Assembly: GCA_965231015.1 (NCBI GenBank)
Contig: OZ246408.1
Location: 921,908 to 985,907, forward strand
Reading direction: 5' to 3'
Length of the DNA: 64,000 nucleotides
From: an uncultured Gammaproteobacteria bacterium
Lineage (GTDB): Bacteria > Patescibacteriota > Patescibacteriia > UBA9934 > CAZDDW01
The position numbers were made by a program, and so were the translations under genes. The notes under the pieces were generated by a model. It made no database searches and was not told where the DNA came from. It worked only from the letters and a program-made list of their open reading frames with translations. Shown here piece by piece: positions 1 to 64,000 of this stretch. Positions within the stretch are counted from its first letter, which is position 1; each line of letters begins with the position of its first letter.

Positions 1-46
1 TGTCAACCCCGTTTAAATCAGAGCTCGCACATGATATAATTGACGC

Positions 47-751
47 ATGAAAAAAATACTGTACAATCTATTTATTGTTTTAGGAGTCTTATGGACGATA
101 GGTGTCTTATCTTTTGTCTCTTATGAAGGAATAACCAATTTTGGCAAATACCAAGACAAGATCATTTCTTTTTTGCGTCAAGAATCTTCACAATCAAATG
201 GATCTTTAAAAGTATTATCAGAAGAGACTCCTGATTTAAACATCTTAGTTGATCGAGCTAATGCGAATGGACATTTTTATAGTGCATATTTTACTTCAGA
301 AGACTATACCGCATCACCCTATTCACTCGAAGAATGGAACGCCTTAGCGGAACAAAAAAATTGTCCGAATTTCATCCCGGGTGGATCAGGCTATGTGGGA
401 GATGAACCATGTCAAACTCTATATGAAGGCCAAATATTTGAACAAACCAATTTCCAATTCCTGGCTCTGAACAATTACGTTTTATACCGACCAAGAAATT
501 CAGCTAGTATGGTTATTCGCTGGCCAGAATCAAACGGAGTCGGATATGACGTTTACGAAATCCGTTTGAGCGAACAATTCAGTGACAATGAAAATAAAAA
601 AACAGTTTATATTACCCCGTATCCAATAACCAAATATTCAGCACAAAGAAACCAAGAAATTATTGACCGTCAAAAAGAAGTATTCTCTCTACTTGATTTA
701 GACCCAAACCAGGTTGATACATTCTATCCTCTTTATGAAAACGTGGATTAA
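47..751 (+). CDS. hypothetical membrane-anchored protein
   Basis: 234-aa ORF; single hydrophobic N-terminal helix (LFIVLGVLWTIGVLSFV); no recognisable motif. Confidence 0.45.
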   Translation: MKKILYNLFIVLGVLWTIGVLSFVSYEGITNFGKYQDKIISFLRQESSQSNGSLKVLSEETPDLNILVDRANANGHFYSAYFTSEDYTASPYSLEEWNALAEQKNCPNFIPGGSGYVGDEPCQTLYEGQIFEQTNFQFLALNNYVLYRPRNSASMVIRWPESNGVGYDVYEIRLSEQFSDNENKKTVYITPYPITKYSAQRNQEIIDRQKEVFSLLDLDPNQVDTFYPLYENVD

Positions 752-1169
752 AAATATATTTTTTGTCATAGGAGTACTAGGTACTATTGCTCTGATTATT
801 TCGACTGTACTTTTTTATAACTATATAAAAAGTCGAAATGAATCAGACGGCCTGGGCGATTTCGGTACACGTATATCAGCTCACTCATCGTTTTATTCAC
901 ACAGAAAATCACCAGTAGTAAAATCTACATCTTTTTCTGAAGGAGACACGGTTTGTTTAACGAGCACAACAGATTCAATAGGATCGAAAACAAATTATTA
1001 CAGAATCATCTTCCCTGATTATTCTTTTGTTGAAGGAACCATTCCAACTCAGAATGTGTGTTATGACCAACCACTCACTAAAGGGAGTCATGAAATTGTG
1101 ATCTATTTCGCCGAATCCTCAGATAGTGCATTTATACGATCCCAAACTATCACAATCGAGGTTGAATAA
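714..1169 (+). CDS. hypothetical membrane-anchored protein
   Basis: 151-aa ORF with N-terminal TM helix (IFFVIGVLGTIALIISTVLF); overlaps end of previous ORF. Confidence 0.4.
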   Translation: MIHSILFMKTWIKNIFFVIGVLGTIALIISTVLFYNYIKSRNESDGLGDFGTRISAHSSFYSHRKSPVVKSTSFSEGDTVCLTSTTDSIGSKTNYYRIIFPDYSFVEGTIPTQNVCYDQPLTKGSHEIVIYFAESSDSAFIRSQTITIEVE

Positions 1170-1211
1170 TTTTTCGTGAACACAATCGGGCAAATGTCCG
1201 TTTTTTTAGTT

Positions 1212-1245
1212 AAAATCAAAAGGGCAGACACATCAGTCCGCCCCT
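1212..1245 (-). terminator. rho-independent terminator downstream of gyrA
   Basis: imperfect hairpin gggcagac..gtccgccc followed on minus strand by ttttgatttt. Confidence 0.45.
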
Positions 1246-1260
1246 ACTTTTTATCTCCTA

Positions 1261-3837
1261 TTAAACCAGCGTTACACTCGCCACAATATCGCCCGCTTTC
1301 TTAAAACTCATTACTTTAACTCCCTGAGTAGCACGACCAAGCTTAGATACAGTCTTAAGCGCTGTGCGAATCACCTGCCCAGCCTCACTGACCACAAATA
1401 AATCCCGTTCATCCTTATCCTCTACTACATAAGCCGAGGTTATCTCACCGGTCTTGGCAGTAATATTGGCAGTTTTAATTCCACTTCCGCCACGACCCTG
1501 AACTTTATATTCTTTTAATTCAGTTCGCTTACCATAACCATTCTTCATCACAACTAATAACTGCTTATCGTCAGCGGTCACAATATCCATGCCCACAATA
1601 TGATCCTCGCCTTTGAGTTTTATCCCTCGAACCCCGGAAGCTGTTCGACCCATGGCTCGAACGTCCGATTCTTTGAAACGAATAGCTTGGCCTTTTGCTG
1701 TAGCCAAAACAACTTGATCTTTGCCGGTTGACCGCTTCACCCAAAGAAGGTTATCGCCTTCTTTAAGTTTGATAGCGACCAAACCTGAACTACGTACGTT
1801 ATCAAAATCCTTAAGTTCGGTCTTCTTGATAGTACCTTTACTGGTCACCATCACGAGATAATTAATACCTTTCATCTCATCAAGAGCGAGCGTTGCTGTG
1901 ACAGTTTCACCAGGCGACAGTTGCAAGAAGTTTACCAGTGCCTGCCCCTTGGCGGTTCGAGTTGATTCTGGAACTTCGTAAGCTTTCAGTTTGAACACCC
2001 GACCGCGAGTGGTAAAAAAGAGCAGATCCTTGTGGGTCGTGGTACTAAACACACGCTCAACAACATCCTCTTCTTTGGTCGTTAGTCCAGCCACTCCCTT
2101 TCCACCACGAGCTTGTGTACGAAAAGTTTCCGGTGGCAATCGCTTAATGTATCCCTCCTTGGTGATCATGACCACAGTCGGATTATCCGGAATCACATCT
2201 TCCATTTTAAAATCCTTCACCCCATGAGCCACTACATCTGTCCGACGTTCATCAGCATATTTTTCACGAATCTCATTAACCTCATCCTTGATAATTTGAC
2301 GCATCTTCTTTCTTGACTTCAGGATAGACTCCAATTCTTTGATAAGCTTTAACTTTTCTTTGTACTCCTGCTCCACCTTCAAGGCCTCAAGGTTAGCCAA
2401 CTGCTGTAAGCGCATCTCCAAAATTGCCACAGACTGACGTTCAGTTAACTTGAACTTTTTCATCAGGTTGGTTTTGGCCACGTCTTTATCTTTCGACTTC
2501 TTAATCGTGGCGATGATTTTATCAATTTTGAGAATTGCCAAACGCAATCCCTCCAAAATATGAGCTCGGTCCTTGGCTTTTTCTAGATCATATTCGGTTC
2601 TACGTTTAACTACTTCTTCCCGGTGCACTACATATTCTTCCAGAATTGACTTCAAATTTAAAAGCCGAGGCTGAAGTCCGCCTTCTACCAGAGCCACCAT
2701 GTTAACGTGAAAGGTGTCCTGAAGCTGGGTTTGCTGATACAACCGATTTAAAACTTTTTTCGGGAAAGCATCTTTCTTGAGCTCAATCACAATTCGCACT
2801 CCTTCCTTAGTTGACTCATCACGCAAATCCTTAATCCCATCTATCTTTTTTTCTCGCACAAGCGTAGCAATCTTTTCTAGGAGCGTAGCCTTGTTTACAA
2901 GGTACGGAATTTCGTGAACGATAATATTAAAGCCTCCTTTACGTTCCACAATCTCAGTTTTGGCCCGAGTCACAATCGGCCCTTTCCCCGTAGCGTAAGC
3001 CTGTTTGATATCATTAACATTATAAATAATTCCTCCGGTTGGAAAATCCGGCCCTTTGATAAACTCAACCAAATCATCAATGGTAGCGTCCGGGTTTTCG
3101 ATCAAGTGAGTCACCCCGTCACAAAGCTCGCCCAGGTTATGCGGTGGAATGTTGGTAGCCATACCAACCGCGATTCCTAAAGTTCCATTTAAAAGCAAGT
3201 TTGGCAGTTTGGCTGGCAAAACGGACGGCTCTTTATGACTTCCGTCAAAGTTTGGCCGCCAATCAACCGTTGCTTTTTCAATATCGAGTAACAGTTCTTC
3301 CGAAATTGTCTCGAGTTTTGACTCTGTATAACGGTAGGCGGCAGCTGAGTCACCATCGAGCGAGCCAAAGTTACCCTGTCCACGCACGAGCGGATAGCGG
3401 AAGCTGAAGTCCTGGGCCATACGTACAAGTGAATCGTACACAGCAGAGTCACCGTGCGGGTGATACTTACCAAGCACATCTCCAACAACCGTGGCACATT
3501 TCTTATACTTGGACGTTGAACGCAATCCTGTTTGCCACATGCTATACAAAATTCGTCGGTGTACCGGCTTCAACCCATCACGCACATCAGGCAATGCACG
3601 CGAAACAATCACACTCATGGCATAATCCAAATAACTGGTTTCCATCTCGCCCACGAGCGATGCTGGCTCTACCCGACCCTCAACAACACCTGTTGCTTCT
3701 TGTTCAACCAAAACTTCCGCTTCTGGTTTTTCCAAAGCCTTCTTTGCCTTCCCGGCCTTCTGGGCGTTCTTAATTGATTTTACTGGCTTCTTCAGAGCCT
3801 TCTTGGCCTTCCCGGCCTTCTCTTTCTTCTTCGGCAT
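1261..3837 (-). CDS. gyrA: DNA gyrase subunit A, with unusual Lys/Ala-rich repeated N-terminal extension
   Basis: [31 protein letters not shown]-terminal signature; C-terminal beta-pinwheel repeats; 858 aa. Confidence 0.95.
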
Positions 3838-4165
3838 AATTGTCTTCTGCCTCGTTATTTATTTCATTTAACACTGCTTCGGTCAGCACAGCTCCGGCAG
3901 CAGCTTCTTGTTGATCTCGATATTCTTCACGCACCCGCTCCACAAACGCATCCTCTGCTTCTTCTTTGGTTTCTTCAACTTCCTCTAAAATAGGCACAAA
4001 CGGCTCACCAGCTTCCTGAACCGTGGCTTGAATTTTAATTCCATGTTTAATGACCGCAAAAGAACCTGCGTTTAAAACATACCAGCCACCAACCACTCCC
4101 ACCATGGCCACTCCAAACAAAACCCAGAATAACACCATCTTTTTTGGTTCACCACTTGGAATCAT
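3770..4165 (-). CDS. hypothetical acidic membrane protein
   Basis: 131 aa; TM helix near N-terminus then E-rich tail; stop overlaps gyrA start. Confidence 0.45.
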
Positions 4166-4167
4166 AG

Positions 4168-4836
4168 TTAAGCACGCGACAAAACAATCACTTCGGTTTC
4201 TTCTTCAGGAAGAGTTGATCGGGTGATTTTTAATTTATTTGTTTCTTCACGCTGACACACTCCAATCTCTTTGCAAAAATCCTTAATGTCAGCAAATTTT
4301 TCTTTTAAGTTTGGCACGGCATGACTCATTGGTAAAACAATCCGCGGATCAATCTGATTGATCATTTTTACTGCAGTCTTGGGACTCATCACCCGTCCAC
4401 CTCCGACCGGAATCATGAGAAGGTCCACATTCTGAAGACCGCTCAACTCTTCATCGGTTAATTCACGATTTAAGGCCCCCAAGTGAGCAATAATAATATC
4501 ATCCACCACAATACGGAAAATGGTATTTGGTTCGGCCTTACCACCCTCTTTGGCCGAAGCCAACGGGGCACTAACACCATAAACAAAAACATCCTTTACT
4601 TCATATTCACCTGGTGTGGAAACCACAAACGGTTTGCCACCCACGCTTTTTACATTGTCAGCGTCATCCGCTTTGTGTGAAGTGGTCACGATGTCCGCTT
4701 CCATGGTACGAGGAAATCTAAGTCCGGTTAAATTCTGATACGGGTCAACCACAACCCTAACCTCCCCCTTGTCCGGGCTTTTGGTTTCAATTGAAAAGCA
4801 CGATAATCCGTGCCAAGAAATGTTCATAAACATCAA
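4168..4836 (-). CDS. MBL-fold metal-dependent hydrolase (UPF0173-like)
   Basis: N-terminal ISWHGLSCFSIE and HLGALNRE motifs typical of UPF0173 beta-lactamase-fold hydrolases. Confidence 0.75.
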   Translation of the reverse strand: MMFMNISWHGLSCFSIETKSPDKGEVRVVVDPYQNLTGLRFPRTMEADIVTTSHKADDADNVKSVGGKPFVVSTPGEYEVKDVFVYGVSAPLASAKEGGKAEPNTIFRIVVDDIIIAHLGALNRELTDEELSGLQNVDLLMIPVGGGRVMSPKTAVKMINQIDPRIVLPMSHAVPNLKEKFADIKDFCKEIGVCQREETNKLKITRSTLPEEETEVIVLSRA

Positions 4837-4928
4837 AATAATTACGCATCCATTTTAGCATAAAAGCTCCTTTGAAGCAACAGAAAAACCCGTGCTATGA
4901 CGGGTCTTATTTTAGCTAAAAAATAACC

Positions 4929-5621
4929 TTATTCATCTAGTCCCAAAGTACCCTGCCAGTACTCAATTTCTTTTTTTATTGCCAGCTCATCCGGATCCTT
5001 TTCCACGATTGACCAACCTTCTTCAAAGAGACTAATTTTATCCCTGATTTCCGGAGTCCAGTGTCGGTCTTTTGGAGCCAATTGGCGCAATTCATCAATC
5101 ATTTTTTCCAGCTCAATCATATGCTTCTGCCACTTATCAAGCAATTTATCGTATTTGGTCTTATGTTCAGAAACAAAGTGTGGTAATTCGTCACGCATCT
5201 CGTGCTGGTAGTGCAGGATCCCATTCTCGATCTGATACCGCTCTTCTGCATTAAACTCAACCTCAAACATATTGCTTTTCACAATATCCTCAATCCCAAC
5301 CCCAGACTCAAACAACGGCTTAAGTTTTGCGGCAACTCCAGGCTCAACATGATTCATAATGGCCTGATTTTTCATCTCGATCCCTTCAGCTTCTAATAAA
5401 TCTTCAAGTGCGTGCCGGTGCGGATACTCTTGTTTACCAATCTTAACCAAGGCCTTATGCACATCTTGAGGTACAAGATCCTCCTTACCGGAAAGCTCGT
5501 TATATAGTTTATCGGCCTCAGTCTTTATATGGGTCAGATGTGACGGCAACCGATCTATGACCACCTTAAATTCCTTAAGCATGGCCTCTGCTTCATTGTT
5601 CATACCCCAATATTCTATCAC
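4929..5621 (-). CDS. hypothetical protein
   Basis: 230-aa ORF; helical/charged; no motif recognised. Confidence 0.45.
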   Translation of the reverse strand: MIEYWGMNNEAEAMLKEFKVVIDRLPSHLTHIKTEADKLYNELSGKEDLVPQDVHKALVKIGKQEYPHRHALEDLLEAEGIEMKNQAIMNHVEPGVAAKLKPLFESGVGIEDIVKSNMFEVEFNAEERYQIENGILHYQHEMRDELPHFVSEHKTKYDKLLDKWQKHMIELEKMIDELRQLAPKDRHWTPEIRDKISLFEEGWSIVEKDPDELAIKKEIEYWQGTLGLDE

Positions 5622-5761
5622 AAATTATGGCTCTTGACCCTTCGATAAACTCAGGATCAACCCTAAGCCAAGTCGAAGGGTTGACTAAAATAAGCCTCTT
5701 TGTTATACTCGCGTCAGCTTAAATACTTATTAATTTTTAGCCCCGCCGGCCTCAAAGTGGC

Positions 5762-6970
5762 ATGAACCCACCTAGACTGCTTGCGGAAACGTGTATGACA
5801 ACTAAAGATACCCCAACAAGTGAATTTGAAAAACTCCTGCTTGAGGGTGAATATCTAAAAAAGATCCCTAAGGTTGGCGACGTTGTAAAAGGCAACATTA
5901 TCTGTGCCAACCGACGTGAAGTTCGGATCGATATTGAAGGCGTGACCACCGGAGTAGTCCGAGGTCGCGAGCTTTTTGCTGAGTCTAGTGAATACGCCGG
6001 GTTGGAGTCCGGTGAGGAGGTCGAGGCCACAGTGATCGATCTTGAAAATGAAAACGGTGAAATGGAACTTAGTTTCCGCTTTGCCGGCCAAGCAAAGGCC
6101 TGGGAAGACCTGCGCAAGCTTTTCGTGACCGGTGAAATCGTACCGGCTCGAGTTATCGAAGCCAACAAGGGCGGACTTATCATCAAACTGAAGCACATTA
6201 CCGGCTTCATGCCCGTCTCTCAGTTGTCCCCTGACAACTATCCGCGAGTTTCCGGTGGGGATAAGCAAAAAATTCTAGAAAAACTGAAAAAGTTTGTAGG
6301 GACCGATATCGATGTTAAAGTGCTTGACGTAAACGAACAGGAAGAAAAGTTAATCGTTTCAGAAAAGGTGGTTTGGGAAGAGCGACAAAAGGGAGTTATC
6401 CAACAGTATAATGTTGGTGATCAAGTAGAAGGTGAGATCACAGCAATTGCTGACTTTGGTATCTTTGTGAAGTTTGATTCTTTGGAAGGACTGGTTCACA
6501 TTTCCGAAATTGCTTGGCAACGTATTGATCACCCAAGCGACCTTGTGAAGGTTGGTGACAAAGTCAAAGCCGAAGTGATCGGTATTGAAGGATCAAAGAT
6601 TTTTCTATCCATGAAAAAACTCATTGATGACCCTTGGAAGAACGTTGGGGACCGATACAAAGTTGGTGATGTAGTGAACGGAACCGTTCTCAAAATTAAT
6701 CCATTCGGATTCTTTGTAGAACTTGATCCGGAAATCCACGGTCTGGCTCATGTGAGCGAAATCGCTGGATCTGGAACTGAGCTAAACAGCATTGCCAAGA
6801 TCGGTGATACCTTAAAATTCAAGATTGTCTCTATTGAGCCGGAAGAACATCGCTTAGGTCTGACTCTTGATCTTAAGAAAACTGAAGAAAAAACCGATAA
6901 GCCTGTGGAAGATGAAAAGCCGGATGAGGAAAAGCCTGAAGAGGAAACCAAAAAAGAATCAACTGAATAA
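5762..6970 (+). CDS. rpsA: 30S ribosomal protein S1 (4 S1 domains); likely start at M 5798
   Basis: repeated S1-domain pattern (GDVVKG.., GDQVEGEI.., GDKVKAEV.., GDVVNGTV..) with acidic C-terminus. Confidence 0.85.
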   Translation: MNPPRLLAETCMTTKDTPTSEFEKLLLEGEYLKKIPKVGDVVKGNIICANRREVRIDIEGVTTGVVRGRELFAESSEYAGLESGEEVEATVIDLENENGEMELSFRFAGQAKAWEDLRKLFVTGEIVPARVIEANKGGLIIKLKHITGFMPVSQLSPDNYPRVSGGDKQKILEKLKKFVGTDIDVKVLDVNEQEEKLIVSEKVVWEERQKGVIQQYNVGDQVEGEITAIADFGIFVKFDSLEGLVHISEIAWQRIDHPSDLVKVGDKVKAEVIGIEGSKIFLSMKKLIDDPWKNVGDRYKVGDVVNGTVLKINPFGFFVELDPEIHGLAHVSEIAGSGTELNSIAKIGDTLKFKIVSIEPEEHRLGLTLDLKKTEEKTDKPVEDEKPDEEKPEEETKKESTE

Positions 6971-6974
6971 AACA

Positions 6975-7012
6975 CAACCGCTCGGGTCAAAACCCGGGCG
7001 GTTTTGATTTGG
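6975..7012 (+). terminator. rho-independent terminator after rpsA
   Basis: ccgctcgggtcaaaacccgggcgg hairpin followed by ttttgattt. Confidence 0.55.
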
Positions 7013-7040
7013 CCCATTTCTGGACTTAAAGCCCACCTTT

Positions 7041-7066
7041 TGTTAGAATCGCCTTATTCGGTATAA
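7041..7066 (+). promoter_or_regulatory. sigma70-like promoter for ftsH
   Basis: TTGTTA -16bp- TATAAT. Confidence 0.4.
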
Positions 7067-7163
7067 TGAAAATAAGTATCAATATTCAATTTCCAATTTT
7101 CACTGAATGATCACTTTGATAATTTTCAAACTGTAAATTCATTCGAAAATTGAGCTTTGATAC

Positions 7164-9002
7164 TTGAAAATTACTCCTATGAAACCAATTACAAAAAACA
7201 TTCTTTTATTCGTCATCACCATTGTGGTGATTGGAGCCATCCTTTCAACCTATACCCTATCCGGAGAAAAACCGGAGGAGATTGGGATTGGTACCCTTGT
7301 AGAGCGCATTCAAGACGGTGAGGTTGAACGAATCGAGGTTAAGGGAGACGAAATCAACATCACTGCCGGGGAAGATGAGCTGGTTAGCCGGAAAGAATCT
7401 GACTCATCTTTATCCGAACAACTGGTTAACTACGGTGTCACCCCTGAACAACTCGCAGGTATAACCATTGATGTTTCAAACAACGGCGGCCGCAGTTATT
7501 TTTTAGGTATTATCTTACCGAGCCTGATTCCAATTTTACTGTTGGTTATCATCTTCTGGTTCCTGATCCGACAAATGCAGGGTGCTAACGGAAAAGCCAT
7601 GCAGTTTGGACAAAGCGGAGCCAAGGAAGCTGACAAACGCGGCAAAATCACCTTTAAAGATGTTGCCGGAGTAAAAGAATCGAAAGAAGAACTCATGGAA
7701 GTGGTTGAATTTTTGCGTCATCCAAAAAAGTTTATTGAAGTCGGAGCCAAGATTCCGAAAGGCGTTTTACTTATGGGTCCTCCGGGAACCGGTAAAACCT
7801 TGCTAGGCCGAGCTGTAGCCGGTGAAGCCAAGGTTCCGTTTTATCACATTTCTGGTTCAGAATTCGTAGAAATGTTTGTAGGGGTTGGCGCTTCTCGAGT
7901 GCGAGACTTGTTCACGCAAGCCAAGAAGAACTCTCCTTGCATTGTATTCATTGATGAAATCGATGCTGTAGGACGACAGCGTGGAGCCGGACTTGGTGGA
8001 AGCCATGACGAGCGTGAACAGACACTGAACCAAATCCTGGTAGAGATGGATGGATTTGACCCACATTTGGGCGTAATTGTTATTGCTGCTACTAACCGAC
8101 CGGACGTGCTGGATCCAGCACTATTGCGACCGGGACGTTTTGACCGTCGCGTTGTGATTGACCTGCCGGACATCAACGGCCGTGAGGCAATTCTGAAAAT
8201 TCACGCCAAAAATAAACCGCTTAATAATGTCGATCTGCGTTCAGTAGCTGAAAGAACTCCTGGTTTTTCCGGAGCTGATCTTGAAAACCTATTAAATGAA
8301 GCGGCCATCTTAACGGCTCGACGCAACAAAAAGAAAATTGACCTTGATGCTGTGCTTGAATCAATCGATAAGGTATTGCTTGGACCGGAACGAAAGAGTC
8401 ACATTCTTAGCAAAAAAGAAAAAGAAATTACGGCTTACCATGAAGCGGGCCATGCTATTGTGGCTCACTTGCTTCCAAACGCCGACCCTGTACACAAAGT
8501 TTCGATCATCAGTCGAGGTCGAGCAGCCGGATACACTCTAAAGCTACCGGTAGAGGACCGTAAACTGCACAGTCGTTCAGAATTCATTGACGAACTGGCC
8601 GTGATGCTTGGCGGATACGTGATTGAAATGGATAAGTTTGGTGACGTAACCACCGGTCCGTCCAACGACCTAATGAAAGCCAGTAATCTGGCTCGGGAAA
8701 TTGTGACCCGTTATGGCATGTCTGACAAGCTTGGTCCACGCACTTATGGTGAAAATGACGAGATGGTTTTCCTTGGCAAAGAAATTCATGAAAAGATAAA
8801 TTATTCTGATGCCACGGCTCAAAAAATTGATGAAGAAGTGAATCGATTCATTGAGGAAGCTAAAGAAACAGCCCAAAAACTTTTGACGAATAATAAAGAT
8901 AAGGTAGAATTGGTAGTGAAGGAATTACTTACCAAAGAAACCTTGGAACGAGCTGATTTCGAAAAGTTGATGGAGAGTGAAAAAAATGATTCTGAGGAGT
9001 AA
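7164..9002 (+). CDS. ftsH: ATP-dependent zinc metalloprotease FtsH
   Basis: Walker [12 protein letters not shown] region, HEAGHAIV zinc-binding motif; N-terminal TM helices. Confidence 0.95.
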
Positions 9003-9020
9003 TCAAACTAAAGGAGGACT

Positions 9021-10007
9021 ATGTCAAAAAAATGGCATGAGGCTGCGTATCGGCCCATCCTAAAAAAAGCGTGGCAGACTGTTCGCACACGTCATGAGCT
9101 CTGGTTCCTGGGCATCTTTGCCGCGGTCATGGGCACCGGGGCCGTTCTTGAAGTTGTGTTCCACGTTACGAAACCGGTTAACAGTGGATTTAGCCTACAA
9201 CAAATCTTTCTGGACAATATTATTCCCGGGTTTGATGCCTGGCGTCTCTGGTTTATCCAACTGACGGTTTTGGAACCCTGGCGAGTGGCTCTAATTGTTG
9301 CCCTAATGATAGCTGTGGTAATTGCTCTTGTCGCCATTGGTGTGTGTTCTCAACACGGACTAATCAAGGGAACCTTAAGTCGATCCCGATTAACCACCAA
9401 AGATCTCTTAGTCCTGCCTAAGAGAGCTTGCTGGAAAATATTTTTGATTGATGTGGTAACTAAAATTATGGTAGCGATTATGCTTGCCGTAACAGCTGTG
9501 CCCCTTGCCCTGATCTCTAGTAATATTTTCACGGACATTGCCGCCTCGTTTGTGGTGTTAATCATATTCATGACCATCATGATCGTTATTTCCATGGTTT
9601 CAATTCTATCCATTGCCTCGGTGTCAGACCAAGGACACGGTCTGCACGACGCTCTGATTGAAGCCTGGAGCATTTTCCGCCGTCACCCGTTAGCCACCTT
9701 TGAAACTGCTCTGGTTGTTTTCTTGATTCATATTATAGGCGGATCGGTCACTTTTCTGGTAATTATGTTGCTGTGGATTCCGTACCTGCTTGCCTACTTA
9801 GCGGCTGTTTTAACAACTACCACTGCGTTAACTGCCGTGGTCAGCCTGGTGACCGCAGGGATTATGTTGGGAGTCATTATTTTGGCCGGTGGTGTTTTAA
9901 CCGCATATCAATACGCGGTCTGGGCTCTGGTATATAAAAAATTGCGCACCAAAAAAGGTTTTATTCCCAAACTGCACCGCTTTAGAAAAACCTTTAAATT
10001 TTTCTAG
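9021..10007 (+). CDS. hypothetical polytopic membrane protein
   Basis: 328 aa with at least 6 hydrophobic segments. Confidence 0.55.
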   Translation: MSKKWHEAAYRPILKKAWQTVRTRHELWFLGIFAAVMGTGAVLEVVFHVTKPVNSGFSLQQIFLDNIIPGFDAWRLWFIQLTVLEPWRVALIVALMIAVVIALVAIGVCSQHGLIKGTLSRSRLTTKDLLVLPKRACWKIFLIDVVTKIMVAIMLAVTAVPLALISSNIFTDIAASFVVLIIFMTIMIVISMVSILSIASVSDQGHGLHDALIEAWSIFRRHPLATFETALVVFLIHIIGGSVTFLVIMLLWIPYLLAYLAAVLTTTTALTAVVSLVTAGIMLGVIILAGGVLTAYQYAVWALVYKKLRTKKGFIPKLHRFRKTFKFF

Positions 10008-10079
10008 CCACCAAGATCACAAAGCAGCTCTTAAAGAGCTGCTTTTTGGTTTTATTATTTCATGCTAGAATAAGCTCAT

Positions 10080-11843
10080 ATGGGTAATGAATTGCCATCA
10101 ATCAGCGATCTACTTAAGAACACGGGAGCCAGTGATCCAACCACTGGCAATGTTCCTGATGAAGAAGAAGCTCCCAAGCCGGCCGCGGATATGGGGACCG
10201 AGGAAAAATTCTCTGAAAAAATGCATGATATCCGTTTGGCTGAAAAGGAGCGAGAAACTAAAAAAGCGGCTGACACAGCCGGTCTTCCCTATGTTAACCT
10301 AAAGGGCTTTGCTATCAGTCCGGAAGCTTTACAGTTGCTGCCTCGCGAGCAATCTGAACAGCATCAGGCTGTTGTTTTTTTACATCTGGGTGAAGAGATT
10401 CGTTTGGGTGCTGTTGATCCAGGCTCGGAGGGGGTCAAAGATTTGGCCTTTCAGTTGGGAGAACGGAATCATGCCAATACAGCCATCTACCAAATTTCCG
10501 AGGAAAGCTATCGACTGGCCAACAAACTATACGATGCTCTTCCTAAGATAAAAAAAATAGTAAAGGGCGTACAAATTACTCCGGAAGAGTTAAAACGCTA
10601 CCGAGCCGAGATCAATAATTTCCAGGACGTGCAAAAGTTGATCACAGAAACTTCAGTCACCGACATTATGTCCGTTTTGACCGCGGCCGCATTGGAACTT
10701 GGCACCTCTGATATTCACATTGAAGCTGAAGAAAAAGGAATCATGGTGCGTTTCAGGATCGATGGTGAGTTGCAAGAGATAACTGAATTACCTAAAGACC
10801 TTTGGAAAAAATTTGTAGCCCGCATCAAACTCCTGAGCGGTTTAAAAATCAACATCACAGACAAACCACAGGATGGACGCATGACAATTTTCTTGGAAGA
10901 AGGAAAAACCGAGGTACGTGTTTCAACCCTGCCAACTACTTGGGGTGAATCCGTTGTAATGCGTATCTTAAATCCAGCTGCCACAAAAGTCGGCTTCAAT
11001 GATCTTGGTTTCCGACCTTTGGCCTATGAACGCTTGGAACGTGAAGTAGAAAAACCACATGGCATGGTCATAACTACGGGTCCAACTGGATCTGGTAAAA
11101 CCACCACGCTTTATTCGATTTTACGAAAACTAAACAAACCGGGCGTGAAGATTATCACCTTGGAAGATCCGGTTGAATATAAACTGCAAGGAATTAATCA
11201 ATCACAAATCGATCACACCAAGCATTATTCTTTTGCTGACGGATTACGCTCCATTCTTCGTCAGGATCCAGACATTGTGATGGTGGGTGAAATTCGAGAT
11301 TTAGAAACCGGTGAAACCGCTATTAATGCCGCACTGACCGGTCATTTGATGCTCTCCACGATTCACACCAATGATGCTGCCGGAGCTATTCCCCGTTTTA
11401 TTTCCATGGGAGTAAAACCGTTTTTACTTGCCCCGGCGTTAAATGCCATTATTGGTCAACGGCTGGTTAGAAAACTGTGCCCTAACTGTAAAAAACAAGC
11501 GGAATTAGATGAAGACACCAAAGAACGAGTACACAAAATTCTTTCTGAAATTCCAGAAAAGTCACAAGAAAAAATCCCTGAACTTGATAACGTTAAAATT
11601 TTCCAAGCCGCTGGTTGCGAGCAGTGCAATAACACCGGCTATAAGGGTCGGGTTGGAATTTTCGAAGTATTAGTAATGGATGATGAGCTCGAACAAGCCA
11701 CTCGAGAAGGTTCGGTGTCTGAATACCAAATGCGCGAAATTGCAAAAAATCAGGGCATGGTTACCATGGTTCAAGATGGAGTTCTGAAAGCCTTGGATGG
11801 CGTAACAAGCATTGAAGAAGTGTTCCGCGTGGCTGCTGAATAA
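10080..11843 (+). CDS. pilB: type IV pilus / type II secretion assembly ATPase (PilB/GspE family)
   Basis: Walker A GPTGSGKTTT, Asp/His boxes, tetracysteine CPNC...CEQC motif. Confidence 0.85.
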   Translation: MGNELPSISDLLKNTGASDPTTGNVPDEEEAPKPAADMGTEEKFSEKMHDIRLAEKERETKKAADTAGLPYVNLKGFAISPEALQLLPREQSEQHQAVVFLHLGEEIRLGAVDPGSEGVKDLAFQLGERNHANTAIYQISEESYRLANKLYDALPKIKKIVKGVQITPEELKRYRAEINNFQDVQKLITETSVTDIMSVLTAAALELGTSDIHIEAEEKGIMVRFRIDGELQEITELPKDLWKKFVARIKLLSGLKINITDKPQDGRMTIFLEEGKTEVRVSTLPTTWGESVVMRILNPAATKVGFNDLGFRPLAYERLEREVEKPHGMVITTGPTGSGKTTTLYSILRKLNKPGVKIITLEDPVEYKLQGINQSQIDHTKHYSFADGLRSILRQDPDIVMVGEIRDLETGETAINAALTGHLMLSTIHTNDAAGAIPRFISMGVKPFLLAPALNAIIGQRLVRKLCPNCKKQAELDEDTKERVHKILSEIPEKSQEKIPELDNVKIFQAAGCEQCNNTGYKGRVGIFEVLVMDDELEQATREGSVSEYQMREIAKNQGMVTMVQDGVLKALDGVTSIEEVFRVAAE

Positions 11844-11887
11844 AACTAGAGATCTTAATTTTTTAAAATCAGACTTAAAACCGGAGT

Positions 11888-12397
11888 TTATTCCCCGGTT
11901 TTTTTGTACCTGTATGAGTGTTCACCCGGTGGACCGAACGGATGATCAATTATGTAATCCTGGTCTGTTTTAATAGTGATTTTTCTTCTGTCTCCATCTA
12001 CGTGGTCAATCCGAATCCGATGCGTCACCTTACAACCCGGCAGATCAAACTTAAGATTTTGCGGCCACTCAATCGCAAACACTGTTTCTTTATCACAAGA
12101 AACATCAAGTCCAAGCTCGCTCGTTGTTTCATCTTCGAGTCGATAAGCATCAACGTGGATCAATTTTTTAACTTCTTTTGTGTTGGCCTGATGTTCGTTA
12201 ACAAGCGTATAACTCGGGCTCTTGATTGATCCGCGAACCCCAAGGGTAATTCCCAACCCCTGGACAAAAGACGTTTTACCCGCACCAAGTTCTCCCACCA
12301 GCAATAAAGCTTCTCCACCATGAAAGCTTTTTGCGAGTTGTTCAGCTAATAATTTTGTCTCTTCAACGTTTTCGGTTTGGTACTGTTTTTGTTTCAT
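11888..12397 (-). CDS. tsaE: tRNA threonylcarbamoyladenosine biosynthesis protein TsaE
   Basis: GELGAGKTSFVQG P-loop; about 160 aa; directly downstream of tsaD. Confidence 0.85.
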   Translation of the reverse strand: MKQKQYQTENVEETKLLAEQLAKSFHGGEALLLVGELGAGKTSFVQGLGITLGVRGSIKSPSYTLVNEHQANTKEVKKLIHVDAYRLEDETTSELGLDVSCDKETVFAIEWPQNLKFDLPGCKVTHRIRIDHVDGDRRKITIKTDQDYIIDHPFGPPGEHSYRYKKTGE

Positions 12398-13395
12398 AAA
12401 TTCAGATTAGCATTAATTGTTAGGATCAGGGGGTCAGAATAATCTTGACGTGAAGCTTGCCAATATCCGGCCACGGCTATCATGGCCGCATTGTCTCCTG
12501 TGTATTGTAATGGAGCTAAGAGTAGTGAAAGACCAAACTCTTCCGCAGTCATTTGTTGCATTCGTTCGCGCAGATATTTGTTGGCCGAGACACCACCCAC
12601 AAGCAGAACTAACTTTGGATTATACTTATCAATAGCTTTTTTCGTTTTGGTTACGAGTACCTCAACTACCGCCTCTTCAAATGATGCGCAAAGATCTATT
12701 TTGTCAGTTTCAGGATTATCTTTCAGGTGATACAACACTGCGGTTTTCAGTCCAGAAAAACTAAAATCAAAGCCAGGACTGTCGAGCATGGGTCGAGGCA
12801 ATGAAATAGCGGACCGATCGCCCTGAGTGGCGAGACGACTCACTTCTGGCCCGCCCGGGTATGGCAACCCAATAAGTTTTGCCACCTTATCAAAAGCCTC
12901 CCCAGCCGCATCGTCCCGGGTTTCACCAATGAGCTCATACTCCCCCTGACCTTTAACAATAACCAACTCGGTGTGTCCCCCTGAGACAACAAGAACAAGA
13001 GCGGGAAACTGCAGACGAGCTCGATTGTCGAGCAGCACCGAGCAAATATGTCCTTCCAAATGGTTTACACCCACTAACGGCTTATTCCAAAACGTAGACA
13101 ATGTTTTAGCCGCTTCCACACCCACTCGAAGAGCAGGAGCGAGCCCTGGGCCACGAGTCACCGCAATTAAATCTATTTCCTTACCCGTTCGATCAACTCC
13201 CGTAGCATCAAACAAACCAAATAGCACGTCAACATGCTTACGAGCAGCAACTTCCGGTACTACCCCACCATACTTGGCATGATCTTTGATTTGTGAAGCT
13301 ACAAGTTCTGATTCAATAACAAAATTTTCTCCGTTGGCTTCTAACAACGCCACCGCAGTTTCATCACAACTAGTTTCAATTCCCAGAATTTTCAT
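12394..13395 (-). CDS. tsaD: tRNA N6-adenosine threonylcarbamoyltransferase TsaD (ORF opens at 13554 but conserved start is MKILGIETSCD at 13395)
   Basis: MKILGIETSCDETAVALL start, HxEGH motif (VNHLEGH), Kae1/Gcp fold. Confidence 0.9.
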   Translation of the reverse strand: MKILGIETSCDETAVALLEANGENFVIESELVASQIKDHAKYGGVVPEVAARKHVDVLFGLFDATGVDRTGKEIDLIAVTRGPGLAPALRVGVEAAKTLSTFWNKPLVGVNHLEGHICSVLLDNRARLQFPALVLVVSGGHTELVIVKGQGEYELIGETRDDAAGEAFDKVAKLIGLPYPGGPEVSRLATQGDRSAISLPRPMLDSPGFDFSFSGLKTAVLYHLKDNPETDKIDLCASFEEAVVEVLVTKTKKAIDKYNPKLVLLVGGVSANKYLRERMQQMTAEEFGLSLLLAPLQYTGDNAAMIAVAGYWQASRQDYSDPLILTINANLNL

Positions 13396-13550
13396 AATGA
13401 CATCATGGTACCCAATATATATGTTTTTGAATAGGTTCTGCCACTTCGAACACGATGGAGGTCCAAAGAAAACCGAGTGAATACTAAAAACAACAGGCGA
13501 CCCCGAGTAGGAATCGCCTGCGTGAAGAAAAAGAGAAAGGACACACCTGT

Positions 13551-14059
13551 TCACCGAACGTAACGACGGCGACGGGCATCCTTGAAGAAATCTGCCGACC
13601 GCAATCGCTCGCGGTGCAAGGGCAAGTCAAACGACTGCAGCAGCTCCCGAATGTCCGGGAATTCGTCACAGCCGCCGTGGCGCCACATGCACACGATCTT
13701 ACGGACATCCGGATGGACAGCTGAAAGCTTGTTGCCAAGCGAACGCAAGAACAGATTTCGCTCCGTGTCCTCGAACTCGAGCAATAGCTGAAGACCGACA
13801 CGCATCGCTTCCAGGATCTCGGTGTCGCTCATGGCGGAAAGCTCGGCCACGCGCCTGCGCAACGCGGCACGGTCTTCGTTGCTTACCCGGATCGGGCTGA
13901 AGTCCTCGATCCAAGAACGGTCTCCGAAGACACCCTTCTTGGAAAAATCGATTTCCGAGGCCTCTGTCACAGCCCCGTCTTCGGTGGCCACCATCTCGGG
14001 CAGCTCATCACCACGGGAAGTATCGACCCCCGTGCTATCCGTCTTCATGTGCCGCATGA
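13551..14059 (-). CDS. hypothetical protein in about 62% GC islet (start taken at MRHMK with AAAGGAA RBS)
   Basis: ORF 13551..14123 minus strand; sharp GC rise from about 40% to above 60% between 13490 and 14130. Confidence 0.5.
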
Positions 14060-14232
14060 TCGGGTTCCTTTCTATCCTCCCGACCCCCTCTCGGGGGCCA
14101 GGTATGACAATGTATATAACCATAGATAAGCTTAGCTGTCAAGTCTATGGCTTATCAAACAAAAGGATGCTAATCACACTTGACGAAAGATAAAATAATT
14201 GCTAATATTGGCCGCACAAACATAAATCCCTG

Positions 14233-14307
14233 GGCCCCATCGTCTAGTGGTTAGGACGCCAGGTTTTCATCCTGGTAACGGGGGTTCGATTCCCCCTGGG
14301 GTCACCA
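14233..14307 (+). tRNA. tRNA-Glu (anticodon TTC)
   Basis: cloverleaf: acceptor GGCCCCA/TGGGGTC, anticodon stem CCAGG-TTTTCAT-CCTGG, T-arm GGGGG TTCGATT CCCCC, CCA encoded. Confidence 0.85.
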
Positions 14308-14365
14308 TAAAACCGGCAGGACTTGATCCTGACGGTTTTATGATTCTCAGGGCGGATGAGAACGT

Positions 14366-14620
14366 TTATCGTTTCTTTATATGCCTTTTACTTTCCTTAA
14401 AACACGAGTTAAAAATTTCTCGCAGATGCCCCTCTGATAAAAGGCTTGTTTGTTTTATTGCTCGACTAATTATTTCACTCTCTCTTTGACCATCTACAAC
14501 TGATTGTTTATGTGGCAAAGCCTTAAGAACAAGTTTGATTCTCGTCTCAAGCAGTTCGACTAATTGATCGTCGACTTTGTCGATTTGTTTTCTGATCGTT
14601 TTTAAATCCATAGATATCAC
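14366..14620 (-). CDS. chorismate mutase (AroQ class, monofunctional)
   Basis: MDLKTIRKQIDKVDDQLVELLETR matches AroQ N-terminal helix signature; 84 aa. Confidence 0.8.
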   Translation of the reverse strand: MISMDLKTIRKQIDKVDDQLVELLETRIKLVLKALPHKQSVVDGQRESEIISRAIKQTSLLSEGHLREIFNSCFKESKRHIKKR

Positions 14621-14654
14621 AACCTAACATATTCAATTATTTTTTTAAAGACAC

Positions 14655-14683
14655 GCGGTCCGTTCGGAGATTGAACGGACCGC
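14655..14683. other. perfect hairpin gcggtccgttcggagattgaacggaccgc between convergent-like genes
   Basis: 11-bp stem; no U-tract on either side so terminator role uncertain. Confidence 0.3.
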
Positions 14684-14807
14684 TCAGGTAAAGATTCTCA
14701 TAGCTGGCCTCTCCTTTCCAAGAAAAGTTCAACCTAATACAATCGACCAGCCTTGTCAATCCGAAACAAAAAGATAGGACCTCAACCCTATCTTATTCCG
14801 ATTCGTA

Positions 14808-15347
14808 TCAACAAGCATCTTGCTCCGGATTATACACGTTCGGACAATTATCGCTTTCGTCCGTCACTCCATCAGCATCGGTATCCAAATTTCCCTCTCC
14901 GTATGGAGTCGTATCACACTCGTTTCCAAACCCATCACCGTCGGAATCAACCTGGGTCGGGTTATGACGACCCATACAATTATCAAGGCCATCGGCTATT
15001 CCATCTTTGTCTTGATCGACTATTTGAGGTTCATCAAATCCCCCTCCGTCTCCCCCTTGGGAAGGTGGAGGGTTCACTGGCTTAGTGTAACTTACAGGCA
15101 CGACATAGCTTGAGGTTGACTCTGACTCTTCGACGGGCTCTTCCGACGGCTCTTCAGAATACGTTATGAGTTCAGCCTCAGCCAAGGAATCTAAATCCAT
15201 CTCAATCGGTTCGTCTGACACAGCATAAAAACCACCTGACTCAGCCTCGGTTTCCAGTTGCCGTATCTCCTGCAAATTGTAACCAATGATTCCTCCGGCT
15301 ACAAGCAATAGTATTCCCCCTAAAGCAATAAAATAGCGATCATGCAT
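14808..15347 (-). CDS. membrane-anchored protein with thrombospondin type-3 (calcium-binding DxDxDG) repeats
   Basis: N-terminal TM helix; C-terminal DQDKDGIADGLDNC, DSDGDGFGNECD, DTDADGVTDESDNC repeats. Confidence 0.7.
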   Translation of the reverse strand: MHDRYFIALGGILLLVAGGIIGYNLQEIRQLETEAESGGFYAVSDEPIEMDLDSLAEAELITYSEEPSEEPVEESESTSSYVVPVSYTKPVNPPPSQGGDGGGFDEPQIVDQDKDGIADGLDNCMGRHNPTQVDSDGDGFGNECDTTPYGEGNLDTDADGVTDESDNCPNVYNPEQDAC

Positions 15348-15436
15348 AAATTTGTTTTATTATCCCTTCTTTGTCTTACCAGATATTGTGCTATAATTCA
15401 AACATACTTCATCCACAAGTATTTAAATGGCTCAAC

Positions 15437-15826
15437 ATGGAAGAAAAAGCAACCCAAGAGGAATCCTGGTTCACAGATGAGTGGACCGATACCAACGAGG
15501 GCCAGCTGGCGGTTGATGTTTTAGAAACGAACGACAAAATAATTATTCGTTCCGCTATTGCCGGGGTTAAACAAGAGGACTTAGACATTTTTGTGACCAC
15601 TGACACAGTCACAATTCGTGGTAAACGCGAAGAATGTAATGAAACCAAGCAGGCCACTGTGCATATTGAGGAGTGCCACTTTGGTAGTTTTTCTCGTTCA
15701 GTGGTTTTACCGGCACATGTCAGAGCTGATGCGGCCGAGGCGGTTCTAAAAAATGGGATCCTGACTTTAACCTTGCCAAAAACTGAACTCTCGTCTAATG
15801 TACCCGTGATTAAAATTGATGATTGA
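15437..15826 (+). CDS. Hsp20/alpha-crystallin family small heat-shock protein (ORF opens 15371)
   Basis: alpha-crystallin domain pattern LAVDVLETNDKIIIRSAIAGV...LKNGILTLTLPK. Confidence 0.85.
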   Translation: MEEKATQEESWFTDEWTDTNEGQLAVDVLETNDKIIIRSAIAGVKQEDLDIFVTTDTVTIRGKREECNETKQATVHIEECHFGSFSRSVVLPAHVRADAAEAVLKNGILTLTLPKTELSSNVPVIKIDD

Positions 15827-16052
15827 TATGACCCTTCCCTATACTATTCCCGCCACGATAAAAGATTTTACCAATGGTAGTGTTATTGTAGTCACTGATG
15901 ACGGACAGCAACTAACTGTGCCAAAAAATATGATCAGCCAAAACGCCACCGTGGGTGGAACCGTTCATGTGGCTGTTTTTTCCGAACAAGACGTAGCCGC
16001 GGAACGGGAACGCTTTGCTGAAAACATATTGAGCGAACTGCTTGGAGAATAA
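15816..16052 (+). CDS. small hypothetical protein overlapping Hsp20 stop (likely co-transcribed)
   Basis: 78-aa ORF; 11-nt overlap with Hsp20. Confidence 0.45.
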   Translation: MMIDMTLPYTIPATIKDFTNGSVIVVTDDGQQLTVPKNMISQNATVGGTVHVAVFSEQDVAAERERFAENILSELLGE

Positions 16053-16054
16053 TT

Positions 16055-17959
16055 ATGGACTTAACAAAAATCACTCTTCCTCCAATTGTTAAGATAGTCA
16101 TCCTTGCCGGACTGGCTATTCTTTTAATTGGTTTTGGCACACTTTATGTCCTGACCGGAACATATACTGGGAAAATCGGGCCAGGAGTTAAAATTGGTCC
16201 GTTTGTCGTTGGTGGTATGGATGAAGAACAGGCTCGAACCTCACTCTACAAAGAAGTCGACCTTATTTTAAGTCAGGGTTTAAGTGTTAATCATGAAGGA
16301 AAAACAGCTAACATTTCTTTGGAGCCATTCGCAGTCAGTGCAGATGTTTACCAAGAGTACGTTGATTTTTATATCGAAACCGCTGTTCAATCAGCCTATG
16401 AGCGCTCGCATCATGAAAACGCTTTCTTAGACATGATTCGCCTGGCAGGAACAGCCATTACCCGACCGACCATAAATATCCCGCTTGAACTACAAACAGA
16501 TGAATTGCTCTTGGCTATTGAAAACGAATTTCCTAGTCTAGCTGAATCACCAATCAATGCCGGATTTGATATCACTCCTTCCGGAAATGATTGGACAATA
16601 AAAATTACAGGATCAAAACCCGGCACTATTTTAGAACAAAACAATTTATTCGCCTCTGTGCGCAGCCAATTATCAAATTTTGTAATCTCAACCATTCAAC
16701 TTAACGCTATTTACACTGACCCGGCTATTAGCGAAGAAATAGCAGTCAAGTACACTGACCCAGCATATGACATCTTAATAAACGCACCGTATACACTTAC
16801 TTATGAAGAAGATGAATTTGAACTCCCAGCCGAAACTATTGCCAACGCCCTGACTCTCACAATAAATGACGGTGAAATAGAGATAGTTTTAGACGAACCA
16901 GAAACACAAATCTTTTTCGATGCTATAGCTCAGGAAATCGAGGTTGAAGCTGAAGACGCTCGCTTTAATATGGAGGACGGTAAGGTGACTGAGTTTGTGG
17001 GCAGCCAACAGGGAATCGCTATTGACCGAACGGCTACCATTGAAGCTGTGGCGGAAATGTGGGAGGAAGAAGAGACTAAAGCTGAAATCGTTGTTGAAAT
17101 TACCGAGCCACGAGTGACTACTGAGGAAGTCAATAATCTTGGTATCAATGAAATACTGGGTGTGGGAACCAGTGATTTCTCCGGCAGTCCCTGGAACCGA
17201 ATTCAAAACATTAAACATGGGGCCTCCAAATTAAACGGCGTTCTGATTGCTCCGGATGAAGAAGTTTCCTTGCTTGAGCTTCTCCGTCCGTTCACAATCG
17301 CCGATGGATACAAATCAGAACTCGTGATCGTGGGTGATGAAATCAAACCAGAAGTTGGCGGAGGTCTTTGCCAAATCGGTACCACCACCTTCCGAGCTGT
17401 TTTAAACGCTGGACTTGAAGTCTTGGAACGCCGCAACCACTCGCTCGTGGTTAGTTATTATGACGATGCCACCAATGGAAACCCTGGAACAGACGCTACA
17501 ATCTATGACCCTTCCCCGGATTTCCGCTTTAAAAATGATACCGACAACTATATTTTACTAACTACCGAGGTCAACGAAGATAATTACGAGCTTGAGTTTA
17601 CTTTTTGGGGCACAAGTGATGGACGAAGCGGCTGGTATGACCCACCAATTGTGACGAGTTGGTCTAATCCGGGTGAAACCAAGTATGTTGAGACAACGGA
17701 TTTGGCTCCAGGGGAAGAAAGTTGTCAAGGAGCTCACTGGGGAGCTAATGCCGGATTCACATCTTATATTGAATGGTCGGACGGAACAATTGATGAAACC
17801 GTTTACAGTTCACACTATCGAGCCCTACCACGGACCTGTTTGGTCGGGGTTGATCCAGACGCGATTGAAGAAACTTGTGAGGACGAAGAAGAGTGTGAAG
17901 AAGTTGAAGAGGTTGAAACCGAAACCGACCCTGAGTTATCCACTGGCATAGAAGAATAA
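16055..17959 (+). CDS. VanW-domain protein with N-terminal TM helix and acidic C-terminus
   Basis: VanW core GGGLCQIGTTTFRAVLNAGLEVLERRNHS; 634 aa. Confidence 0.8.
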   Translation: MDLTKITLPPIVKIVILAGLAILLIGFGTLYVLTGTYTGKIGPGVKIGPFVVGGMDEEQARTSLYKEVDLILSQGLSVNHEGKTANISLEPFAVSADVYQEYVDFYIETAVQSAYERSHHENAFLDMIRLAGTAITRPTINIPLELQTDELLLAIENEFPSLAESPINAGFDITPSGNDWTIKITGSKPGTILEQNNLFASVRSQLSNFVISTIQLNAIYTDPAISEEIAVKYTDPAYDILINAPYTLTYEEDEFELPAETIANALTLTINDGEIEIVLDEPETQIFFDAIAQEIEVEAEDARFNMEDGKVTEFVGSQQGIAIDRTATIEAVAEMWEEEETKAEIVVEITEPRVTTEEVNNLGINEILGVGTSDFSGSPWNRIQNIKHGASKLNGVLIAPDEEVSLLELLRPFTIADGYKSELVIVGDEIKPEVGGGLCQIGTTTFRAVLNAGLEVLERRNHSLVVSYYDDATNGNPGTDATIYDPSPDFRFKNDTDNYILLTTEVNEDNYELEFTFWGTSDGRSGWYDPPIVTSWSNPGETKYVETTDLAPGEESCQGAHWGANAGFTSYIEWSDGTIDETVYSSHYRALPRTCLVGVDPDAIEETCEDEEECEEVEEVETETDPELSTGIEE

Positions 17960-17997
17960 GTTCAAGTAAGATCAAGTCAGACAAAAATAAAATAAAA

Positions 17998-18140
17998 ACA
18001 GCCCGTCATAGACGGTAAGCTGCAGGCAAGAAGTTTCAACAATGGAGAGATCGAGTCCGAAGACCTGATACTTCCACTTATGAAACCCCATGCTTGTCGT
18101 GCCTGCAGGTTACTATCTACGATTGGGCTTTTTATTTTCT
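17998..18140 (+). ncRNA. candidate structured RNA / elaborate terminator downstream of VanW gene
   Basis: nested helices agccc...gggct and ctgcaggca...tgcctgcag followed by ttttt. Confidence 0.25.
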
Positions 18141-18223
18141 CTTGCGCGAGAAATTTAGTCAACCCTTTTTAATGATTGACAAGTCAGTTTAACACTAAGC
18201 TTGATTCTTGTCAAGGCTTAGCC

Positions 18224-18277
18224 TAAAAATCGTGCCGATCCCAGTTAACAAAAACGGTCGCGAGCACGATTTTTGTC
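18224..18277. terminator. bidirectional terminator downstream of clpP
   Basis: aaaaatcgtgc...gcacgatttttg hairpin with A-run before and T-run after. Confidence 0.5.
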
Positions 18278-18328
18278 TTATTTTAGCTGACTTGTTTGTT
18301 AAAAATCTATAACAAACCCGATTTAGCC

Positions 18329-18943
18329 TTATTTTGACTCGATTACCTTATCAATTAGACCATATTTCAGGGCATCTTCAGGGTCCATGAAATTATCTCG
18401 ATCAGCATCCTTTTCCACCTTCTTTTTATCCTGTCCGGTATGCTTGGCCAGAATCTCATTCAAGCGATCCTTAATCTTAAGAATACGTTCAGCATGAATC
18501 TTAATGTCCGTGGCCTGACCCTCTACCCCACCAAGCACCTGGTGAATCATGATTTCCGAGTTAGGCAAAGCAAGCCTTTTTTTATCCGCCCCACCAGCGA
18601 GCAAGACTGCTCCCATAGAAGCTGCAAGTCCAACACAAATTGTAGAAACGTGCGGTTTTACGTACTGCATGGCGTCGTAAATGGCAAGTCCTGCTGAAAC
18701 CGATCCGCCCGGCGAATTAATATAGAGCTTAATATCCTTGGTTTTGTCCTGGCTTTCCAAAAAAAGCAGCTGAGCAATCACGGTGTTGGCCACCATGTCA
18801 TCAATCGCTGTACCAAGAAAAATAATACGGTCCTTTAAAAGTCGAGAGTAAATATCATACGCTCGTTCACCCATGTGGGTTTTTTCAATCACAGTTGGAA
18901 CCAAAACCTGTGATCGAATTTCGTAGTCATTTTTATTGTTCAT
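18329..18943 (-). CDS. clpP: ATP-dependent Clp protease proteolytic subunit
   Basis: [11 protein letters not shown] active-site Ser region and IHQVLGG His region; 204 aa. Confidence 0.95.
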
Positions 18944-18958
18944 AGTAAAGTTAGGTTA

Positions 18959-19918
18959 TCACATTTTAGCTAACGTAGCCAAGCCATTCTTCTCTTCAAT
19001 CTTAAAGCCTGGAAGTGAGAATCCGGCCGCCTTGTCATGCCCACCGCCACCCAACATCTTGGCAATCTCCCCAACGTTTCCTTTTAAAGTACGCATACTG
19101 GCTTTAACTCCACCTTTTTCTTCCCTTAAAAAGATAATCGTATCGGCTTCAATCACTCCGTGCAAAAAGTTGGCAAAACCATCCATACTTTTGACGTCAA
19201 TTCCATACTCAATCATATCCTGTTCACGAATCCATGTTACAACAACGTCAAGCTTAGGGTGTTTATGCAGCCGCTCAAGGGCCAGACCCCAAACACGCAG
19301 AATGGCAAGTGTCCGATTAAACTGAAGCTTCTGCACCACAGTTTTAATATCCGCACCAAGTAAATAAAGTTCTGCTGCTAAATACATTGAGTGATCTCGA
19401 GTTGCTTTGTTTGAAAGAACCGTAGTGTCAAAATACAGCCCGGCCAGCAGTGCCGTAGCCATGGCGTGGTCAATAAAAATTTTGTTCTCAATAAAAAATC
19501 GATACATAATCTCGGTCGTTGAGGTGGCATGTGTGACTACTTGATCAATGTCCCCAAAGTTTGAGTTCGTATCATGGTGGTCAATATTAATTAGTTTGGT
19601 GGGCTTGGAAAGAGCTCGAACCAAAGATCCAACATATTGCTCATCCGAACAATCAAGCGAGATTACAAGATCAATTGATCGGTCCTGGGCCCAATTATGG
19701 TCTTCTCGACAAACTTCCACGTGCTCTAAAAATTGATATTTTTCCGGAACCGGTTCACCAACATAAATCGTGACCTGTTTTCCAAGAGTCAAGAAATAGC
19801 GGTATAGAGCCAAGGCTGAACCTAAACTATCGCCATCGATCCGCTCATCCGGAAGCAACAACACGTGATGTGCCGATTGAATCTCTTGATTGATTTGTTT
19901 ATGCTTTAATGTTTCCAT
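18959..19918 (-). CDS. nrnA: DHH/DHHA1 phosphoesterase (NrnA-like oligoribonuclease/pAp phosphatase)
   Basis: DHH motif (NIDHHDTN), C-terminal GGGGH DHHA1 motif. Confidence 0.8.
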   Translation of the reverse strand: METLKHKQINQEIQSAHHVLLLPDERIDGDSLGSALALYRYFLTLGKQVTIYVGEPVPEKYQFLEHVEVCREDHNWAQDRSIDLVISLDCSDEQYVGSLVRALSKPTKLINIDHHDTNSNFGDIDQVVTHATSTTEIMYRFFIENKIFIDHAMATALLAGLYFDTTVLSNKATRDHSMYLAAELYLLGADIKTVVQKLQFNRTLAILRVWGLALERLHKHPKLDVVVTWIREQDMIEYGIDVKSMDGFANFLHGVIEADTIIFLREEKGGVKASMRTLKGNVGEIAKMLGGGGHDKAAGFSLPGFKIEEKNGLATLAKM

Positions 19919-20104
19919 AGGAAGAAACGATCTTACCGCAGAGTCGAACCCGGGTCAAGAGTTTAGTGGCCAAATCCTTCCGATCGGACCTCTTTGTTTA
20001 CAAATGCAAACTTAAACCGGTTTTAAAAATGGTGCGATCGCCCACTTTTTGAAACTGTTTATTCCTTTTTTTCTTTCTCTTTTTCCTGTATAATTAAGCC
20101 TGTT

Positions 20105-22420
20105 ATGTACTTAGAAAGACTGGAAGTTCAGGGATTTAAGACGTTTGCGCAGAAAACCGTCCTCAAATTCCCCAAACCCGGGAAAAACCGCCATTCAGTT
20201 ACCTCTATTGTAGGACCGAACGGCAGTGGAAAATCAAACCTGTCTGATGCCATCCGTTGGGCTCTGGGAGAACAGAGTCTAAAAATTTTACGTGGAAAAA
20301 AGAGTGAGGACGTGATTTTCTCGGGCTCGATCGGTCGAACGCGGGCAGGCTTTGCTGAGGTTAGTCTTACCTTTAATAACGAGGACGGGGCCATGCCAAT
20401 TGACTTTAAAGAAGTCACCATCACCCGCAAATTACATCGAGACGGAACCTCGGCCTACCTCCTCAACGGTCAAGGTACCCGACTTTCTGATATTCATTTG
20501 CTTTTAGCTCAAGCTAACGTGGGACAACGTTCTTATTCCGTGGTCGGTCAAGGAATGGTGGACCACATTTTGGTGGCTACCCCAGAAGAACGTAAGGCCT
20601 TTTTTGATGATGCTACTGGAGTTCGCCAATTCCAGCTAAAGCGCCACGAAGCCATGCTGAAACTCAAACGCACGTATGAGAACCTAACCGAGGTCGAACT
20701 GGTCTTAAACGAGATTTCTCCGCGGTTGCGATCCCTGAAACGTCAAGTTAAACGCCTGGAAAAACGTGAGCAGATTGAAGCTGAACTGACCGCTCTCCAA
20801 CACAACTACTACTCCACTCTTTGGTCTGATCTGCAGACCCAGCTCAAAACAACGCGAGAAAAATTTAACCAAATTGATGCCAAATATCGAGCCGCGGAAA
20901 ACAAGCTCAAGTCCTATGAACGTAAGAGTGCAGAAATGGAAGAACAAGAAGGCTTAGAAGGCACAGAGGACCAAGAAGGCTCGGAAGGTTTGGCAAGACT
21001 GCAAAACGAATACCGACGATTACAGGCCGAGCGATCCAAAATACGGGATCAGGAATTTGAAATCCAAAAGAAGATCGAGCTCAAAAAAGTTCAAGCCGAA
21101 GCCAGATGGACACCACTTCCTCTCCCGGACATCATCAAAGAACTGGAATCAATCACTACCAAACTTGAGTCCCTGAAATCCCTGAAATCCCTTGATTCCC
21201 TTGAATCTTCAGCATCCTCTTTACATGATCGATCTAAAAAACTTCTTGGTCGCTTAAAAAAACCAGCTCCGGAAACTATTAAGCCGGACCCTGGCTTGAT
21301 GTTGAGCCTGAAAGAAGCAGAGCAAAAACGCAATGACCTGGAAAGCGAGTTAAAACGACTCGACAAGGCGATTGAATCATACGCTGAAACCGAAAAGAAA
21401 CAGCGTTCAGAGTTATTCGAGCTCGGTCGGCAAATGCGAACTAAGCAAAACGAACTTAATACACTTGGCAATGAACGAAATACTCTACAGATTGAGCTGG
21501 CCCGACTTGAAGAACGCGAAGCAAACTTAAACCGTGAAATGCAGATTGAGATGAGGGAACGAGCCAGCAAAGTCAAGGCCGGGGAAAAATATGAGAAAGT
21601 TGATACTAATAATGTCTTTAGTGAACTGACCAAGCTCAAACAAAAACTTGATCTCATTGGTGGGATTGATCCGGAAACCATTCAAGAATACGAGGAGATC
21701 AAAGACAGGCATGATTTTCTGGATACACAGGTAAAAGATTTAAAAGATGCTATCAAGGCAACTGAAAAAATTATTGATGAGCTGGATGAGAAAATCAAAA
21801 AGCAATCTGAGCAAGCTTTCAAAAACATCAACCGTGAATTTCAACGTTATTTCAAACTGCTCTTTGGTGGCGGATCTTGTTCGCTCGTCAAGCTAACCCG
21901 AGATGATTTAGAAGTTGAGAAAACCAAGGAAGCAGTGGAAGCCACCGAAGGAGTTAGCATGGATCGAGCGGCTCATGAAACCGCTGAAGAAGCTCGCAAA
22001 GAAGAGGAAGATGATATTGAGCGAGTTAAAGATAGACTCAAAGGAAAGCGAGATGCCATTATTGGTGTTGATATTCACGCCACTCCACCTGGAAAAAAGA
22101 TAAAAGCACTTAACCTACTTTCCGGTGGTGAACGCTCGCTTACTTCAATCGCTCTCCTGGCCTCAATCATGGCCATTAATCCTTCCCCGTTTATTGTTTT
22201 GGACGAGGTTGATGCCGCTTTGGATGAATCCAACACGTTACGCTTTGCTACGATCCTCGAAGACTTGGCTCAGCACACACAATTTATTGTTATCACTCAT
22301 AATCGCGCGACCATGGAAAAGTCAGATGTCTTGTACGGTGTGACCATGGGAGACGGTGGAGTCAGTCACTTGTTGAGTGTTAGTCTAGAAGAACTCCCCG
22401 AAACCACAGCACGACACTAA
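20105..22420 (+). CDS. smc: SMC-family chromosome segregation ATPase, short form (771 aa)
   Basis: N-terminal Walker A GPNGSGKSN, long coiled coil, C-terminal ABC signature LSGGERSLTSIAL and Walker B IVLDEVDAALD. Confidence 0.8.
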   Translation: MYLERLEVQGFKTFAQKTVLKFPKPGKNRHSVTSIVGPNGSGKSNLSDAIRWALGEQSLKILRGKKSEDVIFSGSIGRTRAGFAEVSLTFNNEDGAMPIDFKEVTITRKLHRDGTSAYLLNGQGTRLSDIHLLLAQANVGQRSYSVVGQGMVDHILVATPEERKAFFDDATGVRQFQLKRHEAMLKLKRTYENLTEVELVLNEISPRLRSLKRQVKRLEKREQIEAELTALQHNYYSTLWSDLQTQLKTTREKFNQIDAKYRAAENKLKSYERKSAEMEEQEGLEGTEDQEGSEGLARLQNEYRRLQAERSKIRDQEFEIQKKIELKKVQAEARWTPLPLPDIIKELESITTKLESLKSLKSLDSLESSASSLHDRSKKLLGRLKKPAPETIKPDPGLMLSLKEAEQKRNDLESELKRLDKAIESYAETEKKQRSELFELGRQMRTKQNELNTLGNERNTLQIELARLEEREANLNREMQIEMRERASKVKAGEKYEKVDTNNVFSELTKLKQKLDLIGGIDPETIQEYEEIKDRHDFLDTQVKDLKDAIKATEKIIDELDEKIKKQSEQAFKNINREFQRYFKLLFGGGSCSLVKLTRDDLEVEKTKEAVEATEGVSMDRAAHETAEEARKEEEDDIERVKDRLKGKRDAIIGVDIHATPPGKKIKALNLLSGGERSLTSIALLASIMAINPSPFIVLDEVDAALDESNTLRFATILEDLAQHTQFIVITHNRATMEKSDVLYGVTMGDGGVSHLLSVSLEELPETTARH

Positions 22421-22425
22421 ACACA

Positions 22426-22460
22426 AAACAGCCCCGAAATAAATCGGGGCTGTTTTAAAT
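22426..22460. terminator. bidirectional rho-independent terminator
   Basis: acagccccgaaataaatcggggctgt hairpin flanked by A-run and T-run. Confidence 0.6.
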
Positions 22461-22466
22461 TTCTAT

Positions 22467-22658
22467 TTAGGCAGCGGGAGCCTCCATTTTTTCGGTTGGC
22501 TCTTCATCAGCTTCTGAAGCTTCCTCTTGAGAATCTTCAGTTGAAGCCTCCATTTTTTCGGTTGGCTCTTCGGTTTCGTCATCCTTAACGTAACCGGCTT
22601 CTTTGATTTCTTGATCCATTTCGGTCATAGCCCCTGGACCAAATTCATCAAATGACAT
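22467..22658 (-). CDS. small acidic repeat protein (EEPTEKMEA x2)
   Basis: 63-aa ORF with internal direct repeat; low complexity, may be non-coding. Confidence 0.3.
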   Translation of the reverse strand: MSFDEFGPGAMTEMDQEIKEAGYVKDDETEEPTEKMEASTEDSQEEASEADEEPTEKMEAPAA

Positions 22659-22818
22659 AATGTAATTTTTAATTAATTACGAGGCTTATCATAGCATAAA
22701 ATTAACCTTTTGTCAAGGCATAGACGCCAATATTACTCTAAAATAAGCCTACTCTTGACTTAATCGAATATTTGATTTATACTGCCGCCACATGCTCAAG
22801 TCAACTATTATTTAAATT

Positions 22819-23313
22819 ATGTTATCAATTCGATTAAGCCGTACTGGCAAAAAGAAGCAACCGCATTATCGAATCATTGTGATCGATAAGAAGCGAGATC
22901 CATGGGGTAAGTCCCTGGAAATCCTTGGCTCACGAAACCCTCGAAGCAAAGAAATGACTTTGAAAGAGGATCGAGTCAAGTATTGGCTCGAAAAAGGTGC
23001 CCAGCCATCCAAAAGTGTTTGGAACCTATTAGTAGAAGCTAAGATCGTTAAAGGAGATAAGCGCGGTGTAACCCACATCTCGAAGAAACGACAAGCTAAG
23101 ACTGCTGAGGCTGAAGCCGAGAAGGCTGAGAAGGTCAAGGAAGCTGAGGCTGCAGCTGCTCCTACCGAAGAAGCTCCAGATGCCCCACCAACAGAAGACG
23201 TGGCGGGGTCCCGCCAAGCTGACGATGGCGGGAAAGACAAGCCAGCTGAGGAAGAAAAAAAAGAAGAGGCTCTTACAGAGGAACCTAAGGAAGAAGAAGC
23301 CAAGGCAGAGTAA
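22819..23313 (+). CDS. rpsP: 30S ribosomal protein S16 with A/E/K-rich C-terminal extension
   Basis: MLSIRLSRTGKKKQPHYRIIVIDKKRDPWGK canonical S16 N-terminus. Confidence 0.9.
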   Translation: MLSIRLSRTGKKKQPHYRIIVIDKKRDPWGKSLEILGSRNPRSKEMTLKEDRVKYWLEKGAQPSKSVWNLLVEAKIVKGDKRGVTHISKKRQAKTAEAEAEKAEKVKEAEAAAAPTEEAPDAPPTEDVAGSRQADDGGKDKPAEEEKKEEALTEEPKEEEAKAE

Positions 23314-23325
23314 GATAAAAAATAC

Positions 23326-23362
23326 GGACGAGGTCTCGAACAGACCTCGTCCTTTGTTTTTG
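23326..23362 (+). terminator. rho-independent terminator after rpsP
   Basis: cggacgaggtctcgaacagacctcgtcc then tttgtttttg. Confidence 0.6.
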
Positions 23363-23372
23363 ATTCTTATGT

Positions 23373-24437
23373 TCAGAGCTGAGTCTCCTCGCTCGTTAAT
23401 GCCCGAATCACGAGCGTACTTCCTTCAGTCCAGAACTCGTAAGCGTACGAGCCGACCGGAAGCGCTACCGAAACCCGAGCTTCATTCATAGAACTGGTTG
23501 ATCCCAGACTTACCTGGCGGATCAAAGTGATATCCCGAGTAGAGTAATCCTGTTTCAGACTACCCGAGAGCGAAGCTCCTCGGGTGAATACCACTGTGAG
23601 CTTGGGAATGGATTTTGTAAGCGAAACTTCGCTTTCCGACATCACCGGCCGCATCCGCCCAGCGTCGTCTTTCATGATTGCCTTTAAGACCGTGCCACCG
23701 CTTCCGGAGTGCCGCAATTCGAACTGCCCGCCCCAGAAACTGGTGCCGTCTTGCTGGTGATGGATCTCGAGCTCCTCGAGCGTAGTGACGATCCGCAATT
23801 CGTTACCGATTGCGGTCACGGAGGTGATTTCGTAAGGGTCGAAGGTGTTGAAACGAGTGTTGTCACTCTCTCGCTTCACACTCATACTTCCGCTTTCACA
23901 CACCCAACCATCCATAGGAGCCTGGTTCCGCCGGGGATCAAAACCAAGATCGGTCTTGATGGTGACCACGTCTGCATCCTCACCCCAGGGAAAACTGACT
24001 CGCAACATCGGGGAACGGTATGGCTCAGCAAAGTACCACTTGTAGAGCGCTCCGCCAAAATCACTGATTCGCTCCACGGTGATTCTGGAAAATTGGTCAG
24101 TATCCGGTTCGATCATCTTCTTCGGACCATCCGGTCCTTTGACAAACGGGAGTTTGACTTCAACGTAATTGCCGACCCAGGTGCCACGAGCACAAACTTC
24201 ATCCGGATAGGCCACAGGTCCAGAAAACTTCATCTCAACCTGGAAACCATCATCCCGAGTCAGTGAGTACCTCAGCTCCTGAACGCTAGGACGACTGTTC
24301 GTCCACTCACTTTCCTTGTCCCCAGCCCATTCCCAGGCCGGGTCGTAACCGGGCTCGTTCGGATCCTCCTGCGCTGTGGCAGTAAGGCTCACAAAATACA
24401 CGAGAATGAGTATCAATATACGCATCTTGCCCTCCAA
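23373..24437 (-). CDS. secreted hypothetical protein (signal peptide), GC about 52%
   Basis: MRILILILVYFVSLTATAQE signal; inserted on opposite strand inside rpsP-KH-trmD cluster. Confidence 0.6.
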   Translation of the reverse strand: MEGKMRILILILVYFVSLTATAQEDPNEPGYDPAWEWAGDKESEWTNSRPSVQELRYSLTRDDGFQVEMKFSGPVAYPDEVCARGTWVGNYVEVKLPFVKGPDGPKKMIEPDTDQFSRITVERISDFGGALYKWYFAEPYRSPMLRVSFPWGEDADVVTIKTDLGFDPRRNQAPMDGWVCESGSMSVKRESDNTRFNTFDPYEITSVTAIGNELRIVTTLEELEIHHQQDGTSFWGGQFELRHSGSGGTVLKAIMKDDAGRMRPVMSESEVSLTKSIPKLTVVFTRGASLSGSLKQDYSTRDITLIRQVSLGSTSSMNEARVSVALPVGSYAYEFWTEGSTLVIRALTSEETQL

Positions 24438-24614
24438 TGCAAGTCTTGTTTATAGCGTGAAATATCGTTTTTGTCAAAACAAGACCAACACATTGACAAA
24501 GCCAAAAAAAACTGATAGCATTACACCAACGTCACTTGTCAGCTTGACTCGGTCGACTTGCCTACCATGTGACGAAAGTAATGACTGTTAATTCTAGTGC
24601 GACAGACTGACTGT

Positions 24615-24932
24615 ATGGAAAAAGACCAAGAGTTTGTCGAGTATATCGTCCGAGGGATCGTTAACAATCCTGACGACGTCCGCACAGAGCGAACGGTTGA
24701 TGAACGTGGAGTACTCATTACTCTTCACATCAACCCGGATGACATGGGATATGTGATTGGCCGTCAAGGTCAAACCGCCCGAGCCGTCCGAACACTGCTC
24801 AAGATCGTTGGGGCCAAGAATGACGCTCGCGTCAACCTCAAGATCCATGAGCCGGAAGGTTCCAACCGGGGCCGACGCTCTGAAACAACGGAAGAAGTTG
24901 ACACATCTGCTGTCGACGAACTCGGCATTTAA
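24615..24932 (+). CDS. KH-domain RNA-binding protein (YlqC/KhpA-like); ORF opens 24597
   Basis: GYVIGRQGQTARAVRTLL KH GXXG motif; conserved position after rpsP. Confidence 0.8.
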   Translation: MEKDQEFVEYIVRGIVNNPDDVRTERTVDERGVLITLHINPDDMGYVIGRQGQTARAVRTLLKIVGAKNDARVNLKIHEPEGSNRGRRSETTEEVDTSAVDELGI

Positions 24933-24968
24933 TCCCGTTCGACGGGACTAACAATAGTTCAAAAAAAA

Positions 24969-25008
24969 CGAAAACCGTGGTAAAGTATAACCACGGTTTT
25001 CGTAATTT
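24969..25008 (+). terminator. rho-independent terminator
   Basis: cgaaaaccgtggtaaagtataaccacggttttcg then taatttt. Confidence 0.6.
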
Positions 25009-25018
25009 TAAACTTATA

Positions 25019-25189
25019 TGACTGACAACAACGAAAAAAAAATCCAAGCCATTGATGCCGCTTACAAAGAATTCAGTGCCACTTTAAACGAAATTCAACG
25101 TGAACGTTGGAATGATTTTTTGGAGCTCATGAAAAATATAGACGAAGCCGAGGCGGAAATGGTTCGAAAGCAAATCTTAAACAGTTAAA
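25019..25189 (+). CDS. possible small protein (56 aa, below ORF-track cutoff)
   Basis: atg at 25019, in-frame to taa at 25187; helical charged peptide. Confidence 0.3.
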
Positions 25190-25192
25190 CAT

Positions 25193-27574
25193 ATGGCTAA
25201 AAAACAATCATGGTCAAAACTTGCTGATAGTTTTGAATTTGATCCAGAGCAAGACACAACAGAAGAAGAACAAAAGCAATTTGTGGAAACTTCCCGGCAG
25301 GAAGAACTGGCCAAGGCGGCCAAGTCTCCTTCTCTCGACAAATACATGAACGTGAGGTTCACCACGAAAATATTGGCTCGACTTGGTTTTAAAGGAGCTG
25401 TTGAAAAGGTTCAATTGTATCACGAATCCAAAAACGAACGCATTGAAAAAGAAAAAGCTACCCGTGAAGCGGCCAAGGCAACCAAGGGGGCTGCGGAAAG
25501 CCAAACTCGCGAAGCTGTTTCGAATGAACAAGGATTAAATTCGTACGCCGAATCCACCTTAAAAAACCGAGGGGTGGTCAACGCCTCGGAAGGACAGGCT
25601 TGGATGGCAAAATACATTAAAGCCGGACAAGAAGCAGTGAAAAAACTTGAAGCCAATGAAGCGGAATTTAAAGCACAAATTGAAGCCCAAGGTTTAGCTA
25701 TGGAACGAATGGTTAGCATGAAAAAACAGGCTGAACAAGAACAAGCTCGCCAGGCTGAAGTGGCTGAGCACAAAGCCGAAGAAGAAGAGGTTGCACAAAT
25801 TGAGCCACGCTTTTTACAAAGCATGGAAGGGCCAATTGAAGAAACAAATAACGTGCTCCAACAAAGCATGGTTGAAGGTGATCAGGGATACGACCCTGAG
25901 CTTGAAAGTACCACAAAAAGTGATATCACTGAATTAACTGACGGTATTGAAGATTTTGTTGATAGCAAGGCCGGATCAAAACTCGAATCTGAAAATCCTG
26001 AATTGGTTGCCGCCATGGAACTGGCCAACAAAGAAACTATTGGGTTATTAAAAGATATTGATGAAGTGGTTGATCAAAGCTCTGATCTACAGGCTCAACT
26101 TGATACTAAAGAGGTGACCAAGGAAACCATAACTGAAATGAGTGCCGCGATTTCAACCGTTAGTAGCCTTGAAGGACGTATTGCAAAAATAAGTCGTCTG
26201 CTTGATGCCCCGGAAGGGATCATTGACCAACTAAACTCTATCAAGCGGCCGGGAAAAGATATCAAAAATCTAAAGGCAAGTCTTGAAAACGCTTCAGCCA
26301 GACTGGTAAAATTAGAAGAGGTAAAAAATCTGAAAGACGAATTGAAAAAGAAGCTCCCTGAAGCAGTGACCATGGTTGCCAGCAAAATCGATGTAGCCAA
26401 GTTACCTGAACAAAAACCAGAACAACGCTTAGCCTATCAAGTTAGAGAAACCTTAAATGAGGCTGAACAAAAACTTGGTAAGAACCGAGAAATAATGAAT
26501 GACCTCTCAAAACAAGGCGGTGATCTTCTTGAAAGCGAAGAGAAAGGTCGTATAATTTCCGTTGTTCCAATTGCCATGAATCGCATCCGTGAACTCTCGT
26601 CATCCGGAACACGGGTCAGTTTCATGATCGAATCAGCTAACGAGCAAATCGGTAACCTGGAAAAAAAACTACAAGCCAATAAACTTGATAAAACTACCGT
26701 GGTTGAAATGGGTAATATTATCAGTTCTATTGAAATTGTAGAGCAATCAATTAAAAACTTAAAAGAAGAACTTAACCGCGAACTCAGTGCCTCAGATTTA
26801 CTAAGCCATATCATAAAACCGGACGAGCTAACCGCACAATATCAAGAAACTTTAAAGCAAGCCAAGGAAGCTAACGGCCAAACCAATGAATTCGATGAAC
26901 TAAAGGCCAAACTAACGGAACAGCTTGGACAAACCGTGGGCCTGCTAGCTGAACAGGCCGGGCAGGATAAAGAAAAAATGATTTGGGATAACAAGGTGCT
27001 TAATTGGGAAGCAGAAGCGGCTAAGCCAGCAAAGACTGAGGTTTACATTGATGAAGACGAGTTTGAAGGAGAAAAATTTGACGAAGCCTTAATGAAAGAA
27101 ATTGACGCTGAACTGAAAAGAGAGATAGCTATTGAACAATTGCTAGCTGAACGTCGTGGAACCGAATACGGAGAGCAACCTGAAATTGATGAGACTGAAC
27201 TTGAAGCTATGGAAAAATTATCTGAACAAAAGTATGAATTCGGTGACCGGGTTTTCATAGAAACATTTGGTTTAAAGCTGGGAGGAGAAGTAAAAGCTTA
27301 CACTAATAACGGGAAGGTCGAAGTTCGTTTTGATGATGGCCAGCGCCAGGTTTTCAACGAAGATCAGCTCCAAAAAGAACCGGTCAGTGAAAAACAAAAG
27401 GCTGAAGAAAAACCGATTCGTTTATTAAGCAAAGAAGAGCAAGACGCCGGGGTCGAAGGAACCGATCTGGACGAACCATATCACGCTGCCGAGGACTCTG
27501 GAGACGTCCCTACCACTATCAAACGCCGAAAAAAAATTAAGCCAGAAGACATTGATAAACAGCTGACCGCTTAG
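25193..27574 (+). CDS. large coiled-coil protein (E/K/Q-rich, 793 aa) occupying the usual rimM position
   Basis: long heptad-like low-complexity sequence; small beta-rich C-terminal module GDRVFIETFGLKLGGEVKAYTNNGKVEVRFDDG. Confidence 0.6.
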   Translation: MAKKQSWSKLADSFEFDPEQDTTEEEQKQFVETSRQEELAKAAKSPSLDKYMNVRFTTKILARLGFKGAVEKVQLYHESKNERIEKEKATREAAKATKGAAESQTREAVSNEQGLNSYAESTLKNRGVVNASEGQAWMAKYIKAGQEAVKKLEANEAEFKAQIEAQGLAMERMVSMKKQAEQEQARQAEVAEHKAEEEEVAQIEPRFLQSMEGPIEETNNVLQQSMVEGDQGYDPELESTTKSDITELTDGIEDFVDSKAGSKLESENPELVAAMELANKETIGLLKDIDEVVDQSSDLQAQLDTKEVTKETITEMSAAISTVSSLEGRIAKISRLLDAPEGIIDQLNSIKRPGKDIKNLKASLENASARLVKLEEVKNLKDELKKKLPEAVTMVASKIDVAKLPEQKPEQRLAYQVRETLNEAEQKLGKNREIMNDLSKQGGDLLESEEKGRIISVVPIAMNRIRELSSSGTRVSFMIESANEQIGNLEKKLQANKLDKTTVVEMGNIISSIEIVEQSIKNLKEELNRELSASDLLSHIIKPDELTAQYQETLKQAKEANGQTNEFDELKAKLTEQLGQTVGLLAEQAGQDKEKMIWDNKVLNWEAEAAKPAKTEVYIDEDEFEGEKFDEALMKEIDAELKREIAIEQLLAERRGTEYGEQPEIDETELEAMEKLSEQKYEFGDRVFIETFGLKLGGEVKAYTNNGKVEVRFDDGQRQVFNEDQLQKEPVSEKQKAEEKPIRLLSKEEQDAGVEGTDLDEPYHAAEDSGDVPTTIKRRKKIKPEDIDKQLTA

Positions 27575-27577
27575 TTT

Positions 27578-28231
27578 ATGACCAAACGATTTGATATCAT
27601 CACCATCTTCCCTGAAGTTTGTGAGCCATACTTGCAAGCGAGTATTCTTGGTCGGGCCCAAAAAAACAAGCTGATCGATTTACGAGCTCACAATTTGCGA
27701 GACTTCACGAACGACAAACACAAAACTGTAGACGATACTCCGTATGGTGGTGGTCCTGGTATGGTTATGAAGGTAGAGCCGTTTGATAAGGCGCTAAAGA
27801 AGATAAAGACTAGCCGAAAAAAGATTCGGATTGTCATGACTTCGGCAGCGGGAAAACGATTTAGCCAAAAAGACGCCAAGCGTTTGACCAAGTACGATCA
27901 GGTCATCTTTTTGTGCGGACGTTACGAAGGAGTGGATCAGCGTGTAGAAAAGAAACTGGCTGATGAAGCGCTTTCGATTGGAGATTATGTTTTAACTGGC
28001 GGCGAGTTACCTGCTCTTGTTATGACCGACGCTATTGCACGCCAAATCCCGGGGGTACTTGGCAAGAGTGCCTCACTTGAGGTAGAATCGCACGAACAAG
28101 AAGGATTGCTCGAATACCCACAATACACAAAACCAGAAGAGTATAACGGCTGGAAAGTCCCGCCAGTACTTTTAGGAGGAGATCATAAAGAAATAAATGA
28201 ATGGAGGAAGAAACAGCAGAAAAAAATATGA
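27578..28231 (+). CDS. trmD: tRNA (guanine37-N1)-methyltransferase
   Basis: MTKRFDIITIFPE start, SPOUT knot motifs GRYEGVDQR and LTGGELPALVM. Confidence 0.9.
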   Translation: MTKRFDIITIFPEVCEPYLQASILGRAQKNKLIDLRAHNLRDFTNDKHKTVDDTPYGGGPGMVMKVEPFDKALKKIKTSRKKIRIVMTSAAGKRFSQKDAKRLTKYDQVIFLCGRYEGVDQRVEKKLADEALSIGDYVLTGGELPALVMTDAIARQIPGVLGKSASLEVESHEQEGLLEYPQYTKPEEYNGWKVPPVLLGGDHKEINEWRKKQQKKI

Positions 28232-29337
28232 TCGCAACCGGTTTTTTCAGAAAGTCTTACGCTCACATCTTAAAACCAATTCTCTTCAAATTTGATCCGG
28301 AAAAGATCCATGACCTTTTTGTGATGATGGGAGAATGGTTTGGGCGTCATAGATTTAGCCGAAACATGACGGCTAAATTTTTTAAGTATTCCCACCCCAT
28401 GCTCAACCAGAACATTTACGGCATCAACTTCCCTAATCCGGTTGGCCTGGCAGGAGGTTTCGACAAAGATGCCCGATTAACTCAGATTCTACCATCAGTA
28501 GGTTTTGGTTATGAAGAAGTTGGTTCGATTACCGGTGAACCATGTGCTGGGAACAGTGGCAAAAGATTGTGGCGCTTGCAAGAATCAAAATCGATTCGAG
28601 TTCATTACGGACTCAAAAACGAGGGCTGCGAAAAGATTGCTCTTCGACTTTCTACACAGCGTTTTCAATTCCCCATCGGCATTAATATTGCTAAAACAAA
28701 TTGCGCTGAAACATCCGATGATGAAGCCGGGATTAAAGACTACGCCAAGGCCTTTGAGGTGTGTACCAACCTGGGTGACTATTTCACGGTCAACATCAGT
28801 TGCCCTAACGCCTTTGGTGGTCAACCGTTTACTGATCCGGACAAGCTCGACGCATTAATGACCCGACTCGACAAGATTAACACTGAAAAACCTGTCTTTC
28901 TAAAACTCTCGGCTGACCTAACCCATGAACAGATTGATGAAATCGTGAAAATCTGTGAGAAACATCGAATTCATGGTTTCGTGGTTTCTAATTTAACGAA
29001 ATTAGAAGGTAATGATTCAATCAAACAAGATGAAATCGAGGAAGGTTCGCAAGGTGGATTTAGTGGTAAACCAACAGCTGAATTATCAAATCGAATAATC
29101 GCTCACATTTATAAAAACTGGGGTGATAAATACGTCATCATTGGTTGCGGCGGTATCTTTTCGGCCATTGACGCGTACGAAAAAATCCGTCAGGGCGCCA
29201 CGCTTGTTCAACTCATCACCAGTATGATCTTCGAAGGTCCTCAACTGATTGGCGAGATCAACCAGGACCTGGTCGAGCTATTAAAACGCGACGGCTACAG
29301 CTCGATTTCCGAGGCGATCGGCGCGGCGCATCGATAA
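28201..29337 (+). CDS. pyrD: dihydroorotate dehydrogenase (class 2-like, quinone)
   Basis: NPVGLAGGFDKD, catalytic region GSITGEPCAGNS..., C-terminal IIGCGGIFSAIDAYEKIRQGATLVQLIT. Confidence 0.85.
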   Translation: MEEETAEKNMIATGFFRKSYAHILKPILFKFDPEKIHDLFVMMGEWFGRHRFSRNMTAKFFKYSHPMLNQNIYGINFPNPVGLAGGFDKDARLTQILPSVGFGYEEVGSITGEPCAGNSGKRLWRLQESKSIRVHYGLKNEGCEKIALRLSTQRFQFPIGINIAKTNCAETSDDEAGIKDYAKAFEVCTNLGDYFTVNISCPNAFGGQPFTDPDKLDALMTRLDKINTEKPVFLKLSADLTHEQIDEIVKICEKHRIHGFVVSNLTKLEGNDSIKQDEIEEGSQGGFSGKPTAELSNRIIAHIYKNWGDKYVIIGCGGIFSAIDAYEKIRQGATLVQLITSMIFEGPQLIGEINQDLVELLKRDGYSSISEAIGAAHR

Positions 29338-29392
29338 CGCAATTATTCAAAGCCAATTTATTGGCGTGCGCTCTTATGAGCATGCGCGATAT

Positions 29393-30214
29393 CTACAACG
29401 GACTCGCGATATTGCGGACCGCCGGATTGGTCACATGCGTGTAAACTTGCGTCGTCCTGATATTCTGATGCCCGAGCAAAGCCTGCACATACCGCACATC
29501 AACGCCGTTCTCAAGCAGATGAGTAGCGAAAGAATGCCGGAGCGAATGAAACGTGGCCGGTTTTTTTATATCCGCGTGATTAAGCGCGTGCTCAAATATT
29601 TTCTGGGCCGTTCTTTTGGTAAGCTTGCCGCCGCGCTGGCTTTCGAACACCAGCGCGTCGCTGTCCCTGCCAAGACAAAGCACTCGGAGCGGTTCAACGA
29701 GCGAATCCGGCAACACACTGATCCGGTCCTTTTTGCCTTTGCCCTGCCTCACGAATACGGTTTTGCCCTCAAGATCGAGATCTTGAACGCGCACAGCCAC
29801 CGCTTCGCTGACGCGCAGACCGGCGGCGTAAGCGAGGCCAATTAAAGTCCGGTGCTTGAGGTTACGGATCGTCCCGAGCAGGCGCAAAATCTCATCGCGA
29901 GTGAGCGTACTCGGCAAACGCTTAGGCCGTTTAGCGTACGGCAATTTCAGGTCAAACGACCTCCCGAGCAAGTTACGCGCGTAAAACATAATCGCCTGCA
30001 AATGCAGATTAATGGTCGAAGCCGCCGCATCGCCATCATGCTTGGCCAGTAAAAACGACCCGAGCTCGTCATGGTCAACGCGATTCGGATCCGGATATTC
30101 CAAAAAAAATGCTTTTAGCGATCCCAGGTACGACTTTCTGGTCGCCGGACTGTAGTTTTTGAGCTTCAGAAAACGATCAGTCGCCTCCAGAGCCTCGGAG
30201 GTTGAAACAAACAT
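29393..30214 (-). CDS. tyrosine site-specific recombinase (Xer-like; candidate integrase of adjacent cassette array). ORF opens at 30349 but MFVSTSE start at 30214 is more plausible
   Basis: R-H-R-Y catalytic set: GLRVSEA (box I), HSLRHSFATHLL (box II), LGHQNIRTTQVYTHV; only about 90 aa between boxes so no IntI-specific insert. Confidence 0.8.
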   Translation of the reverse strand: MFVSTSEALEATDRFLKLKNYSPATRKSYLGSLKAFFLEYPDPNRVDHDELGSFLLAKHDGDAAASTINLHLQAIMFYARNLLGRSFDLKLPYAKRPKRLPSTLTRDEILRLLGTIRNLKHRTLIGLAYAAGLRVSEAVAVRVQDLDLEGKTVFVRQGKGKKDRISVLPDSLVEPLRVLCLGRDSDALVFESQRGGKLTKRTAQKIFEHALNHADIKKPATFHSLRHSFATHLLENGVDVRYVQALLGHQNIRTTQVYTHVTNPAVRNIASPL

Positions 30215-30240
30215 AAGATTATGCTTAAATAAACAAAAAT

Positions 30241-30260
30241 CTCCCCTCGATTGTGGGGAG
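30241..30260. promoter_or_regulatory. hairpin ctcccctcgattgtggggag immediately upstream of recombinase start; candidate operator/attI-proximal element
   Basis: perfect 6-bp stem 27 nt upstream of the ATG on minus strand. Confidence 0.25.
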
Positions 30261-30382
30261 TCTAAATTTAAGGTAACATAAGTTTGTGCTTTTGTAAAGG
30301 GGTTGTACCTCACAAATATCCCCAAGCCGCATAATCTACAGCATCCCATCCTTTATCCGAACTTTACTTCACATATAAACGA

Positions 30383-30421
30383 GTTGTGGCGAAATCGCTT
30401 CGCTCCTTCGCCACAACGGCC
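30383..30421 (+). repeat. 37-nt hairpin module gttgtggcgaaatcgcttcgctccttcgccacaac (copy 1)
   Basis: identical copy at 33059..33097; starts with GTTGTGG core. Confidence 0.7.
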
Positions 30422-30546
30422 GGCGGCTACGCCTTTTGTTGCGCTCGTCGCTACGCGACATCGCACAACAGTCAGCTATGCGGACATGGCCCGTCGACGA
30501 GCAAGCTCGTCTCCGGACCACGTCGCATAGCCGCCGGCCGTTATAT
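30411..30546 (+). repeat. attC-like site A (R'' CCACAAC, 15-bp arms ggccggcggctacgc/gcatagccgccggcc, R' GTTATAT then GAAAT)
   Basis: imperfect inverted repeat with AAC...GTT boundary cores seen directly. Confidence 0.6.
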
Positions 30547-30580
30547 GAAATAAATTTTTAAAAATTAACTCCGTAAAATT

Positions 30581-30937
30581 ATGAAACCACAAATTAAAGC
30601 GATATACATGTCCGTTAAGGATATGCAAAGAGCAGTAAAATTCTATGAGGAAATTTTTGATGTTAAAGTCTCTTCTTCTGATGAGAGGATGAGCTCTTTC
30701 GACTTTGAAAATATTTCCTTCCTTTTGTTTGATCCAAGTGCTGATGGTGAAGAGGCTTCAATTGGCAATAACGTTGTCCCAAATATTGAGGTGGAAGATG
30801 TTAATAAAATGTTAGATTTGATAAAACAGAAAGGTTGTGAGATTGTTATGCCATTGGAAGAAATCGATAAGTATTTGATTTTTCAAACAAAAGATACGGA
30901 AGGAAATATCATAGAATTTTACCAGATAGGCCGTTAA
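30581..30937 (+). CDS. VOC family protein (glyoxalase/bleomycin-resistance/dioxygenase fold), cassette 1
   Basis: 118 aa, betaalphabetabetabeta module pattern; MKPQIKAIYMSVKDMQRAVKFYEEIFDV. Confidence 0.7.
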   Translation: MKPQIKAIYMSVKDMQRAVKFYEEIFDVKVSSSDERMSSFDFENISFLLFDPSADGEEASIGNNVVPNIEVEDVNKMLDLIKQKGCEIVMPLEEIDKYLIFQTKDTEGNIIEFYQIGR

Positions 30938-30955
30938 TTTTTAAAAATTTACATC

Positions 30956-31100
30956 ACATAACAGCGTGTATCTGGTTCGGCAGATTTGACGCAATTAGAT
31001 TCAAAAGGAATGTCAAATCAGCCTCTCCCAAATTTCGCAAAAAACTATTAGATTTTCAAAGGAGTTTTTGCGAAACTTCAGATACACGCGGACGTTGTGG
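30956..31100 (+). repeat. attC-like site B (R'' ACATAAC, arms agcgtgtatctg/cagatacacgcg, R' GTTGTGG then CGAAAT)
   Basis: 12-bp near-perfect inverted arms immediately inside AAC/GTT cores. Confidence 0.65.
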
Positions 31101-31134
31101 CGAAATAATGAAAAATTCTTTTGCCCTATTGGGC

Positions 31135-31164
31135 AAATTTAATCGGGGCAATTTTTATTCATTT
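31135..31164. repeat. left copy of perfect 30-bp inverted repeat atttaatcggggcaatttttattcattttt
   Basis: reverse complement present at 32338..32367; brackets the ANT-like gene. Confidence 0.85.
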
Positions 31165-31173
31165 TTAACGCAT

Positions 31174-32349
31174 ATGAAGGGCATTAAAAAATACACACAC
31201 GAAGAAAGAGAAGCGGTTCTTTATGAAATGGTTCCGCTTATTAAGCGCAAGTTTGGAAAAAATCTTTTGGCTATTGCCGCGCGCGGATCATTTGCACGAA
31301 ACACAGATTTGCCATATTCCGATTTAGAGCTTTTTGCTTTCTTGAAAGAAATGCCACGCGGCCAGAAAAAACTTCCTTACGCAAAAATGCATAAAATCAG
31401 AAATGGCCTTTCTGTAGAGCTTATCTGGATTACTGAAAAAACATACATTAACGAAGTTAAAGAAGTTAACGGATCTTGGTTTGGTGTTGGCTCGGAAAAG
31501 CTCTTGCCTGTCTACGGTAAAAAATTCATTGACAAATTGAACCGACACAAGCCAAAGAATGTAAAACAAAAAGCTCTGGAACAAGCGGCGGCATTATGGC
31601 CGGGCATTTTCTTTTCAAGCTCTGCTGTTATAAAGATCGCGGAACAAAAAGATCATGAAAAGGTCGCCCTTGCCATGTATCACATGTTTGAAAACATTTT
31701 GAATTTTTTAGCATTTATCAACCAATCGCCATATTCAAGTAGCTCGCAAAAGATTATTGAATCCAAAAAATTCAAAATTAAGCCAAAAGATTTTTCAAAA
31801 CTACAACAACTGATACTTCATGGGGATTTTCGAAAATATACCGAGATTCAAAAATTAACAGCAAGCGTTGTTAAGGATCTAAAGGCATATCTCCAAAATG
31901 CAGGCTTTGAACCAAGCGAAGATCTTGTTAGTAAAAAACGACCCGACCAATTTGGTATGAAAGATAAAACGACTCGTTACGAGCAGGCCGTGGAGATATG
32001 GGAAAAGGTCCAAGAATCCACGACCAAAACCCTTAATGCCGCTGAAACAAAAAACAAAGAAGGTATGGCGACCGTTATTAATGACATGTTTTTTCAGTAT
32101 CTAAAAATTCTGTCCTGCCTGAATACAAAAACCTTAAGATTTTCACAAATCATCACCGACGCGAAAAAATTGAAATACAAACCGGCAGGATTCTCCAAGC
32201 TGATTAGAATTATCGAGAATGGAGAATACGGCCAATTTGTTGAGATCAAAAAAGTTGTCATGAGCGTTTTTGCTGGACTCGAGAGCAAACTTGAAAAGTT
32301 AGGATATGAATTCTATCAAGATAATGTAGATCCGAATAAAAATGAATAA
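31174..32349 (+). CDS. aminoglycoside 4'-nucleotidyltransferase-like (ANT(4')/KNTase family) with tandemly duplicated C-terminal helical domain, cassette 2 (ORF opens 31108)
   Basis: EEREAVLYEMVPLIKRKFGKNLLAIAARGSFARNTDLPYSDLELFAFL closely parallels KNTase REERMKIVHEIKERILDKYGDDVKAIGVYGSLGRQTDGPYSDIEMMCVM; residues about 185-300 and 305-413 are paralogous. Confidence 0.75.
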   Translation: MKGIKKYTHEEREAVLYEMVPLIKRKFGKNLLAIAARGSFARNTDLPYSDLELFAFLKEMPRGQKKLPYAKMHKIRNGLSVELIWITEKTYINEVKEVNGSWFGVGSEKLLPVYGKKFIDKLNRHKPKNVKQKALEQAAALWPGIFFSSSAVIKIAEQKDHEKVALAMYHMFENILNFLAFINQSPYSSSSQKIIESKKFKIKPKDFSKLQQLILHGDFRKYTEIQKLTASVVKDLKAYLQNAGFEPSEDLVSKKRPDQFGMKDKTTRYEQAVEIWEKVQESTTKTLNAAETKNKEGMATVINDMFFQYLKILSCLNTKTLRFSQIITDAKKLKYKPAGFSKLIRIIENGEYGQFVEIKKVVMSVFAGLESKLEKLGYEFYQDNVDPNKNE

Positions 32350-32367
32350 AAATTGCCCCGATTAAAT
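32338..32367. repeat. right copy of perfect 30-bp inverted repeat (overlaps ANT-like stop codon)
   Basis: aaaaatgaataaaaattgccccgattaaat = reverse complement of 31135..31164. Confidence 0.85.
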
Positions 32368-32403
32368 AATTCGCTATCGCGAATTAAGAATTTTCATTAC
32401 ATC

Positions 32404-32490
32404 GTACAACAGCGTGTATGAGACTACGGCTTTTTACAAAAGCCTCCGCCCAAATTGCTACGCAACTTCGCATACACGCGAACGTTAACT
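32404..32490 (+). repeat. attC-like site C (R'' GTACAAC, arms agcgtgtatg/catacacgcg, R' GTTAACT then GAAAT)
   Basis: seen directly; 87 bp. Confidence 0.65.
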
Positions 32491-32720
32491 GAAATTTGCC
32501 TTAATTACTTTCATAAATAACGTATGCATTTACTCAAAAAAATAATATCACCCATACTGTACGTAGCTTTTCTCGCCCCTGTCTTCATAGGCACTATTGC
32601 CGTTATTGCATTTTAGAATTTACTATTGGTCTGTCGAGTTTTATTCTAACAGGACTCCCAGAAGTATTTATCTCATTTATTGCAATAGGCGGTTTATTAT
32701 TTTGGTTAGCCAACAAACTA

Positions 32721-32945
32721 ATGACGGGACTCGAAAATCTACTCAAACCAAATATACTCGATCACCTTCGTCAATCATCTTTGTACTATTATACAGTAGT
32801 TTACGCATTAATTGCGCTAATACGGTCTGGCTATCACGGCGGTCTCGGAGAAGCATACATGCTAATTGGATTGGCAACTTCAGTATGGGCGATTATTGTT
32901 AATGCAATTTTTTTGTATAAACGACGTAAGGCAAACATCAGCTAA
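32721..32945 (+). CDS. small 2-TM membrane protein, cassette 3 (possible frameshifted longer form from 32524)
   Basis: 74-aa ORF; upstream frames encode MHLLKKIISPILYVAFLAPVFIGTIAVIAF and ...EFTIGLSSFILTGLPEVFISFIAIGGLLFWLANKL which join with a 1-nt shift near a tttt run at 32611. Confidence 0.4.
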   Translation: MTGLENLLKPNILDHLRQSSLYYYTVVYALIALIRSGYHGGLGEAYMLIGLATSVWAIIVNAIFLYKRRKANIS

Positions 32946-33065
32946 CACTGCGTATGCGGTTACGGCTTGCTCCGTGCCTCCGCAAGCCTCCACCCATATT
33001 TGCCACTGCTACCGCTTCGCGATATTATAGCAGTGGCAAACATCGCCTATTCACGGACGTTGTGG
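32940..33065 (+). repeat. attC-like site D (R'' AGCTAAC overlapping stop codon, internal stems ccactgcta/tagcagtgg and ggcttgc/gcaagcc, R' GTTGTGG then CGAAAT) followed by hairpin module copy 2 (33059..33097)
   Basis: seen directly. Confidence 0.55.
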
Positions 33066-33152
33066 CGAAATCGCTTCGCTCCTTCGCCACAACGGCCAAT
33101 AAATTCTTTTTATTTATAATTTGGGGGAGTTTTATTCTCGCTTCGTAAAAAT

Positions 33153-33674
33153 ATGTCAAAATCACTGAATATAAAATTTGAAAAAGCTGTGCGAATTTTG
33201 TCGGAATATATGCCACCGTCTGATGAAAATAGCAAAAAGCCTGTGATGTTTCACGACATACGCGTTGGCGTGTATTTATATGAAAATGGTTATTCAGAAG
33301 ATGTTGTTTTGGCTGGCATTTTGCACGATACGATTGAATGGTCTGGTGCTAACGAACAATTATTGAGAGATGAATTCGGCGACAATGTTGTCCGCTTGAT
33401 TTTTGCAAGCACCAAAGATGATACGATTGTAGACAAGGTGGAAAAAACAAACGAACTGATCCAAAGGTGTGTGCAAAACGGGCAAGAAGCTCTTATTGTA
33501 AAAACCGCTGATATTATTGATAGCTTCAAGTGGTATGCCAGCCAAAACAACGAGGACGAACTGAAAAACCATTGTGTAAAGAACGCCAACGCTATTTTCA
33601 AATTTAAACCGGAAGATTTTGACGATAAAATATTTGATGAGCTTAAAATCTGGCAAGAAAGATTTGCGGTATAA
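33153..33674 (+). CDS. HD-domain metal-dependent phosphohydrolase, cassette 4
   Basis: H...HD...D motif: FHDIRVG and GILHDTIEW; 173 aa. Confidence 0.7.
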   Translation: MSKSLNIKFEKAVRILSEYMPPSDENSKKPVMFHDIRVGVYLYENGYSEDVVLAGILHDTIEWSGANEQLLRDEFGDNVVRLIFASTKDDTIVDKVEKTNELIQRCVQNGQEALIVKTADIIDSFKWYASQNNEDELKNHCVKNANAIFKFKPEDFDDKIFDELKIWQERFAV

Positions 33675-33729
33675 AACCGAATAAAACTTCCCCAAATACA
33701 TTAAGGAAGGAAGAATTTATTGGCACATC

Positions 33730-33819
33730 GGACAACACGGCATATCCGGTTCAAGAATTTTTGTTCCTCCGCCAGCCAGCGGATACACAAAAACTTCGGA
33801 TGATGCCGATACGTTAGGC
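33730..33819 (+). repeat. attC-like site E (R'' GGACAAC, arms acggcatatccg/cggatgatgccg, R' GTTAGGC)
   Basis: seen directly; 90 bp. Confidence 0.6.
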
Positions 33820-33846
33820 GCAATATCATTTTAATCAATTTTCCTT

Positions 33847-34443
33847 ATGGCAGACACAATTCTACTAAACAACGAAGCTTATCATATTAGCGAGGACGAC
33901 CTTCCTTGCCTCATTCATTATGCACCGAAAGCTGGCGGGTCTCATTTCTCAGTAGCAATGGTCGCTGATTTGTTTTTGCGTGGCTCAAAAATTTTGTTTC
34001 TTACAGCATATCCAATGGCCAAGGATAATTTTTTACAACAGATTAAAGGAGAAGAATCAAAAACTGCTTTTATCACTAATGCGAGTCAGCTTAACACTGA
34101 TGCACAAGCAATTATTCTGGAAAGTGGCAACGAAAAGCTATTTCTGCAAGCGGTTGAAAAGCTGGATGATCTAAACGAGCGTGTCGTGCTTGTAAAAAAT
34201 ATAGAAGTGTTCAGCGACGCAGTTTTTGAATCTTGTTTGAAACTGCAAAAAATTATCCTTTCCGGCAACTTAGACGAGTGCTCAATGAAAAAACAAATCA
34301 GCGAGAAGCAATATAAAACGACTGTAGTTTTCAGCAAGTCAGAAACTCCATTAAAAGTCGAGCCACCAGAGCTGGAAAAATACAAAGGTTATCTTTGGAG
34401 CGACGGCAAGGAAGGTCTAGTATCAGTTCAAATGGAAAATTGA
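33847..34443 (+). CDS. hypothetical protein, cassette 5
   Basis: 198-aa ORF beginning 28 nt after R' core. Confidence 0.5.
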   Translation: MADTILLNNEAYHISEDDLPCLIHYAPKAGGSHFSVAMVADLFLRGSKILFLTAYPMAKDNFLQQIKGEESKTAFITNASQLNTDAQAIILESGNEKLFLQAVEKLDDLNERVVLVKNIEVFSDAVFESCLKLQKIILSGNLDECSMKKQISEKQYKTTVVFSKSETPLKVEPPELEKYKGYLWSDGKEGLVSVQMEN

Positions 34444-34503
34444 TTAAAATGATACTCTTCGCCCGCCCTTCGGGACGTTGCACTCGGGCTCGACCTGCGG
34501 CGC

Positions 34504-34620
34504 GCCTAACACAGAATATGCGGTTTCACTCCCGTTGGTCGCTACACCCATATTTGCCAGAGGTCGCCCTTCGGGCATATTATACCGCTGTCAAACATCG
34601 CATACTGCGGAACGTTAGGC
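34504..34620 (+). repeat. attC-like site F (R'' GCCTAAC and R' GTTAGGC perfectly complementary; arms cagaatatgcg/cgcatactgcgg; then GAAAT); possible extra degenerate core GTTGCAC at 34477
   Basis: seen directly; 117 bp. Confidence 0.7.
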
Positions 34621-34671
34621 GAAATAATTTTCGGGGGCTACGTAAGATAACTTTTATTTACTTTAAACAAT

Positions 34672-35319
34672 ATGTCCAAAGTAATGAATCCAAAAATCAA
34701 AATCAAAGAAACTGCACTTCTTGTTATTGATGTCACTAACGCATGGGCTCATCCAACTTGCGAGATTAAAAAGTGGGATGTTACATTTGGGAAAATCCGC
34801 AAAATGGTCCCAAAACTCCAGAAATTCATTAAAGATTATCAATCAGTAGGTGGTAATGTTATTTACATAAAAAGCACACCTTGGGATAAGAAACATTTAG
34901 CCAAAAATCTTATTGAGTTTTACAAAGATCCTGCGGTTTGTTTTTATTCAAGAAATATTTATTCAGACAAAGTCAGAAAGTTTTCAGATGAATTTTACAA
35001 AATAAGTCCTGAAAAAAATGATGTTGTTCTTGAAAAAAACAGTTATGATGCTTTTGTTAATCCACAACTCAATAAGATTTTGAAAAAGAAGAAAATTAAG
35101 TATCTTATCCCGACCGGAGTTTTGGGAGATGGTTGTGTACACGCAACAATTCAGGGCGGATTTTCCCAAGGATATAATTATCTCATTCTAAAAGATTTAG
35201 TTGAAACAACAGATTTACCAATCAGACAAAGATTGATAAAAATGATGAGAGAATTCTATTGGCCCATGCTTTATGGAAAAACTATCAATGCTAAAAGTTT
35301 CTTTGATTTTGTGGAGTAG
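34672..35319 (+). CDS. isochorismatase-family cysteine hydrolase, cassette 6
   Basis: ALLVIDVTNAW (catalytic Asp region) and LIPTGVLGDGCVHATIQGG (catalytic Cys). Confidence 0.75.
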   Translation: MSKVMNPKIKIKETALLVIDVTNAWAHPTCEIKKWDVTFGKIRKMVPKLQKFIKDYQSVGGNVIYIKSTPWDKKHLAKNLIEFYKDPAVCFYSRNIYSDKVRKFSDEFYKISPEKNDVVLEKNSYDAFVNPQLNKILKKKKIKYLIPTGVLGDGCVHATIQGGFSQGYNYLILKDLVETTDLPIRQRLIKMMREFYWPMLYGKTINAKSFFDFVE

Positions 35320-35390
35320 AACGCCCCCGAAAATTACTTGCTCACTTCGTTCGCACCCCGCTGCGCTCTCCTCCCGTTGGTCGTCGGATC

Positions 35391-35455
35391 ACTTAACAAG
35401 GATTATGAGGAAAATGGCTCGGCTCGGCATTTTCCTCATAATCCTGACGTTAGGA
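35391..35455 (+). repeat. attC-like site G1 (R'' ACTTAAC, perfect 18-19-bp arms aaggattatgaggaaaatg/cattttcctcataatcct, R' GTTAGGA)
   Basis: seen directly; 65 bp. Confidence 0.7.
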
Positions 35456-35529
35456 CGCCATCGCGAGCTACGCTCGCTCTCGTCGTCCGCCGGTGGCGGC
35501 CACTTCGCATCAGTCGCAGCCCGTTATGT
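35456..35529 (+). repeat. GC-rich palindromic repeat G2 ending GTTATGT GAAATAA (same end-class as site A)
   Basis: last 30 nt align with 30517..30553 (tcgcatNagNcgcNgcc GTTATRTGAAATAA). Confidence 0.55.
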
Positions 35530-35866
35530 GAAATAACTAAAAATATATTACTTATAATTAAACATAACGATATGCCAAATCTAATGGACATATGTGAGTC
35601 TTTAGCTCAAGAAGGAAGACTTGCACAAAACTACGTATAATTTCAAAAAACCGTAAAGGATAAAGGAGGTAAGGCCAAGTTTGGAGAATTATCAAAGCTA
35701 TCTGAAAAACAAATGGAAATTTTACTCGATCTTATTAAAGAAGGAAATTGGCCCAACCAGAAAGGTTAGGTCAGCTGTTTACCAGCCGACAATTGCGACC
35801 ACAACTTGGGAATCTAATCACAAAGATTCCCTTTTTTTATTTCTAAAAAAATTGTATAATGGCCTT

Positions 35867-36403
35867 ATGAAATGGAAAAAACTAAGCTCTAAAATAGTTT
35901 ATAAAAACCCTTGGTTACAGCTAAGGGAAGATACAGTAATTCGCCCTGACGGCAAAAAAGGGAAATATGGTATTGTTGAACGGCCGCCTGTAAATTTTAT
36001 CATCGCTTTAGACAAGGGGGGATCAATTTTTTTTATTAAAGAATACAGATATCCAATAAAAAAAACTATCTTACAGCTACCAGCTGGCACCACGGATAAA
36101 AATAAAAGTGCTCTAACTTCCGCCAAACAAGAACTTTTTGAAGAATCAGGATTAAAGGCTAAAAATTGGAAAAAGATTGGTAAGTTTTATATCGGCCCGG
36201 GACACGAAAGTATTTACGCCAATGTATTTCTAGCAACGGAACTAATTTTAGTAAAAAATAAATTGGATCGGCCGGGAGATGAGTTAATATTTAAAGTCAT
36301 AAAGTTGCCTATTGTAAAAATCAAACAATTAATAAAGTCTGATAAAATTGAATGTGGTATAACGCTGGCCGCTTTAAATTTATATTTTTCAAAAAATAAA
36401 TAA
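35867..36403 (+). CDS. NUDIX hydrolase (ADP-ribose pyrophosphatase-like); ORF opens at TTG 35681 preceded by strong SD aaaggaggt
   Basis: Nudix box TSAKQELFEESGL; typical N-terminus MKWKKLSSKIVYKNPWLQLREDTV; TTGTATAAT extended -10 at 35854. Confidence 0.7.
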   Translation: MKWKKLSSKIVYKNPWLQLREDTVIRPDGKKGKYGIVERPPVNFIIALDKGGSIFFIKEYRYPIKKTILQLPAGTTDKNKSALTSAKQELFEESGLKAKNWKKIGKFYIGPGHESIYANVFLATELILVKNKLDRPGDELIFKVIKLPIVKIKQLIKSDKIECGITLAALNLYFSKNK

Positions 36404-36423
36404 TAAATATAAGTAAATAAAAA

Positions 36424-36465
36424 AGAGGGATCAAAATTATCATATTCTGGTCCCTCGTATTTTTT
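36424..36465. terminator. bidirectional terminator between NUDIX and radical SAM genes
   Basis: agagggatca...tggtccctc hairpin with aaaaa before and gtatttttt after. Confidence 0.6.
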
Positions 36466-37939
36466 AACCAGCCTCGAAACAAAATGGCTGGTCAGATGGC
36501 TCAATACCAATCTGATAGTCGTCAGCCAACTTCTCCAATAATGCATTCAAGGAAATCTGACCGGGCATACAGAATTTACAGTGGATGCCTAGCTCTTTAC
36601 CGGCAGCACTCCGCATAATGTCGGAAAAATTACAACCATCGCTGATTTGGCCAAGAACGTATTCTCGTGGTGACTTAGAGCGAGTATACGGCTCTCCAAT
36701 GGAATCGCAGGCTCCCACAATACCGAAAGGATCAATTGCCGGTCTTATTACTGGAATTAAGCAACGCTTTGGTTGCGTCAATTCCATCTCTCCCCATTTG
36801 TCCATCGCAATCAGGAGATCATCGGCAAATGACACACTGAAACCCAGCTGACCATTTTCGATTTGAGAACGCAATTCACGCAAACTTTCAAGCATTTCCT
36901 CATATTGATAACTTGAAAGTTCTCTGGTTACACCGATACAGTCCACCCTCACATCAAGGAAATCAATTTCAAGATCGGAACAAAGTTTCGCCACACCGGC
37001 TACTTCTGCATAGTTTAACTCCTGTAAAACTATACCTATCCCAACCTTCAACCTTTCACCTCGTTGCTTTTTGAGAGCCACGATTTTTCTTATCCCGTTC
37101 AGCACGGCTTCCAAATCATTGGCTCCCAAGGAGCGATTGATAAGTCTTGAATAAATCTCTGGTGTCGCCGCATGTATACTGATTCTCAACCAAGTAGAAC
37201 TTAAGACGGAATCTAGTAACTCTTGATTTAAGCCACAAAGCGTCCGGCCATTGGTGTAAATCATGGTTTCAAGACCAATGGAGTTAGCCTTGTCTAGAAC
37301 CGGCTTGATCTTGGCTTGCGACAGCAAGGTTTCACCACCACCAGAGAATATAATCTGCCTGGTGCCTAAACCTTTTACCTCCTCCAAAATCTTGCACCAT
37401 TGATCTGGCGTGAGCAAGCGCTCTGCCCCATAAAAGTCAGCGACAGGATTTCTTTGCTTTTGGCCACCACACCAAATGCACATCTGACACCTATAAATGC
37501 AAATGGCGTCAGTGGGATGAATTTCCAGCATCATGGGTCCTACTATTTCTCCCCGCAGGATTTTAGGCAAATATTGAGAATTTTGCCGCATGAAACCCAG
37601 TAGGTTCGTGGCAGATTTGATTAGCAAAGATCTTGGATACTGATTGCTCAGAAATACCGCCTTTGCTAGTTTTGACTCCCGCATAAAACGATGTGTAGAC
37701 AACAACTCGTCTCTCGAAATTTCCTTGTGACGCAAGATTGATTTTGCTTTACGCGCTGGGTCAAAGAAATATTCAACCAAGACAGAAAAAGTCAAGCCAA
37801 ACGATTTGTCATTTAAAACAGTCTCTACACCCATAAATAACTCATAGGCTTGACCTTCGGCTTCGTCAAGGTTGATAAGACCATCGTGAAAACGATGCAT
37901 TATATCAACCAACTTTGCAACAGCACTGTTCTCTAACAT
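36464..37939 (-). CDS. radical SAM protein with about 130-aa N-terminal extension; function unknown
   Basis: Cx3Cx2C (CIYRCQMC), GGE-type motif FSGGGETLL, C-terminal Cys pairs (HCKFC). Confidence 0.8.
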   Translation of the reverse strand: MLENSAVAKLVDIMHRFHDGLINLDEAEGQAYELFMGVETVLNDKSFGLTFSVLVEYFFDPARKAKSILRHKEISRDELLSTHRFMRESKLAKAVFLSNQYPRSLLIKSATNLLGFMRQNSQYLPKILRGEIVGPMMLEIHPTDAICIYRCQMCIWCGGQKQRNPVADFYGAERLLTPDQWCKILEEVKGLGTRQIIFSGGGETLLSQAKIKPVLDKANSIGLETMIYTNGRTLCGLNQELLDSVLSSTWLRISIHAATPEIYSRLINRSLGANDLEAVLNGIRKIVALKKQRGERLKVGIGIVLQELNYAEVAGVAKLCSDLEIDFLDVRVDCIGVTRELSSYQYEEMLESLRELRSQIENGQLGFSVSFADDLLIAMDKWGEMELTQPKRCLIPVIRPAIDPFGIVGACDSIGEPYTRSKSPREYVLGQISDGCNFSDIMRSAAGKELGIHCKFCMPGQISLNALLEKLADDYQIGIEPSDQPFCFEAG

Positions 37940-38192
37940 GATCTCATCTCCTTTATCGAGGTTAGTTGTTTTTTAAGGAACATAAGACTAATTTAGTCGT
38001 TAAAACAACATATCATAGCACGAATGATCAATCAAGGATTTAAATAATAATTTGTACTAATTTTGTAATTATTACAAAAAATATAATACTATTAAATACA
38101 AGGAGTCTTGGCTTTTGCGCATTCACCCCCACCCCTCTGCCCCTACGCCAAGACGAAAAAAAATTTGTTAATTTAGGACGCCATCGCGAGCT

Positions 38193-38221
38193 TCCTCCTT
38201 CGCTAAAGCTTCGGAGGACAG
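38193..38221. repeat. 29-nt hairpin repeat tcctccttcgctaaagcttcggaggacag (copy 1, inserted into a G2-like repeat)
   Basis: identical copy at 44972..45000; flanking sequence taggacgccatcgcgagc identical to 35452..35469. Confidence 0.75.
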
Positions 38222-38258
38222 TCCGCTCGCTCTCGGCGCGATGCATCGAGAAACAAAA

Positions 38259-38315
38259 AAAGCGGAGCCCCCCTCAGCCGTAGCCCTACAGGCGAGGCCT
38301 GACTCCGCCCCAGTA
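38259..38315 (-). terminator. probable terminator of permease operon
   Basis: minus-strand stem gcggag...ctccgc followed by ttttttt. Confidence 0.4.
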
Positions 38316-38334
38316 AAATGACACCAAAGTAATT

Positions 38335-40020
38335 TTAAAACAGCCAGTTCAGCAAATAGCCGATAATTATTATTCCTACAGTCACTAAACCGAAAAAGGT
38401 GACAAGTAACTGCCATTTAAGCACTTTTTTTAAAATCAACCCCGCGGGAAAAGAAAGCCCGATCACCCCCATCATAAAAGCGATTGCCGTTCCCAAAGGC
38501 AAACCTTTGGCCACTAAGGACTGAATCACGGGAATAATGCCGGCCGCGTCAGCATACATGGGAACCGCCAAAACCGCCGCCACAGGAACCCCTAAATACC
38601 CCGCCTTTTCCAAGTACACCTCAAAAAAACCTTCCGGTACATATCCGTGAATGACAGATCCCAAACCAACACCAACCAAAATATACAAACCGATTTTTTT
38701 AATGATCCCAAAAGCTTCTTGAGAAATTTTAGGAAAAATTTTTGCGAGCGGCTCTGTTTTTGTTTCCGATTGATTTTGCGTTGGCGCGTGAACTTTCCAC
38801 ACAAAATCTTCCACATACTTTTCCATTTTCAATTTTCCTAAAATAAAACCACCCAGCATGCCAATCGTAATGCCGGCCAACACGTAAGCCACGGTCACTT
38901 GCCAACCAAAAATACCAAGAAACAGGGCAATAGAGACCTCATTAACCAGCGGAGAAGTGATAATAAAAGCAAAAGTCACCCCCAGAGGGATGCGAGCTTC
39001 TAAAAAGCCAATAAACAGCGGGATGCTGGAACAAGAACAAAACGGGGTCAAGGCTCCAAAAATACTGGCGAAAAAATAATCCAATCCGAATAGTTTTTTT
39101 TCGGTTAAGAAATTCCTTAATTTTTCAACCGGCAGATAATATCGTAGCGCGCTTACCAAATGCATAATGACCAACATCAACGCGAAAATTTTCAAAATAT
39201 CGTAAATGAAGAATTGTACACTGTGCCCAAGGCGTGATCCCGCTTCAATATTGAAAATGGAAAAGGTCACCCAGTCAGCAAAAACCTCAAACGGATAAAA
39301 AATATCCAACTTTTCCACGCCAAAAGTATACTTGAGGTAATACAAGCCGGTGCCGATAAAAAGAAAAGCAACCATATATCTGAGCCATTTTTCTATTTTT
39401 CTGGTAATCTGATACGCCTGACTCATTTTTTGCAGACTGAAAACCATAAGGCCGGCAAAAATCGCCACCGGCAGACCGGTGCCAATGGCAAAAACCGGGG
39501 CCAGTAAAATTCCAGCGGTTGATTTTAAAATCAGCGGTACGAGCATGCCAAAAAACAGTACTCCGCTATAAGGACAAAAAGCCAAAGCGAAAATCATCCC
39601 CAAGCCCAGTGAACCCAAGTAGCCTTTACCCGAAAGCCACTGTTTGAATTTTTCCCATTTTTCACTTTTGACATTAAAATTTATTTTGAAAACTCCCAGC
39701 ATAAAAAGCCCCATGACAAGCAACACTGGAGCGAGTAGTTTTTCGCCCCAGCCCTGAAAAATCCCTGAAACAGTAAAAGAAGAAAGTCCGAGAAAAATCA
39801 AACCGGCAACCAAGGTATATGAGACTCCCCGACCGATGATATAAAACAGCGCGTTCAGGAGTGTATTTTTGGCGGTTTTTATGTCTTTAGACAAAAAACC
39901 AACCGCGGCGATATTGGTCGCCAACGGACAAGGACTGATGGAAGTCAAAATGCCCAAGAGAAATGCCGTCAAGAGCGGAATGTTATATGAATCGATCAGT
40001 AAATTAATCAGGTTTTCCAT
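38335..40020 (-). CDS. fusion membrane protein: N-terminal CcdA/DsbD-like domain + C-terminal DUF318/ArsP-like permease
   Basis: ISPCPLATNIAAVGF (CcdA-type Cys) and TPFCSCSSIPLF (ArsP-type TPFCSCS motif); 561 aa, more than 12 TM segments. Confidence 0.7.
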   Translation of the reverse strand: MENLINLLIDSYNIPLLTAFLLGILTSISPCPLATNIAAVGFLSKDIKTAKNTLLNALFYIIGRGVSYTLVAGLIFLGLSSFTVSGIFQGWGEKLLAPVLLVMGLFMLGVFKINFNVKSEKWEKFKQWLSGKGYLGSLGLGMIFALAFCPYSGVLFFGMLVPLILKSTAGILLAPVFAIGTGLPVAIFAGLMVFSLQKMSQAYQITRKIEKWLRYMVAFLFIGTGLYYLKYTFGVEKLDIFYPFEVFADWVTFSIFNIEAGSRLGHSVQFFIYDILKIFALMLVIMHLVSALRYYLPVEKLRNFLTEKKLFGLDYFFASIFGALTPFCSCSSIPLFIGFLEARIPLGVTFAFIITSPLVNEVSIALFLGIFGWQVTVAYVLAGITIGMLGGFILGKLKMEKYVEDFVWKVHAPTQNQSETKTEPLAKIFPKISQEAFGIIKKIGLYILVGVGLGSVIHGYVPEGFFEVYLEKAGYLGVPVAAVLAVPMYADAAGIIPVIQSLVAKGLPLGTAIAFMMGVIGLSFPAGLILKKVLKWQLLVTFFGLVTVGIIIIGYLLNWLF

Positions 40021-40023
40021 AAA

Positions 40024-40650
40024 TTAGAAGATTAGATTACTTGGCTCCGTAAGCGCGTACAAGAACGCGCTTCTGTATTTGCGAACTTTTTTCCCTTGTT
40101 CATTAATCGGTACCATAAGTTGAAAGCCGTCCGTGCATTCCTCCCATGGCGCAAGCCAGATATTACCGTCTTCATAATCGCAGTCTTTAAATGTCAGGCT
40201 CAATTCGGGATAAGCTTGCTCAATTTCGGTGGGAGCGCAGGTGTTAACGGTAAAATCACGCAAATCGTTAACTGAAACGATTTTTTTGCGCGGCGCGATC
40301 AAGGTATAAATTTCAGCACCGATTTTTTTCTCATATGTCTCCGGGACAATTTCATCAGGGTCGGCTTTTCTGCCAACAAGAGCCAGATCAATATTTTCCG
40401 CTTTCAATTCGTTTAAAGTCATTTCCGCGCTTCCGAATTCCATCATTACCAATTCCGGATTTTGGTTTTGTAAATTCAAAGCTTCCGGTGCCATGGTCGG
40501 ACAATAACCCAGTCTGATTATTTCAGGCGTCTCTACTTCATAACTATTTGCGTCAGCGGTTACGGCGGATTGTTGACCGCAGCCACTCAATAAAAGAACC
40601 GAGAATAGTAAACAAAATAATTTTTTCATAATTAGCCGAACATTAACCAT
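40024..40650 (-). CDS. lipoprotein of unknown function
   Basis: signal peptide plus lipobox LLSGCGQQ. Confidence 0.55.
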   Translation of the reverse strand: MVNVRLIMKKLFCLLFSVLLLSGCGQQSAVTADANSYEVETPEIIRLGYCPTMAPEALNLQNQNPELVMMEFGSAEMTLNELKAENIDLALVGRKADPDEIVPETYEKKIGAEIYTLIAPRKKIVSVNDLRDFTVNTCAPTEIEQAYPELSLTFKDCDYEDGNIWLAPWEECTDGFQLMVPINEQGKKVRKYRSAFLYALTEPSNLIF

Positions 40651-41873
40651 TCCGGTTTGAACAATAACAACAAGCCGATGATCACCATGGCGATTCCTCC
40701 GATCAGATGAGAAAGACGGCTGTATCTGTCTGAAAAGCCGGTAATTTTCAGAGTTATCATAGCGGTGAAAAAAATCAATAGATCATCCAACATGAAGATA
40801 AAAATATAGAACAACAAGTAGCCATAATATTGCCAGAGGGGTAATTGGCTTAGCGTTAGAATTTGCGTATACACGGCGGGCAATCCGGCCGAACAAATCA
40901 GCTCGACAAGGTTTACCGCGACAGCCAGTAAAATAATACCTAAAAGAGCGATGAAAAAATTCTTTTCATGAGTCAGCTGTTTCAGCTTTTCAAAGACGCG
41001 CTGACGCTTCTTGCCTCCGGTGACCGCGCATCCGGCGTGGGGATTAAAGAAATATTCTTTAAGATAATAGCCGCCTCCGCCAAGCGCTACCAAACCGATA
41101 ATAATTCTCACAATAAGAATGAACCCGATAAACAGAAGCAAATTCAACCATGCGGAAAGGAATAAAAAGTAAACCGCGGCCGAGGTGACGATAAAAGCGA
41201 TCCCGAGCATCCACATTCTGCGTCGGTTTTTCATGCCGATAAGCAGACTGATCAGGAAAAGCAGAGTCCACATGGCACACGGATTAAATCCGTCCAAAGC
41301 GGCGATGATAAAGGTAAGTACGGGTAAAGAAATATTTTTGGTCTTAATTTCTCCCACCAGCGGCAAGGTCAGAGTCTCGGGAATTTTTGAGGAAGTGAAG
41401 GTATCCTCGTCCGATTCCGATGTTGTTCCGTTGATCTCTACACCGACATCGCGGCACGAATTGCCGATCGCACAATTGATTGCTTCCTCGATTTGCGCAC
41501 CCGTGTTTTTCTCGTCCATCCAGCCGATAACATAACGCTCACCGACCACAGTAAACGGCACACCGCTCACATTAGCGTTTAGCTTTTTGCCAAATTCAAT
41601 CATTAAATCTCGATTTTCAGCATTGCCCCATATTTCGTAATCATGCACCAAAAGCTCGGGATATTTTTCTTCCATGCGCTCCAAAAAAGGTTTTTCCTTC
41701 GCACAGTGCGGACAGCCTTCGCCCCAGAAGAAATACAAATTAACCGTCTCTTCAATAACAGTCCCGTTGTCATGAACAGTCCCAACGTCTTGCGCCTGCG
41801 TGGGTATGGCCACCAACAAACACAAAACAGCCAAAAGTGAAATGATAATTTTTTTCATAAAACAGAAAATCAA
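40632..41873 (-). CDS. thioredoxin-domain / CcdA (DsbD-like) fusion membrane protein
   Basis: signal peptide, WGEGCPHCAKEKPFL CxxC thioredoxin motif, then TM domain with DGFNPCAMWTL. Confidence 0.75.
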   Translation of the reverse strand: MIFCFMKKIIISLLAVLCLLVAIPTQAQDVGTVHDNGTVIEETVNLYFFWGEGCPHCAKEKPFLERMEEKYPELLVHDYEIWGNAENRDLMIEFGKKLNANVSGVPFTVVGERYVIGWMDEKNTGAQIEEAINCAIGNSCRDVGVEINGTTSESDEDTFTSSKIPETLTLPLVGEIKTKNISLPVLTFIIAALDGFNPCAMWTLLFLISLLIGMKNRRRMWMLGIAFIVTSAAVYFLFLSAWLNLLLFIGFILIVRIIIGLVALGGGGYYLKEYFFNPHAGCAVTGGKKRQRVFEKLKQLTHEKNFFIALLGIILLAVAVNLVELICSAGLPAVYTQILTLSQLPLWQYYGYLLFYIFIFMLDDLLIFFTAMITLKITGFSDRYSRLSHLIGGIAMVIIGLLLLFKPEWLMFG

Positions 41874-42328
41874 TTTAACAGATTATCAAGTTTGTCTTTA
41901 AAATACGTTTTGAACTTTTGCTCATCTCCGACTAAGCGCCAGACGGTTGTGTCTTCCGTGATATTGTCCTGACCATCCGTAATCGCGTTGATAAAGAGCG
42001 AGCTTCCGCGAGCCTGATATTGAATCACTGTTTCCCGATTCTCGGACAATTCACCGTTGACCGAAAGAAAGGTTATTTTTCCCGCGGCCATTTCTTCTAT
42101 GAAAAATTCTTCAATGGTTTCGCGCGCGTATTGTTCCACCATTTGGCACGAAGGGCAACGGCGAGTACCATGAAAATCCACCACCTCAATTCTGTCCGCT
42201 TTGACCTCTGCCAAATCTGACGACGCAGAGGCTTGAGAGCCGTTCCCGTTTGATTGTATTGTATTTCCGCAACCCGCCAAAAGTGAAGAAAAAACAAAAA
42301 GTGTAAAAATTATAAAAGTTTTTTTCAT
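41870..42328 (-). CDS. thioredoxin-like lipoprotein
   Basis: lipobox LLAGCGN; CPSC motif (RRCPSCQMVEQ). Confidence 0.6.
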   Translation of the reverse strand: MKKTFIIFTLFVFSSLLAGCGNTIQSNGNGSQASASSDLAEVKADRIEVVDFHGTRRCPSCQMVEQYARETIEEFFIEEMAAGKITFLSVNGELSENRETVIQYQARGSSLFINAITDGQDNITEDTTVWRLVGDEQKFKTYFKDKLDNLLN

Positions 42329-42342
42329 AGTTTATGTTTGAA

Positions 42343-42633
42343 TTAACAATTACCTCCGCAAGAACAGCCGCCTGAGGTTTTTTCATTTTCGGAAGCACAA
42401 CCTTCCTTGATCATTTTTTCAATCTCATCGTTTGACGGCACTTTTCCCGCGGCCATGATCTTGCCGTCGATGGCAAAAACCGGACTACCCATTGCGCCGA
42501 GCTTGACTATTTCTGCGATATCGGTGGAATATTCCACCTCCGTGTCCATGCCGAGTTTGTTGACCACTTCTCTTACATTTTTATGGAGAGTCTTGCAAGT
42601 GGGGCAACCCGAACCCAAAACTTGAATTTTCAT
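42343..42633 (-). CDS. small thioredoxin-family protein (redox-active disulfide protein, CPTC) with Cys-rich C-terminal tail
   Basis: MKIQVLGSGCPTCKTL; tail GGCSCGGNC. Confidence 0.7.
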   Translation of the reverse strand: MKIQVLGSGCPTCKTLHKNVREVVNKLGMDTEVEYSTDIAEIVKLGAMGSPVFAIDGKIMAAGKVPSNDEIEKMIKEGCASENEKTSGGCSCGGNC

Positions 42634-42959
42634 AATTTGGAAATTAAAAAATTATTTAATAACGAAGCGTATTGTTTGATGACATTTTTATTGGATGAGT
42701 AAATGATTTTTCTACCTTCTTGGTCGTCTTGTTTCGAATCGATCAAGCCAAAACCTTTAAGGACTTTCAAGTGATGCGAGGCCAGATTCTGGGGGATTTC
42801 GAGCGTCTTCCAGATATCGCAAACACACCGTTCATCCTCTCGAAGCGAGCAAAGTATTTTGAGACGATTCGGCTCGTTGATGATTTTAATAAATTCCGCT
42901 ACCTTTTCAAGGTCGGTTTTTAATTTCGAGCCATTTTTACAGCATGGAACATTTTTCAT
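42630..42959 (-). CDS. arsR: ArsR/SmtB-family metalloregulator
   Basis: wHTH plus CVCDI metal(loid)-binding motif (cf. ArsR ELCVCDL). Confidence 0.8.
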   Translation of the reverse strand: MKNVPCCKNGSKLKTDLEKVAEFIKIINEPNRLKILCSLREDERCVCDIWKTLEIPQNLASHHLKVLKGFGLIDSKQDDQEGRKIIYSSNKNVIKQYASLLNNFLISKL

Positions 42960-43153
42960 GATGCAAAGTCAATTATATCAATGGTTGTTGATATACTATC
43001 AAGGGCAATACTTTCAGTCAAGCATGACAATTGCATGGATTGACTACACAAATCAATATAACATAGGCGGAAGAAATCCCCCGCCCATGTTGACCTAATT
43101 ATAGCCTTGAAAAAGGTTTAATTCCTGTTTTTCCCCACCTTAAATAAGGCTCT

Positions 43154-43182
43154 TGACACAATTTACCCTTTAAGCTAAAATA
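43154..43182 (+). promoter_or_regulatory. consensus sigma70 promoter upstream of 16S rRNA
   Basis: TTGACA -17 bp- TAAAAT. Confidence 0.5.
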
Positions 43183-43392
43183 CTGCCACGATCGTTACAA
43201 CTGAATATAGCCCATTTTTGGGCTAACATTGTACAAGAAATCCAATCTATTTCTGACAAGTCCAGGAAAGCTGCAAAAAGAGCAACATCCCCGCCTTCGG
43301 ACGGGATAAATTGTCTGCTCAGCGATTGCAACGTCAAATCTCGTAGATATAAATCTACAAACAGGACAGATACCACCGGTTTTACCGTGGTG

Positions 43393-44878
<1,486 letters not shown>

Positions 44879-44971
44879 CTAAAGGAAAAATCTCGCCATC
44901 GGCGAGACATCCTAGGTCGAGATCTGACGCTGTCAGATCTTCGACGTTGCAATCGCTGAGCAAAGACAAAA

Positions 44972-45000
44972 TCCTCCTTCGCTAAAGCTTCGGAGGACAG
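44972..45000. repeat. 29-nt hairpin repeat copy 2 in 16S downstream spacer
   Basis: identical to 38193..38221. Confidence 0.75.
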
Positions 45001-45325
45001 GCAAAGACCGCCATTTGACGGTCTTTTTGATTTAACTTTTCGAATTTTTATGTATTGTCGGTAATGTTCGAGCTCTGATTCATTGCGAATATTACGGTCG
45101 TGGAAATTTCGTTGCCAAATTTTGATACCTGGTATCTCGAACCTGACAATACGCGTCACAGAAGATTTGAATGATTGAATAATTTGGCCAAGTGATGGTT
45201 GTTTCTGAACCGAATTGATGTTGTTTCGATATTTATTATTTCTAAACACAAAACTCCGCCAAAGGCAGGGCTATCAAATTTTCTTTGCCGGCCCAAAGAA
45301 AACCGGACCATATTTAAAACGAAAA

Positions 45326-45354
45326 GCGGGGGCAGATGGTGTGTCTGCCCCCGC
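45326..45354 (-). terminator. rho-independent terminator of 815-aa ORF
   Basis: gcgggggcaga...tctgcccccgc; on minus strand followed by ttttcgtttt. Confidence 0.5.
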
Positions 45355-45372
45355 ACGTTGCGTAGATAGGTC

Positions 45373-47820
45373 TCAGGTTTTCGCCGGACCTGAGTTACTG
45401 GAAGGATCATTGTCGTCGTCGGCCGAGTTGCCGCGACGCTTGGACGTGGACTCCGAACCGAGTGAACTCGACTCCTCGATCGAGCCGGAGTCGCCGTAGA
45501 CCGGCAACTCTTGAGCTTCAGTACCGTACTCGGGCATCCCCTCAGTCGTAGCCGCGGCCATGCTGGCCGAGTCATCAGGCTCGTCTTCGTCCGGATCAAC
45601 CAAGGATTGTTCCGAGGTATCCGGCTCGCCTTCGAGCTCGATGCTGCCGTCCGGATCGTGATACGACTCCTCGTCCGAGGGAACAAGCGCGATGCGTTGT
45701 TCCTGACTCGGCGTGCCAAGCGTAGTGTCCTCCCTCACACTGCCCTCGTCGATCTCCTCGGCCACGTCCGTGATGGGCGGTGGCGTGGGATCGACCATGA
45801 CCGGTGCCTCGACCTCTCGGTGCGAAAGCCCGGAGATGTCACGGGTTGGTGGAGGGGTGTCGACCGCTTCGTCCACAGTATCGAGATGAATCGGTGGAGC
45901 CGAATCTCCGACACTCGACTCGTCGTCTTCGTCCTCCGGACACCGACTCGGTCGCTCCTCGGTGGTATCACCCTCGAGTTCCGACTCCGGTTCAATTCCC
46001 GGTTCCGGAATTGGAATGCCGTCCTCGATCGCCTGCAGGCTGGCCGAAAGCGGTATCTCGGGCAGCTTTCCCCTGAAGCGAGGATGCTGCGGCGGCTTGG
46101 CCTCCGGGTCAGACGCATCAACGGTCTGCTCGGAAGGGAGATCCGAAGTGGTGAGCATCTTGAACTCATCAGACTCCGCCTCGTCTCCCTCACCTCCGGA
46201 CGGATCCGAGCTACTGCTCGAATCCGACTCATCAAACGACGAGGGCATGCTCATCATGGCAATCTCCTCGTCGGAGTTGGGCGGACCGTCATCCCGGAAG
46301 GCCTCTCCCTCTTCGTACTCGTCCAGTTCCCCAGCCGGAATGGCCGGTGGTGGAGCGGGTAGTTGCACGAGGGTGAAGTTGATCTTGGTAAGATCAAACT
46401 CTCGGGAGGTGATCTCGGCCTCGATCCTCATCATGGCTTCAACCATAGCCTCGCACAAGTCGATACTGCGGTTGATCGCGATCTTCTGAGCATCTGTGAA
46501 GAAGTCAAACACCTCACTGGCTTCGCCCTGCGGCAGAGCCAGATACACGGCCATGGCCGCGTTATCGAGGCATGCCAACTCTTCGAACTGACGCCGCGAG
46601 GTCGCGGTCGTGGTGCGACCCACGTGCTCGATGATGTCTGCGTGAGGCTGACGTACCGTAGCATGGTACAGGTGGAAGGCATAACGCGCGAACTCGTCGA
46701 GCTCGGAGCATTGACTGTCGGTGAGGGTCTGCTCCGGACTCTGCCGGCCAAGGATGCGCACGATGTCCGCCGGACGGATCATACGCAGATCCATCTGCCG
46801 GGCCACCCGAGCAAACACGTCCGGGTTGTGCTGGTACACGCGGCGCAGGAACTCCACGAGCTCCGGCGCCGAGTAGAACTCGAACGTCCAGACGAGCAGG
46901 CGTACCCACGTATTCAGGAGACGTGGTGGCAGCTCCTGGGGAGACCAGAACGGTTCACCCTGGGAGATGTACATGGCCGTACGGATAGTATCCGACCAAG
47001 GCACGTGCACAGCTGTCACAGCCGGCCGGATTCCGAGAGCCGGATCGATCCCGATCTCGGCCATCACCTGACGGTAGGCGTGATCGACCCCCATGAGGTC
47101 GTACCCCTGGGTAGCAAACACGAAACCGTTTAGATCCCCTTCCTGGTGCAAGAACGGGCTCACCGCCTTGAAGGGCTGGTGTAACTCTGCGGCCTGCAGG
47201 AACGAGACCCGCGTTTCTTCACTCGGTGCAGCGAGCGCCGTGAAATGGCGGGTCATCTCCGGGGATTGGATCCGGGCGAGCGTCAGCACAGCGTCGTCTT
47301 CCGTGTACACCCCAGTGCCGAACCGTCCCGTTGCAGCGTACCCGGGCAATTCCCGCTCGGTCATGATCTCCCGAATCCAGCCGGTCATTTGCCGGTTGAA
47401 CTCCTCGGGCTTCAGCGCCCCGGTCGACTGATCGATCGACATCATGGCGATGTACTCCAGCAGCTGACCAATGGCCGCCTCCTGAAGCTGCATGATGCTA
47501 GCGATCTCGCGGGCCTCGCGCCGGCGGTTCGTATCACGAATCAGCTGGGCTCGCAGGAAGCGCATGCGCTTGGCCTGCTCACCAATGAGGTTGCGATAGA
47601 AGTCCGGGAGTTCGATTCCCTGCTGCTCGGCCAGTCGGTACACCAGATCCGAGAACTCGTGATCCGGATCCCCGGCCGGGCGGTGCGCGATGATGCGCGG
47701 GTCGATAAGCGGTCGGGCACCGTTGATGACCCCGAGCTCCTTGAGGGCCTCGACGAGGTCATCGCCGAGGTAGTGCCGATATACGGCTTCCACTTCTTCG
47801 TTTCTGTCCTGCTCCAACAT
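45373..47820 (-). CDS. hypothetical 815-aa protein in about 63% GC island; folded N-terminal about 500 aa plus about 320-aa acidic S/D/E/P-rich disordered C-terminus
   Basis: single long minus-strand ORF spanning the island with its own terminator; plus-strand ORFs are Arg/Leu-rich antisense artefacts. Confidence 0.6.
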   Translation of the reverse strand: MLEQDRNEEVEAVYRHYLGDDLVEALKELGVINGARPLIDPRIIAHRPAGDPDHEFSDLVYRLAEQQGIELPDFYRNLIGEQAKRMRFLRAQLIRDTNRRREAREIASIMQLQEAAIGQLLEYIAMMSIDQSTGALKPEEFNRQMTGWIREIMTERELPGYAATGRFGTGVYTEDDAVLTLARIQSPEMTRHFTALAAPSEETRVSFLQAAELHQPFKAVSPFLHQEGDLNGFVFATQGYDLMGVDHAYRQVMAEIGIDPALGIRPAVTAVHVPWSDTIRTAMYISQGEPFWSPQELPPRLLNTWVRLLVWTFEFYSAPELVEFLRRVYQHNPDVFARVARQMDLRMIRPADIVRILGRQSPEQTLTDSQCSELDEFARYAFHLYHATVRQPHADIIEHVGRTTTATSRRQFEELACLDNAAMAVYLALPQGEASEVFDFFTDAQKIAINRSIDLCEAMVEAMMRIEAEITSREFDLTKINFTLVQLPAPPPAIPAGELDEYEEGEAFRDDGPPNSDEEIAMMSMPSSFDESDSSSSSDPSGGEGDEAESDEFKMLTTSDLPSEQTVDASDPEAKPPQHPRFRGKLPEIPLSASLQAIEDGIPIPEPGIEPESELEGDTTEERPSRCPEDEDDESSVGDSAPPIHLDTVDEAVDTPPPTRDISGLSHREVEAPVMVDPTPPPITDVAEEIDEGSVREDTTLGTPSQEQRIALVPSDEESYHDPDGSIELEGEPDTSEQSLVDPDEDEPDDSASMAAATTEGMPEYGTEAQELPVYGDSGSIEESSSLGSESTSKRRGNSADDDNDPSSNSGPAKT

Positions 47821-47924
47821 TGTGCCTTTCCCCCTGGCTGTTGCATGGTTGAAAATTCAGTTTTAAAAGAAGTTCGACCGCTCTCCGAGGAGGGCGGTCG
47901 TTGAGAGTTGTTGTGGCCGGCTAG

Positions 47925-48158
47925 TTAGCTGGCCAAGGCGACGACCTGCTCGGCCTCGCGACACAGCGCGGCGGGGAGCATGCCCCTGATGCGCCGAGCG
48001 CTAGACGTGAGCGTTGTCGCTCGGGTGTGCGTTCCAGAGAACGCGGCCCGTCCGATGTCACCACCGGCCGGGATCACCGTCACGACAGTTCCGTCGCTCT
48101 GGCGGATCTGCTTGGGGGCATACTTGCCCACACGCGGCTTGATGGTGGCGTCCATCGG
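47925..48158 (-). CDS. small hypothetical protein in high-GC island (start at MDATIKPR with GGAGAGGAGAG RBS)
   Basis: ORF 47925..48206; RBS upstream of internal Met. Confidence 0.4.
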   Translation of the reverse strand, partial: PMDATIKPRVGKYAPKQIRQSDGTVVTVIPAGGDIGRAAFSGTHTRATTLTSSARRIRGMLPAALCREAEQVVALAS

Positions 48159-48318
48159 TCTCTCCTCTCCTCGAGAAGCGTTTCGCAGGCGTATTCCTAC
48201 TGACACTTCTACATATATATTTCATCATATTCTAGGCAAAAAGTCAATCATTTTATGCTCAATTTAAGCAAATTTGGCTAAAATAAAGAAAAAACTAGCC
48301 GTTAGGCTGATTCTTCAA

Positions 48319-48373
48319 TGGTGCCGAGGGTGAGAATTGAACTCACGACACGAGAATTTTCAGTCCTCTGCTC
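48319..48373 (-). pseudogene. partial duplicate (3' about 55 nt) of tRNA-Phe
   Basis: ggggagcagaggactgaaaattctcgtgtcgtgagttcaattctcaccctcggcacca matches 3' two-thirds of adjacent tRNA-Phe with 2 mismatches; 5' part absent. Confidence 0.65.
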
Positions 48374-48427
48374 CCCCGCCATCTTCATGCTTGGCGGGAT
48401 ACCACTCGCAATAAAAAATGACTCCAC

Positions 48428-48502
48428 TGGTGCCGAGGGTGAGAATTGAACTCACGACACGAGGATTTTCAGTCCTCTGCTCTACCACTGAGCTACCTCG
48501 GC
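48428..48502 (-). tRNA. tRNA-Phe (anticodon GAA)
   Basis: GCCGAGGTAGCTCAGTGGTAGAGCAGAGGACTGAAAATCCTCGTGTCGTGAGTTCAATTCTCACCCTCGGCACCA cloverleaf. Confidence 0.9.
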
Positions 48503-48552
48503 TCCAAAGGAGTCATTTTTTAGTTGTAATCTTTTACAGCCACTTCGACTAA

Positions 48553-49050
48553 TTAATTATCATCTTCGTCTTCAATGTGTAGGCCTCGTAATACAACCAA
48601 AATTATCATGGACAAAACTGCAGCGATAATCGCTGGCCCATAGAGCCCCATTCCAATCACCATACCGATTGCCGCCACAATCCAGATTGACGCTGCCGTA
48701 GTCAAACCCTTCACGATTCCACGAGACTGAATAATTGTTCCAGCACCAATAAAACCAATACCGGCCAAAACATATGAAGCAACTCGAGAAATATCAACCG
48801 ATCCATCAGTAGCCATAGCCCCAAAAGAAATAGAGGCAATGGTGAATAAAGCTGTTCCCATTCCAACCAAGGCGTATGTCCTCACTCCGGCTGGCCGATG
48901 ACGATATTCCCTTTCTATTCCAATCATCCCGCACAACACCGCGGCCATGACGAGGCGGGCTAATATTTCTAAATCTCCGATGTGAAATAATTCTGGCATA
49001 TGGGTCTCTGTTATTGATTGGTGGCTCACCATCCGAAGCTTCATGATCAA
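48553..49050 (-). CDS. mgtC: MgtC/SapB family membrane protein
   Basis: GIEREYRHRPAGVRTYALV signature; 4-5 TM helices. Confidence 0.8.
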   Translation of the reverse strand: MIMKLRMVSHQSITETHMPELFHIGDLEILARLVMAAVLCGMIGIEREYRHRPAGVRTYALVGMGTALFTIASISFGAMATDGSVDISRVASYVLAGIGFIGAGTIIQSRGIVKGLTTAASIWIVAAIGMVIGMGLYGPAIIAAVLSMIILVVLRGLHIEDEDDN

Positions 49051-49131
49051 TATTCAGAGTCCCCCTTCGCTCCTTCGCTCCTTCGGAGGACATCCTCCGC
49101 TTTATAATAAATATCTTAATGAAGCGTAGGG

Positions 49132-49210
49132 TGGTGGGCGTGCCTGGATTCGAACCAGGGACCCCAGTCTTATCAGGACTGTGCTCTAACCAACTGAGCT
49201 ACACGCCCAC
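49132..49210 (-). tRNA. tRNA-Ile (anticodon GAT)
   Basis: GTGGGCGTGTAGCTCAGTTGGTTAGAGCACAGTCCTGATAAGACTGGGGTCCCTGGTTCGAATCCAGGCACGCCCACCA. Confidence 0.9.
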
Positions 49211-49352
49211 ATTTGATCATTGAAATTACTTCAACTGATTCTAATGGACAGGGCCTAGTATAGCTAAAAAATGTAATTTTGGCAAGTCCTGGTAAAGACT
49301 ATGTTTCTGGGATAAAATAGGGTATAATCAAGCTACAATTAACCCAATATTT

Positions 49353-50498
49353 ATGAAAAAAATAATCATTTTAATGGCCTTGGGTCTTCTTTTGACCCCA
49401 GTGACTGGTCTGCGCGCAGCTGCTGAGATAATCTATTCGGACACCTTGCTTACCACATATGGACAGATCCTTAATCCGGACAACTCACTTGGTGAACCAG
49501 ATGATGCATATGCTGATTATATGGCTCAAAATTCTTACCTCGAACTAAGCTTCGAACAAACAGACCTGACCTCTGATGTAATCCTTCACTACAATCTGCT
49601 TAATTATGGCGCCTCAGCAACAGTGACTTTTTATGACTCCGAGGGATATATTGTTTATGATCATGGTGATACCTTGCCGCTGGGAGACAGTCTAACCATT
49701 GAATATTTTGGTGAAGAGCCTTATGAGTATATCCGTGTTAATTCCAACAATGATGTGACCTGGCGACTTGATGCGGTTAGTACTTCTGTGACAATGGGAG
49801 AGGAAGAATCTGAAGAGGAAGAATCTGAAGAGGAAGAATCTGAAGAGGAAGAAGAGGGCGAAGGAGAAGAGTCCGAAGATAGTATTATCGAGCAAGGAGA
49901 CTTGATTAAACTACCTGATGATGGAGACAAAAACACTACATACGATTCAGCTGTTTACACCATCGGAGCCGATGGTAAACGCCATGCCTTCCCTAACGAA
50001 ACCGTCTTTTATTCCTGGTATAAAAGCTTTGAAGATGTTCAAGAAGTAGAACAATCAGTTATGGACGAGTACTCACTTGGTGCTAACGTTACCATGCGAC
50101 CAGGAACATACCTTGTTAAAATTCAAACAGCTAATTCAGTTTATGCAGTTGAACACAATGGCATCCTGCGCGAGATTGATTCAGAAACCATCGCTGAAGA
50201 TCTGTATGGTGAAGAATGGGCCGGGTTTGTTCGTGATGTGGCAGATGTTTTCTGGGCAAACTATGAAATCGGGGATGATCTGGCAAGTGCTGTGCATCCG
50301 GACGGAACATTATTGGTAGCCCCAAGCGGAGAAATAGTGTATCTCAATAATGGAGTTTACTACGGACTCCCAGGGGACACATATAATCAGATGCGCTTTC
50401 AATCAACTTACCAGGTCCCAGCAAGTGAAGACATTTTTGAAATGTATGTAGACGGAGGTGATTTAACACCTCTGAACTACATGCTGTTCCCGTACTAG
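49353..50498 (+). CDS. secreted protein with acidic ESEEE tandem repeats
   Basis: signal peptide MKKIIILMALGLLLTPVTGLRAAAE; three tandem gaggaagaatctgaa units at about 49797..49846. Confidence 0.6.
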   Translation: MKKIIILMALGLLLTPVTGLRAAAEIIYSDTLLTTYGQILNPDNSLGEPDDAYADYMAQNSYLELSFEQTDLTSDVILHYNLLNYGASATVTFYDSEGYIVYDHGDTLPLGDSLTIEYFGEEPYEYIRVNSNNDVTWRLDAVSTSVTMGEEESEEEESEEEESEEEEEGEGEESEDSIIEQGDLIKLPDDGDKNTTYDSAVYTIGADGKRHAFPNETVFYSWYKSFEDVQEVEQSVMDEYSLGANVTMRPGTYLVKIQTANSVYAVEHNGILREIDSETIAEDLYGEEWAGFVRDVADVFWANYEIGDDLASAVHPDGTLLVAPSGEIVYLNNGVYYGLPGDTYNQMRFQSTYQVPASEDIFEMYVDGGDLTPLNYMLFPY

Positions 50499-50520
50499 GA
50501 TCGACTGAATCAAACAACCA

Positions 50521-50550
50521 CAAAACCGGCGCCTAAACGCCGGTTTTGTC
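50521..50550. terminator. bidirectional terminator
   Basis: caaaaccggcgcctaaacgccggttttg. Confidence 0.6.
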
Positions 50551-50551
50551 T

Positions 50552-50626
50552 TGGAGCGGGTGACGGGAATCGAACCCGTATCATCTGCTTGGAAGGCAGA
50601 GATAATAGCCTTTATACGACACCCGC
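50552..50626 (-). tRNA. tRNA-Gly (anticodon TCC)
   Basis: GCGGGTGTCGTATAAAGGCTATTATCTCTGCCTTCCAAGCAGATGATACGGGTTCGATTCCCGTCACCCGCTCCA. Confidence 0.9.
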
Positions 50627-50736
50627 ATTGAAAATTTACAATGATCAGGGCTCAATTTTCATTGAAGTTTCAATTAACTAATTGTTAAATTGATTATTAA
50701 ATGAAAAATTGAAAATTTGTAAATTGATCATTTTCA

Positions 50737-50812
50737 TGGTCGGGCTGGCGGGTCTCGAACCCACGACCTCATGGTCCCAAACCATGCGCTCTACCTACTG
50801 AGCTACAGCCCG
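50737..50812 (-). tRNA. tRNA-Pro (anticodon TGG)
   Basis: CGGGCTGTAGCTCAGTAGGTAGAGCGCATGGTTTGGGACCATGAGGTCGTGGGTTCGAGACCCGCCAGCCCGACCA. Confidence 0.9.
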
Positions 50813-50886
50813 AAAAAAAATCACGTCCTTAACGGAGTGACCAAATTCTAGCAAATATCCCTAATCTTGTCAACGAAAATACTAAG

Positions 50887-51354
50887 CTAGCGGGCAACCT
50901 CAATTTCGTCTGTTCGTTCCGGATAACAGGCTCCTACCGCCAATATTCCATTAGTGTTACGGCGGATATAATACCCGGTTTTTTCCGGGGTTCCATAGAG
51001 ATAATCGTATGGAATCTTACCCAAATAACCCTCTTCCCATAAACGTGACATATCAACACAGGATTCCTGGGTTAACACATCACCACAAAACTCACCCCCT
51101 GAAAGACACGTGCCAATCTGATAATTATGTCCGGGATAAAGAGTATACAAGGCAGTGGTAGAATATCCAGCGTGATCTACCTCATCAATCCGAATGGCGT
51201 GGATAATTGACTCTACATCTGACGACCGTTGTGCGTCACGGGCCTCTGCAAACCGTCGTGGTGGATCAAGTAAAACCAAAATAATCGTTAGGATGATTGC
51301 AATTATTCCTAACACGATTAATAACTCCACCAGTGTAAAGCCTTTTTTATTCAT
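50887..51354 (-). CDS. type IV prepilin
   Basis: class III signal MNKKGFTLVELLIVLGIIAIIL (G|F cleavage, Glu+5). Confidence 0.8.
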   Translation of the reverse strand: MNKKGFTLVELLIVLGIIAIILTIILVLLDPPRRFAEARDAQRSSDVESIIHAIRIDEVDHAGYSTTALYTLYPGHNYQIGTCLSGGEFCGDVLTQESCVDMSRLWEEGYLGKIPYDYLYGTPEKTGYYIRRNTNGILAVGACYPERTDEIEVAR

Positions 51355-51415
51355 AACCTATATCAAATTATAGCATATTTGAGTCGTTTTCCTTACCAAC
51401 AGTCGTCCACAAGGC

Positions 51416-52330
51416 CTACATGACCTCTTGATAATATTTTGCTGCGTCTTCCGGGCTGACAGCGTTGATAATTAATCCTGAACCAATCTCGACCCCGGCC
51501 CAAACACTGCCTCGAGGAATAATTTTCATATATAAGTGTTGATCCGATTCAGAAACCACTTGGTGAAAATAAAAATTGTACGGTAGTTTAAGTTTATTGA
51601 TTTGTTTGAGAACTTTTTTCAGCACCTTAGCCCACGAATTTTGTTCATCAGGATTCAATTCAGCCACATTATCTAAATGACGTTTCGGCAAAATCCAAAC
51701 CTCATAATTGTGCATAGATGCATACGGGGTAAAACAAATCACATTATCATCTTCAAAGACAAAGCGCGGACTTTTTCTTTCTTTTTTAATAACATCACAA
51801 TATAAGCACCGACCCTTTTCCTTTTGATACTTCTTTACCCGCTCAGCCTTATCTTTTAAGTGTGGTGGCAAAAATTTTGTGGCAAAAATTTGTGAGTGGG
51901 CATGTTGAATTGAAGCCCCGGCCGGCCCACCACTATTTTTAAAAATCAAAATGTAATCTATCTTTCGATCTTTTTGCAATTCCAGAGTTCTTCGAGCATA
52001 AACTTCAAAAAGATTCCGGATCTGCTTGATTGATAATTGTTCTAAATGATTTTCATGATCAGGGGTCTCGATCACCACCTCTTGATATCCATAAGCCTTG
52101 GGATTTTTGGGACTGATTGCTGGGTATTTATTTTTCAATACCGCAATACTCCAGTCGTTCTTTTCCCCCTGCCAGTCAACCAAACGTTCCTTTAGGTTAG
52201 ACGGGCAAAAATGACAAGCTTTGGTTTTCTTGAGACTTGTTTTTGGCTTTTGGTGCGGTCGCTTGCCACGCTTGGGAGCAATCAACACATACTTTTCTTG
52301 AATATAATCTTTGCGTATTTCAGGCTTCAT
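51416..52330 (-). CDS. GalT-family nucleotidyltransferase (galactose-1-phosphate uridylyltransferase-like, HIT superfamily branch)
   Basis: zinc site CHFCPSN and HxHxQ active site QHAHSQ. Confidence 0.65.
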   Translation of the reverse strand: MKPEIRKDYIQEKYVLIAPKRGKRPHQKPKTSLKKTKACHFCPSNLKERLVDWQGEKNDWSIAVLKNKYPAISPKNPKAYGYQEVVIETPDHENHLEQLSIKQIRNLFEVYARRTLELQKDRKIDYILIFKNSGGPAGASIQHAHSQIFATKFLPPHLKDKAERVKKYQKEKGRCLYCDVIKKERKSPRFVFEDDNVICFTPYASMHNYEVWILPKRHLDNVAELNPDEQNSWAKVLKKVLKQINKLKLPYNFYFHQVVSESDQHLYMKIIPRGSVWAGVEIGSGLIINAVSPEDAAKYYQEVM

Positions 52331-52818
52331 AAATCAAGATTAATTGTTGAACCAGCAATAGCTACAGCTAAAGCATCAGCGGCGTCATCAGGTTTGGGTA
52401 CCGATGATAAGCTTAAAAGACGTTTAACCATTTGCTGCATCTGAGTTTTATCTGCGTTGCCATCCCCAGTAACAGCAAGTTTAATTTGATTTGGTTTTAA
52501 TTCGATTAGTGGAAGACCTGCCCTAGCCACTGCCGCAAGTACCACCCCGCGAGCCTCGGCCACCTTCATAGCCGTGGTTGAGCTCTTGCCAAAAAACAAT
52601 TCTTCCACTACCACCACCTCCGGGTTAGTTCGAGTTAAGAGTTCCATAATATCCTGTTCAATTTCAAGCAACCGATCTTGATGAGCCGTTTCGGTTTCGG
52701 TTGTGATACAACCCGTATCTATCATCTCATAATCCGACCCATCGAACATCACCACACCAAAACCACACCGGCCGAAACCAGGATCAATTCCAAAAATAAC
52801 TTTTCTTTCCTTAGGCAT
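52327..52818 (-). CDS. ruvC: Holliday junction resolvase RuvC
   Basis: IFGIDPGFGRCGFGVV N-terminus, RNase H-like fold length. Confidence 0.9.
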   Translation of the reverse strand: MPKERKVIFGIDPGFGRCGFGVVMFDGSDYEMIDTGCITTETETAHQDRLLEIEQDIMELLTRTNPEVVVVEELFFGKSSTTAMKVAEARGVVLAAVARAGLPLIELKPNQIKLAVTGDGNADKTQMQQMVKRLLSLSSVPKPDDAADALAVAIAGSTINLDL

Positions 52819-52870
52819 ACCATCAATATATCACAAAAGCAGGCTCGGCGCCTGCTTTTGTCTAATTCAA

Positions 52871-53593
52871 CTATTTTTCGTTGGTTATCACATCAGACAC
52901 ATCATCGTTATCATCCAATGCCTCGTAAAGAGTTTGCAATTTCTTTTGTGATTCTTCATCAATCTCTTGTGGGTCTTTTGGAACGTAGGTTAAGTCTGCT
53001 GAATCAGTTTCAATACCAAGTACGTTAATCGCTTCCGTAACTTTTTGTAGATCCGTTGGTGCAGTGATGATCTCAAGTCCACCTTCATCATCTTGAATAT
53101 CTTCAGCGCCTGAATCAATCACAGTTAATTCGAATTCATCCCGATCTTTCACCTTGGATGCATCCTCAAGACTGATCACACCCTTACGGTCGAACATCCA
53201 CATTACTGACCCTTGTCCAGCCATGGAAGAACCATACTTACCAAGAATATGTTTTACTTCTGCCACGGTCCGATTAGTATTGTCGGTCAGTCCGATGATC
53301 AGCATACCAATTCCTCCTGGCCCATAGGCTTCATAAACAACTTCTTCGAGCTGACCTTCTCCACCCTCTCCGGTTCCCCGAGCGATCGCTCGCTCGATTT
53401 TGTCTTTCGGCAGATTCCCGGCTTTGGCCTTATCAATCGCCATGCGCAACTGGAAATTCATGGATGGATCTCCTCCACCATCGCGTGCGGCCACAGTCAC
53501 AGCTTTGGCAAGTTTTGTGAACACTTTAGCTCGAGCTGCATCCGTGGCTCCCTTTTTCTGTCTAACTTTGTGCCATTTACTGTGTCCAGACAT
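52871..53593 (-). CDS. yebC: YebC/PmpR family transcriptional regulator
   Basis: MSGHSKWHKVRQKKGATDAARAKVFTKLAK canonical start. Confidence 0.9.
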   Translation of the reverse strand: MSGHSKWHKVRQKKGATDAARAKVFTKLAKAVTVAARDGGGDPSMNFQLRMAIDKAKAGNLPKDKIERAIARGTGEGGEGQLEEVVYEAYGPGGIGMLIIGLTDNTNRTVAEVKHILGKYGSSMAGQGSVMWMFDRKGVISLEDASKVKDRDEFELTVIDSGAEDIQDDEGGLEIITAPTDLQKVTEAINVLGIETDSADLTYVPKDPQEIDEESQKKLQTLYEALDDNDDVSDVITNEK

Positions 53594-53595
53594 AA

Positions 53596-56500
53596 CTAAA
53601 CTGTTTCAGCTTCCTCCCCCTCCTCTTCTAACTCTTCCTCGATTTCCTCTTCCAATTCAAGCAAGTTATCCGGATACCCGGTTCCCACTGGAATCAAGCG
53701 CCCAATAATCACGTTCTCTTTCAATCCCTGCAGTTTATCAATTCGTCCAGTCACGGCCGCATTAACCAATACTCGGGTTGTTTCTTGGAAGGAGGCCGCA
53801 GAAAGCCAAGAATCGGTCGAGAGTGAAACCTTGGTTATACCAAGGAACAACTGATCAGCCTCTGCCAACTTACCACCTTCCGCAGCCACGCGGTCGTTTT
53901 CATTAAGCCAAGTATTCTTTTCCACTATCTCACCCGGCAACAATTCTGTGTCTCCGGCATCAGTAACCATAACTCGACTAAACATTTGACGAATAATAAT
54001 CTCAATGTGTTTATTGTTGAGCTTCTGTCCCTGTGAGGTGTAGATAAACTGAATTTCTTTTGAGAGATAACGTTGAACAGCGTCTTGCCCTTTATGCTTG
54101 AACAAAAGTTGCAAATCCAAGTGACCTTCAGTAATAGGGTCACCGGCCACAACTTCGTCACCGTCCTTAACGTAGAGTGAGTAACCTGGCGGGATAATGT
54201 ATTCACGAACCTTTGAAGCCTCATAAACTACCGTAATGGTATTCTTTTCTACCTTGGCAGTTCCCTTTACTTCAGAAAGTACTTTTTCGCCATCTTTTTG
54301 CTCCCCAAGCACGTCACCTGGTTGCACATCTGTTCCGTCTTCAATCATGACCTTACCACCCCGCTTTACAGCATAGGAAACTTCTTCCATACCAGTGTAG
54401 TGAATTTTAACTACGCTCTGGCCCGGTCGAGTATCCACGATCTGTTTACCGGTTCCGGCCTGAACAATTTCTCGTTCTACCTTCTCAATCTCAACTTTTC
54501 CGGACACTTCAGCCATGACCGCCTTTTGTTTTGGTTGACGAGCTTCAAAAAGCTCTTCAACACGAGGCAGACCCTGGGTAATATCTTTACCACCGGCCAC
54601 ACCACCAGTGTGGAAGGTACGCATGGTCAACTGCGTTCCAGGCTCACCAATGGATTGAGCGGCCATAATTCCCACTGCAGTTCCCGGCTTGACCATTTTG
54701 TTATAGGCCAAGTCGTATCCATAACACTTCTGACACACTCCGTTGCGTAGCTTGCAGGTCATTACCGAACGCACATGCGCTTCTTGGAGTTCTTCTTTAG
54801 CGGACTCTAGTTCCCGAATGTGATCCTCTACCACTAACTCTCCGGCTTTGACAATGACCTTGCGACCACCCGGCTTCTTGATATCTGAGAGTGCCACCCG
54901 ACCGAGAATTCTCACTAAGAGTGGCTCACCAATTTCATCTGACTCTTCTTTGGTTAAAAGCACTCCATCGGCATCTCCACAATCTTCAGCACGCACTACC
55001 ACATCTTGTGACACATCCACCAGACGTCGAGTCAAATATCCGGCTGAAGCTGTTCGAAGAGCCGTATCGGTCAACCCTTTTCGCACTCCGTGACTTGAAA
55101 TAAAGAATTCCAACACGTCTAACCCTTCCTTAAACGACCGCTTTACAGGCAACTCAATAATTCCTCCTGACGGAGAAGCCTTAAGTCCAATCATGCCCAC
55201 CGCCTGGGTAAACTGCCCCTTGGAACCTCGAGCTCCAGATTCAATCATACTGAATACTGGACCGTCTTTTTCAAGCTGATCCCAAGCTAAATCTGCAACT
55301 TTATCCTTGATTTCATTCCAAATTTTGACAATGGAATTGTGGCGTTCAGATTGGGTTAAGAGTCCCTGAGAGAAATATTCTTCTACCTCTTGAATCTTTT
55401 TCTCCCCTTCCTCGATCAAGGCATCTTTACCCTGCACGTCCGGAAGGTTGGCTGCACCATAAGAGTATCCAGACAGGGTGGCATGTTTAAACCCAAGATC
55501 TTTTAGATCATCAAGTACTTTAGCAGTTGCTTCTGAACCATTAATTTCAATGGCATCCTTAACAATTGTCGCCAACTGTTTTTTACCAATAGCCTGATTC
55601 ATGAACGGAATATCTGACGGAAACTTTTCATTAACAAGCAGTCGCCCGGTAGTCGTAACAATCACTTCACCATTGTTCAAACGAACTCGAATCCAGTCAC
55701 GCAAACCAATCTGCTTAATGCTATAGGCATACTTTGCTTCAGTCAAATCAGCAAAATTTAAGAGATTCTTTTCGTCAGGTTCATCAAAGGTGGTTGTCAT
55801 GTAATAGGTAGCCCAGGCAATATCCATTCCCGGAGAAGCCACTGGAGCCCCGTGAGCAGGTTTCAATAAGTTCTTGGTGGCAAGCATCAGATTTTCCGCC
55901 TCCCAGACTGCTTCTTCAGTAAGCGGTACGTGAACTGCCATTTGGTCTCCATCGAAGTCAGCGTTATAAGCGCTACACACCAACGGATGCAACTGTATAG
56001 CCTTACCCTCAATAAGGGTTGGTCGGAAAGCCTGAATACCCAGTCGGTGTAGTGTTGGAGCACGGTTCAATAGCACGAAAGCGGTCTGAATAACCTCTTC
56101 CAAAATATCCCAAGTTTCCGGTCGGTCTGAATCAATGAAACGGTTGGCACTGCGAATATTGTGCACGTACTCACGTTCAATGAGTTTACTGATGATAAAT
56201 GGCTTGAAAAGCTCCAGAGCCATTTTCTTTGGAATACCACACTGTTCTATCTTAAGGTGCGGTCCCACTACAATCACTGAACGACCAGAGTAATCGATTC
56301 GTTTTCCAAGCAGGTTCTGTCGGAAACGTCCCTGCTTTCCTTTTAAGATATCGGCTAACGACTTCAACTGACGCTTCTTACCGGTCGCCGCAATCACGGT
56401 CTTTGAGTGCCGAGCACTGTTATCAATTAAAGCGTCTACCGCTTCTTGCAACATCCGTTTTTCATTTCGACTGATCACTTCCGGTGCGTTCAAATCCTTT

Positions 56501-57546
56501 AAGCGTTTCAAACGATTGTTGCGGTTGATTACGCGTCGATACAAATCATTCAAGTCTGAAGTTGCAAAACGCCCACCATCAAGCGGAACCATTGGCCGCA
56601 AATCAGGCGGAATGATAGGAACAGCCTTTAAGATCATCCAATGTGGTTCAATCCCGTTTAAGTGAAGTGATTTCATGAGTTTCAACCGACGGACCAATTT
56701 ATCCTTTTTAGCACCGCTGGCTTTTTCTAGCTCCTCTTCCATGAGTTTCATGGTGTCGGCCAAATTGATTCGAGAAAGCAGAGTGTTGATAGCTTCAGCT
56801 CCGATTTCAGCCTCAAAAATGTGACCATATTTGAGTGACCAATCCTGATAGGTGGTCTCGGAAATGATCTGCATCACTTTCATCTCTTTAAGCTCTTTGT
56901 CCACGATCATGAAATCTTCGTCCAATTCCTCCATTTTTTCATCTTTCAAAGTTTCCAAACGATCCGTTTCTTCTTTCAACTTTTTATTATCTTCGGCAAA
57001 CTTGCTGGCCGCCCGATCAATGTCACGTTTGTATTCACCTTCAATAATTTTCTTCTTTTGCTTGTACTCCTGTTTGACCTGTTCGCGGGTAACTTCGAGT
57101 GCCTCTTCGTCAATATCTGTAATAATGAAGTTGGCAAAGTAAATAATCTTTTCCAGTGACTGGACTGACATGTCTAGAATAGTACCAATCTTTGATGGCA
57201 CCCCTCGCAAAAACCAGATATGACTAGCCGGTGCACAAAGATCAATGTGCCCCATACGCTCACGTCGCACAATCGAGTGGGTCACTTCAACACCACACTT
57301 ATCACACACTATTCCCTTGTAGCGAATCTTTTTATACTTTCCGCAATAACACTCCCAATCTTTACTTGGACCGAAAATTTCTTCTGCAAAGAGTCCGGCC
57401 TTTTCTGGCTTTTGAGTTCGGTAGTTAATGGTTTCCGGTTTAGTGATTTCACCGTGCGACCAATCACGAATAGTATCCGGTGAGGCCAAGCGAAGACGAA
57501 TCGAGTCAAAGTCAGTGGTTTTTAAGGTTTCTTGTTTCTGTAACAT
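53596..57546 (-). CDS. rpoC: DNA-directed RNA polymerase subunit beta'
   Basis: zinc finger CYCGKYKKIRYKGIVCDKCGV, NADFDGD catalytic loop. Confidence 0.97.
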   Translation of the reverse strand: MLQKQETLKTTDFDSIRLRLASPDTIRDWSHGEITKPETINYRTQKPEKAGLFAEEIFGPSKDWECYCGKYKKIRYKGIVCDKCGVEVTHSIVRRERMGHIDLCAPASHIWFLRGVPSKIGTILDMSVQSLEKIIYFANFIITDIDEEALEVTREQVKQEYKQKKKIIEGEYKRDIDRAASKFAEDNKKLKEETDRLETLKDEKMEELDEDFMIVDKELKEMKVMQIISETTYQDWSLKYGHIFEAEIGAEAINTLLSRINLADTMKLMEEELEKASGAKKDKLVRRLKLMKSLHLNGIEPHWMILKAVPIIPPDLRPMVPLDGGRFATSDLNDLYRRVINRNNRLKRLKDLNAPEVISRNEKRMLQEAVDALIDNSARHSKTVIAATGKKRQLKSLADILKGKQGRFRQNLLGKRIDYSGRSVIVVGPHLKIEQCGIPKKMALELFKPFIISKLIEREYVHNIRSANRFIDSDRPETWDILEEVIQTAFVLLNRAPTLHRLGIQAFRPTLIEGKAIQLHPLVCSAYNADFDGDQMAVHVPLTEEAVWEAENLMLATKNLLKPAHGAPVASPGMDIAWATYYMTTTFDEPDEKNLLNFADLTEAKYAYSIKQIGLRDWIRVRLNNGEVIVTTTGRLLVNEKFPSDIPFMNQAIGKKQLATIVKDAIEINGSEATAKVLDDLKDLGFKHATLSGYSYGAANLPDVQGKDALIEEGEKKIQEVEEYFSQGLLTQSERHNSIVKIWNEIKDKVADLAWDQLEKDGPVFSMIESGARGSKGQFTQAVGMIGLKASPSGGIIELPVKRSFKEGLDVLEFFISSHGVRKGLTDTALRTASAGYLTRRLVDVSQDVVVRAEDCGDADGVLLTKEESDEIGEPLLVRILGRVALSDIKKPGGRKVIVKAGELVVEDHIRELESAKEELQEAHVRSVMTCKLRNGVCQKCYGYDLAYNKMVKPGTAVGIMAAQSIGEPGTQLTMRTFHTGGVAGGKDITQGLPRVEELFEARQPKQKAVMAEVSGKVEIEKVEREIVQAGTGKQIVDTRPGQSVVKIHYTGMEEVSYAVKRGGKVMIEDGTDVQPGDVLGEQKDGEKVLSEVKGTAKVEKNTITVVYEASKVREYIIPPGYSLYVKDGDEVVAGDPITEGHLDLQLLFKHKGQDAVQRYLSKEIQFIYTSQGQKLNNKHIEIIIRQMFSRVMVTDAGDTELLPGEIVEKNTWLNENDRVAAEGGKLAEADQLFLGITKVSLSTDSWLSAASFQETTRVLVNAAVTGRIDKLQGLKENVIIGRLIPVGTGYPDNLLELEEEIEEELEEEGEEAETV

Positions 57547-57568
57547 ATATTTATTCTCTTAATTACCT

Positions 57569-60500
57569 TTACTGTTTTTTAACAGGATCTTTCTTTTTGT
57601 CTTCGCCAAGCTCGACCTTGCTCCCTTCTTTGAGCAACTCAACGTCTAAACAGAGTCCTTTCATTTCACGTATCAGAACGTTAAAGGATTCTGGAATGTT
57701 TACCTTCCTAATCGGTTCGCCCTTAATAATCGATTCATAGGCCTTAGAGCGACCGGGTACATCATCGGATTTAATGGTCAGGATCTCCTGCAGAGTGTGA
57801 GATGCCCCATATGCTTCAAGGGCCCACACCTCCATTTCTCCAAATCTTTGTCCACCAAATTGTGCTTTACCACCAAGTGGTTGTTGGGTGATAAGTGAAT
57901 ATGGACCAATTGATCGTTGGTGCATTTTGTCTTCCACCATGTGAGAAAGTTTTAACACATACATGTAACCAACGGTTGATGGATTCTCAAACGGCTCTCC
58001 GGTACGTCCGTCATACAGATTAACTTGAGCACTTTCTGACAAATCCGCCTTTTTCAATTCTTCCTTGATAGCTTCTTCTGTGACACCATTTAACACCGGG
58101 GTCTTTACTCGGTAACCAAGCGCGTTAGCCGCTAGCCCCAAGTGAACCTCGAGGATCTGCCCCAGGTTCATACGCGAAACCACACCAAGCGGAGTTAAAA
58201 TTACATCCACCGGAGTTCCATCTTCAAGGAAAGGCATATCTTGAGCCGGCACGATTCGTGAAACCACACCCTTATTACCGTGCCGTCCGGCCACCTTGTC
58301 TCCCACCTGCATCTTTCTAAGGTCTGCCACTGACACCCGAATGGATTTGATAACACCAGGCGGCAACTTGTCTCCCGCTTCACGAGAGAAGACCATTACA
58401 TCTACCACTTTTCCATGTTCACCGTGCTCCAAATAAAGCGAGCTGTCACGCACGTCGCGGGCTTTTTCTCCAAAGATAGCCCGCAACAATTTTTCTTCAG
58501 CCGAAAGCTCAGTTTCACCCTTTGGCGTAATCTTTCCGACGAGAATATCACCAGATTTTACTTCAGCTCCAATGCGAATCACACCTTCAGCGTCTAGGTT
58601 CTTAAGTTTTTCTTCAGACACGTTTGGAATGTCTGAGGTCACCACTTCAGGTCCAAGCTTGGTATCACGCACATCAATCGTGTAGTGCTCAATATGAACC
58701 GAGGTGTAGCGGTCCTGTTGGACAACTCGATCCGAAATAATAACCGCGTCCTCATAGTTATAACCATCCCAAGCCATAAAGGCGACCAACATATTCTGAC
58801 CAAGAGCTAATTCCCCGTCAGCAACAGCAGCACCATCAGCAATCAAATCTCCCATTTTCACTTTTTGACCAAGCTCCACTGTTGGACGTTGGTTGATTCC
58901 AGTTGAAGCGTTAGAACGAGTAAACTTTTTTAATTCGTACGGATGAACAACTCCCTTACTATCTGTAATCTCGATCAAGTTACCCTGCAATTTGGTGACT
59001 GTTCCAGCTTGTTCAGCAATCACTACGTGACCTGAGTCATAGGCGGCCCGAGCCTCCACACCGGTTCCAATAATCGGTGGGTCAGGCTTGATACAAGGCA
59101 CAGACTGTCGTTGCATGTTGGTTCCCATGAGCGCTCGAGTGGCGTCATCGTGTTCCAAAAATGGAATAAGCGAAGTACCGATCGAAACAATTTGTCGGGA
59201 AGACACATCCATGTACTGCACCTCCTTTGATGGAAGCACCTGCGCTTCTTGATTTTTTCGAGCACCAACAAATTCATCAACCAAATAACCATTTTCATCT
59301 ACTTTTACAGTTGCGGGAACCACTACCGATTTCTCTTCTTTAAAGGCATTCAAATACTCAATATCATCTGTCACCTTCATCTTTCCATTTTCTTCAACTA
59401 CCTTTCTATATGGAGTCTCAATAAACCCGTACTCATTAATCACAGCGTAGGAAGCAAGGTGCCCCACCAAACCAATGTTTGGTCCTTCAGGAGTTGCGAT
59501 CGGACAAATACGACCGTAGTGAGTTGAGTGAACGTCACGCACTTCAAATCCGGCTCGTTCTCGACTAAGTCCACCCGGACCCATAGCTGACAAACGTCTC
59601 TTATGTTCAAGTTCAGCCAGCGGATTAGTCTGATCCATGAACTGTGACAACTGTGAGCTCATAAAAAACTCACGAACTGATCCAATCACCGGACGAGCAT
59701 TGATTAGTCTTCCCGGAGAAAGAGTATCAATGTCTTGTGTAGACATTCGGTCCTTAATAATTCTCTCCATTCGTGCTAGTCCCACACGGAAGCGTCCCTG
59801 AATCAACTCTCCAACCGCTCGTACGCGTCGGTTCCCCAGGTGATCCACGTCATCCGGTTCTTCCTGAGCAATGTTCAAACGGATAATCTCGCGGATGATT
59901 CGAATCAAGTCTTCCTTGGAAAGAATTCGTTTTTCTTCTGGTCCAACTGCATCCTCTGAAATATCCAATCCAAAACGAAGATTAAACTTATATCGACCTA
60001 CCTTATGTAAATCATAACGGTCAAAGTTGAAAAACATTGAATGAATCAACTGACGAGCATTATCAACAGTAGCCAAATCGCCTGGACGGATTCGCTTATA
60101 TACTTCCTTTAATCCTTCGTCCTCATTCTTGGCGGCATCTTTTAAGAGTGTTGCCTCAATGTATTTATTGGTTGGGTGTACATCAACATCCTCGAACAAC
60201 TTCATAATCTCTTCATCTTCGCTCACTCCAAAAGCACGCAAAAGTGAGGTTACTGCCACCTTTCTCTTCCGATCGATCTTAACCCAGATTACATTTTTAG
60301 GATCTGTTTCAAACTCGAGCCAGGCTCCACGGGTTGGGATAATTTTTGCACCATAGTATCGACGTCCGCGATGCACATCAGCGGTGAAGAAAGCCCCGGC
60401 AGAACGAACAAGCTGAGAAACAATTACTCGTTCAATTCCATTGATCACGAATGTTCCACGCGGTGTCATGATCGGCAAATCACCGAGATAAATTTCTTGC

Positions 60501-60826
60501 TCTTTAACCGAACCGGTACGTTTGTTATTTAAAACGGCCTTTACACGAAGCGGTGCTTCGTAGGTAACATTCTTTTCCATTGACGTTCGTTCGTCAAATT
60601 TAGGTTCATCAAGATAGTAGTCAGCCAGCGTCAATTCCAAATCACGACCAATAAAATCGCTGATTGGAGAAACCTCGCCGAATAATTCTCGAATTCCCTC
60701 CTTCAAAAACCAATCGTACGATGCGCGCTGGACTTCAATCAGGTCTGGCAAATCCATGGCATCAACTGCCGCCCCGAAAGTCTTACGCTCCATCTGACTA
60801 GGAGGAGTTTTAAGGAATTTTTTCAT
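57569..60826 (-). CDS. rpoB: DNA-directed RNA polymerase subunit beta
   Basis: canonical beta motifs (e.g. [18 protein letters not shown]). Confidence 0.97.
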
Positions 60827-61303
60827 AATGAGTTAAGAAATGATTATTAAAATTGATTATAAAAACAAAAACCCCGTTCCAAAAACGAAACAGCGTCTAA
60901 AAATGAATTGGTTTCACCTTCCATCTCTCGTGGGGGTTTATGAATAGTCAAATGATTGTTAAAAAACTTCAAATGCAAGGCGTGGGGAAACTGACGAGGA
61001 GGCGTACTGAAACGTACGTCGACGAGTCAGTGGGGACCCACAACGCAGCAATTGAAGGAGTTTTAACGATCATTGGTTACCCGGTTGACCATTCAGCCGT
61101 AGACGGGGTGAAATCATGAGGAGAATATCAAATAAACGAAGGCGTGTCAAGGAAAAGATGGGTGGATAAGGGGTGGAAGAGACGGGGAAAATTAAAACTT
61201 AGCTAAATTTAGCGTATTAATCTATATAAAACACCTTGTCAAGGGTGACTATGCCACAATTTATCCACAAAAAAACAGAATTGACGGTAAGTTTTGCTAA
61301 AGC

Positions 61304-61330
61304 AAGCAAAAAACCACCCGAAGGCGGTTT
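61304..61330 (-). terminator. minus-strand terminator in rpoB upstream region
   Basis: aaccgccttcgggtggtt stem followed (minus strand) by tttttt. Confidence 0.45.
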
Positions 61331-61555
61331 GGATACTCATCCGGAAGCTGGGGGTCCAAGATAACGTCGAAGAGATGCCGAGCCAGTACTTGCGAACGCG
61401 AGGAGAGAGATTTTCCTCACCGAAGTGAGGGGGCGCTCACGGCAATGGTTCAGCGGTGTCATCTCCTTCCCCACAGCTTTCGAATGACTATCTACTGAAA
61501 TCCAATTTTAATCTAATTTTGGTTTTATTTCAAGGACAGATGTTGATGTTTGAAA
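61331..61555 (-). ncRNA. candidate small RNA between two minus-strand terminators
   Basis: no ORF >=60 aa on either strand across 60830..61550; GC-rich stems incl. cctcacttcggtgagg tetraloop hairpin. Confidence 0.2.
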
Positions 61556-61561
61556 AAATTT

Positions 61562-61606
61562 CCCGGCAGAGCTGATCGAGGTCGACCAGATGCCGGGGTT
61601 TCCAAG
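61562..61606 (-). terminator. terminator of lipoprotein gene
   Basis: ccggcag...ctgccgg then aattttttc on minus strand. Confidence 0.45.
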
Positions 61607-62353
61607 TTATTCTTGCTCCGCCAGATAGCGGGTTTCTATCATCTGCGAGATCTCGTTACCGGCCGCGACCATGAAGTCTTGTACTTCAACTCCAGCCGCA
61701 GTGCCACCAACAAGAATCTCATCCTCTACTACATTACCTGATGGACAATCCAACATGCTAACGACCGGCACCTCACAAGTGTGGGCCATTCCAGGCAAGC
61801 TTACGTGACCACCTTCGTGAACAATGTCAGAAACCAAGTTAGCGGTTGAGGAGGTTCCACTGACCATCTGAGCGATTAACGGACAGGACCAAGTGCAGTG
61901 CATGCCCCAGTTAACCGCGTGAGTGCACCTGATGCTGTAACGCGGATAATAGGTTTCCATGAATTCACGACCACCACCCCAGTAGCACTCGTCGATATCA
62001 TCTTCAGTGATGATCGTTGGGTCAAAGAAGGGCTCGATGTTTTCAGCTACCGGCAGAACCAAACGCTTTTCCGCCTTGTAAACCTGGGCACGAGAGGGAG
62101 CGTCGTCGGCAAAATAGGCGCAAGTGATTTCGAAGTCTTCCACAGCCATGATCCTTTCGAGAACCGTGACCCGCGGAATCTGGTCCCCCATCATCTCCTC
62201 GAGCTGTTGCTGAATCTCCGACTCGAAGTGGTAGGCCTCTTCATATGCCTGATCGACCCGCTCGAGTTCGTAGTCAGAACACTCGTATTCATGCTTCCAT
62301 TCGTCAGAACATCCAGAAATCATAACAAAAATAGAAAAAAGAACTCGTCTCAT
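61607..62353 (-). CDS. Cys-rich lipoprotein, unknown function
   Basis: signal plus lipobox VMISGCSDE; about 52% GC. Confidence 0.55.
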   Translation of the reverse strand: MRRVLFSIFVMISGCSDEWKHEYECSDYELERVDQAYEEAYHFESEIQQQLEEMMGDQIPRVTVLERIMAVEDFEITCAYFADDAPSRAQVYKAEKRLVLPVAENIEPFFDPTIITEDDIDECYWGGGREFMETYYPRYSIRCTHAVNWGMHCTWSCPLIAQMVSGTSSTANLVSDIVHEGGHVSLPGMAHTCEVPVVSMLDCPSGNVVEDEILVGGTAAGVEVQDFMVAAGNEISQMIETRYLAEQE

Positions 62354-62437
62354 CTCCCCTCCAGATTTTGGTCAACCTCTAGACTCGACATCTCGAATTC
62401 AGAGGTTGGCCCTCCTGCGTTACGTCGGCAGAAGGGG

Positions 62438-62746
62438 CTAAGGTTTGAGTGCTTGCTTTTGACGATTGAAATGTTCGGTCAAGACCATAGCCTCGGCATG
62501 TTGCCACATGGTCTTTTCTACTTCTGTGGCCAACAACGAAGATATTGACCAGTGAAACCCTTCACGCATACACTCTTCGATCAACAACGAAGCGTACAGG
62601 TGAAAGTATGGGTCAAGCACTCCTCGAGCTGAGAGCTTTCGGATTTTTATCCGTCTACCCATCGTCACAAAGACTTCGATCATGTCTCCACCCCTTCGTC
62701 CGAGCTGTATTCTCGATATTATATCAAGTTCACAGGTCGGTCCCAC
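62438..62746 (-). CDS. hypothetical small protein
   Basis: ORF only. Confidence 0.3.
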   Translation of the reverse strand: MGPTCELDIISRIQLGRRGGDMIEVFVTMGRRIKIRKLSARGVLDPYFHLYASLLIEECMREGFHWSISSLLATEVEKTMWQHAEAMVLTEHFNRQKQALKP

Positions 62747-62778
62747 AGCCGAGAATTGGCTGTGGGGTCCGTCGCGAG

Positions 62779-63318
62779 TTAGGCCGCGTCATCGATGGTG
62801 ATGCGACCGTCCCTGCGGAAGGAAGCCAGCTTGAGGCGCTGACTTAGGCCTGGCCAAAACCTTCTGACCACGCCGAGACCAAAGGCCGCGACAAAGTACT
62901 TGGCCTTGACCCGATACATGTTGTCACCCTGGAAGGCGTAGAGAGCATGTCCGAATCTGGCCGCAGTAATGACCAGATTTCGCACTGACTGGTTACCAAC
63001 ATGTTTGATCAACCGAGCCTGGTTGAGTGCACTTAGTATCTCGAGCGCAATCTCGGATACGAAGGCCCCGTCCATCACGCGGTAGATCAAGTTCAGCCAA
63101 TAGATGACCTCGAGCTTCATGGGCTGTTCGATGTCTCTGATCACGTCGTTCAAACACCCGAACAACTCTTCATCAGTACAAGCCTGGCTTCCGAGCGTCT
63201 CGGCCAGGTCGCCATGCTCCCTGTTGGCGTCCAGAAAACGGTCAACCCACTCTATTCTTTCTCGTAATTCTCCTTCAGCTCGCGGGTCCATATTAACCTC
63301 CTGACCAAAGATACACAT
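62779..63318 (-). CDS. hypothetical protein immediately downstream of RT gene
   Basis: ORF; probable start MDPRAEGEL; about 52% GC unlike the RT gene. Confidence 0.45.
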   Translation of the reverse strand: MCIFGQEVNMDPRAEGELRERIEWVDRFLDANREHGDLAETLGSQACTDEELFGCLNDVIRDIEQPMKLEVIYWLNLIYRVMDGAFVSEIALEILSALNQARLIKHVGNQSVRNLVITAARFGHALYAFQGDNMYRVKAKYFVAAFGLGVVRRFWPGLSQRLKLASFRRDGRITIDDAA

Positions 63319-63380
63319 TTTGAAGGTGATTCGTCACACATTGACGAAACATCAAAGACTACTATATTTTAGCTAAATTG

Positions 63381-64000
63381 TCAAGGTAAAACCTTTAAAA
63401 AAAGTTTATTTTTTATCCTCTTCTGCAACTCGTGCATGTTGGCATGTGAACATATCCCAATATAAGAACTCTTGTTTTCTTGATTCACATTTCGAATCAT
63501 TCTCTTCACAGTTTTGTTTCGAAGTACCGTTGAATGTTCCAATAATACATAGCCAACAAAATCAATTCCTTGAGCTGGGGTTCGTATTAAAGTCTTATCT
63601 GGATGGACAGATAAGCGTAATTTTGTTTGCAAATAATCTTGTATGATTGGTATCAGTTGCTCGAGGTGACACATGTCCTGGTGTAAAATCAAGAAATCAT
63701 CACAGTAACGAAGATAATACCTTTCTTTGAGCTCGAACTTCACAAAATGGTCGAGCTCATGCATGTAAACATTAGCAAATAGCTGGCTGGTCAGATTACC
63801 CAAAGGAATACCTTTGTGTTGACCAACGGAAAAACTTGAAATGATCTTCTGCAACAATTTCAAACTACGGTTGCAGGATATTTGTTTTGTTAATAAACTC
63901 ATTAGAACACTATGGTCAACACTAGCAAAGTATTTCTTGATATCACACTTAAGTGCATAAACGGTTCTGGTGTTGTTGGACGAAGCCTTGTTTATAAAGC
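63381..64000 (-). CDS. reverse transcriptase (group II intron / retron-like), 5' end outside window
   Basis: RT motifs on minus strand: KCDIKKYFASVDHSVL (motif 2), GIPLGNLTSQLFANVYMHELD (motif 4), YLRYCDDFLIL (motif 5 YxDD), QGIDFVGYVL; frame stays open upstream of listed Met through coordinate 64000. Confidence 0.75.
   Translation of the reverse strand, partial: FINKASSNNTRTVYALKCDIKKYFASVDHSVLMSLLTKQISCNRSLKLLQKIISSFSVGQHKGIPLGNLTSQLFANVYMHELDHFVKFELKERYYLRYCDDFLILHQDMCHLEQLIPIIQDYLQTKLRLSVHPDKTLIRTPAQGIDFVGYVLLEHSTVLRNKTVKRMIRNVNQENKSSYIGICSHANMHELQKRIKNKLFLKVLP

Follow-up and report, generated by a model that had tools for sequence, protein, structure and literature searches.

A gene-cassette array of integron-like layout beside a tyrosine recombinase in a Patescibacteria genome

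The recombinase, its core and the array

The analysed window, the whole 64-kb stretch of DNA, carries a tyrosine recombinase gene on the minus strand, then a conserved core (30366-30395) and then eight plus-strand units. Features are listed below, with scores against R1, a covariance model built from the array sites.

29393..30208, minus strand: tyrosine recombinase (Pfam PF00589, Phage_integrase, E 5e-46)
30241..30260, minus strand: GC-rich hairpin with T-run, ahead of the recombinase gene's probable start codon (terminator-like scan); a candidate terminator-like or regulatory element
30366..30395, plus strand: attI-like double-stranded core, an inverted repeat, ACTTCACATAT-AAACGAG|TTGTGGC-GAAAT
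30384..30540, plus strand: cassette 0, a 'compound' unit without ORF; site A, 30458-30551 (R1, 35 bits, E 1e-5)
30541..31094, plus strand: cassette 1, VOC/glyoxalase ORF 30581-30937 (Pfam Glyoxalase, E 3e-10); site B, 30951-31106 (R1, 78 bits)
31095..32484, plus strand: cassette 2, nucleotidyltransferase-like ORF 31108-32349 of 413 aa (distant KNTase_C / ANT(4')-I relative); site C, 32399-32495 (R1)
32485..33059, plus strand: cassette 3, small membrane-protein ORF 32721-32945 (ORF listing, sequence), which may be what a frameshift left of a longer gene beginning near 32525; site D, 32935-33071 (R1), with the ORF stop codon inside R''
33060..33813, plus strand: cassette 4, HD-domain ORF 33153-33674 (Pfam HD_4); site E, 33725-33824 (R1, 58 bits)
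33814..34614, plus strand: cassette 5, 198-aa ORF of unknown function 33847-34443; site F, 34499-34625 (R1, 80.5 bits)
34615..35449, plus strand: cassette 6, isochorismatase-family ORF 34672-35319 (Pfam Isochorismatase, E 2e-21); site G, 35386-35461, short, with a perfect 18-bp stem (R1, 32.5 bits, E 4e-5)
35450..35523, plus strand: cassette 7, a remnant without ORF (sequence, fold, regular-expression match at 35523)
35524..36440, plus strand: distal region with a 22-aa ORF, a terminator-like hairpin at 35808-35831 (terminator-like scan), a NUDIX gene (35867-36403) and a final hairpin

Sequence and folds bore out the initial annotation in that a palindromic element bounded by ...AAC and GTT... 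follows each plus-strand ORF of the array, and the pattern GTT[AG]N3-4[CG]?GAAAT matched the plus strand of the 64-kb window seven times, each time inside 30383-35534. Other details needed revision: at least seven single-gene units had been proposed, and there are indeed eight units, but those at 30384-30540 and 35450-35523 hold no ORF; ORFs start 14-94 nt from GTT (237 nt for ORF 32721), not 25-55 nt after the core; and sites measure 76-156 nt, not 65-145 bp. Only GTT and AAC are invariant; most cores (GTTGTGG, GTTATAT, GTTAACT, GTTATGT) do not fit the proposed GTTRRRY. Pfam upheld the VOC/glyoxalase, HD, isochorismatase and NUDIX assignments, while the protein called 'ANT(4')-like' proved to be no more than a distant relative, its KNTase_C/ANT(4')-I match scoring 65.8 bits where the cut-off is 350.

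In cassette 0, an R' half is followed, across an 11-nt loop, by its exact reverse complement (to 30421), and then by a GC-rich stem and site A. By direct reading of the sequence, the first 38 nt of cassette 4 (33059-33096) duplicate 30383-30420; a Logan contig (L098) starts within this 38-nt duplicated module. Cassette 7 terminates in a 3' half-site, ACTTCGCAT...CCC|GTTATGTGAAAT, at 35523-35534, on which the R1 scan gave no match. No terminal site was found after the NUDIX gene in the distal region, whose GC content of 0.33 resembles that of the cassettes (0.32-0.39, versus ~0.44 for the genome), and the region is therefore either a last, site-less cassette or flanking DNA.

The Phage_integrase match agrees with the minus-strand tyrosine recombinase named in the initial annotation. 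Its mechanical ORF (29393-30349, minus strand) extends past the probable start; because homologues are 270-275 aa, the true start is probably the M at 30208, giving a product of 271 aa. The catalytic R..K..HxxR..H..Y residues are present, in columns that are invariant in the homologue alignment. One reading of the locus is a canonical integron, with a bona fide IntI and attC sites that have merely diverged in a CPR host, and two observations on the protein favour it: the integron integrase profile TIGR02249 is the top-scoring NCBIfam profile, and VchIntIA (2a3v) is the best structural neighbour, followed by XerA. Against it, the homologue lengths (255-324 aa among the 120 matches listed, mostly 268-278 aa) are joined by the absence of the IntI-specific insertion of ~42 aa from alignments to VchIntIA and IntI1 (~42-43 residues fewer than either): the alignment jumps over residues 178-241 of the 2a3v chain, and IntI1 has 12+19+11 extra residues. 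Moreover, the TIGR02249 match falls into two stretches and stays at 205 bits, short of the 265 cut-off, and the PRK15417 score is far too low (140 against 435). Outside the insertion, the protein is 36-39% identical to IntI1.

The core consensus AWTTCRNATA-NAAACGA|GTTNNNNGAAAT is common to 34 loci, at 85-310 nt from the recombinase start, and from the sequence we place the putative crossover between G30383 and T30384. The arms of this inverted repeat measure ~11 nt and its centre 7 nt, which also accords with a second reading, in which the recombinase is the CPR dimer resolvase, the core is dif, and the cassettes are hijacking IMEX-like elements or pdif-like modules. The right arm TTATGTGAAAT and the left arm ..TCGCATA. 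resemble those of E. coli dif (TTATGTTAAAT / GCGCATAA), and three loci (L016, L060 and L061) keep the core with no site detected.

A structured site family

Scanned over both strands of the whole 64 kb with filters off, R1 gave seven matches with E <= 4e-5, each of them on the plus strand between 30458 and 35461; the best of the remainder had E 0.9. The sites are a conserved sequence family: contrary to the initial view that they are unrelated apart from their ends, their interiors have the common motifs TATCTGGTTC, CTCCACCCAAATTT and AAACTTC. The L box is 94% paired, a percentage inflated by the choice of seed sites with a motif and arm-pairing filter; that filter leaves uninflated the column-wise compensatory changes, found in 9/12 pairs, and the 81 new matches of the family scan described below. 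The covariation score was 0.485, versus 0.163 for shuffles (0/500) and 0.04-0.09 for slid controls.

Folding the sites for the extrahelical bases expected of attC revealed none on the L'' arm; instead, a conserved 3-nt bulge lies on the opposite arm, which bears the bottom-strand AAC, so that arm spacing is asymmetric in most sites (1 vs 4 nt). The bottom strand is the more stable in 98/112 sites (mean -2.33 kcal/mol, p 8e-16), the GC skew of the site top strand is -0.14, and C-GNA-G triloop hairpins occur 19 times on the bottom strand and never on the top; counts of G.T and A.C mispairs gave no strand preference (30 vs 31). A stabler bottom strand and negative skew are as known for attC (PMC5027507) and, with the invariant AAC/GTT, the G|TT crossover and a layout of divergent recombinase, core and co-oriented, promoterless-looking cassettes, speak for a diverged canonical integron. 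The displaced bulge, flanking pentamers and interior motifs conserved in a manner unlike attC, and the failure of R1 to detect class 1 attC sites speak against it and, taken with the protein, leave this reading very improbable.

A third reading has no mobility at all: the elements would be invertons, or terminator or regulatory hairpins in a fixed operon, governed by the neighbouring recombinase. Each is an inverted repeat of ~25 nt around 40-150 nt, one subfamily has a promoter-like match (TTGCCA-17/18-TATTAT) directed toward the next gene, and covariation alone would look the same for a hairpin and for a pair of identical, inverted double-stranded sites. However, arms whose spacing differs by 3 nt, as in most sites, cannot serve as two equal double-stranded cores for recombination, and the terminator-like scan found no T-run 3' of the sites.

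Cassette exchange and spread across Patescibacteria

Comparison with relatives bears most directly on mobility. In the relative L003, with a recombinase 89% identical, the DHODH/TrmD flank and the junction ...TACTTCACATATAAACGAG|TT are kept, the left part of the core is identical, and divergence begins after GAG|TT into entirely different cargo. The start of cassette 5 recurs 9.7 kb into an Uhrbacteria array (L018) with 86% nucleotide identity over 326 nt, despite recombinases that are only ~54% identical, and cassettes shared between species occupy different array positions. Across 69 consecutive site pairs, the variable bases of R'' (as reverse complement) match the preceding R' at 3.22/4, with 35/69 perfect, versus 1.86/4 for the R' of their own site and a random level of 1.79 +/- 0.12 (0/5000 permutations; Wilcoxon p 5e-9). 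The four variable bases after GTT thus belong to the downstream gene-plus-site unit and not to the abutting site. Matching across the gene rather than across the element, wholly different genes at a precise junction in close relatives, and cassettes common to several species at differing positions make a fixed, non-mobile operon scarcely credible; the array proposed in the initial annotation, integron-like, variable and beside a divergent tyrosine recombinase in a CPR-like (Patescibacteria) host, is supported by the L003 junction, the common cassettes and the R''/R' pairing, and the suggested sister-genome comparison found the recombinase flank fixed and the cassettes different. Two loci, L030 and L054, are 85% identical along a 1015-nt stretch that begins exactly at GTT; the homology stops at R'' and the copies bear different site types, and therefore exchange may also use the R'' end or follow a double-stranded route.

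Over 81 Patescibacteria loci (1.02 Mb), all 118 R1 matches are on the upstream side of the recombinase gene and on the strand opposite to it; 81 of them are new, outside the seed alignment. Where the upstream sequence reaches at least 700 nt, 42/47 loci have a match. The cassette arrangement adjoins this recombinase family across CPR. The largest arrays reach 11 sites in 10 kb, and orientation is strictly uniform. Cargo is diverse and accessory: 112 proteins matched 113 Pfam families, and GNAT, methyltransferases, VOC, NUDIX, isochorismatase and defence genes are among them. Contig ends are in excess upstream of the recombinase gene (34/80 vs 3/80), which may stem from repeats or strain variation. 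In the literature searched, we found neither integron reports for Patescibacteria nor a prior description of such a system.

Relation to known systems and a proposed mechanism

Among known systems, sedentary chromosomal integrons (the Vibrio superintegron with VchIntIA) are alike in having a divergent tyrosine recombinase with an adjacent core site, co-oriented and mostly single-gene cassettes each with a terminal imperfect palindrome, invariant AAC/GTT with a G|TT crossover, R'' complementary to the cassette's own 5' end, a stabler bottom strand with negative top-strand GC skew, diverse accessory cargo that varies between relatives, and sites that are homogeneous within and between arrays. 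They differ in their I2 (IntI-specific) domain, their extrahelical bases near L'' and their RYYYAAC/GTTRRRY consensus, lost here, and in lacking the extended R box (ACATC/GAAAT pentamers), conserved interior motifs and two internal hairpins of the CPR sites; the host here is a member of the Patescibacteria. Lacking the defining protein domain and DNA-site features, the system is integron-like and not a canonical integron. Cassette arrays beyond the classical hosts also occur in archaea, where six IntIs for 539 attCs were reported in 75 genomes, so that most archaeal arrays also lack a detected IntI; the archaeal IntIs found, however, bear the IntI-specific domain and the attCs are detected by the standard attC model (Ghaly et al. 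2022, PMC9668308).

In the integration of CTX-phi and IMEX at dif, an I2-less Xer-type enzyme acts on a single-stranded hairpin whose folded form mimics a double-stranded core; one strand is exchanged, and replication resolves the product (PMC4792948, PMC9226527). This precedent favours the dimer-resolvase reading, as does the wide spread in CPR of a recombinase family classed as Xer-related 'Cand' (PMC8138268), and a dif-like core and a proposed I2-less enzyme acting on a folded hairpin are common to both systems. CTX-phi, however, is a phage genome hijacking host XerCD at the terminus, whereas here a recombinase gene is linked to an array of dozens of small gene cassettes with one site family, at a locus without a terminus signature or GC-skew switch: upstream skew exceeds downstream skew in only 9/18 loci with at least 6 kb on each side, several loci have strong same-sign skew on both sides, and the window too has no switch. 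Acinetobacter pdif modules (XerC/XerD) likewise are small gene modules between Xer-type half-palindromic sites, and in one case, L030/L054, homology is bounded by the inner ends of both flanking sites; pdif sites, though, are plain 28-bp double-stranded sequences in alternating orientation on plasmids, without long covarying hairpins, a linked recombinase gene or a single entry site, unlike the long structured hairpins and large, strictly co-oriented arrays here. The CPR enzyme matches the XerA_Arch profile full-length (188 bits) and XerA structures, yet it scores under the XerA, XerC and XerD cut-offs, and archaeal XerA is a dimer resolvase at dif. On balance we regard the dimer-resolvase reading as unlikely, and compatible with a cassette platform, since one enzyme could serve both roles.

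We consider it probable that the locus is a sedentary chromosomal gene-cassette platform, integron-like in its working and built of different parts. Cassette anatomy, the G|TT junction, the base-pairing constraint, strand asymmetry, variable content and a strict association with the recombinase throughout the family are observed. For such a platform, we propose that the adjacent Xer/IntI-like recombinase, without the I2 domain, would catalyse exchange by binding the double-stranded core AyTTC-N4-A ~7 nt TT-N4-GAAAT beside its own gene and the folded, single-stranded form of each cassette's site of ~75-210 nt. Folding of a site would form an R box, in which ACATC-N4-AAC pairs with GTT-N4-GAAAT, and an L box of ~11 bp that conserves TAT-CTGG / CAGATA; parted by the conserved asymmetric bulge (1 nt on one arm vs 4 nt, usually RAAC, on the other), the two boxes would mimic the core. 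One strand, most likely of a folded bottom strand, would be exchanged between G and TT of GTT (AA|C on the bottom strand), and since exchange would fall there, a cassette would extend from TT-N4-GAAAT across its gene as far as the G of its own site. The sites differ in their central regions, both mutually and from the core, and the junction would therefore probably be resolved by replication, as in integrons and CTX-phi integration. Nearly all CPR have this recombinase family, which has been taken for the housekeeping Xer (PMC8138268), and the array could therefore be exploiting a dimer-resolution enzyme.

Cassette array of the window

The tyrosine recombinase gene (Pfam Phage_integrase PF00589, E 5e-46) lies on the minus strand and adjoins an array of cassettes on the plus strand, giving divergent transcription. 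Eight plus-strand units (c0-c7) follow downstream of it, each terminating at GTT and running from the TT of the GTT before it to the G of its own site.

Features of the array and the adjoining recombinase gene (window coordinates)
29393-30208, minus strand: tyrosine recombinase
30383, plus strand: junction, G of G/TT (the slash marks the junction) in the attI-like core
30384-30540, plus strand: c0, without an ORF
30541-31094, plus strand: c1, VOC/glyoxalase
31095-32484, plus strand: c2, KNTase-like nucleotidyltransferase
32485-33059, plus strand: c3, small membrane protein
33060-33813, plus strand: c4, HD hydrolase
33814-34614, plus strand: c5, unknown protein
34615-35449, plus strand: c6, isochorismatase
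35450-35523, plus strand: c7, remnant without an ORF
35867-36403: distal stretch with a NUDIX gene, without a terminal site

The motif GTT[AG]N3-4[CG]?GAAAT matched seven times on the plus strand of the window, always inside the array. R1, a covariance model built from sites of Patescibacteria loci (42 seed sites, chosen partly by pairing), was run with filters off over both strands of the 64 kb and returned seven matches at E-values that are only rough (E ≤ 4e-5; next match E 0.9), all on the plus strand within 30458–35461; the seed had not contained two of the seven. This clustering is not chance, and the integron-like array beside a divergent tyrosine recombinase proposed in the initial annotation was borne out. 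Searches with Rfam found no known RNA family in the array, and no attC family match there. The cargo first listed for the array held for the VOC, HD and isochorismatase genes; the nucleotidyltransferase is only distantly related to KNTase_C/ANT(4')-I, and the possible NUDIX cassette has no terminal site. GC content was 32–39% in the cassette genes and 51% in the recombinase gene, around a genome value of ~44%.

Several units are irregular. In c3 (32525-32945), the 74-aa membrane ORF comes after a 30-aa ORF that starts at 32525 and after others that overlap in different frames, an arrangement that suggests a broken gene with frameshifts in a once longer reading frame. 'Compound' or empty units occur at 30383-30551 and 33059-33096, as well as in arrays of four other loci (L075, L045, L082 and L030), and consist of an R' half (R''/R' being the outer box pair with AAC/GTT ends), a short loop (often GCTTCGC) and the exact reverse complement of that R', followed by a GC-rich perfect stem that adjoins AAC/GTT without a bulge. 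The start of the HD cassette, c4, is a 38-nt copy of the start of c0. Such units could have arisen as empty cassettes, as scars left by an inverted insertion or as intermediate steps in the making of a cassette. Elsewhere in the window, a ~3-kb segment (45000-48000) just past the 16S rRNA gene (43394-44878) has 54–62% GC against ~44% for the genome and carries long ORFs that overlap on the two strands, among them an 815-aa ORF at 45373-47820 (minus strand), with neither a Pfam match nor an Rfam family; 23S rRNA was not detected anywhere in the window.

Structure and distribution of the sites

The sites had been described as unrelated except at their conserved ends, but they share one architecture with interior motifs: ACATC-N4-AAC-A-(L'' ..TAT..GG)-TTC-(hairpin 1)-CTCCACCCAAATTT-(hairpin 2)-AAACTTC-(L')-RAAC-GTT-N4-GAAAT, where L''/L' is the inner box pair. 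AAC and GTT are invariant in 42 sites, and each site is an imperfect palindrome in which R''/R' and L''/L' form a hairpin. Pairing reaches 94% in the L box, nine of whose 12 pairs show compensatory changes; the covariation score is 0.485, compared with 0.163 in shuffles (0/500) and 0.04–0.09 when the partner was slid. Across 112 folded sites, the spacer from AAC to L'' is 1 nt in 102 and that from L' to GTT is 4 nt in 83; the surplus bases thus sit on the arm carrying the bottom-strand AAC, and the L box is otherwise regular. The bottom strand is the more stable in 98 of the 112, GC skew is −0.14, and C-GNA-G triloop apexes were counted 19 times on the bottom strand and never on the top. The C-GNA-G triloop is a very stable DNA mini-hairpin of the d(GCGAAGC) type. 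G.T and A.C mispairs, tried as an indicator of the folding strand, gave no strand bias (30 vs 31), and RNA UNCG tetraloops were rejected as the cause of the CTTCG/CTACG apexes, as the top strand holds no C-UNCG-G with a stem of at least 3 bp.

Both the stability bias and the skew are likewise reported for attC (PMC5027507), the recombination site of integrons. The reading of the array as a canonical integron is nevertheless excluded, first by the sites themselves. Extrahelical bases in attC occupy the opposite arm (PMC5027507), and the attC pattern, with such bases on L'' facing the bottom-strand AAC and an unpaired central spacer, is not the pattern of the 112 sites. Nor do the cores conform to GTTRRRY as first described: GTTGTGG, GTTATAT, GTTAACT, GTTATGT and GTTAGGA misfit, only GTTAGGC among the window cores listed agrees, and the four bases after GTT vary across the family, which therefore lacks the RYYYAAC / GTTRRRY pair. 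In the converse test, R1 detected neither the dfrA1 nor the aadA1 attC in a class 1 integron. A reading of the sites as invertons or terminators does not explain the data either, as it leaves unaccounted for their unequal arms, the variation in cassette content and the complementarity across genes described below.

In a subfamily of sites, including D (33000-33028) and F (34554-34583) of the window and others in L008, L040, L057, L073 and L078, hairpin 2 contains a sigma-70-like TTGCCA, 17–18 nt, TATTAT aimed at the downstream cassette; judged by these motifs, sites might supply promoters along the array.

We compared 80 species-representative Patescibacteria loci carrying relatives of the recombinase (48–58% identical over full-length matches; one partial match at 60%), with 10 kb on either side, spanning Uhr-, Peregrini-, Nomura-, Morani-, Kerfeld- and Buchananbacteria, WWE3, CPR3 and others. 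R1 found 118 matches (E ≤ 0.01) in 1.02 Mb (81 loci), 81 of them outside the seed, and every one of the 118 lies upstream of the recombinase on the opposite strand. Of the loci in which 700 nt or more of upstream sequence was available (47), 42 had one site or more, and arrays reached 11 sites in 10 kb with a median inter-site gap of 643 nt. Cargo was diverse (113 Pfam families among 112 proteins), including methyltransferases, GNAT, NUDIX, radical SAM, VOC, isochorismatase and LD-carboxypeptidase, and some of it is defence (CBASS-type cyclase, restriction enzymes, AbiEii and SoFic). Contigs end <700 nt upstream of the recombinase in 34 of 80 loci and <700 nt downstream in three, a pattern compatible with repeats in the array or with strain variation there; the excess is kept out of the proof because one Logan contig starts inside the 38-nt duplicate, and for the same reason Logan contigs ending at the junction are not counted as evidence of strain variation.

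The same site family occurs on phage contigs L091 (IMGVR_UViG_3300028595_000036), L089, L092, L093 and L094. In L091, ten R1 matches fall within 2.1 kb (1624-3890) directly 3' of a terminase-like gene (776 aa) that bears an intein-like insert; the array begins at an attI-like core (CAATGCGTATAAAAAGA/GTTAGATGAAAT) behind a TTGACA-17-TATGAT match, and its ORFs are small (75–103 aa), with sites overlapping their 3' ends. No recombinase homologue was found in the examined stretches of the phage contigs.

Recombinase and core site

Every relative of the recombinase is named Patescibacteria/CPR, and the window belongs to a Patescibacteria genome, in agreement with the reduced, CPR-like host suspected from the sequence, and the R, K, HxxR, H and Y columns of the RKHRHY active site are invariant in the family. 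A longer mechanical ORF reaching 30349 is probably not real, because the homologues have 270–275 aa and a hairpin with a T-run lies at 30260-30241. This GC-rich hairpin (30241-30260, minus strand), between the array junction and the probable recombinase start codon, may insulate or regulate the recombinase gene.

We used the integron definition of IntegronFinder and Messier & Roy, in which integron integrases are recognised by the IntI-specific additional domain, the region of the I2 helix near patch III (PMC9668308, PMC4792948). The top NCBIfam profile was indeed integron integrase TIGR02249, matched in two stretches at 205 bits against a cut-off of 265. The Xer profiles also fell below their cut-offs (XerA_Arch 188 vs 220, XerD 168 vs 330, XerC 167 vs 335, XerS 67 vs 267 bits), and the enzyme could not be assigned as an orthologue of XerC, XerD, XerA, XerS or XerH. 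Aligned with VchIntIA (2a3v), the chain jumps from residue 178 to 241 while the query advances only from 222 to 242 (20 residues), and six family members lack 12+19+11 = 42 residues of IntI1, corresponding to the IntI-specific region, outside which they are 36–39% identical to IntI1. The extra helix is absent from the AlphaFold model (pLDDT 84), which structurally lies closest to VchIntIA, followed by archaeal XerA, with XerD only 27th; the fold is near XerA. From profiles, alignments, model and neighbours together, the recombinase is an IntI/XerA-like enzyme that lacks the defining domain of integron integrases, and the missing domain and sub-threshold profile scores stand against a canonical integron as do the sites.

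The core, AWTTCRNATA N AAACGA G TTNNNNGAAAT (also written AWTTCRNATA-NAAACGA/GTT-N4-GAAAT), is conserved in 34 loci at 85–310 nt from the recombinase gene start. It is dif-type in form, with 28 bp comprising two ~11-bp arms that are partial inverted repeats around a 6–8-bp centre, and presumably resembles E. coli dif. The enzyme could thus serve a Xer/dif system as well, the more so as its family has been taken for the CPR Xer (PMC8138268), but the loci show no skew switch. Among 18 loci flanked by 6 kb or more on each side, tested for a replication terminus on flanks of only 10 kb with a GC skew that is unvalidated in CPR, the sign change was inconsistent, and the skew profile of the window likewise has no switch; flanking skew was positive in eight and negative in ten, showing no preferred orientation of arrays relative to replication. 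Three loci (L016, L060 and L061) keep the attI-like core with no R1 site within 2–10 kb upstream of the recombinase, which is either an In0-like state or a sign that the core serves a separate function.

Evidence for cassette exchange, and its meaning

The sister-genome comparison suggested by the initial annotation was informative. In a close relative, L003 (GCA_018812725.1), the recombinase is 89% identical and the DHODH/TrmD flank is the same; the two sequences agree up to ...TACTTCACATATAAACGAG/TT (...AAACGAG/TT) and then diverge, L003 continuing with a different 254-aa gene and its own site, then a three-gene DnaJ-like/TPR/Mrr unit ending in a site. On this alignment, the core appears to act as an attI beside the recombinase, with insertion at G/TT. 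An exact metagenome scan with the 23-mer at the junction found only L087, an unrelated low-complexity contig, and no exact match was recorded for the VOC protein of the window; the unknown protein of c5 had exact matches only on contigs of the same population, one of which starts inside the 38-nt duplicate.

Individual cassettes are also shared between species. Over the 326 nt that begin at its start, the c5 cassette shares 86% identity with one lying 9.7 kb into an Uhrbacteria array, despite recombinases that are only ~54% identical, and L030 and L054, from two species, share 85% identity over 1015 nt starting exactly at GTT; common cassettes sit at differing array positions in different species. 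The L030/L054 pair (upstream-region 2542-3570 and 1846-2870, respectively) combines one ORF with two site types, and its homology ends at R'' rather than R', which hints that exchange may be possible at the R'' end too, or that site interiors are replaced.

The unit of exchange is marked by the sites. An early test of R'' with a loose R' regex mixed in spurious motifs and was not significant; it was redone with a strict motif and then with model-defined sites. In consecutive model-defined pairs, the four variable bases of R'' complement the bases after the preceding-site GTT at 3.22 of 4 positions (35/69 perfect), compared with 1.86 for the bases after the site's own GTT, 1.77 for those of the following site and 1.79 ± 0.12 at random (0/5000 permutations reached the observed value; Wilcoxon p 5e-9). 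The bases after the preceding GTT form the 5' end of the cassette to which the site belongs, and a cassette start thus completes its own site; the crossover therefore falls at GTT, and the unit is defined exactly as in integrons. Together with content that differs between relatives, this marks the units as probably mobile.

How exchange proceeds can be proposed from the layout that the core and folded site appear to share: an outer pentamer (AyTTC/GAAAT), four free bases and AA/C. In our own reading, the bottom-strand 5' arm of the site, ATTTC-N4-AAC-GTNN-L, would be colinear with the core bottom strand, ATTTC-N4-AAC-TCGTTT-TATGT-GAAGT. Exchange is placed at the R' end, as in integrons, because only a GAAAT-type arm is ever found beside the core centre. 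Since the central regions vary between sites and do not match the core, a full two-strand exchange is unlikely. We propose that only the bottom strand is exchanged and that replication resolves the junction, as described for integrons and CTX-phi (PMC4792948). More speculatively, the conserved 3-nt bulge may replace the pair of I2 and extrahelical bases, blocking second cleavage and setting orientation.

Our full-text search of part of the literature found no account of integrons or cassette arrays in Patescibacteria/CPR, and a prior description is possible. IntegronFinder surveys make no mention of CPR integrons (PMC9024848), the IntIs of the archaeal integron study carry the specific domain (PMC9668308), and Escudero et al., who posed the chicken-and-egg problem of I2 and attC, knew of no Xer-family enzyme with such a system (PMC4792948). 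We tentatively propose, at slightly less than even probability, that Patescibacteria and at least some of their phages have their own lineage of 'I2-less integron', in which a Xer/IntI-like recombinase that lacks the IntI-specific domain would capture cassettes via folded sites without extrahelical bases. Such a lineage would be either the ancestral state of classical integrons or an independent invention.

Integrons are defined by the IntI-specific domain and attC with extrahelical bases, and how the pair evolved out of a Xer-like enzyme is a recognised open problem (PMC4792948). Here a full cassette platform appears to operate with neither of them, and the problem therefore becomes testable in a natural system; if the lineage is ancestral, attC-like sites can precede the I2 domain, answering the 'chicken-egg paradox' (PMC4792948). 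By implication, surveys based on integrase profiles miss a whole class of cassette platforms, and the same detection gap may apply to the many IntI-less archaeal arrays. The compact conserved sites and small recombinase could serve as a recombination tool. CPR bacteria, with their tiny genomes and poorly known mobile elements, gain a dedicated gene-capture locus whose cargo includes defence and modification enzymes and which, if the proposal is true, whether ancestral or independent, would be a major channel of gene exchange, so far overlooked, in a group with a large share of bacterial diversity.

Follow-up and report, generated by a model that had tools for sequence, protein, structure and literature searches.

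A Probable Integron-like Cassette Locus in Patescibacteria (CPR) with a Xer-like Recombinase Lacking the IntI Insertion

Introduction

Can gene cassettes bounded by attC-like hairpins be handled by a recombinase that lacks the insertion characteristic of integron integrases? This question is raised by a locus in a 64-kb stretch of a Patescibacteria (CPR) chromosome (hereafter, the window), in which an array of small cassettes adjoins the gene of a Xer-like tyrosine recombinase. According to the prevailing view, a Xer-like ancestor gained the I2 helix, leading to the recombination of folded single-stranded attC sites by IntI, and no intermediates are known (PMC7790495). In the locus described here, a widespread natural enzyme devoid of I2 occurs in systematic association with a dif-like core and with cassettes that end in attC-like hairpins. 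We consider the locus to be, probably, an integron-like gene-cassette platform of the CPR chromosome with a Xer-like integrase without the I2 insertion of IntI. Since the same arrangement of recombinase, site, and array recurs across Patescibacteria, the locus resembles an integron whose integrase is missing the hallmark insertion. Features of the window are listed in Table 1; the sequences used for comparison were mostly metagenome-assembled genomes.

Table 1. Features of the recombinase gene, leader, core site, and cassette array in the window.
Feature	Position	Strand	Details
Tyrosine recombinase gene	29393–30214	-	273 aa; Xer-like length, without IntI I2 insertion; member of CPR-wide recombinase family
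Terminator-like leader hairpin	30241–30260	-	CTCCCC-N8-GGGGAG followed by T run; 27 nt upstream of ATG
Second direct copy of integrase-side arm motif	30323–30339		- strand GTAGATTATGCGGCTTG; family consensus TTGTATATTATGCGAAnT; ~33 nt from core
attI-like, dif-like core	30366–30395		ACTTCACATATA (30366–77) / AACGAG (30378–83) / TTGTGGCGAAAT (30384–95)
ORF-less cassette	30384–30540	+	R' arm, 13-nt body (GCTTCGC; other strand GCGAAGC), R'' arm, site a1
attC-like site a1	30411–30546		Long hairpin, perfect stem; ssDNA fold z = -5.0
Cassette	30541–31094	+	Glyoxalase/bleomycin-resistance family ORF 30581–30937; attC-like site a2 30956–31100, z = -5.3
Cassette	31095–32484	+	KNTase-like nucleotidyltransferase ORF 31108–32349; site a3 32404–32490, z = -2.7
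Cassette	32485–33059	+	74-aa ORF 32721–32945, no Pfam match; weaker site a4 32940–33065, z = -3.5
Cassette	33060–33813	+	HD-domain ORF 33153–33674; site a5 33730–33819, z = -3.75
Cassette	33814–34614	+	198-aa ORF 33847–34443, family unknown; degenerate-stem site a6 34504–34620, z = -0.6
Cassette	34615–35449	+	Isochorismatase-family ORF 34672–35319; site a7 35391–35455, 18-bp stem, z = -7.1
Degenerate ORF-less unit	35450–35529	+	Terminates in GTTATGTGAAAT; no recognisable R''; folds no better than shuffles
Uncertain distal segment	35530–38250		NUDIX 35867–36403 (+); radical-SAM 36464–37939 (-)

Recombinase

This was the only tyrosine recombinase encoded within the window. The ATG giving a protein of 273 aa was backed by homologues; an alternative frame of 318 aa reaches position 30349, and it is this longer frame that is annotated in the public record. 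Phage_integrase (3.8e-46) and an N-terminal SAM-like domain were identified by Pfam. The residue set of tyrosine recombinases was complete (R134, K159/K162, H223, R226, H249, and Y258, all invariant in the family alignment), and the motifs GLRVSEA (box I) and HSLRHSFATHLL were present.

The original prediction, made from the letters alone, had estimated about 90 residues between box I and box II in a protein of about 273 aa and concluded that the IntI-specific insertion was lacking; both points were confirmed. The interval between the arginines of the two boxes comprised 92 residues in all 21 of 21 CPR members, compared with 134 in IntI1 and three further true integron integrases (P0173, P0219, and L079), 95 in E. 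coli XerC, and 99 in XerD; the IntI insertion of about 42 aa is therefore absent. In the alignment with VchIntIA (2A3V), which left the claim standing, residues 179–240 of the chain (62 aa) were placed opposite residues 178–196 of the query (19 aa), while 304 aa of IntI1 aligned with 258 query residues. The AlphaFold model (pLDDT 86.9) likewise predicts no extra helix. The solved structure nearest to this model was VchIntIA, followed by XerA; by sequence, the best PDB match was XerA.

The profile scores place the protein outside both groups of curated models. With the integron integrase model TIGR02249, it scored 206.2 bits in two separate stretches, below the cutoff of 265, whereas true IntIs scored 473–509 bits in a single stretch; with NF011946 it reached 141 bits against a cutoff of 435. 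The Xer models gave 188.6 (XerA_Arch; cutoff 220), 169 (XerD; 330), 168 (XerC; 335), and 67.5 bits (XerS; 267), and none of the curated cutoffs of the XerC, XerD, XerA, XerS, and XerH models was reached. The top NCBIfam match was the IntI model, with a nearly equal score for the XerA-type model.

In the neighbor-joining tree (270 columns), the CPR and the IntI sequences formed two separate clades, each with 100% support. The phylogeny thus separates the enzyme from IntI but leaves its relation to IntI unsupported: the sister relation obtained less than 50% in this distance-based tree, in which XerA, XerS, and XerH sequences were left out and the IntI sampling was thin because the search for IntI1 homologues gave only relatives of at least 74% identity.

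It is virtually impossible that the protein is a canonical IntI that only seems to lack its insertion because of mis-annotation or a frameshift. The ORF is continuous, the 92-residue interval is fixed throughout the family, the confident model is predicted to lack the extra helix, and the monophyletic CPR clade lies outside the IntI clade, even though IntI supplies the best NCBIfam match and the best structural neighbor and a C-terminal ..SPL motif is common to the recombinase and IntI.

The recombinase family was ubiquitous in CPR and vertically conserved, with 50–60% identity between CPR classes; in the 53 CPR loci returned, each genome was represented by one copy. It is almost certainly the same protein family as the "Cand" subgroup of simple tyrosine recombinases, presented as Xer-related, specific to candidate phyla, and proposed as Xer substitutes (Smyshlyaev et al. 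2021, PMC8138268); the available portion of that account reports neither a cognate site nor a cassette array.

Cassettes and Hairpin Sites

Each unit of the array contained at most one ORF, on the strand opposite to the recombinase and with functions of an accessory type. The motif GTT-N4-5-GAAAT occurred in 7 copies within 5.1 kb, compared with 4.6 expected per 64 kb. Five of the eight sites of the window folded as single-stranded DNA with z values from -2.7 to -7.1; a4, a6, and the unit at 35449–35529 were degenerate. Rfam gave no match in the array, and hence no attC family.

A structural hairpin detector applied to the recombinase strand of 31 CPR loci found 55 sites upstream of the gene and 0 downstream. 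Sites were detected at 24 of these 31 loci, which belong to different CPR classes, with the same order of gene, site, and array, the same polarity, and the same arm motif. Nearly all loci with enough upstream DNA carried at least one cassette with a highly stereotyped hairpin, and several carried a single cassette only. The consensus on the recombinase strand was 5'-ATTTC-NNNY-AAC-GTYY-[11-bp stem]-A(A/T)GTT...GARCC-[stem]-T-GTT-RNNN-GATGT-3'. Two other detectors were tried and rejected. Scoring palindromes anchored on AAC...GTT gave too much noise at values under about 9 and missed all but 3 of the 7 window sites. A covariance model trained on trimmed sites (R1) used its local ends to skip the long loops, so that only the short-loop site a7 was recovered and the model was dropped.

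Within the stem, double changes were found at 11 of 11 pairs, and 99% of cells were paired as against 25–47% in slid controls, the pre-selection of sites for pairing inflating the percentage but not the double changes. Complementarity of each cassette to its own end amounted to 2.55 of 4 positions and was perfect in 25 of 73 cassettes, compared with a permutation maximum of 1.86; at locus L037 it was perfect in 8 of 10. The arm halves at the two ends of each cassette are thus complementary, which is the mark of units excised as circles.

An alternative is that the sites are recombined as ordinary Xer-type duplexes, as in the pdif modules of Acinetobacter, with palindromy being incidental or serving, for example, transcription termination. 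We regard this as unlikely in view of the strong compensatory covariation in an 11-bp stem otherwise free in sequence and the conserved asymmetry of the unpaired bases, 4 nt (GTYY) on one side and 1 nt (T in 46 of 49 sites) on the other. The spacing between the arms also disagrees with it (12 nt as duplex versus 10 in the core; 12/9 when folded), as does the presence of GCGAAGC-type minihairpin loops in ORF-less cassettes. For a duplex mechanism speak the occurrence of both arm motifs in duplex form at each hairpin end (ATTTC..AAC and TATGCGAAGT), the lack in the recombinase of the domain by which IntI uses folded DNA, and a wobble test for the folded strand, which revealed no strand preference (G.T 10, A.C 9).

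Core Site and Leader Region

A conserved duplex core was found 150–180 nt upstream of the recombinase gene. Its architecture, ATTTC-NNNN-AA / CTCGTT / TnTATGCGAAnT, with inverted 12-bp arms and a 6-bp centre, was conserved across CPR; the core was kept in about 34 of 40 CPR loci, with AAC-T invariant, and its cassette-side arm had the same motif as the R' arms of the attC-like sites. From the sequence, we place the putative crossover at G↓TT, between positions 30383 and 30384.

The relative L081, whose enzyme is 89% identical and which has the pyrD–trmD synteny in common with the window, shares about 170 nt with it up to ..AACGA↓GTT; beyond this point, the two carry different cassettes of the same attC type. 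In addition, contigs from several genomes, and from this organism in two samples, begin within 3 nt of AAC. Because the core is conserved and the homology with L081 ends exactly at G↓TT, the adjacency of recombinase and array is not due to chance.

The original prediction had also allowed for a CALIN-like cluster, that is, a decayed group of attC sites beside an unrelated Xer gene. IntegronFinder-style rules would probably return this call, because the enzyme fails the IntI criteria, and the definition of a CALIN (at least two attC sites, no IntI nearby) formally fits. Biologically, the systematic linkage to the recombinase speaks against it: the recurrence of arrangement, polarity, and arm motif over loci of several CPR classes, the opposite flank of the gene being free of sites, and the homology breakpoint at the gene-adjacent core leave such a coincidence a very slight chance and effectively exclude it.

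A housekeeping role of the enzyme deserves more weight. Under this explanation, the recombinase is the CPR dimer resolvase and the core is its dif, as in XerS/difSL, and the cassettes, rather than forming a dedicated adaptive platform, are parasites of the IMEX type accumulating at dif. The CPR-wide, highly conserved, single-copy family fits such an enzyme, as do its placement among Xer-related substitutes in the available part of PMC8138268, the closeness of the XerA-type and IntI scores, and the core of about 28–30 bp with inverted arms and a 6-bp centre. The distribution of the family and its earlier reading as a Xer substitute also count against the platform reading. Nevertheless, we find the housekeeping explanation on its own rather unlikely: the protein scores below the curated XerA, XerC, and XerD cutoffs, and stereotyped hairpin cassettes occur at nearly all loci with sufficient upstream DNA. 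In 14 of 18 loci, GC skew had the same sign on both 5–10-kb flanks, and a skew switch is thus lacking at most of them, although flanks of this length, even of 10 kb, are noisy; in the window, the skew was ambiguous. The housekeeping explanation is compatible with a cassette platform. For the original prediction, a clear dif site paired with this gene would have marked a housekeeping enzyme, yet the dif-like site beside the gene is also attI-like, and a housekeeping role is not separable on this basis. With a core that combines attI-like and dif-like features, both roles may coexist, and the same enzyme and core site may serve chromosome-dimer resolution too.

The hairpin that the original prediction had pointed out upstream of the start, where attI would be expected, does exist and is kept in the relatives L081, L083, L001, and L010. 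Its identity as attI was ruled out, since the crossover and the conserved core lie about 120 nt further out. Judging by its sequence, it looks like a terminator or a leader element. The second copy of the integrase-side arm motif is a candidate accessory binding site or operator, by analogy with the direct repeats of attI1. A sigma-70 scan of the interval between gene and array (30100–30650) found no promoter; CPR promoters may differ.

Proposed Mechanism

In the integron-like platform that we favor, the cognate duplex core of the recombinase would consist of two inverted 12-bp ATTTC-type arms with a 6-bp centre, located upstream of its own gene, and cassettes would enter and leave at G↓TT (AA↓C) of this site. 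The attC-like palindrome, folded as a single strand, would rebuild a mimic of the core whose central region carries a 3-nt bulge. One strand exchange, joining a folded site to the core or to a second folded site, would then be resolved by replication, by analogy with integrons and CTXphi/XerCD; presumably, only one strand would be exchanged.

The suggestion of the original prediction that a non-canonical Xer-type enzyme works on attC-like hairpins gains support from the missing insertion, the conserved core, the breakpoint at G↓TT, and the 55 versus 0 hairpins on the two sides of the gene. From these sequence features, we infer that the recombinase itself catalyses the cassette reactions and that its substrate is folded single-stranded DNA; the mode of cassette expression is likewise presumed.

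Comparison with Known Systems

The locus resembles integrons, especially sedentary chromosomal ones, in having a recombinase gene that diverges from an array whose cassettes mostly hold a single ORF, and a gene-proximal duplex site with the crossover at G↓TT. In both, the palindrome that closes a cassette is imperfect, contains AAC...GTT boxes, and has an unpaired spacer that is asymmetric and a loop that varies; the first bases of a cassette complement its own R''. ORF-less cassettes, content that differs among close relatives, and accessory functions (here glyoxalase, nucleotidyltransferase, and isochorismatase) are also common to both. In contrast to integrons, the CPR enzyme lacks the I2 of about 42 aa held necessary for attC recombination and scores below the IntI HMM cutoff; in place of two single extrahelical bases, the CPR hairpin has a 3-nt bulge (GTYY versus T); the arms, at 12 nt (ATTTC..AAC), are longer; and the family is vertically conserved throughout CPR. 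It counts against the platform reading that no mechanism is known by which an enzyme lacking the I2 helix could recognise extrahelical bases or pick the strand. The even wobble counts, the loci with a single cassette, the degenerate sites of the window, and the low support for the relation to IntI weigh on the same side.

Recombination of folded DNA by enzymes devoid of I2 has a precedent in CTXphi, where XerCD recombine a folded single-stranded hairpin that mimics dif, with the central region unpaired and one pair of strands exchanged (PMC7790495). CTXphi and other single-stranded IMEXs at dif are similar to the CPR system in combining an I2-less Xer-type enzyme with a folded hairpin, the folding being presumed for CPR, and in tandem accumulation. 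However, the CPR elements are promoterless-looking one-gene cassettes rather than phages, a single recombinase stands in place of XerC and XerD, the site adjoins the recombinase gene, and no terminus placement was seen.

XerS/difSL, XerH/difH, and archaeal XerA/dif likewise consist of one Xer-like enzyme and a site of about 30 bp with inverted arms and a 6-bp centre. According to Le Bourgeois and coauthors in 2007, the XerS site reportedly lies directly upstream of the xerS gene. Unlike these systems, the CPR enzyme scores below the XerA, XerS, XerC, and XerD cutoffs, a hairpin-bounded cassette array is attached, and the GC skew mostly shows no switch at the CPR locus. The pdif modules of Acinetobacter, described in the available part of the source as discrete gene modules between Xer-type sites thought to be moved by Xer recombination (PMC7399989), share with the CPR cassettes the bounding of discrete modules by Xer-type sites, but pdif are plain 28-bp duplex sites of alternating orientation on plasmids. 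Covarying hairpins, a gene-adjacent core, and fixed polarity, all present in CPR, are missing from them.

Neither cassette arrays in CPR nor a cognate site of the "Cand" recombinases were described in the literature searched, outside of which most subscription journals lie. As a tentative generalization, which we hold possible, a large and ancient family of I2-less Xer-like enzymes, CPR-wide and also represented by relatives in Ignavibacteriota, Bacteroidota, and at least one Paenibacillus, would run hairpin-bounded cassette arrays from a dif-like core. I2 would then be dispensable for integron-type capture; the family would stand between Xer/dif and IntI/attC, as the long-sought intermediate or as the ancestral state, or would be a convergent integron of independent origin; and many "CALINs" would be complete systems whose integrase went unrecognised.

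Provided that the coupling is functional, a small enzyme of 273 aa and short defined sites open the origin of integrons to direct tests. Rules for finding integrons that are tied to the IntI insertion would then miss an entire class of systems, and some CALINs would have to be reinterpreted. In CPR, which have reduced genomes and make up a large share of bacterial diversity, part of the gene flux would pass through a cassette platform. The CPR system could also give a compact structure-specific recombination tool.

Repeats and Distal End of the Array

The cassette at 33060–33813 opens with an exact 39-nt repeat of positions 30383–30421. In the distal segment, a 20-nt repeat of the sequence at 35450 was found at 38173, and the distal element AAGGAGTCTTGGC..GCCAAGAC (38105–38160) also closes the array in the relative L081.

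The recombinase and the IntI-specific insertion

The open reading frame of the recombinase (minus strand) ends at 29393 and has two alternative starts, at 30349 (318 aa, as in its public protein record P0001) and at 30214 (273 aa). Because every homologue begins where the second ATG lies, the length was set at 273 aa, the size originally predicted. The protein was identified by domain search as a tyrosine recombinase (Phage_integrase, 3.8e-46, and an N-terminal SAM-like domain), and the catalytic set R134, K159/K162, H223, R226, H249, and Y258 was invariant in the family alignment.

The original prediction counted about 90 residues between boxes I and II and concluded that the IntI insertion is missing. 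The count holds: the two arginines are 92 residues apart in the recombinase and in all 20 other members examined. The corresponding interval measures 134 in IntI1 and in three further true integron integrases, 95 in Escherichia coli XerC, and 99 in XerD. In alignments, 19 residues of the recombinase face 62 of VchIntIA (crystal-structure sequence), and 258 of its residues are covered by 304 of IntI1. Its top NCBIfam match was the integron-integrase model TIGR02249, in two pieces with 206 bits (cutoff 265); true IntIs match it in a single piece with 473–509 bits. In the HMM comparison suggested earlier, the scores with the XerA, XerD, and XerC models were also under each cutoff. The AlphaFold model (pLDDT 86.9) has no extra helix between the boxes; its nearest PDB structures were, in order, VchIntIA, archaeal XerA, and XerH. 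Alignments, spacing, HMM scores, and the model therefore establish that the IntI insertion is absent. The enzyme is Xer-like in build and, in sequence, about equally close to IntI and XerA.

More than 7,700 proteins match the recombinase at E below 1e-20. The top matches are all about 270 aa long and end in ..SPL, and those with names are recombinases of Patescibacteria (CPR). Scanning one genome for each species gave 53 CPR loci, each genome being represented once, from lineages including Saccharibacteria, Peregrinibacteria, Uhrbacteria, Dojkabacteria, WWE3, and Magasanikbacteria. In the phylogenetic tree the CPR clade (100%) was separate from the IntI clade (100%), the connecting link having support below 50%. 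A mis-read canonical IntI is excluded by this separation and by the absent insertion. A housekeeping Xer function, compatible with an integron-like role, is a real possibility: the family occurs universally across CPR and has been assigned to the Xer-related "Cand" subgroup (PMC8138268). Most loci (14 of 18) seem not to lie at a GC-skew switch, as judged on short flanks.

Three recombinase loci (L049, L050, L057), two from Peribacteria and one from Kuenenbacteria, have irregular ORFs. The Peribacteria ORFs are broken under translation table 11, probably owing to an alternative genetic code; the Kuenenbacteria match stretches over 934 nt although it covers 270 residues, as a frameshift or insertion would explain.

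Core site and leader hairpin

Comparison of the 260 nt upstream of the recombinase gene across CPR loci revealed a conserved site 50–190 nt from the start codon, reading TATTTC-NNNN-AAC|TCGTTTnTATGCGAAnT on the recombinase strand. Its right-hand motif has a second direct copy about 33 nt nearer the gene. Its arms are inverted ATTTC...A.A copies flanking a 6-bp centre, the architecture of a dif-like or attI-like core.

attI or an operator had originally been expected at the place of the hairpin that lies between the core and accessory sites and the recombinase ATG. As attI this candidate was rejected in favour of the core site: the hairpin has, on the recombinase strand, a G+C-rich stem with a T run and a terminator-like score, and is kept in relatives. 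A stem-loop with a T run is found 20–30 nt before the ATG in the window and in three comparison loci (L081, L001, L010), with differing stem sequences. The hairpin is a leader element, which may insulate the recombinase gene from array-derived transcription or act as an attenuator.

The two nearest relatives, whose enzymes are 89% and 84% identical, keep the downstream synteny pyrD-trmD-KH-rpsP-smc. The window and L081 align from the ATG as far as ..CACATATAAACGA|GTT, a stretch of about 170 nt, and similarity ends exactly at GTT. This breakpoint, like the contig starts described below, is evidence that cassettes insert at the core site. Past this point L081 carries a different nucleotidyltransferase-like cassette and then a three-gene DnaJ/TPR/Mrr unit, both ending in palindromes of the window type.

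The cassette array of the window

From 30384 on, the plus strand carries a series of units, each with a G|TT boundary (Table).

Table. Cassette units and recombinase-proximal elements of the window.
Feature	Position	Strand	Remark
Terminator-like stem-loop	30241–30260	-	G+C-rich stem then T run
Accessory copy of right-hand motif	30323–30339		
Core site	30366–30395		Conserved upstream site of CPR loci
Unit	30384–30540	+	ORF-less
Unit	30541–31094	+	Glyoxalase-family ORF
Unit	31095–32484	+	KNTase-like nucleotidyltransferase
Unit	32485–33059	+	74-aa ORF, no Pfam match
Unit	33060–33813	+	HD-domain protein
Unit	33814–34614	+	198-aa ORF, family not recognised
Unit	34615–35449	+	Isochorismatase-family ORF

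Downstream of each ORF lies an imperfect palindrome, beginning with ...YAAC and ending with GTT-RNNN-GAAAT. Of the eight candidate sites, five fold end to end as single-stranded DNA far better than shuffles (z from -2.7 to -7.1); the fourth and sixth sites (a4, z = -3.5; a6, z = -0.6) have degenerate stems without an end-to-end fold, and the eighth candidate (35449–35529) folds no better than shuffles. GTT-N4-5-GAAAT occurs in 7 copies in the 5.1-kb array, against 4.6 expected per strand over the whole 64 kb. The G+C content of the array (0.38–0.40) is lower than that of its surroundings (0.43–0.51).

A 39-nt exact direct repeat, GTTGTGGCGAAATCGCTTCGCTCCTTCGCCACAACGGCC, is present at 30383–30421, where it opens the ORF-less cassette, and at 33059–33097, where it is joined to the HD-domain cassette and the rest of the ORF-less cassette's stem is missing. 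This arrangement suggests secondary-site recombination or a deletion. The repeat alone would suffice to break a k=31 assembly graph. The (T)AAC of the core site is the contig start in at least six species, and in two independent assemblies of the window's organism contigs begin 3 nt beyond the core-site AAC; either way, the contig break in this organism is caused by recombination-site repeats.

At the distal side, a 20-nt exact repeat (35450–35469 and 38173–38192) brackets the degenerate site together with NUDIX and radical-SAM genes, and a hairpin element, AAGGAGTCTTGGC..GCCAAGAC, at 38105–38160 is also found at the distal array end of L081 (336–280). The distal boundary of the array is therefore tentative.

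Hairpin sites across CPR

Upstream of the gene on the recombinase strand, the density of ATTTC-N4-5-AAC is 3.6–4.5 times that of three control compartments. Each such arm is partnered by a GTT arm 60–170 nt off, with a median duplex energy of -18.4 kcal/mol versus -8.3 for random AAC positions. A structure-only detector (AAC, 3–5 nt, an 11-nt stem with at least 10 pairs, 0–2 nt, GTT; asymmetry at least 2) found 55 sites upstream (211 kb) and none downstream (237 kb) on the recombinase strand, versus 5 and 5 on the other; 24 of 31 loci were positive, with as many as 10 sites each. A CALIN, that is, an array beside the recombinase by chance adjacency, was the alternative originally offered; it is excluded by this recurrent one-sided placement and by the homology breakpoint at the core-site GTT, which bear out the link between enzyme and array.

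Covariation was analyzed in an alignment of 29 in-register sites drawn from 13 loci. These had been chosen beforehand for having at least 8 of 11 pairs, a choice that biases the percentage paired and leaves covariation unaffected. Changes on both sides occurred in all 11 stem pairs, and double-change cells numbered 89 versus 21 in shuffles; paired cells made up 99%, a value inflated by the pre-selection, versus 25–47% with the partner slid. The kept unpaired parts are GTYY behind AAC, a lone T ahead of GTT (46 of 49 sites), A(A/T)GTT past the 5' stem, and GARCC ahead of the 3' stem. Duplex recombination of the pdif-module type is unlikely: it leaves the covarying stems and the conserved bulge unexplained.

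Units as cassettes

If units exit as circles by recombination at AA|C, the four variable bases of the GTT arm should complement the ATTTC arm at the unit's other end. Own-end complementarity averaged 2.55 of 4 (25 of 73 perfect), versus 1.85 (6 perfect) within the same palindrome; 2,000 permutations gave a mean of 1.53 and a maximum of 1.86. In the ten-site array of L037 (Peregrinibacteria), eight matches were perfect and two scored 3 of 4; the last site is included and was matched against the core site itself. Such own-end rather than same-site complementarity is the pattern predicted for circular excision.

The units mostly carry one ORF each, on the strand opposite to the recombinase, with the palindrome directly behind the stop codon. 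Units lacking an ORF are also present, often in first position; in five loci (L009, L023, L027, L035, L041) an ORF-less mini-cassette whose arms form a perfect hairpin lies just upstream of the core site. First-position mini-cassettes frequently have in their loop a GCGAAGC-type motif, an unusually stable DNA minihairpin.

Proposed mechanism

The recombinase is proposed to act on folded single-stranded DNA. The hairpin would recreate the core site, its paired ATTTC..AAC/GTT..GATGT arms serving as the cassette-side arm and TATGCGAAGT, half within the hairpin stem, as the gene-side arm. The AAC-to-GCGAA distance, 10 nt for the core site, measures 12 nt along one side of the hairpin and 9 nt along the opposite side. 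A fold with a 3-nt bulge would therefore restore the spacing, while the duplex is 2 bp too long. The same logic applies to integron attC sites and to the CTXphi hairpin, whose unpaired centre limits the XerCD reaction to one strand exchange (PMC7790495). We therefore propose that the recombinase would insert cassettes by recombining the attI-like core site with a hairpin, and excise them by recombining two hairpins. By analogy with these systems we infer the chemistry, the strand used, and the single strand exchange; a wobble statistic did not single out the folded strand.

Relatives outside CPR and classification

Insertion-less relatives (36–42% identity) were found in Ignavibacteriota (L054, L067), Bacteroidota (L052), and Paenibacillus antibioticophila (L063), with 93–95 aa between boxes I and II and TIGR02249 scores of 184–251 (cutoff 265). 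Hairpin arrays of the same 4-nt versus 1-nt geometry lie beside them (L054:10900–18200, L052:8400–10500, L067:12400–14200, L063:12500–19200), so the association of an insertion-less enzyme with a hairpin array may extend past CPR. All four arrays are downstream of the recombinase gene, which is thus inverted relative to the array. In L054, L052, and L067 the boxes are canonical-looking (GCCTAAC/GTTAGGC) and an attI-like junction, CAATGACGGCTAAC|TCTTGTAATGACGCA, is at the gene end.

In its workings the CPR system resembles an integron. Its enzyme, however, lacks two IntI-defining features, the insertion and a score above the HMM cutoff, and is therefore not filed as IntI; archaeal integron integrases do have the insertion (PMC9668308). 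With Xer/dif it shares the build and a dif-like site, but not scores reaching the Xer-model cutoffs. CPR are not mentioned in the IntegronFinder 2 survey, and a description of CPR cassette arrays or their cognate core site was not found in the literature searched, which was of limited coverage.

Other features of the window

An island of about 3 kb (45000–48000) with 54–62% G+C, in a genome of 43%, lies directly 3' of the 16S rRNA gene (43394–44878). It had no Rfam match, 23S rRNA included, and its 815-aa ORF (45373–47820, minus strand) had no Pfam match. Beside tRNA-Phe, the segment 48322–48380 (minus strand) matched Rfam weakly as tRNA-like (30.3 bits, barely over the gathering score). It was not called as a tRNA by ARAGORN and so may represent a tRNA that is truncated or degenerate.

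Follow-up and report, generated by a model that had tools for sequence, protein, structure and literature searches.

A KNTase-like nucleotidyltransferase with a duplicated C-terminal domain, a probable single-chain pseudo-heterodimer encoded in a Patescibacteria integron cassette

An integron gene cassette in the stretch of DNA analysed here (64,000 nucleotides, referred to as the window and numbered from its first letter) was found to carry a gene for a protein distantly related to kanamycin nucleotidyltransferase (KNTase, ANT(4')-Ia), in which the C-terminal domain is present in two copies that have lost different parts of the active site. It is considered probable, at roughly 65%, that this protein is an active pol-beta-type nucleotidyltransferase (NTase) of the KNTase lineage in which an obligate homodimer has been converted into a single-chain pseudo-heterodimer.

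The gene lies in a 413 aa open reading frame on the forward strand at 31108..32349, as reported in the first-pass annotation, where the length of the product was given as 391–413 aa. The true start is almost certainly the ATG at 31174, as deduced by comparison of sequences. The start is at MKGIKK, equivalent to M23 of the 413 aa form, in 18 of 21 near-full-length homologues, and the 22 codons upstream of it are the translated arm of a conserved 31 nt inverted repeat. Hence 391 aa is retained as the right length, and the 413 aa form is abandoned. The NCBI record of the protein carries no name, and a look-up of the exact protein returned no contig.

31108..31173, + strand: in-frame upstream extension of the 413 aa frame, probably untranslated, holding the 5' inverted-repeat arm
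31174..32349, + strand: CDS of the 391 aa KNTase-like nucleotidyltransferase (N-C1-C2), stop codon included

Six attC sites with R''/R' boxes, defined by direct reading and folding, are found between 30411 and 35455, and a tyrosine recombinase gene is adjacent to them on the opposite strand. The best NCBIfam model for the recombinase is TIGR02249, integron integrase (205.2 bits in two stretches, below the 265-bit cut-off), followed by XerA/integron integrase (187.8 bits against 220), and on these scores it is classed as a divergent IntI-like enzyme. The 5' boundary of the cassette is fixed by the R' box GTTGTGG (31094–31100) of the preceding attC site.

29393..30349, − strand: IntI-like tyrosine recombinase (Pfam Phage_integrase, 156.9 bits, and Phage_int_SAM_4)
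30956..31100, + strand: attC of the preceding (glyoxalase) cassette, CATAAC-AGCGTGTATCTG ... CAGATACACGCGGAC-GTTGTGG, read and folded
31095..32484, + strand: gene cassette of 1390 bp with a single open reading frame, between the G/TT recombination points of two attC sites
32405..32490, + strand: attC of the KNTase-like cassette, R'' TACAAC ... R' GTTAACT, with the recombination point between G32484 and T32485

A promoter scan revealed no promoter-like site at the 5' end of the cassette, upstream of the CDS. The gene thus has the attributes of an integron gene cassette, namely an apparently promoterless open reading frame, an attC site of imperfect dyad symmetry after it, a place in an array and an integrase gene on the opposite strand. 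The same cassette occurs in two independent integrons, L005 and L003, its attC being near-identical in the former and 89% identical in the latter. RpoB of the host is 83–87% identical to proteins of Candidatus Uhrbacteria (CPR) and, together with the attC array, bears out the earlier proposal that the gene is integron cargo in an uncultivated lineage. No account of comparable cassettes in CPR integrons came out of a literature search.

The CDS is bracketed by a perfect inverted repeat, the arms of which were 100% complementary in an inverted-repeat search.

31137..31167, + strand: 5' arm of the 31 nt inverted repeat, ending 6 nt before the ATG at 31174
32337..32367, + strand: 3' arm of the 31 nt inverted repeat, overlapping the final four codons and the stop codon TAA

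The 5' arm is identical in the independent integron L005, and L001 keeps it with two compensatory changes. As a separate observation, each cassette open reading frame of the array is enclosed by inverted repeats that form a concentric fold-back selected at the nucleotide level. In related Patescibacteria integrons they appear likewise to lie inside a cassette-wide fold-back under nucleotide-level selection, the shuffle controls being mononucleotide shuffles. This arrangement suggests rod-like circles of single-stranded DNA, or else mRNAs with a high degree of structure, as the form in which the cassettes act or move. The full-text literature, searched with other aims, gave no description of a cassette-wide fold-back as a property of integron cassettes.

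The 391 aa protein is composed of an N-terminal domain and two helical domains, C1 and C2, joined by a conserved linker.

31174..31554, + strand: N-domain, residues 1–127 of the 391 aa form, with a pol-beta-type NTase fold
31555..31908, + strand: C1, residues 128–245, a degenerate copy of the helical domain, in the cis ('own-subunit') position
31909..31971, + strand: conserved C1–C2 linker, residues 246–266, K-K-R-P-D-x-F-G-M-x-D
31972..32346, + strand: C2, residues 267–391, an ancestral-like helical copy

At the N-terminus, GSFARNTDLPYSDLE aligns with GSLGRQTDGPYSDIE of KNTase. The claim that this region tracks KNTase was confirmed by the match to the KNTase chains of the PDB (phmmer, E = 2e-7) and by the NCBIfam model ANT_4p_I (E = 4e-18), but the Gly-Ser pair and the arginine are separated by two residues and not by one. 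The Pfam domain KNTase_C (PF07827) was matched with 36.8 bits (gathering score 26.4) in two stretches, and is present in all homologues. A match of C2 to Pfam YpoC (27.3 bits against 27.0) was dismissed as helical-bundle noise. Residues 158–274 and 292–407, in the numbering of the 413 aa form, share 40 identities over 117 positions (34%; BLASTP, E = 1e-19). The two C-terminal halves are therefore paralogous, as proposed, and the pair of peptides quoted in support of this stands, while the boundaries given for them (185–300 and 305–413) had to be shifted.

The three-domain form was found in some 23 proteins of environmental origin, none of which has a name, at 48–86% identity, and the window protein is 30–56% identical to short relatives of 256 aa that have a single C-domain. 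When 1.84 billion representatives were scanned exhaustively, only 130 members of the family came up, and a scan of GTDB representatives gave only two loci. A literature search on KNTase-like proteins of the N-C-C arrangement found none.

Residues were tallied in 22 long forms and in 75 relatives of the ordinary 256 aa type, and are named here by their KNTase equivalents. E145 is present in 75/75 short forms and in 22/22 C2 copies, and in no C1 copy (0/22). K149 behaves similarly (75/75, 22/22 and 1/22, respectively), as does N152 (71/75, 22/22 and 1/22). The reverse holds for the second element. T187 is T or S in 75/75 short forms and S or T in 22/22 C1 copies, and is replaced by R, K or G in C2 (0/22); Y185 is Y or F in all short forms and all C1 copies, and is deleted in 22/22 C2 copies. 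The P-Y-x-S/T loop is thus kept in C1 in 22/22 long forms. In the window protein itself, C1 keeps N183-x-x-P186-Y187-x-S189 (KNTase Y185/T187) and has F147, A151 and K154 in place of E145, K149 and N152. C2 contains Q280-E281-x3-K285-x-L-N288 (KNTase E145/K149/N152), together with E370 and Y381, and is without the P-Y-x-T loop, where R322 is found. G38, S39, R42, S49, D50, E52 and E82 (KNTase E76) of the N-domain are invariant in the 22 long forms. The nucleotide/Mg2+ site of KNTase is therefore complete along one chain, S39, R42, S49, D50 and E52 of the N-domain, S/T189 of C1, and E281 with K285 of C2 each being present in 22/22. In the linker F260 is invariant, and D258, G261 and D264 are nearly so.

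Of the C-domain columns, 21 reach 90% conservation or more in the short forms; counted without bias, 6 of them are kept in both copies, 10 in C2 only and 2 in C1 only (P186 and F200), with T187 retained as S/T in C1 only. In its relationships C2 is the sister of the C-domain found in the closest short forms, and its rate of evolution is lower than that of C1 (mean identity 71% against 58%). The reciprocal loss is lopsided, far more having been lost from C1 than from C2, and this pattern also fits C1 being a mere spacer.

Structure prediction of the monomer, which had been proposed as a check, gave a confident result with each of two alignments: AlphaFold returned pLDDT 92.8 and pTM 0.89 with 23 sequences, and pLDDT 96.2 and pTM 0.92 with 99 sequences, all five models of the latter lying at 96.1–96.2. 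The single chain modelled forms one compact three-domain body in which the conserved linker is confidently placed. DSSP analysis of the models showed five strands and helices in the N-domain, and in both models short strands at residues 259–261 of the linker and 320–322 of C2, which would pair with one another. In Foldseek comparisons the N-domain and C1 together matched the KNTase chains with TM(target) of 0.82–0.86 over 260–266 contiguous columns, the two domains being contiguous in a 264-column match to the KNTase protomer (TM 0.84), at about 19% identity in the structural alignment. TM values against monomeric AadA were only 0.33–0.42. Since similarity is high to KNTase and low to AadA, the N-C1 part retains the open protomer shape that requires a partner.

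In KNTase S39, R42, S49, D50, E52 and T187 are contributed by one subunit and E145 and K149 by the other (PMC4631478), E145 acting as the base with E76 as its back-up (PMC6361787). Against this background the following course of events is proposed. The C-domain of a KNTase-like ancestor would have been duplicated in tandem. C1 would have stayed at the place of the chain's own C-domain, giving only the P-Y-x-S/T loop, and C2, carried on the conserved 21-residue linker, most likely fills the place of the partner's C-domain and gives the Q-E-x3-K-x-L-N helix. One complete composite active site per chain would result, with the second site of the ancestral dimer gone, and the enzyme would move a nucleoside monophosphate from NTP-Mg2+ onto a hydroxyl of the bound substrate. 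The trans placement of C2 is suggested by residue logic and by pTM, and the protein would be monomeric. The loss of E145/K149 from C1 and of T187 from C2 argues against two active sites. The first-pass annotation had suggested that a duplicated C-domain could make a single-chain pseudo-dimer; the reciprocal loss of trans (E145/K149) and cis (Y185/T187) residues, the compact models and the correspondence of N+C1 to a KNTase protomer all agree with it.

KNTase and LinB are obligate dimers, domains of the HEPN/KNTase_C clan habitually dimerise (PMC3548836), and the AlphaFold input was one chain, with which oligomers are compatible; the long form might then still be oligomeric, as a dimer domain-swapped via C2, or C2 might be a binding or regulatory module outside the active site. 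Both versions are judged quite improbable. The compact single chain with its confidently placed linker (pTM 0.89–0.92) speaks against an oligomer, and a symmetric dimer would gain nothing given the loss of E145/K149 from C1, while the invariant catalytic helix of C2 is at odds with a regulatory module. Most family-conserved positions have been lost from C1, as might be expected of a decaying or non-functional duplication product, an explanation that can hardly be credited when intact reading frames are found in 23 proteins, down to 48% identity and from many samples, with the catalytic residues invariant, a specific conserved loop kept in C1, the linker conserved and the fold predicted with very high confidence.

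A metagenomic protein of 535 aa, P0183, has the tandem arrangement N-C-N-C and appears to be an independent parallel of the covalent pseudo-dimer with the same asymmetry. Its N1 is intact and its N2 degenerate (S39P, R42A, S49G); its C1 has K149M and N152D but S187, and its C2 has E145, K149 and N152 but T187N. One intact site would be formed from N1, C1 (S187) and C2 (E145/K149/N152), as in the window protein. It differs in retaining a degenerate second N-domain and belongs to another, more KNTase-like subclade (ANT_4p_I, 147 bits). A search for further examples of this N-C-N-C tandem found none, and P0183 is a singleton.

The composite logic of the active site is common to the window protein and KNTase (PDB 1KNY, 1KAN, 6NMK, 6UN8), whose fold matches N+C1, and the G-S-x2-R ... 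S-D-x-E motif, E76, the E145-x3-K149 helix and the Y-x-T187 loop of KNTase all occur somewhere in the window chain. KNTase, however, has 253 aa and one C-domain, and the window protein 391 aa and a second C-domain; with the trans and cis residues split between two copies in one chain, it would have one site and not two. The short forms (P0025–P0028, P0032 and about 70 others) belong to the same clade and are nearly co-linear with the N-domain plus C2; some are labelled 'kanamycin nucleotidyltransferase' by JGI, and they too occur as integron cassettes (L008). As the E-x3-K helix and the P-Y-x-T loop are both found in their single C-domain, they are presumably homodimers. AadA, an ANT(3'')(9) enzyme (PDB 4CS6, 5G4A), likewise joins an NTase and a helical domain in a single chain (PMC4631478), but it has become a monomer by folding its two domains together across the cleft, whereas the window protein keeps the open KNTase-like protomer and its duplicated domain presumably fills the cleft. 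Two-component MNT/HEPN-type systems (for example HI0073/HI0074; Pfam clan CL0291) also combine a pol-beta NTase with pairing substrate-binding domains of KNTase_C/HEPN type, though as separate polypeptides, the HEPN often having an Rx4-6H RNase motif that is absent from the window protein. The first-pass annotation had named placement in a non-antibiotic NTase family, for instance an MNT/HEPN-partner one, and an unrelated second helical domain as grounds against its reading; the protein falls outside the MNT/HEPN type, and its second helical domain is a true paralogue.

The best guess at the substrate is a small molecule with a hydroxyl group, as would suit a detoxification gene carried on a cassette. 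A true role in aminoglycoside resistance as an ANT(4')-type enzyme, whatever the quaternary structure, is possible but doubtful. ANT(4')-Ia/KNTase is the closest named family and includes the closest solved structures, the nucleotide-binding and catalytic residues are all kept, and the gene is integron-borne beside cassettes of the glyoxalase/bleomycin-resistance and isochorismatase families, with GNAT cassettes in L005 and L008. Yet ANT_4p_I (NF033061, equivalog) scores 65.8 bits against a cut-off of 350, and ANT_4p_Ib and ANT_4p_Ia score 40.6 and 29.8 bits against 500. The protein shares about 19% identity with KNTase. It is strongly basic, with a pI of 9.57 and a net charge of +21, whereas KNTase is acidic (pI 4.76, net charge −18), and its sister short forms are basic too. 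The median pI of the open reading frames in the window is 5.66, so this charge is not a bias of the host. Pedersen et al. are said to have described the drug ligands of KNTase in 1995, the acidic ones being E67, E76, E141 and E145. Among the drug-contact residues, invariance is limited to the catalytic pair E76 and E145; E67 is replaced by K, V or L and K74 by S or L, and E141 is semi-conserved (E, Q, D or H in C2). Other members of the clade are fused to a GNAT domain, in the manner of bifunctional aminoglycoside modifiers, but these GNATs, whether fused or in neighbouring cassettes, are of a generic kind and show no relationship to one another. A Rosetta-stone link to GNAT acetyltransferases was rejected for the fused domains, whose top match is RimI-like, and the GNAT cassettes near relatives have no specific kinship with them (E = 3.8 and 0.004). 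The suggestion that the gene encodes a candidate aminoglycoside-modifying enzyme was not upheld by the profile scores, the identity, the pI or the partly kept drug ligands.

The chromosomal copies beside NUDIX, NTase and 2H-phosphoesterase genes, and the very basic protein, suggest that the substrate may not be an antibiotic. The target of nucleotidylation might instead be an anionic metabolite or macromolecule (a protein, a nucleotide-linked compound, or the end of an RNA or tRNA), giving the enzyme a stress, defence or nucleotide-metabolism role of MNT type; this is considered unlikely. A net charge of +18 to +30 was found in 20 of 22 long forms, but two long and many short forms are acidic (pI 4.6–5.3), and charge is thus not a constant of the family. 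In L002 the non-cassette copy is flanked by two NUDIX genes and a small NTase, that in L001 adjoins a 2H phosphoesterase, that in L004 is near another NTase and that in L006 overlaps a Mur ligase gene, and a NudE-like NUDIX cassette closes the array in the window. KNTase_C is placed in a HEPN-related clan, but the Rx4-6H HEPN motif was absent on reading the sequences of C1 and C2, and PADLOC gave only a weak match to PDC-S09 (E = 2e-4), on the NTase motif region; membership in MNT/HEPN toxin-antitoxin or defence systems was not found by these two routes. The weak structural matches to HalB of Hailong reach a TM of 0.46 at most, against 0.84 for KNTase, by far the best match, and there is no variation in E76 and E145, the pair by which KNTase typically activates hydroxyl groups. 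A tentative proposal, of low probability, joins two readings: a basic single-site enzyme acting on an anionic non-aminoglycoside substrate, and cassettes existing as rod-like single-stranded DNA circles or structured mRNAs.

Domain-level annotation in resistome surveys labels proteins of this clade 'kanamycin nucleotidyltransferase'. Considering the failed curated ANT(4') thresholds and the opposite charge, members of the clade in integrons of CPR or environmental origin cannot safely be counted towards aminoglycoside resistance. The cassette-wide fold-back could bear on the folding, recombination or expression of integron cassettes. The pseudo-dimer would provide a clean natural case of a shared-site obligate homodimer turned into a single-chain pseudo-heterodimer through the duplication of a domain and the loss of complementary catalytic residues from its two copies, and is directly testable, as point mutations in C1 and C2 should act oppositely. 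If the tentative proposal is true, duplication freed the enzyme from a two-fold symmetric pocket, and the new activity was spread by CPR integrons.

An ORF of 413 aa is present at 31108-32349 on the plus strand, and the Pfam model KNTase_C matched it twice (36.8 bits against a gathering score of 26.4); a match to NTP_transf_2 was below threshold. The top NCBIfam model was ANT(4')-I (E = 4e-18; 65.8 bits against a cut-off of 350), and the PDB matches found by phmmer were exclusively chains of kanamycin nucleotidyltransferase (KNTase; E = 2e-7), with residues 21-124 of the ORF product aligned to the KNTase N-domain and residues 346-400 weakly to KNTase 192-246. Direct BLASTP comparison of the C-terminal halves aligned residues 158-274 with 292-407 (40/117 identities, E = 1e-19). 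The first-pass annotation of this ORF as a KNTase-like protein with a duplicated C-terminal domain was correct in content, as judged by Pfam, phmmer and the comparison of the halves, but its domain boundaries were shifted.

The start codon also required revision. Of 21 near-full-length homologues, 18 start with MKGIKK at the residue equivalent to M23 of the 413-aa ORF, which phmmer aligns with M1 of KNTase in the PDB. The residues encoded by the 22 codons before M23 (31108-31173) result from translation of one arm (31137-31167) of a 31-nt inverted repeat, the other arm of which (32337-32367) is a perfect match and overlaps the stop codon. As the homologues start at the equivalent of M23 and the upstream codons translate the repeat arm, the true CDS is most likely 31174-32349, beginning at ATG 31174 and encoding 391 aa. 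Other loci conserve the 31-nt repeat as DNA sequence, and this accounts for the apparent conservation of the "extension" in a few database proteins; the similar N-terminal extensions of P0007 and P0008, two long relatives, are probably the same start miscall. Residue numbers from here on refer to the 391-aa form, and in the N-domain coincide with those of KNTase.

A word-indexed protein search found 103 relatives, one of them identical to the window protein and derived from a 1,002,985-bp NCBI contig. Twenty-three (P0002-P0024) were long forms with the same N-C1-C2 architecture (48-86% identity, mostly 390-393 aa), and about 75 were short forms of 250-290 aa (30-56% identity) spanning the N-domain and one C-domain. 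The family is small, as scanning 1.84 billion cluster representatives exhaustively with HMMER gave only 130 members, and the long form is carried by just two GTDB species representatives.

In KNTase, each active site is shared between the subunits, one contributing S39, S49, R42, D50, E52 and T187 and the other E145 and K149 (PMC4631478), with E145 as the catalytic base, which E76 is able to replace (PMC6361787). Given this split, a single-chain pseudo-dimer with one N-domain is predicted to need only the T187 loop in the C-domain copy at its own position and only the E145/K149 helix in the copy at the partner's position. An alignment of 22 long forms (the window protein and 21 homologues), 75 short forms and KNTase gave the following distribution.

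Active-site residues (KNTase numbering) in the short forms and in the two C-domains of the long forms
E145: short forms, E in 75/75; C2, E in 22/22; C1, 0/22 (F in 18)
K149: short forms, K in 75/75; C2, K in 22/22; C1, 1/22
N152: short forms, N in 71/75; C2, N in 22/22; C1, 1/22
T187: short forms, T/S in 75/75; C2, 0/22 (R in 15, K in 6, G in 1); C1, S/T in 22/22
Y185: short forms, Y/F in 75/75; C2, deleted in 22/22; C1, Y/F in 22/22

A tally free of residue picking covered all 21 C-domain columns at least 90% conserved in the short forms. Six were kept in both copies (fold-core L, L, N, P, L and G), ten in C2 only (including Q-E-x3-K-x-L-N-A, N294, S314, F366, E370 and Y381) and two in C1 only (P186 and F200); in the T187 column, S/T was kept in C1 only. 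The N-domain residues G38, S39, R42, S49, D50 and E52, together with E82, the equivalent of E76, were invariant in 22/22 long forms. C1 and C2 were each monophyletic in a neighbour-joining tree, in which C2 was sister to the closest short forms (P0025-28 and P0032), and mean identity was 71% for C2 versus 58% for C1. Judging from the tallies, the tree and the higher conservation of C2, this copy resembles the ancestral catalytic domain and lacks only its cis loop, and C1 is a stripped-down copy retaining the fold and the cis loop.

AlphaFold2 gave a pLDDT of 92.8 and a pTM of 0.89 with the 23 long forms, and 96.2 and 0.92 with 99 sequences (96.1-96.2 over all five models), with the same secondary structure in both predictions.

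Domains of the AlphaFold2 model
Residues 1-127: N-domain, five-stranded nucleotidyltransferase domain
Residues 128-245: C1, helical
Residues 259-261: short strand in the C1-C2 linker
Residues 267-375: C2, helical, with a matching short strand at 320-322, the loop in place of P-Y-x-T

A pTM at this level for three domains means that their relative arrangement is confidently predicted. KNTase chains ranked first in a Foldseek search of the PDB (E down to 1e-12), with a TM-score normalised to KNTase of 0.82-0.86 over 260-266 contiguous columns, i.e. N and C1, whereas scores to the model were 0.52-0.59 for ANT(4')-IIb, about 0.47 for LinB and 0.33-0.42 for monomeric AadA. Thus, N-C1 keeps the extended, partner-dependent shape of the KNTase protomer and not the closed shape of AadA. 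From the residue logic and the compactness of the model we infer that C2 occupies the partner's place. The earlier proposal of a pseudo-dimeric single chain is therefore supported by the division of cis and trans residues between C1 and C2 and by the compact model. The window protein most likely arose by C-domain duplication and subfunctionalisation and forms a pseudo-heterodimer within one chain, with a single active site.

As all chemistry-defining residues are present, the protein would be expected to transfer a nucleotidyl group to a hydroxyl. The suggestion that the protein is an aminoglycoside-modifying enzyme fared less well: the curated ANT(4') cut-offs of NCBIfam were missed widely, and identity to KNTase is about 19%. 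The protein is basic (pI 9.57, net charge +21, versus 4.76 and -18 for KNTase and a median pI of 5.66 for the window ORFs), as are 20/22 long forms (pI 9.5-10.1, +18 to +30) and the sister short forms. Charge varies in the family, two long forms having a pI of about 5.3 and short forms ranging from 4.6 to 10.1, so that this argument only weakens the aminoglycoside claim. Among the acidic drug-binding residues of KNTase, E67 is not conserved and E141 is conserved only in part. An aminoglycoside-resistance label is somewhat unlikely. The HEPN Rx4-6H motif is absent from the window protein, and PADLOC gave only a weak match on the nucleotidyltransferase motif.

The description of the gene as integron cargo in an uncultivated lineage proved sound. 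The tyrosine recombinase at 29393-30349 (minus strand) had integron integrase as its best NCBIfam model (205 bits versus a cut-off of 265), and its gene is followed by six attC sites.

attC sites with ..AAC / GTT.... boxes and dyad symmetry
30411-30548, plus strand
30956-31100, plus strand
32405-32490, plus strand
32941-33065, plus strand
34505-34620, plus strand
35391-35455, plus strand

The window is chromosomal (GyrA, FtsH, SMC, RpoB, RpoC and 16S rRNA lie within it), and its RpoB shares 83-87% identity with proteins that bear the name Candidatus Uhrbacteria. Two cassettes open with an exact copy of the same 39-nt hairpin sequence, GTTGTGGCGAAATCGCTTCGCTCCTTCGCCACAACGGCC (30383-30421 and 33059-33097). 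The first of these cassettes (30383-30542) immediately follows the integrase gene and seems to be a mini-cassette with no ORF. Two related attC sites contain a promoter-like TTGCCA-N17/18-TATTAT (10/12 matches; 33000-33028 and 34554-34583) on the cassette-coding strand.

The genomic context of the gene varies. In the window and in the related loci L003 and L005 it is a cassette, and the cassettes around it are of detoxification type (glyoxalase family, isochorismatase family, hydrolase, GNATs). The gene is fixed in the chromosome in L006/L007, where it has a 4-nt overlap with a Mur ligase gene and lies near gyrA and rpoBC; in L001 it adjoins a 2H phosphoesterase, and L002 has the apparent operon order NUDIX, small nucleotidyltransferase, long form, NUDIX (4946-8221). 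The final ORF of the window array (35681-36403) is a NudE-like NUDIX hydrolase, and with NUDIX genes in both the window array and the L002 locus a functional association with nucleotide-X hydrolysis is possible. In L003, the 3' end of the gene (its final ~60 nt) recurs together with the 3' repeat arm and attC as an 89%-identical copy (2207-2414). This copy lies some 870 bp downstream from the intact gene, beyond an extra ORF (MENIIKEGL..., also in L004), which suggests a rearrangement or insertion within the cassette.

Every cassette ORF of the array (30380-35460) is bracketed by its own inverted repeat.

Inverted repeats bracketing the cassettes
30537-30569/30933-30965: glyoxalase cassette, 33 nt, 88%
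31137-31167/32337-32367: KNTase-like gene, 31 nt, 100%
33119-33137/33679-33697: HD cassette, 19 nt, 95%
33824-33849/34429-34454: 198-aa ORF, 26 nt, 92%
34622-34638/35323-35339: isochorismatase cassette, 17 nt, 94%

Additional perfect repeats of 13-17 nt are nested within the coding sequences, concentric about a shared midpoint (worked out by hand from the pair coordinates). The 64-kb window has 16 perfect long-range repeats with a length of 13 nt or more, and 13 of them fall in 30.4-35.4 kb; the shuffled expectation is 0.9 per whole window. Against mononucleotide shuffles of small n, cassette folding energies were far below expectation (z = -4.6, -5.4, -11.6, -5.4, -14.9 and -6.0; last ORF, -1.7), and 6/7 control genes gave +0.2 to -1.3, the seventh, a radical-SAM gene, giving -4.1. 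This gene (36464-37939, minus strand) lies just outside the array and likewise exceeds its shuffles in folding stability; the z of about -4 is for the plus strand, and the MFE of the gene's own strand is lower. The adjacent permease gene (38428-39530) has two perfect inverted repeats of 14-16 nt. The same repeat enrichment occurs in the related integrons L003, L004, L005 and L008, and is absent from the non-cassette copies in L001, L002 and L006. Third-codon-position identity of L003 and L004 to the window was 81-93% inside the arms versus 45-52% outside, a difference indicating that the arms are under selection as nucleotide sequence. These features suggest a rod-like fold of the whole cassette in ssDNA or mRNA. 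Candidate explanations are that a single-stranded cassette circle forms an extended attC hairpin, or that the structure acts in the processing of mRNA or the control of translation.

Elsewhere in the window, the 16S rRNA gene (43394-44878) is followed by a GC-rich stretch (53-61% versus about 43%, within 43394-48320), and up to 48320 no 23S or other Rfam family was detectable. The stretch contains an 815-aa ORF (45373-47820, minus strand) matched by no Pfam or NCBIfam model. An exact 29-nt repeat joins 44972-45000 and 38193-38221, and a 61-nt direct repeat (95%; 48313-48482) covers one complete tRNA (48431-48502) together with a weak tRNA match that looks truncated (48322-48380, 30 bits).

Other architectures occur in the family. 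Three short KNTase-like proteins (P0101, P0119 and P0160) carry a C-terminal GNAT acetyltransferase, generic with a RimI-like top match; kinship with the GNAT cassettes adjoining relatives in L005 and L008 was rejected, the two being unrelated. P0183, a single metagenomic sequence of 535 aa, is a tandem N-C-N-C protein in which N1 is intact and N2 degenerate (S39P, R42A, S49G, E52D). In its C1, K149M and N152D are found alongside S at position 187, and its C2 retains E145, K149 and N152 but has T187N. P0183 thus has one intact and one degenerate active site. By these residues, it arrived at the same arrangement of a single site, N1 + C1(cis) + C2(trans), independently in a different subclade, after fusion. 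All source-named long forms are labelled "hypothetical protein" (Uhrbacteria, Patescibacteria group and one Elusimicrobia-binned contig), and the long form represents an unnamed variant architecture in the KNTase family, one that is both genuine and recurrent.

Follow-up and report, generated by a model that had tools for sequence, protein, structure and literature searches.

Among systems that capture genes, integrons contribute most to multi-drug resistance, and a small folded DNA site is central to their chemistry. The classical attC site is about 57-141 nt long with a complementarity that ends at the R box, and classical integrases read this small folded site through their IntI-specific domain. 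XerA, an archaeal tyrosine recombinase, recombines dif sites in duplex form. How integron cassettes come into being is a long-standing question. A literature search of incomplete coverage returned no account of integron arrays in Patescibacteria or of attC extensions that bracket an ORF, and an earlier description is possible.

We analyzed a window of 64 kb (the whole stretch of DNA under study). Going by the names of the nearest integrase relatives, its source is a Patescibacteria (CPR) bacterium. It was found to carry an array of seven units at 30384-35449, with recombination points (the G of GTT) at 30383, 30540, 31094, 32484, 33059, 33813, 34614, and 35449 (Table 1). As in classical integrons, the gene of a tyrosine recombinase lies divergently beside an attI-like junction, from which a single-orientation series of mostly single-ORF units starts, facing away from the integrase gene. 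On the plus strand, every unit closes with an imperfect palindrome that has ...AAC / GTT... cores, again as in classical integrons. The unit carrying the repeat studied here encodes an ANT(4')-like protein (the ANT cassette); the other cargos are a glyoxalase, an HD-domain protein, an isochorismatase, and unknown proteins. An 'empty' unit was observed at 30383-30417. The same layout was found in locus L002, the L006 contig also carries a related integrase, and the motif ...A(A/G)AAACGAG followed by TT adjoins the integrase in L005, L193, L210, and L137 too.

Table 1. Features of the integron-like array in the window.
Feature	Position	Strand	Remarks
Short integron-type tyrosine recombinase	29393..30214	-	273 aa from Met at 30214; open frame on to 30349
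attI-like junction	30370..30389	+	...ATATAAACGAG followed by TTGTGG; G at 30383; adjoins integrase
Glyoxalase cassette, leader arm	30537..30569	+	Partner 30933-30965; 33 nt at 88%; contiguous with R'/R''; score 21
Whole ANT cassette	31095..32484	+	Starts one base past the G of the preceding R', ends with the G of the cassette's R'; homology limits in other arrays
ANT cassette, R'-proximal leader block GAAATAATGAAAAATTCTT	31102..31120	+	Pairs with 32386-32403; covaries with partner in L008-type cassette
ANT cassette, left local hairpin	31120..31137	+	TTTGCCC-TATT-GGGCAAA
ANT cassette, left arm of repeat	31137..31167	+	ORF-proximal (distal) leader block; 31/31 complementary to 32337-32367
ANT cassette, cargo ORF	31174..32349	+	391-aa ANT(4')-like nucleotidyltransferase with extra C-terminal region
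ANT cassette, right arm of repeat	32337..32367	+	Over last codons and stop
ANT cassette, right local hairpin	32368..32385	+	AATTCGC-TATC-GCGAATT
ANT cassette, R''-proximal trailer block AAGAATTTTCATTACATC	32386..32403	+	Pairs with 31102-31120
ANT cassette, attC-like core	32404..32490	+	R'' GTACAAC to R' GTTAACT; imperfect palindrome
HD-domain cassette, outer block	33098-33108		Pairs with 33711-33721
HD-domain cassette, leader arm	33119..33137	+	Partner 33679-33697; score 16
198-aa cassette, leader arm	33824..33844	+	Partner 34434-34454, overlapping stop codon; 21/21 perfect
Isochorismatase cassette, leader arm	34625..34638	+	Partner 35323-35336; 14/14

The recombinase matches Pfam Phage_integrase (5e-46) and scores 205 bits, in two stretches, against the integron integrase model TIGR02249, the cut-off of which (265) is not reached. 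Its best PDB match is archaeal XerA (4a8e, 9e-40), a likeness to the Xer/dif system; the sites of the array differ from dif in being 80-140-nt folded palindromes in a cargo array and not a single 28-bp duplex. Aligned to VchIntIA (2a3v), residues 10-177 match 7-178 and residues 197-273 match 241-317, and between the two stretches 19 residues stand against 62. About 43 residues are missing in the region where the IntI-specific domain of classical integrases lies, and the domain is apparently absent. Identity to IntI1 is 34%, the same gap being present in that alignment, and the protein retains the IntI-like C-terminus ...ASPL. Relatives of the recombinase abound in Patescibacteria: its family yielded 6685 proteins (E below 1e-30) and over 590 genome loci, only some of which were checked for adjacent arrays; such arrays appear widespread in Patescibacteria.

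The cassettes carry attC-like cores with the motifs CATC-NNNN-AAC and GTT-NNNN-GAAAT (read from the sequence), in which the conserved GAAAT after R' differs from classical integrons. The site of the ANT cassette has the R''/R' and L''/L' boxes, the spacer without pairing, and the variable tip of an attC; the bottom-strand fold of its junction shows them as an R box, a bulge of 3 nt on one side, an L stem, and a tip that branches. The sites exceed the classical size limit, since complementarity does not stop at the R box. The array is integron-like yet fails two classical features, namely an apparent IntI-specific domain and an attC complementarity ending at the R box.

The original prediction concerned a perfect 30-bp inverted repeat around the ANT-like gene. 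The repeat is real and comprises 31 nt: its left arm ATTTAATCGGGGCAATTTTTATTCATTTTTA (31137-31167) and its right arm (32337-32367) are exact reverse complements of each other (31/31 nt), with 1169 nt between them. The right coordinates given at first were correct, while the left 30-mer lies at 31137-31166 instead of 31135-31164, a shift of 2 nt. The left arm is located in the 5' leader and ends 6 nt, not 9 nt, before the true start ATG 31174. The right arm covers the last three codons, part of a fourth, and the stop TAA (32347-32349); its overlap with the stop codon had been noted. We placed the start at ATG 31174 and not at the upstream ATG 31108 because positions 2-241 of the NCBIfam ANT(4')-I profile align to residues 3-242, and because cargo homologues are mostly exactly 391 aa long, which is the length obtained from ATG 31174. 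The cargo scores 66 bits (3e-18) against NCBIfam ANT_4p_I, the equivalog cut-off of 350 not being reached, and Pfam KNTase_C also matches the ORF. By sequence, this putative resistance-like gene encodes a distant ANT(4')/KNTase-like nucleotidyltransferase that is longer at its C-terminus by about 140 residues.

Neither the 64-kb window, outside the repeat itself, nor any of 100 shuffles of it contained a match to the repeat at up to three mismatches. When leaders and trailers of different genes were paired (n = 2256), complementarity was on average 7.1 (SD 1.1) with a maximum of 13, as compared to 31 for the ANT cassette, so that the claim of a match beyond chance held. An assembly artifact was rejected because the independent assemblies L002 and L006 carry arms identical to those of the window; the left arm of L005 is identical too. 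Copies of the 31-mer in loci fetched by protein homology all belonged to the same cassette with the same surrounding frame. A metagenome scan with the 15-mer AAAATTGCCCYGATT was unspecific, with at least 120 matches, and among the matches listed only L073 was genuine, being another ANT cassette.

The complementarity does not end with the 31-mer. The entire leader (31095-31167) aligns, imperfectly, to the reverse complement of the trailer (32337-32410), and the pairing runs 73 nt past R' and R'' within a cassette of 1390 nt, which is also the repeat spacing. From the ORF inward the order of blocks is the 31-bp distal block, an 18-nt hairpin on each side, the proximal block, and the R'/R'' core. 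The left hairpin had been described as a 19-nt palindrome at 31119-31137; the palindrome does abut the left arm but measures 18 nt (31120-31137). A mirror-image counterpart of 18 nt (32368-32385), not mentioned originally, directly follows the right arm. The two hairpins differ in sequence, and each is complementary to itself.

We folded the junction of trailer, attC, and leader (237 nt) in the order in which excision as a circle would join them. The bottom strand formed one rod, consisting of the 31-bp stem, a four-way junction with the two hairpins, the proximal block, the R box, the L box, and the tip. Its folding energy was -75.8 kcal/mol, compared to -27 ± 3.6 kcal/mol for shuffles (z = -13.4). 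The top strand reached -69.3 kcal/mol, shuffles giving -25 to -27 kcal/mol for both strands, and the bottom strand was therefore better by 6.5 kcal/mol, a computed bias toward the bottom strand that resembles the one in classical integrons. The 31-mer repeat is very probably part of an extended palindrome that is intrinsic to the cassette.

Across the window, ungapped leader/trailer complementarity was scored for all ORFs of 90 aa or more that do not overlap, with the corrected start ATG 31174 used for the ANT gene. The cassette ORFs scored 21, 31, 16, 21, and 14, while all non-cassette genes (43/43) scored 10 or less and the null maximum was 13. Each neighboring cassette was found to have its own, different repeat in the same geometry. 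In a matrix of all trailers against all leaders, the values 21, 31, 16, 21, and 14 stood on the diagonal, whereas pairing to the next leader across the attC gave only 4-8. A trailer thus finds its partner in the leader of the cassette to which it belongs, not in the next one, and the structure is therefore intrinsic to each cassette. The repeat had been presented as a feature of one gene; it is rather a property of the whole array and, as shown below, of the lineage. Predicted promoters in the array (23 vs. 14.5 ± 3.9 in shuffles) and terminators (6 vs. 5.1) were not clearly above shuffles, and we rejected a role of the arms as either.

We found 32 homologues of the cargo and examined 16 loci. 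The ANT cassette was present in at least six arrays with different neighbors, standing first at attI in L005, and its homology starts and stops at the GTT cores; as in classical integrons, one cassette occurs at different places in different arrays as a mobile unit bounded between G and TT. Between the window, L002, and L006 the non-coding frame around the gene was better conserved than the gene itself, with 92-94% identity in the leader and 95-97% in trailer and attC compared to 72-81% in the CDS. The earlier statement that the repeat is not random, and is of recent origin or under selection, was right. No frame was found around the homologues in chromosomal or operon context (L007, L012/L013, L014, and L219). 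The frame belongs to the cassette and not to the gene.

In L008, L010, and L220 the frame had diverged and the pairing was still kept. Compensatory pairs were counted explicitly, as gaps introduced by MAFFT broke the register between the two frame types. Eight pairs had changed on both sides between the window-type and the L008-type frame, five in the distal arm and three in the proximal block, and the only position not in Watson-Crick pairing was A.C; with only two or three distinct frame types available to this count, shuffle statistics are not meaningful. The hairpin of L008 at the position of the left hairpin of the window has another stem (CCGCCAC-TATC-GTGGCGG), and in the right hairpin of L001 a 1-bp insertion on one side is compensated by one on the other (AATTCGCC-TATC-GGCGAATT). 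L003/L004 lack 10 nt of the right arm, apparently through slippage, with the ORF reading through. A second gene is located between the ANT ORF and the right arm in both L001 and L005, where the right arm still lies beside the attC. The architecture is maintained by compensatory changes and is more conserved than the cargo gene. L005 also contains, beside the ANT cassette, a cassette with an L008-like frame, a near-identical attC, and an unrelated cargo; in both cassettes of this pair the arm runs past the common frame into a reverse-complement copy of the last codons of its own cargo.

With an alignment of integrase relatives we fetched 80 Patescibacteria genome loci, of which 77 were scanned for inverted repeats scoring 15 or more across loops of 150-3000 nt. 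We counted 168 such long-range repeats in 347 kb of sequence on the cassette side and 36 in 652 kb on the opposite side of the integrase, i.e., the density was 8-9 times higher on the cassette side. The loops of 157 of the 168 repeats enclosed an ORF divergent from the integrase, which filled a median 95% of the loop. Repeats were often nested around one unit (scores 18/31/41 in L193; a score of 52 in L210), and arms extended up to about 140 nt per side (L193) and in examples several codons into the ORF. Placement was looser in this wider set: by a crude ORF call the right arm overlapped the stop in about 31%, and in many cassettes the arms were tens of nucleotides from the ATG. A single motif common to all arms was rejected, the arms being diverse with few recurring frame families. 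By the same scoring, class 1 integron cassettes reached only 6-12, corresponding to the R box and about 5 nt, or about 12 nt at most. Compared to class 1, complementarity in the arrays described here passes the 7-bp R box by about 40-140 nt per side, to or into the ORF. [quoted passage not shown]

The mismatches within the 168 stems were strongly biased between strands. On the sense strand A.C outnumbered G.T by 67 to 11 (p = 9e-10) and A.A outnumbered T.T by 45 to 7 (p = 4e-7), although arm composition predicts ratios of about 1.1, and the direction held in 32 of 35 contributing loci (p = 4e-7). In the glyoxalase cassette arm of the window all four mismatches were A.C or A.A on the sense strand (read from the sequence). 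On the bottom strand the same positions are G.T and T.T, which belong to the least destabilizing DNA mismatches. The excess of A.C and A.A on the sense strand is therefore the opposite of what is expected for selection on a sense RNA, and the mismatch spectrum fits selection for folding of the bottom DNA strand, the strand that folds in classical attC recombination. Part of the A.C excess could stem from strand-biased mutation (e.g., deamination of the bottom strand while exposed), but such mutation does not obviously account for A.A over T.T. For the cassettes of the window the difference was small, the bottom strand being more stable by only 0.3-1.8 kcal/mol in five of six and less stable in one; the arms of the ANT cassette are perfect and hence uninformative on strand.

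Taken together, we consider it reasonably probable that the stem closing the cassette is an outward extension of the attC-like site, and that it acts as a single-stranded recombination structure of the bottom strand. The pairing is continuous with the R'/R'' core, is specific to each cassette's own leader, and is found array- and lineage-wide. The leader/trailer stem would work as bottom-strand DNA in the manner of a classical attC that is longer by about 70-140 nt per side. In the array, the stem would zip the cargo into a loop and juxtapose the crossover points 31094 and 32484 for excision. In the excised circle it would become a single unbroken rod, roughly 100 bp long with the attC as its cap, and this rod would present or stabilize the folded site for insertion at attI. 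The longer stem may also substitute for the IntI-specific domain that is apparently absent from the short recombinase. A point against this reading is that XerA, the recombinase's nearest relative of solved structure, uses duplex sites. Simultaneous folding of both flanking sites is thought to favor excision (PMC5371416). Among the explanations offered originally, a recombination substrate came closest, with the difference that the substrate would be site-specific and attC-like and not one for homologous recombination.

The repeats might instead be a by-product without a selected function, either a footprint of how cassettes are made or the result of hairpin-templated repair or gene conversion between the arms. 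Such an origin would fit the perfect 31/31 arms beside imperfect inner blocks as well as the arms that, with an equal frame, run into a copy of each cargo's own last codons, and conversion from arm to arm would also yield compensatory changes. However, a frame at 92-97% identity around a CDS at 72-81% indicates purifying selection beyond arm conversion alone, and a strand-specific mismatch spectrum implies that the stability of one strand's fold matters. We regard a by-product as unlikely, if not negligibly so.

A speculative view of how the cassettes arose, to which we give a rather low probability, is that a reusable chassis of attC and palindromic leader/trailer takes up cargo at the hairpin tip, after which the leader is templated from the 3' end of the cargo. 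It is suggested by the same chassis carrying unrelated genes, each with its own last codons copied in the leader, by the existence of the 'empty' unit, and by the frame-less cargo of L007 ending exactly at the innermost bases of the arms.

It had also been proposed that the repeat forms a long-range mRNA stem with a regulatory or stabilizing role. Such a stem might occlude the AU-rich start or serve as a double-stranded processing or stability element freeing each cistron from a polycistronic transcript of the array, in the way of the stem at the 16S rRNA gene. The RNA fold of the ANT cassette does close the ORF with the same stem. No Shine-Dalgarno sequence lies in the 6 nt between the left arm and the ATG, though the 3' end of the 16S rRNA has a canonical anti-Shine-Dalgarno sequence, and the right arm overlaps the stop codon. 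Moreover, the 16S rRNA gene of the window is bracketed by a perfect repeat of the same kind. On the other hand, A.C and A.A were six times more frequent than G.T and T.T on the sense strand, against the direction expected for the RNA, and the pairing is continuous with the recombination core and restricted to own leader and own trailer. In two-gene cassettes it follows the attC and not the ORF, and the distance of many arms from the ATG is also hard to reconcile with a device at the start codon. An mRNA device is thus improbable as the main function, and an effect on the mRNA is possible only as a by-product. A G-run in the arm (CGGGGC / TTTGGGGGC) was rejected as a Shine-Dalgarno sequence, its distance to the ATG varying from 19 to 39 nt.

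The repeat around the 16S rRNA gene, the fourth long perfect repeat in the window (20 nt, 43316-43335 / 44943-44962), is an ordinary pre-rRNA stem. Like the cassette stems it is a long-range perfect repeat that closes a whole gene into a loop. It acts in RNA, whereas the cassette stems bear the mismatch signature of antisense DNA and are continuous with a recombination site.

A third proposal was a transposase-less MITE/MIC-like element that brought the gene into a pre-existing cassette. Such elements likewise have terminal inverted repeats around a passenger gene without a transposase, and the L007 gene is a 37% GC island in a contig of about 55% GC, where homology stops at the innermost 8 nt of the arms (TTCATTTT ... 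AAAATGAA) and GTAC is located either exactly at each end or no more than 1 nt away. No second case like L007 was seen, however. Beside the 31-mer arms we found no target-site duplication (flanks CAAA on the left and AATT on the right), and the window holds no other copy within three mismatches, so that the multiple copies with the same ends of a MITE/MIC family are lacking there. The arms differ from cassette to cassette, their sequence covaries with the attC-proximal frame, and the complementarity continues outside the 31-mer to R'/R''. They thus belong to a larger palindrome tied to the attC, in fixed register with it, and the right arm stays with the attC despite a second gene. A MITE/MIC-like origin is very unlikely. 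Inversion of the segment, flipping the gene relative to an array promoter, is extremely unlikely: a perfect 31-bp inverted repeat has sufficient length for occasional homologous inversion, but all framed homologous cassettes (10/10) were in one orientation and 157 of 168 enclosed ORFs faced the same way relative to the integrase.

An extended attC-like site would account for a non-coding frame that is more conserved than the gene it surrounds. It suggests that the substrate is presented differently than in classical integrons, by uniting the two flanking sites or by stabilizing the excised circle, and it gives predictions that can be tested in recombination assays. Long leader/trailer stems are also a practical signature for cassettes that attC models built on classical sites may miss. 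If cargo is indeed taken up by a reusable chassis, these arrays would provide direct evidence, at the level of sequence, on how integron cassettes and the sites they carry originated, and they would define an integron lineage whose short integrase relies on long cassette-closing stems.

The element GTTGTGGCGAA-ATCGCTTCGCTCC-TTCGCCACAAC (35-39 nt) was found in identical form at the attI and where the HD cassette begins. Its layout resembles that of an 'empty' unit, in which R' is followed by a short leader pairing with a short trailer, then by R'', with a 13-nt loop in the cargo position. The first unit of the array was found to be without an ORF. The cassette following the ANT cassette carries only short membrane-like ORFs, of 30 aa and then, in a different frame, 74 aa, and its cargo may be frameshifted. 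Its last ORF has its stop codon within R'' (AGCTAAC). Two attC sites contain the promoter-like matches TTGCCA-17/18-TATTAT (10/12), both directed at the following cassette, and the motif CCCATATTTGCC...GCAAACATCG was also found in attCs of other arrays.

Features of the window and of homologous loci from other genomes
Locus	Coordinates	Feature
Window	30383-30417	Short element, attI
Window	33059-33093	Short element, HD cassette start
Window	30384-30540	First array unit
Window	31095-31106	First bases of ANT cassette
Window	32485-33059	Cassette with short ORFs
Window	32526-32945	ORFs of 30 and 74 aa
Window	33000-33028	Promoter-like match
Window	34554-34583	Promoter-like match
Window	43394-44878	16S rRNA gene
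Window	43316-43335 / 44943-44962	Inverted repeat flanking 16S
Window	45373-47820	High-GC segment
L001	2594-3397	Inserted 267-aa gene
L005	1395-2198	Inserted 267-aa gene
L007	3982-5186	ANT homologue
L008	134-5683	Tandem duplication
L220	1236-1330	ANT cassette, minimal site

The 16S rRNA gene is also flanked by a perfect inverted repeat, of 20 nt, which is an ordinary stem for pre-rRNA processing. The window has no 23S gene following it, and the rRNA genes therefore appear to be unlinked. Directly after the 16S gene the GC content is 0.53-0.61 compared to 0.44 window-wide, and the minus strand of this segment holds an ORF of 815 aa.

In L001 and L005 a gene of unknown function is inserted between the ANT ORF and the right arm, making these two-gene cassettes; a duplicate remnant of about 60 nt of the ANT 3' end remains 5' of the right arm. 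In L008 the ANT cassette and a 169-aa neighbour are duplicated in tandem inside one array, and the two ANT copies, which are identical, are separated by 2408 nt. The L007 homologue comes from an Uhrbacteria MAG, where it is located after dnaE; with 37% GC it forms an island in a contig of about 55% GC. Its similarity to the cassette stops, on both sides, at the 8 innermost nt of the arm (TTCATTTT on one side, AAAATGAA on the other), and GTAC is present at each end of the homology, exactly or at most 1 nt away. This homologue may be cargo that moved into or out of a frame, i.e., the palindromic leader and trailer.

The ANT cassette of L220 has a minimal site only, where R'' CATCATATAAC is followed directly by AACGAG|TTATATGAAAT; this resembles an attI-type junction and not a full attC. 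The ANT cassette of the window begins with TTGTGGCGAAAT, similar to the window attI and to the cassette at 33060, while those of L001, L003, L005, and L006 begin instead with TTGTACGAAAT, the perfect complement of their own R'' CATCGTACAAC. This difference suggests exchange or conversion in the first 8 nt or so on the 3' side of the canonical G|TT point.
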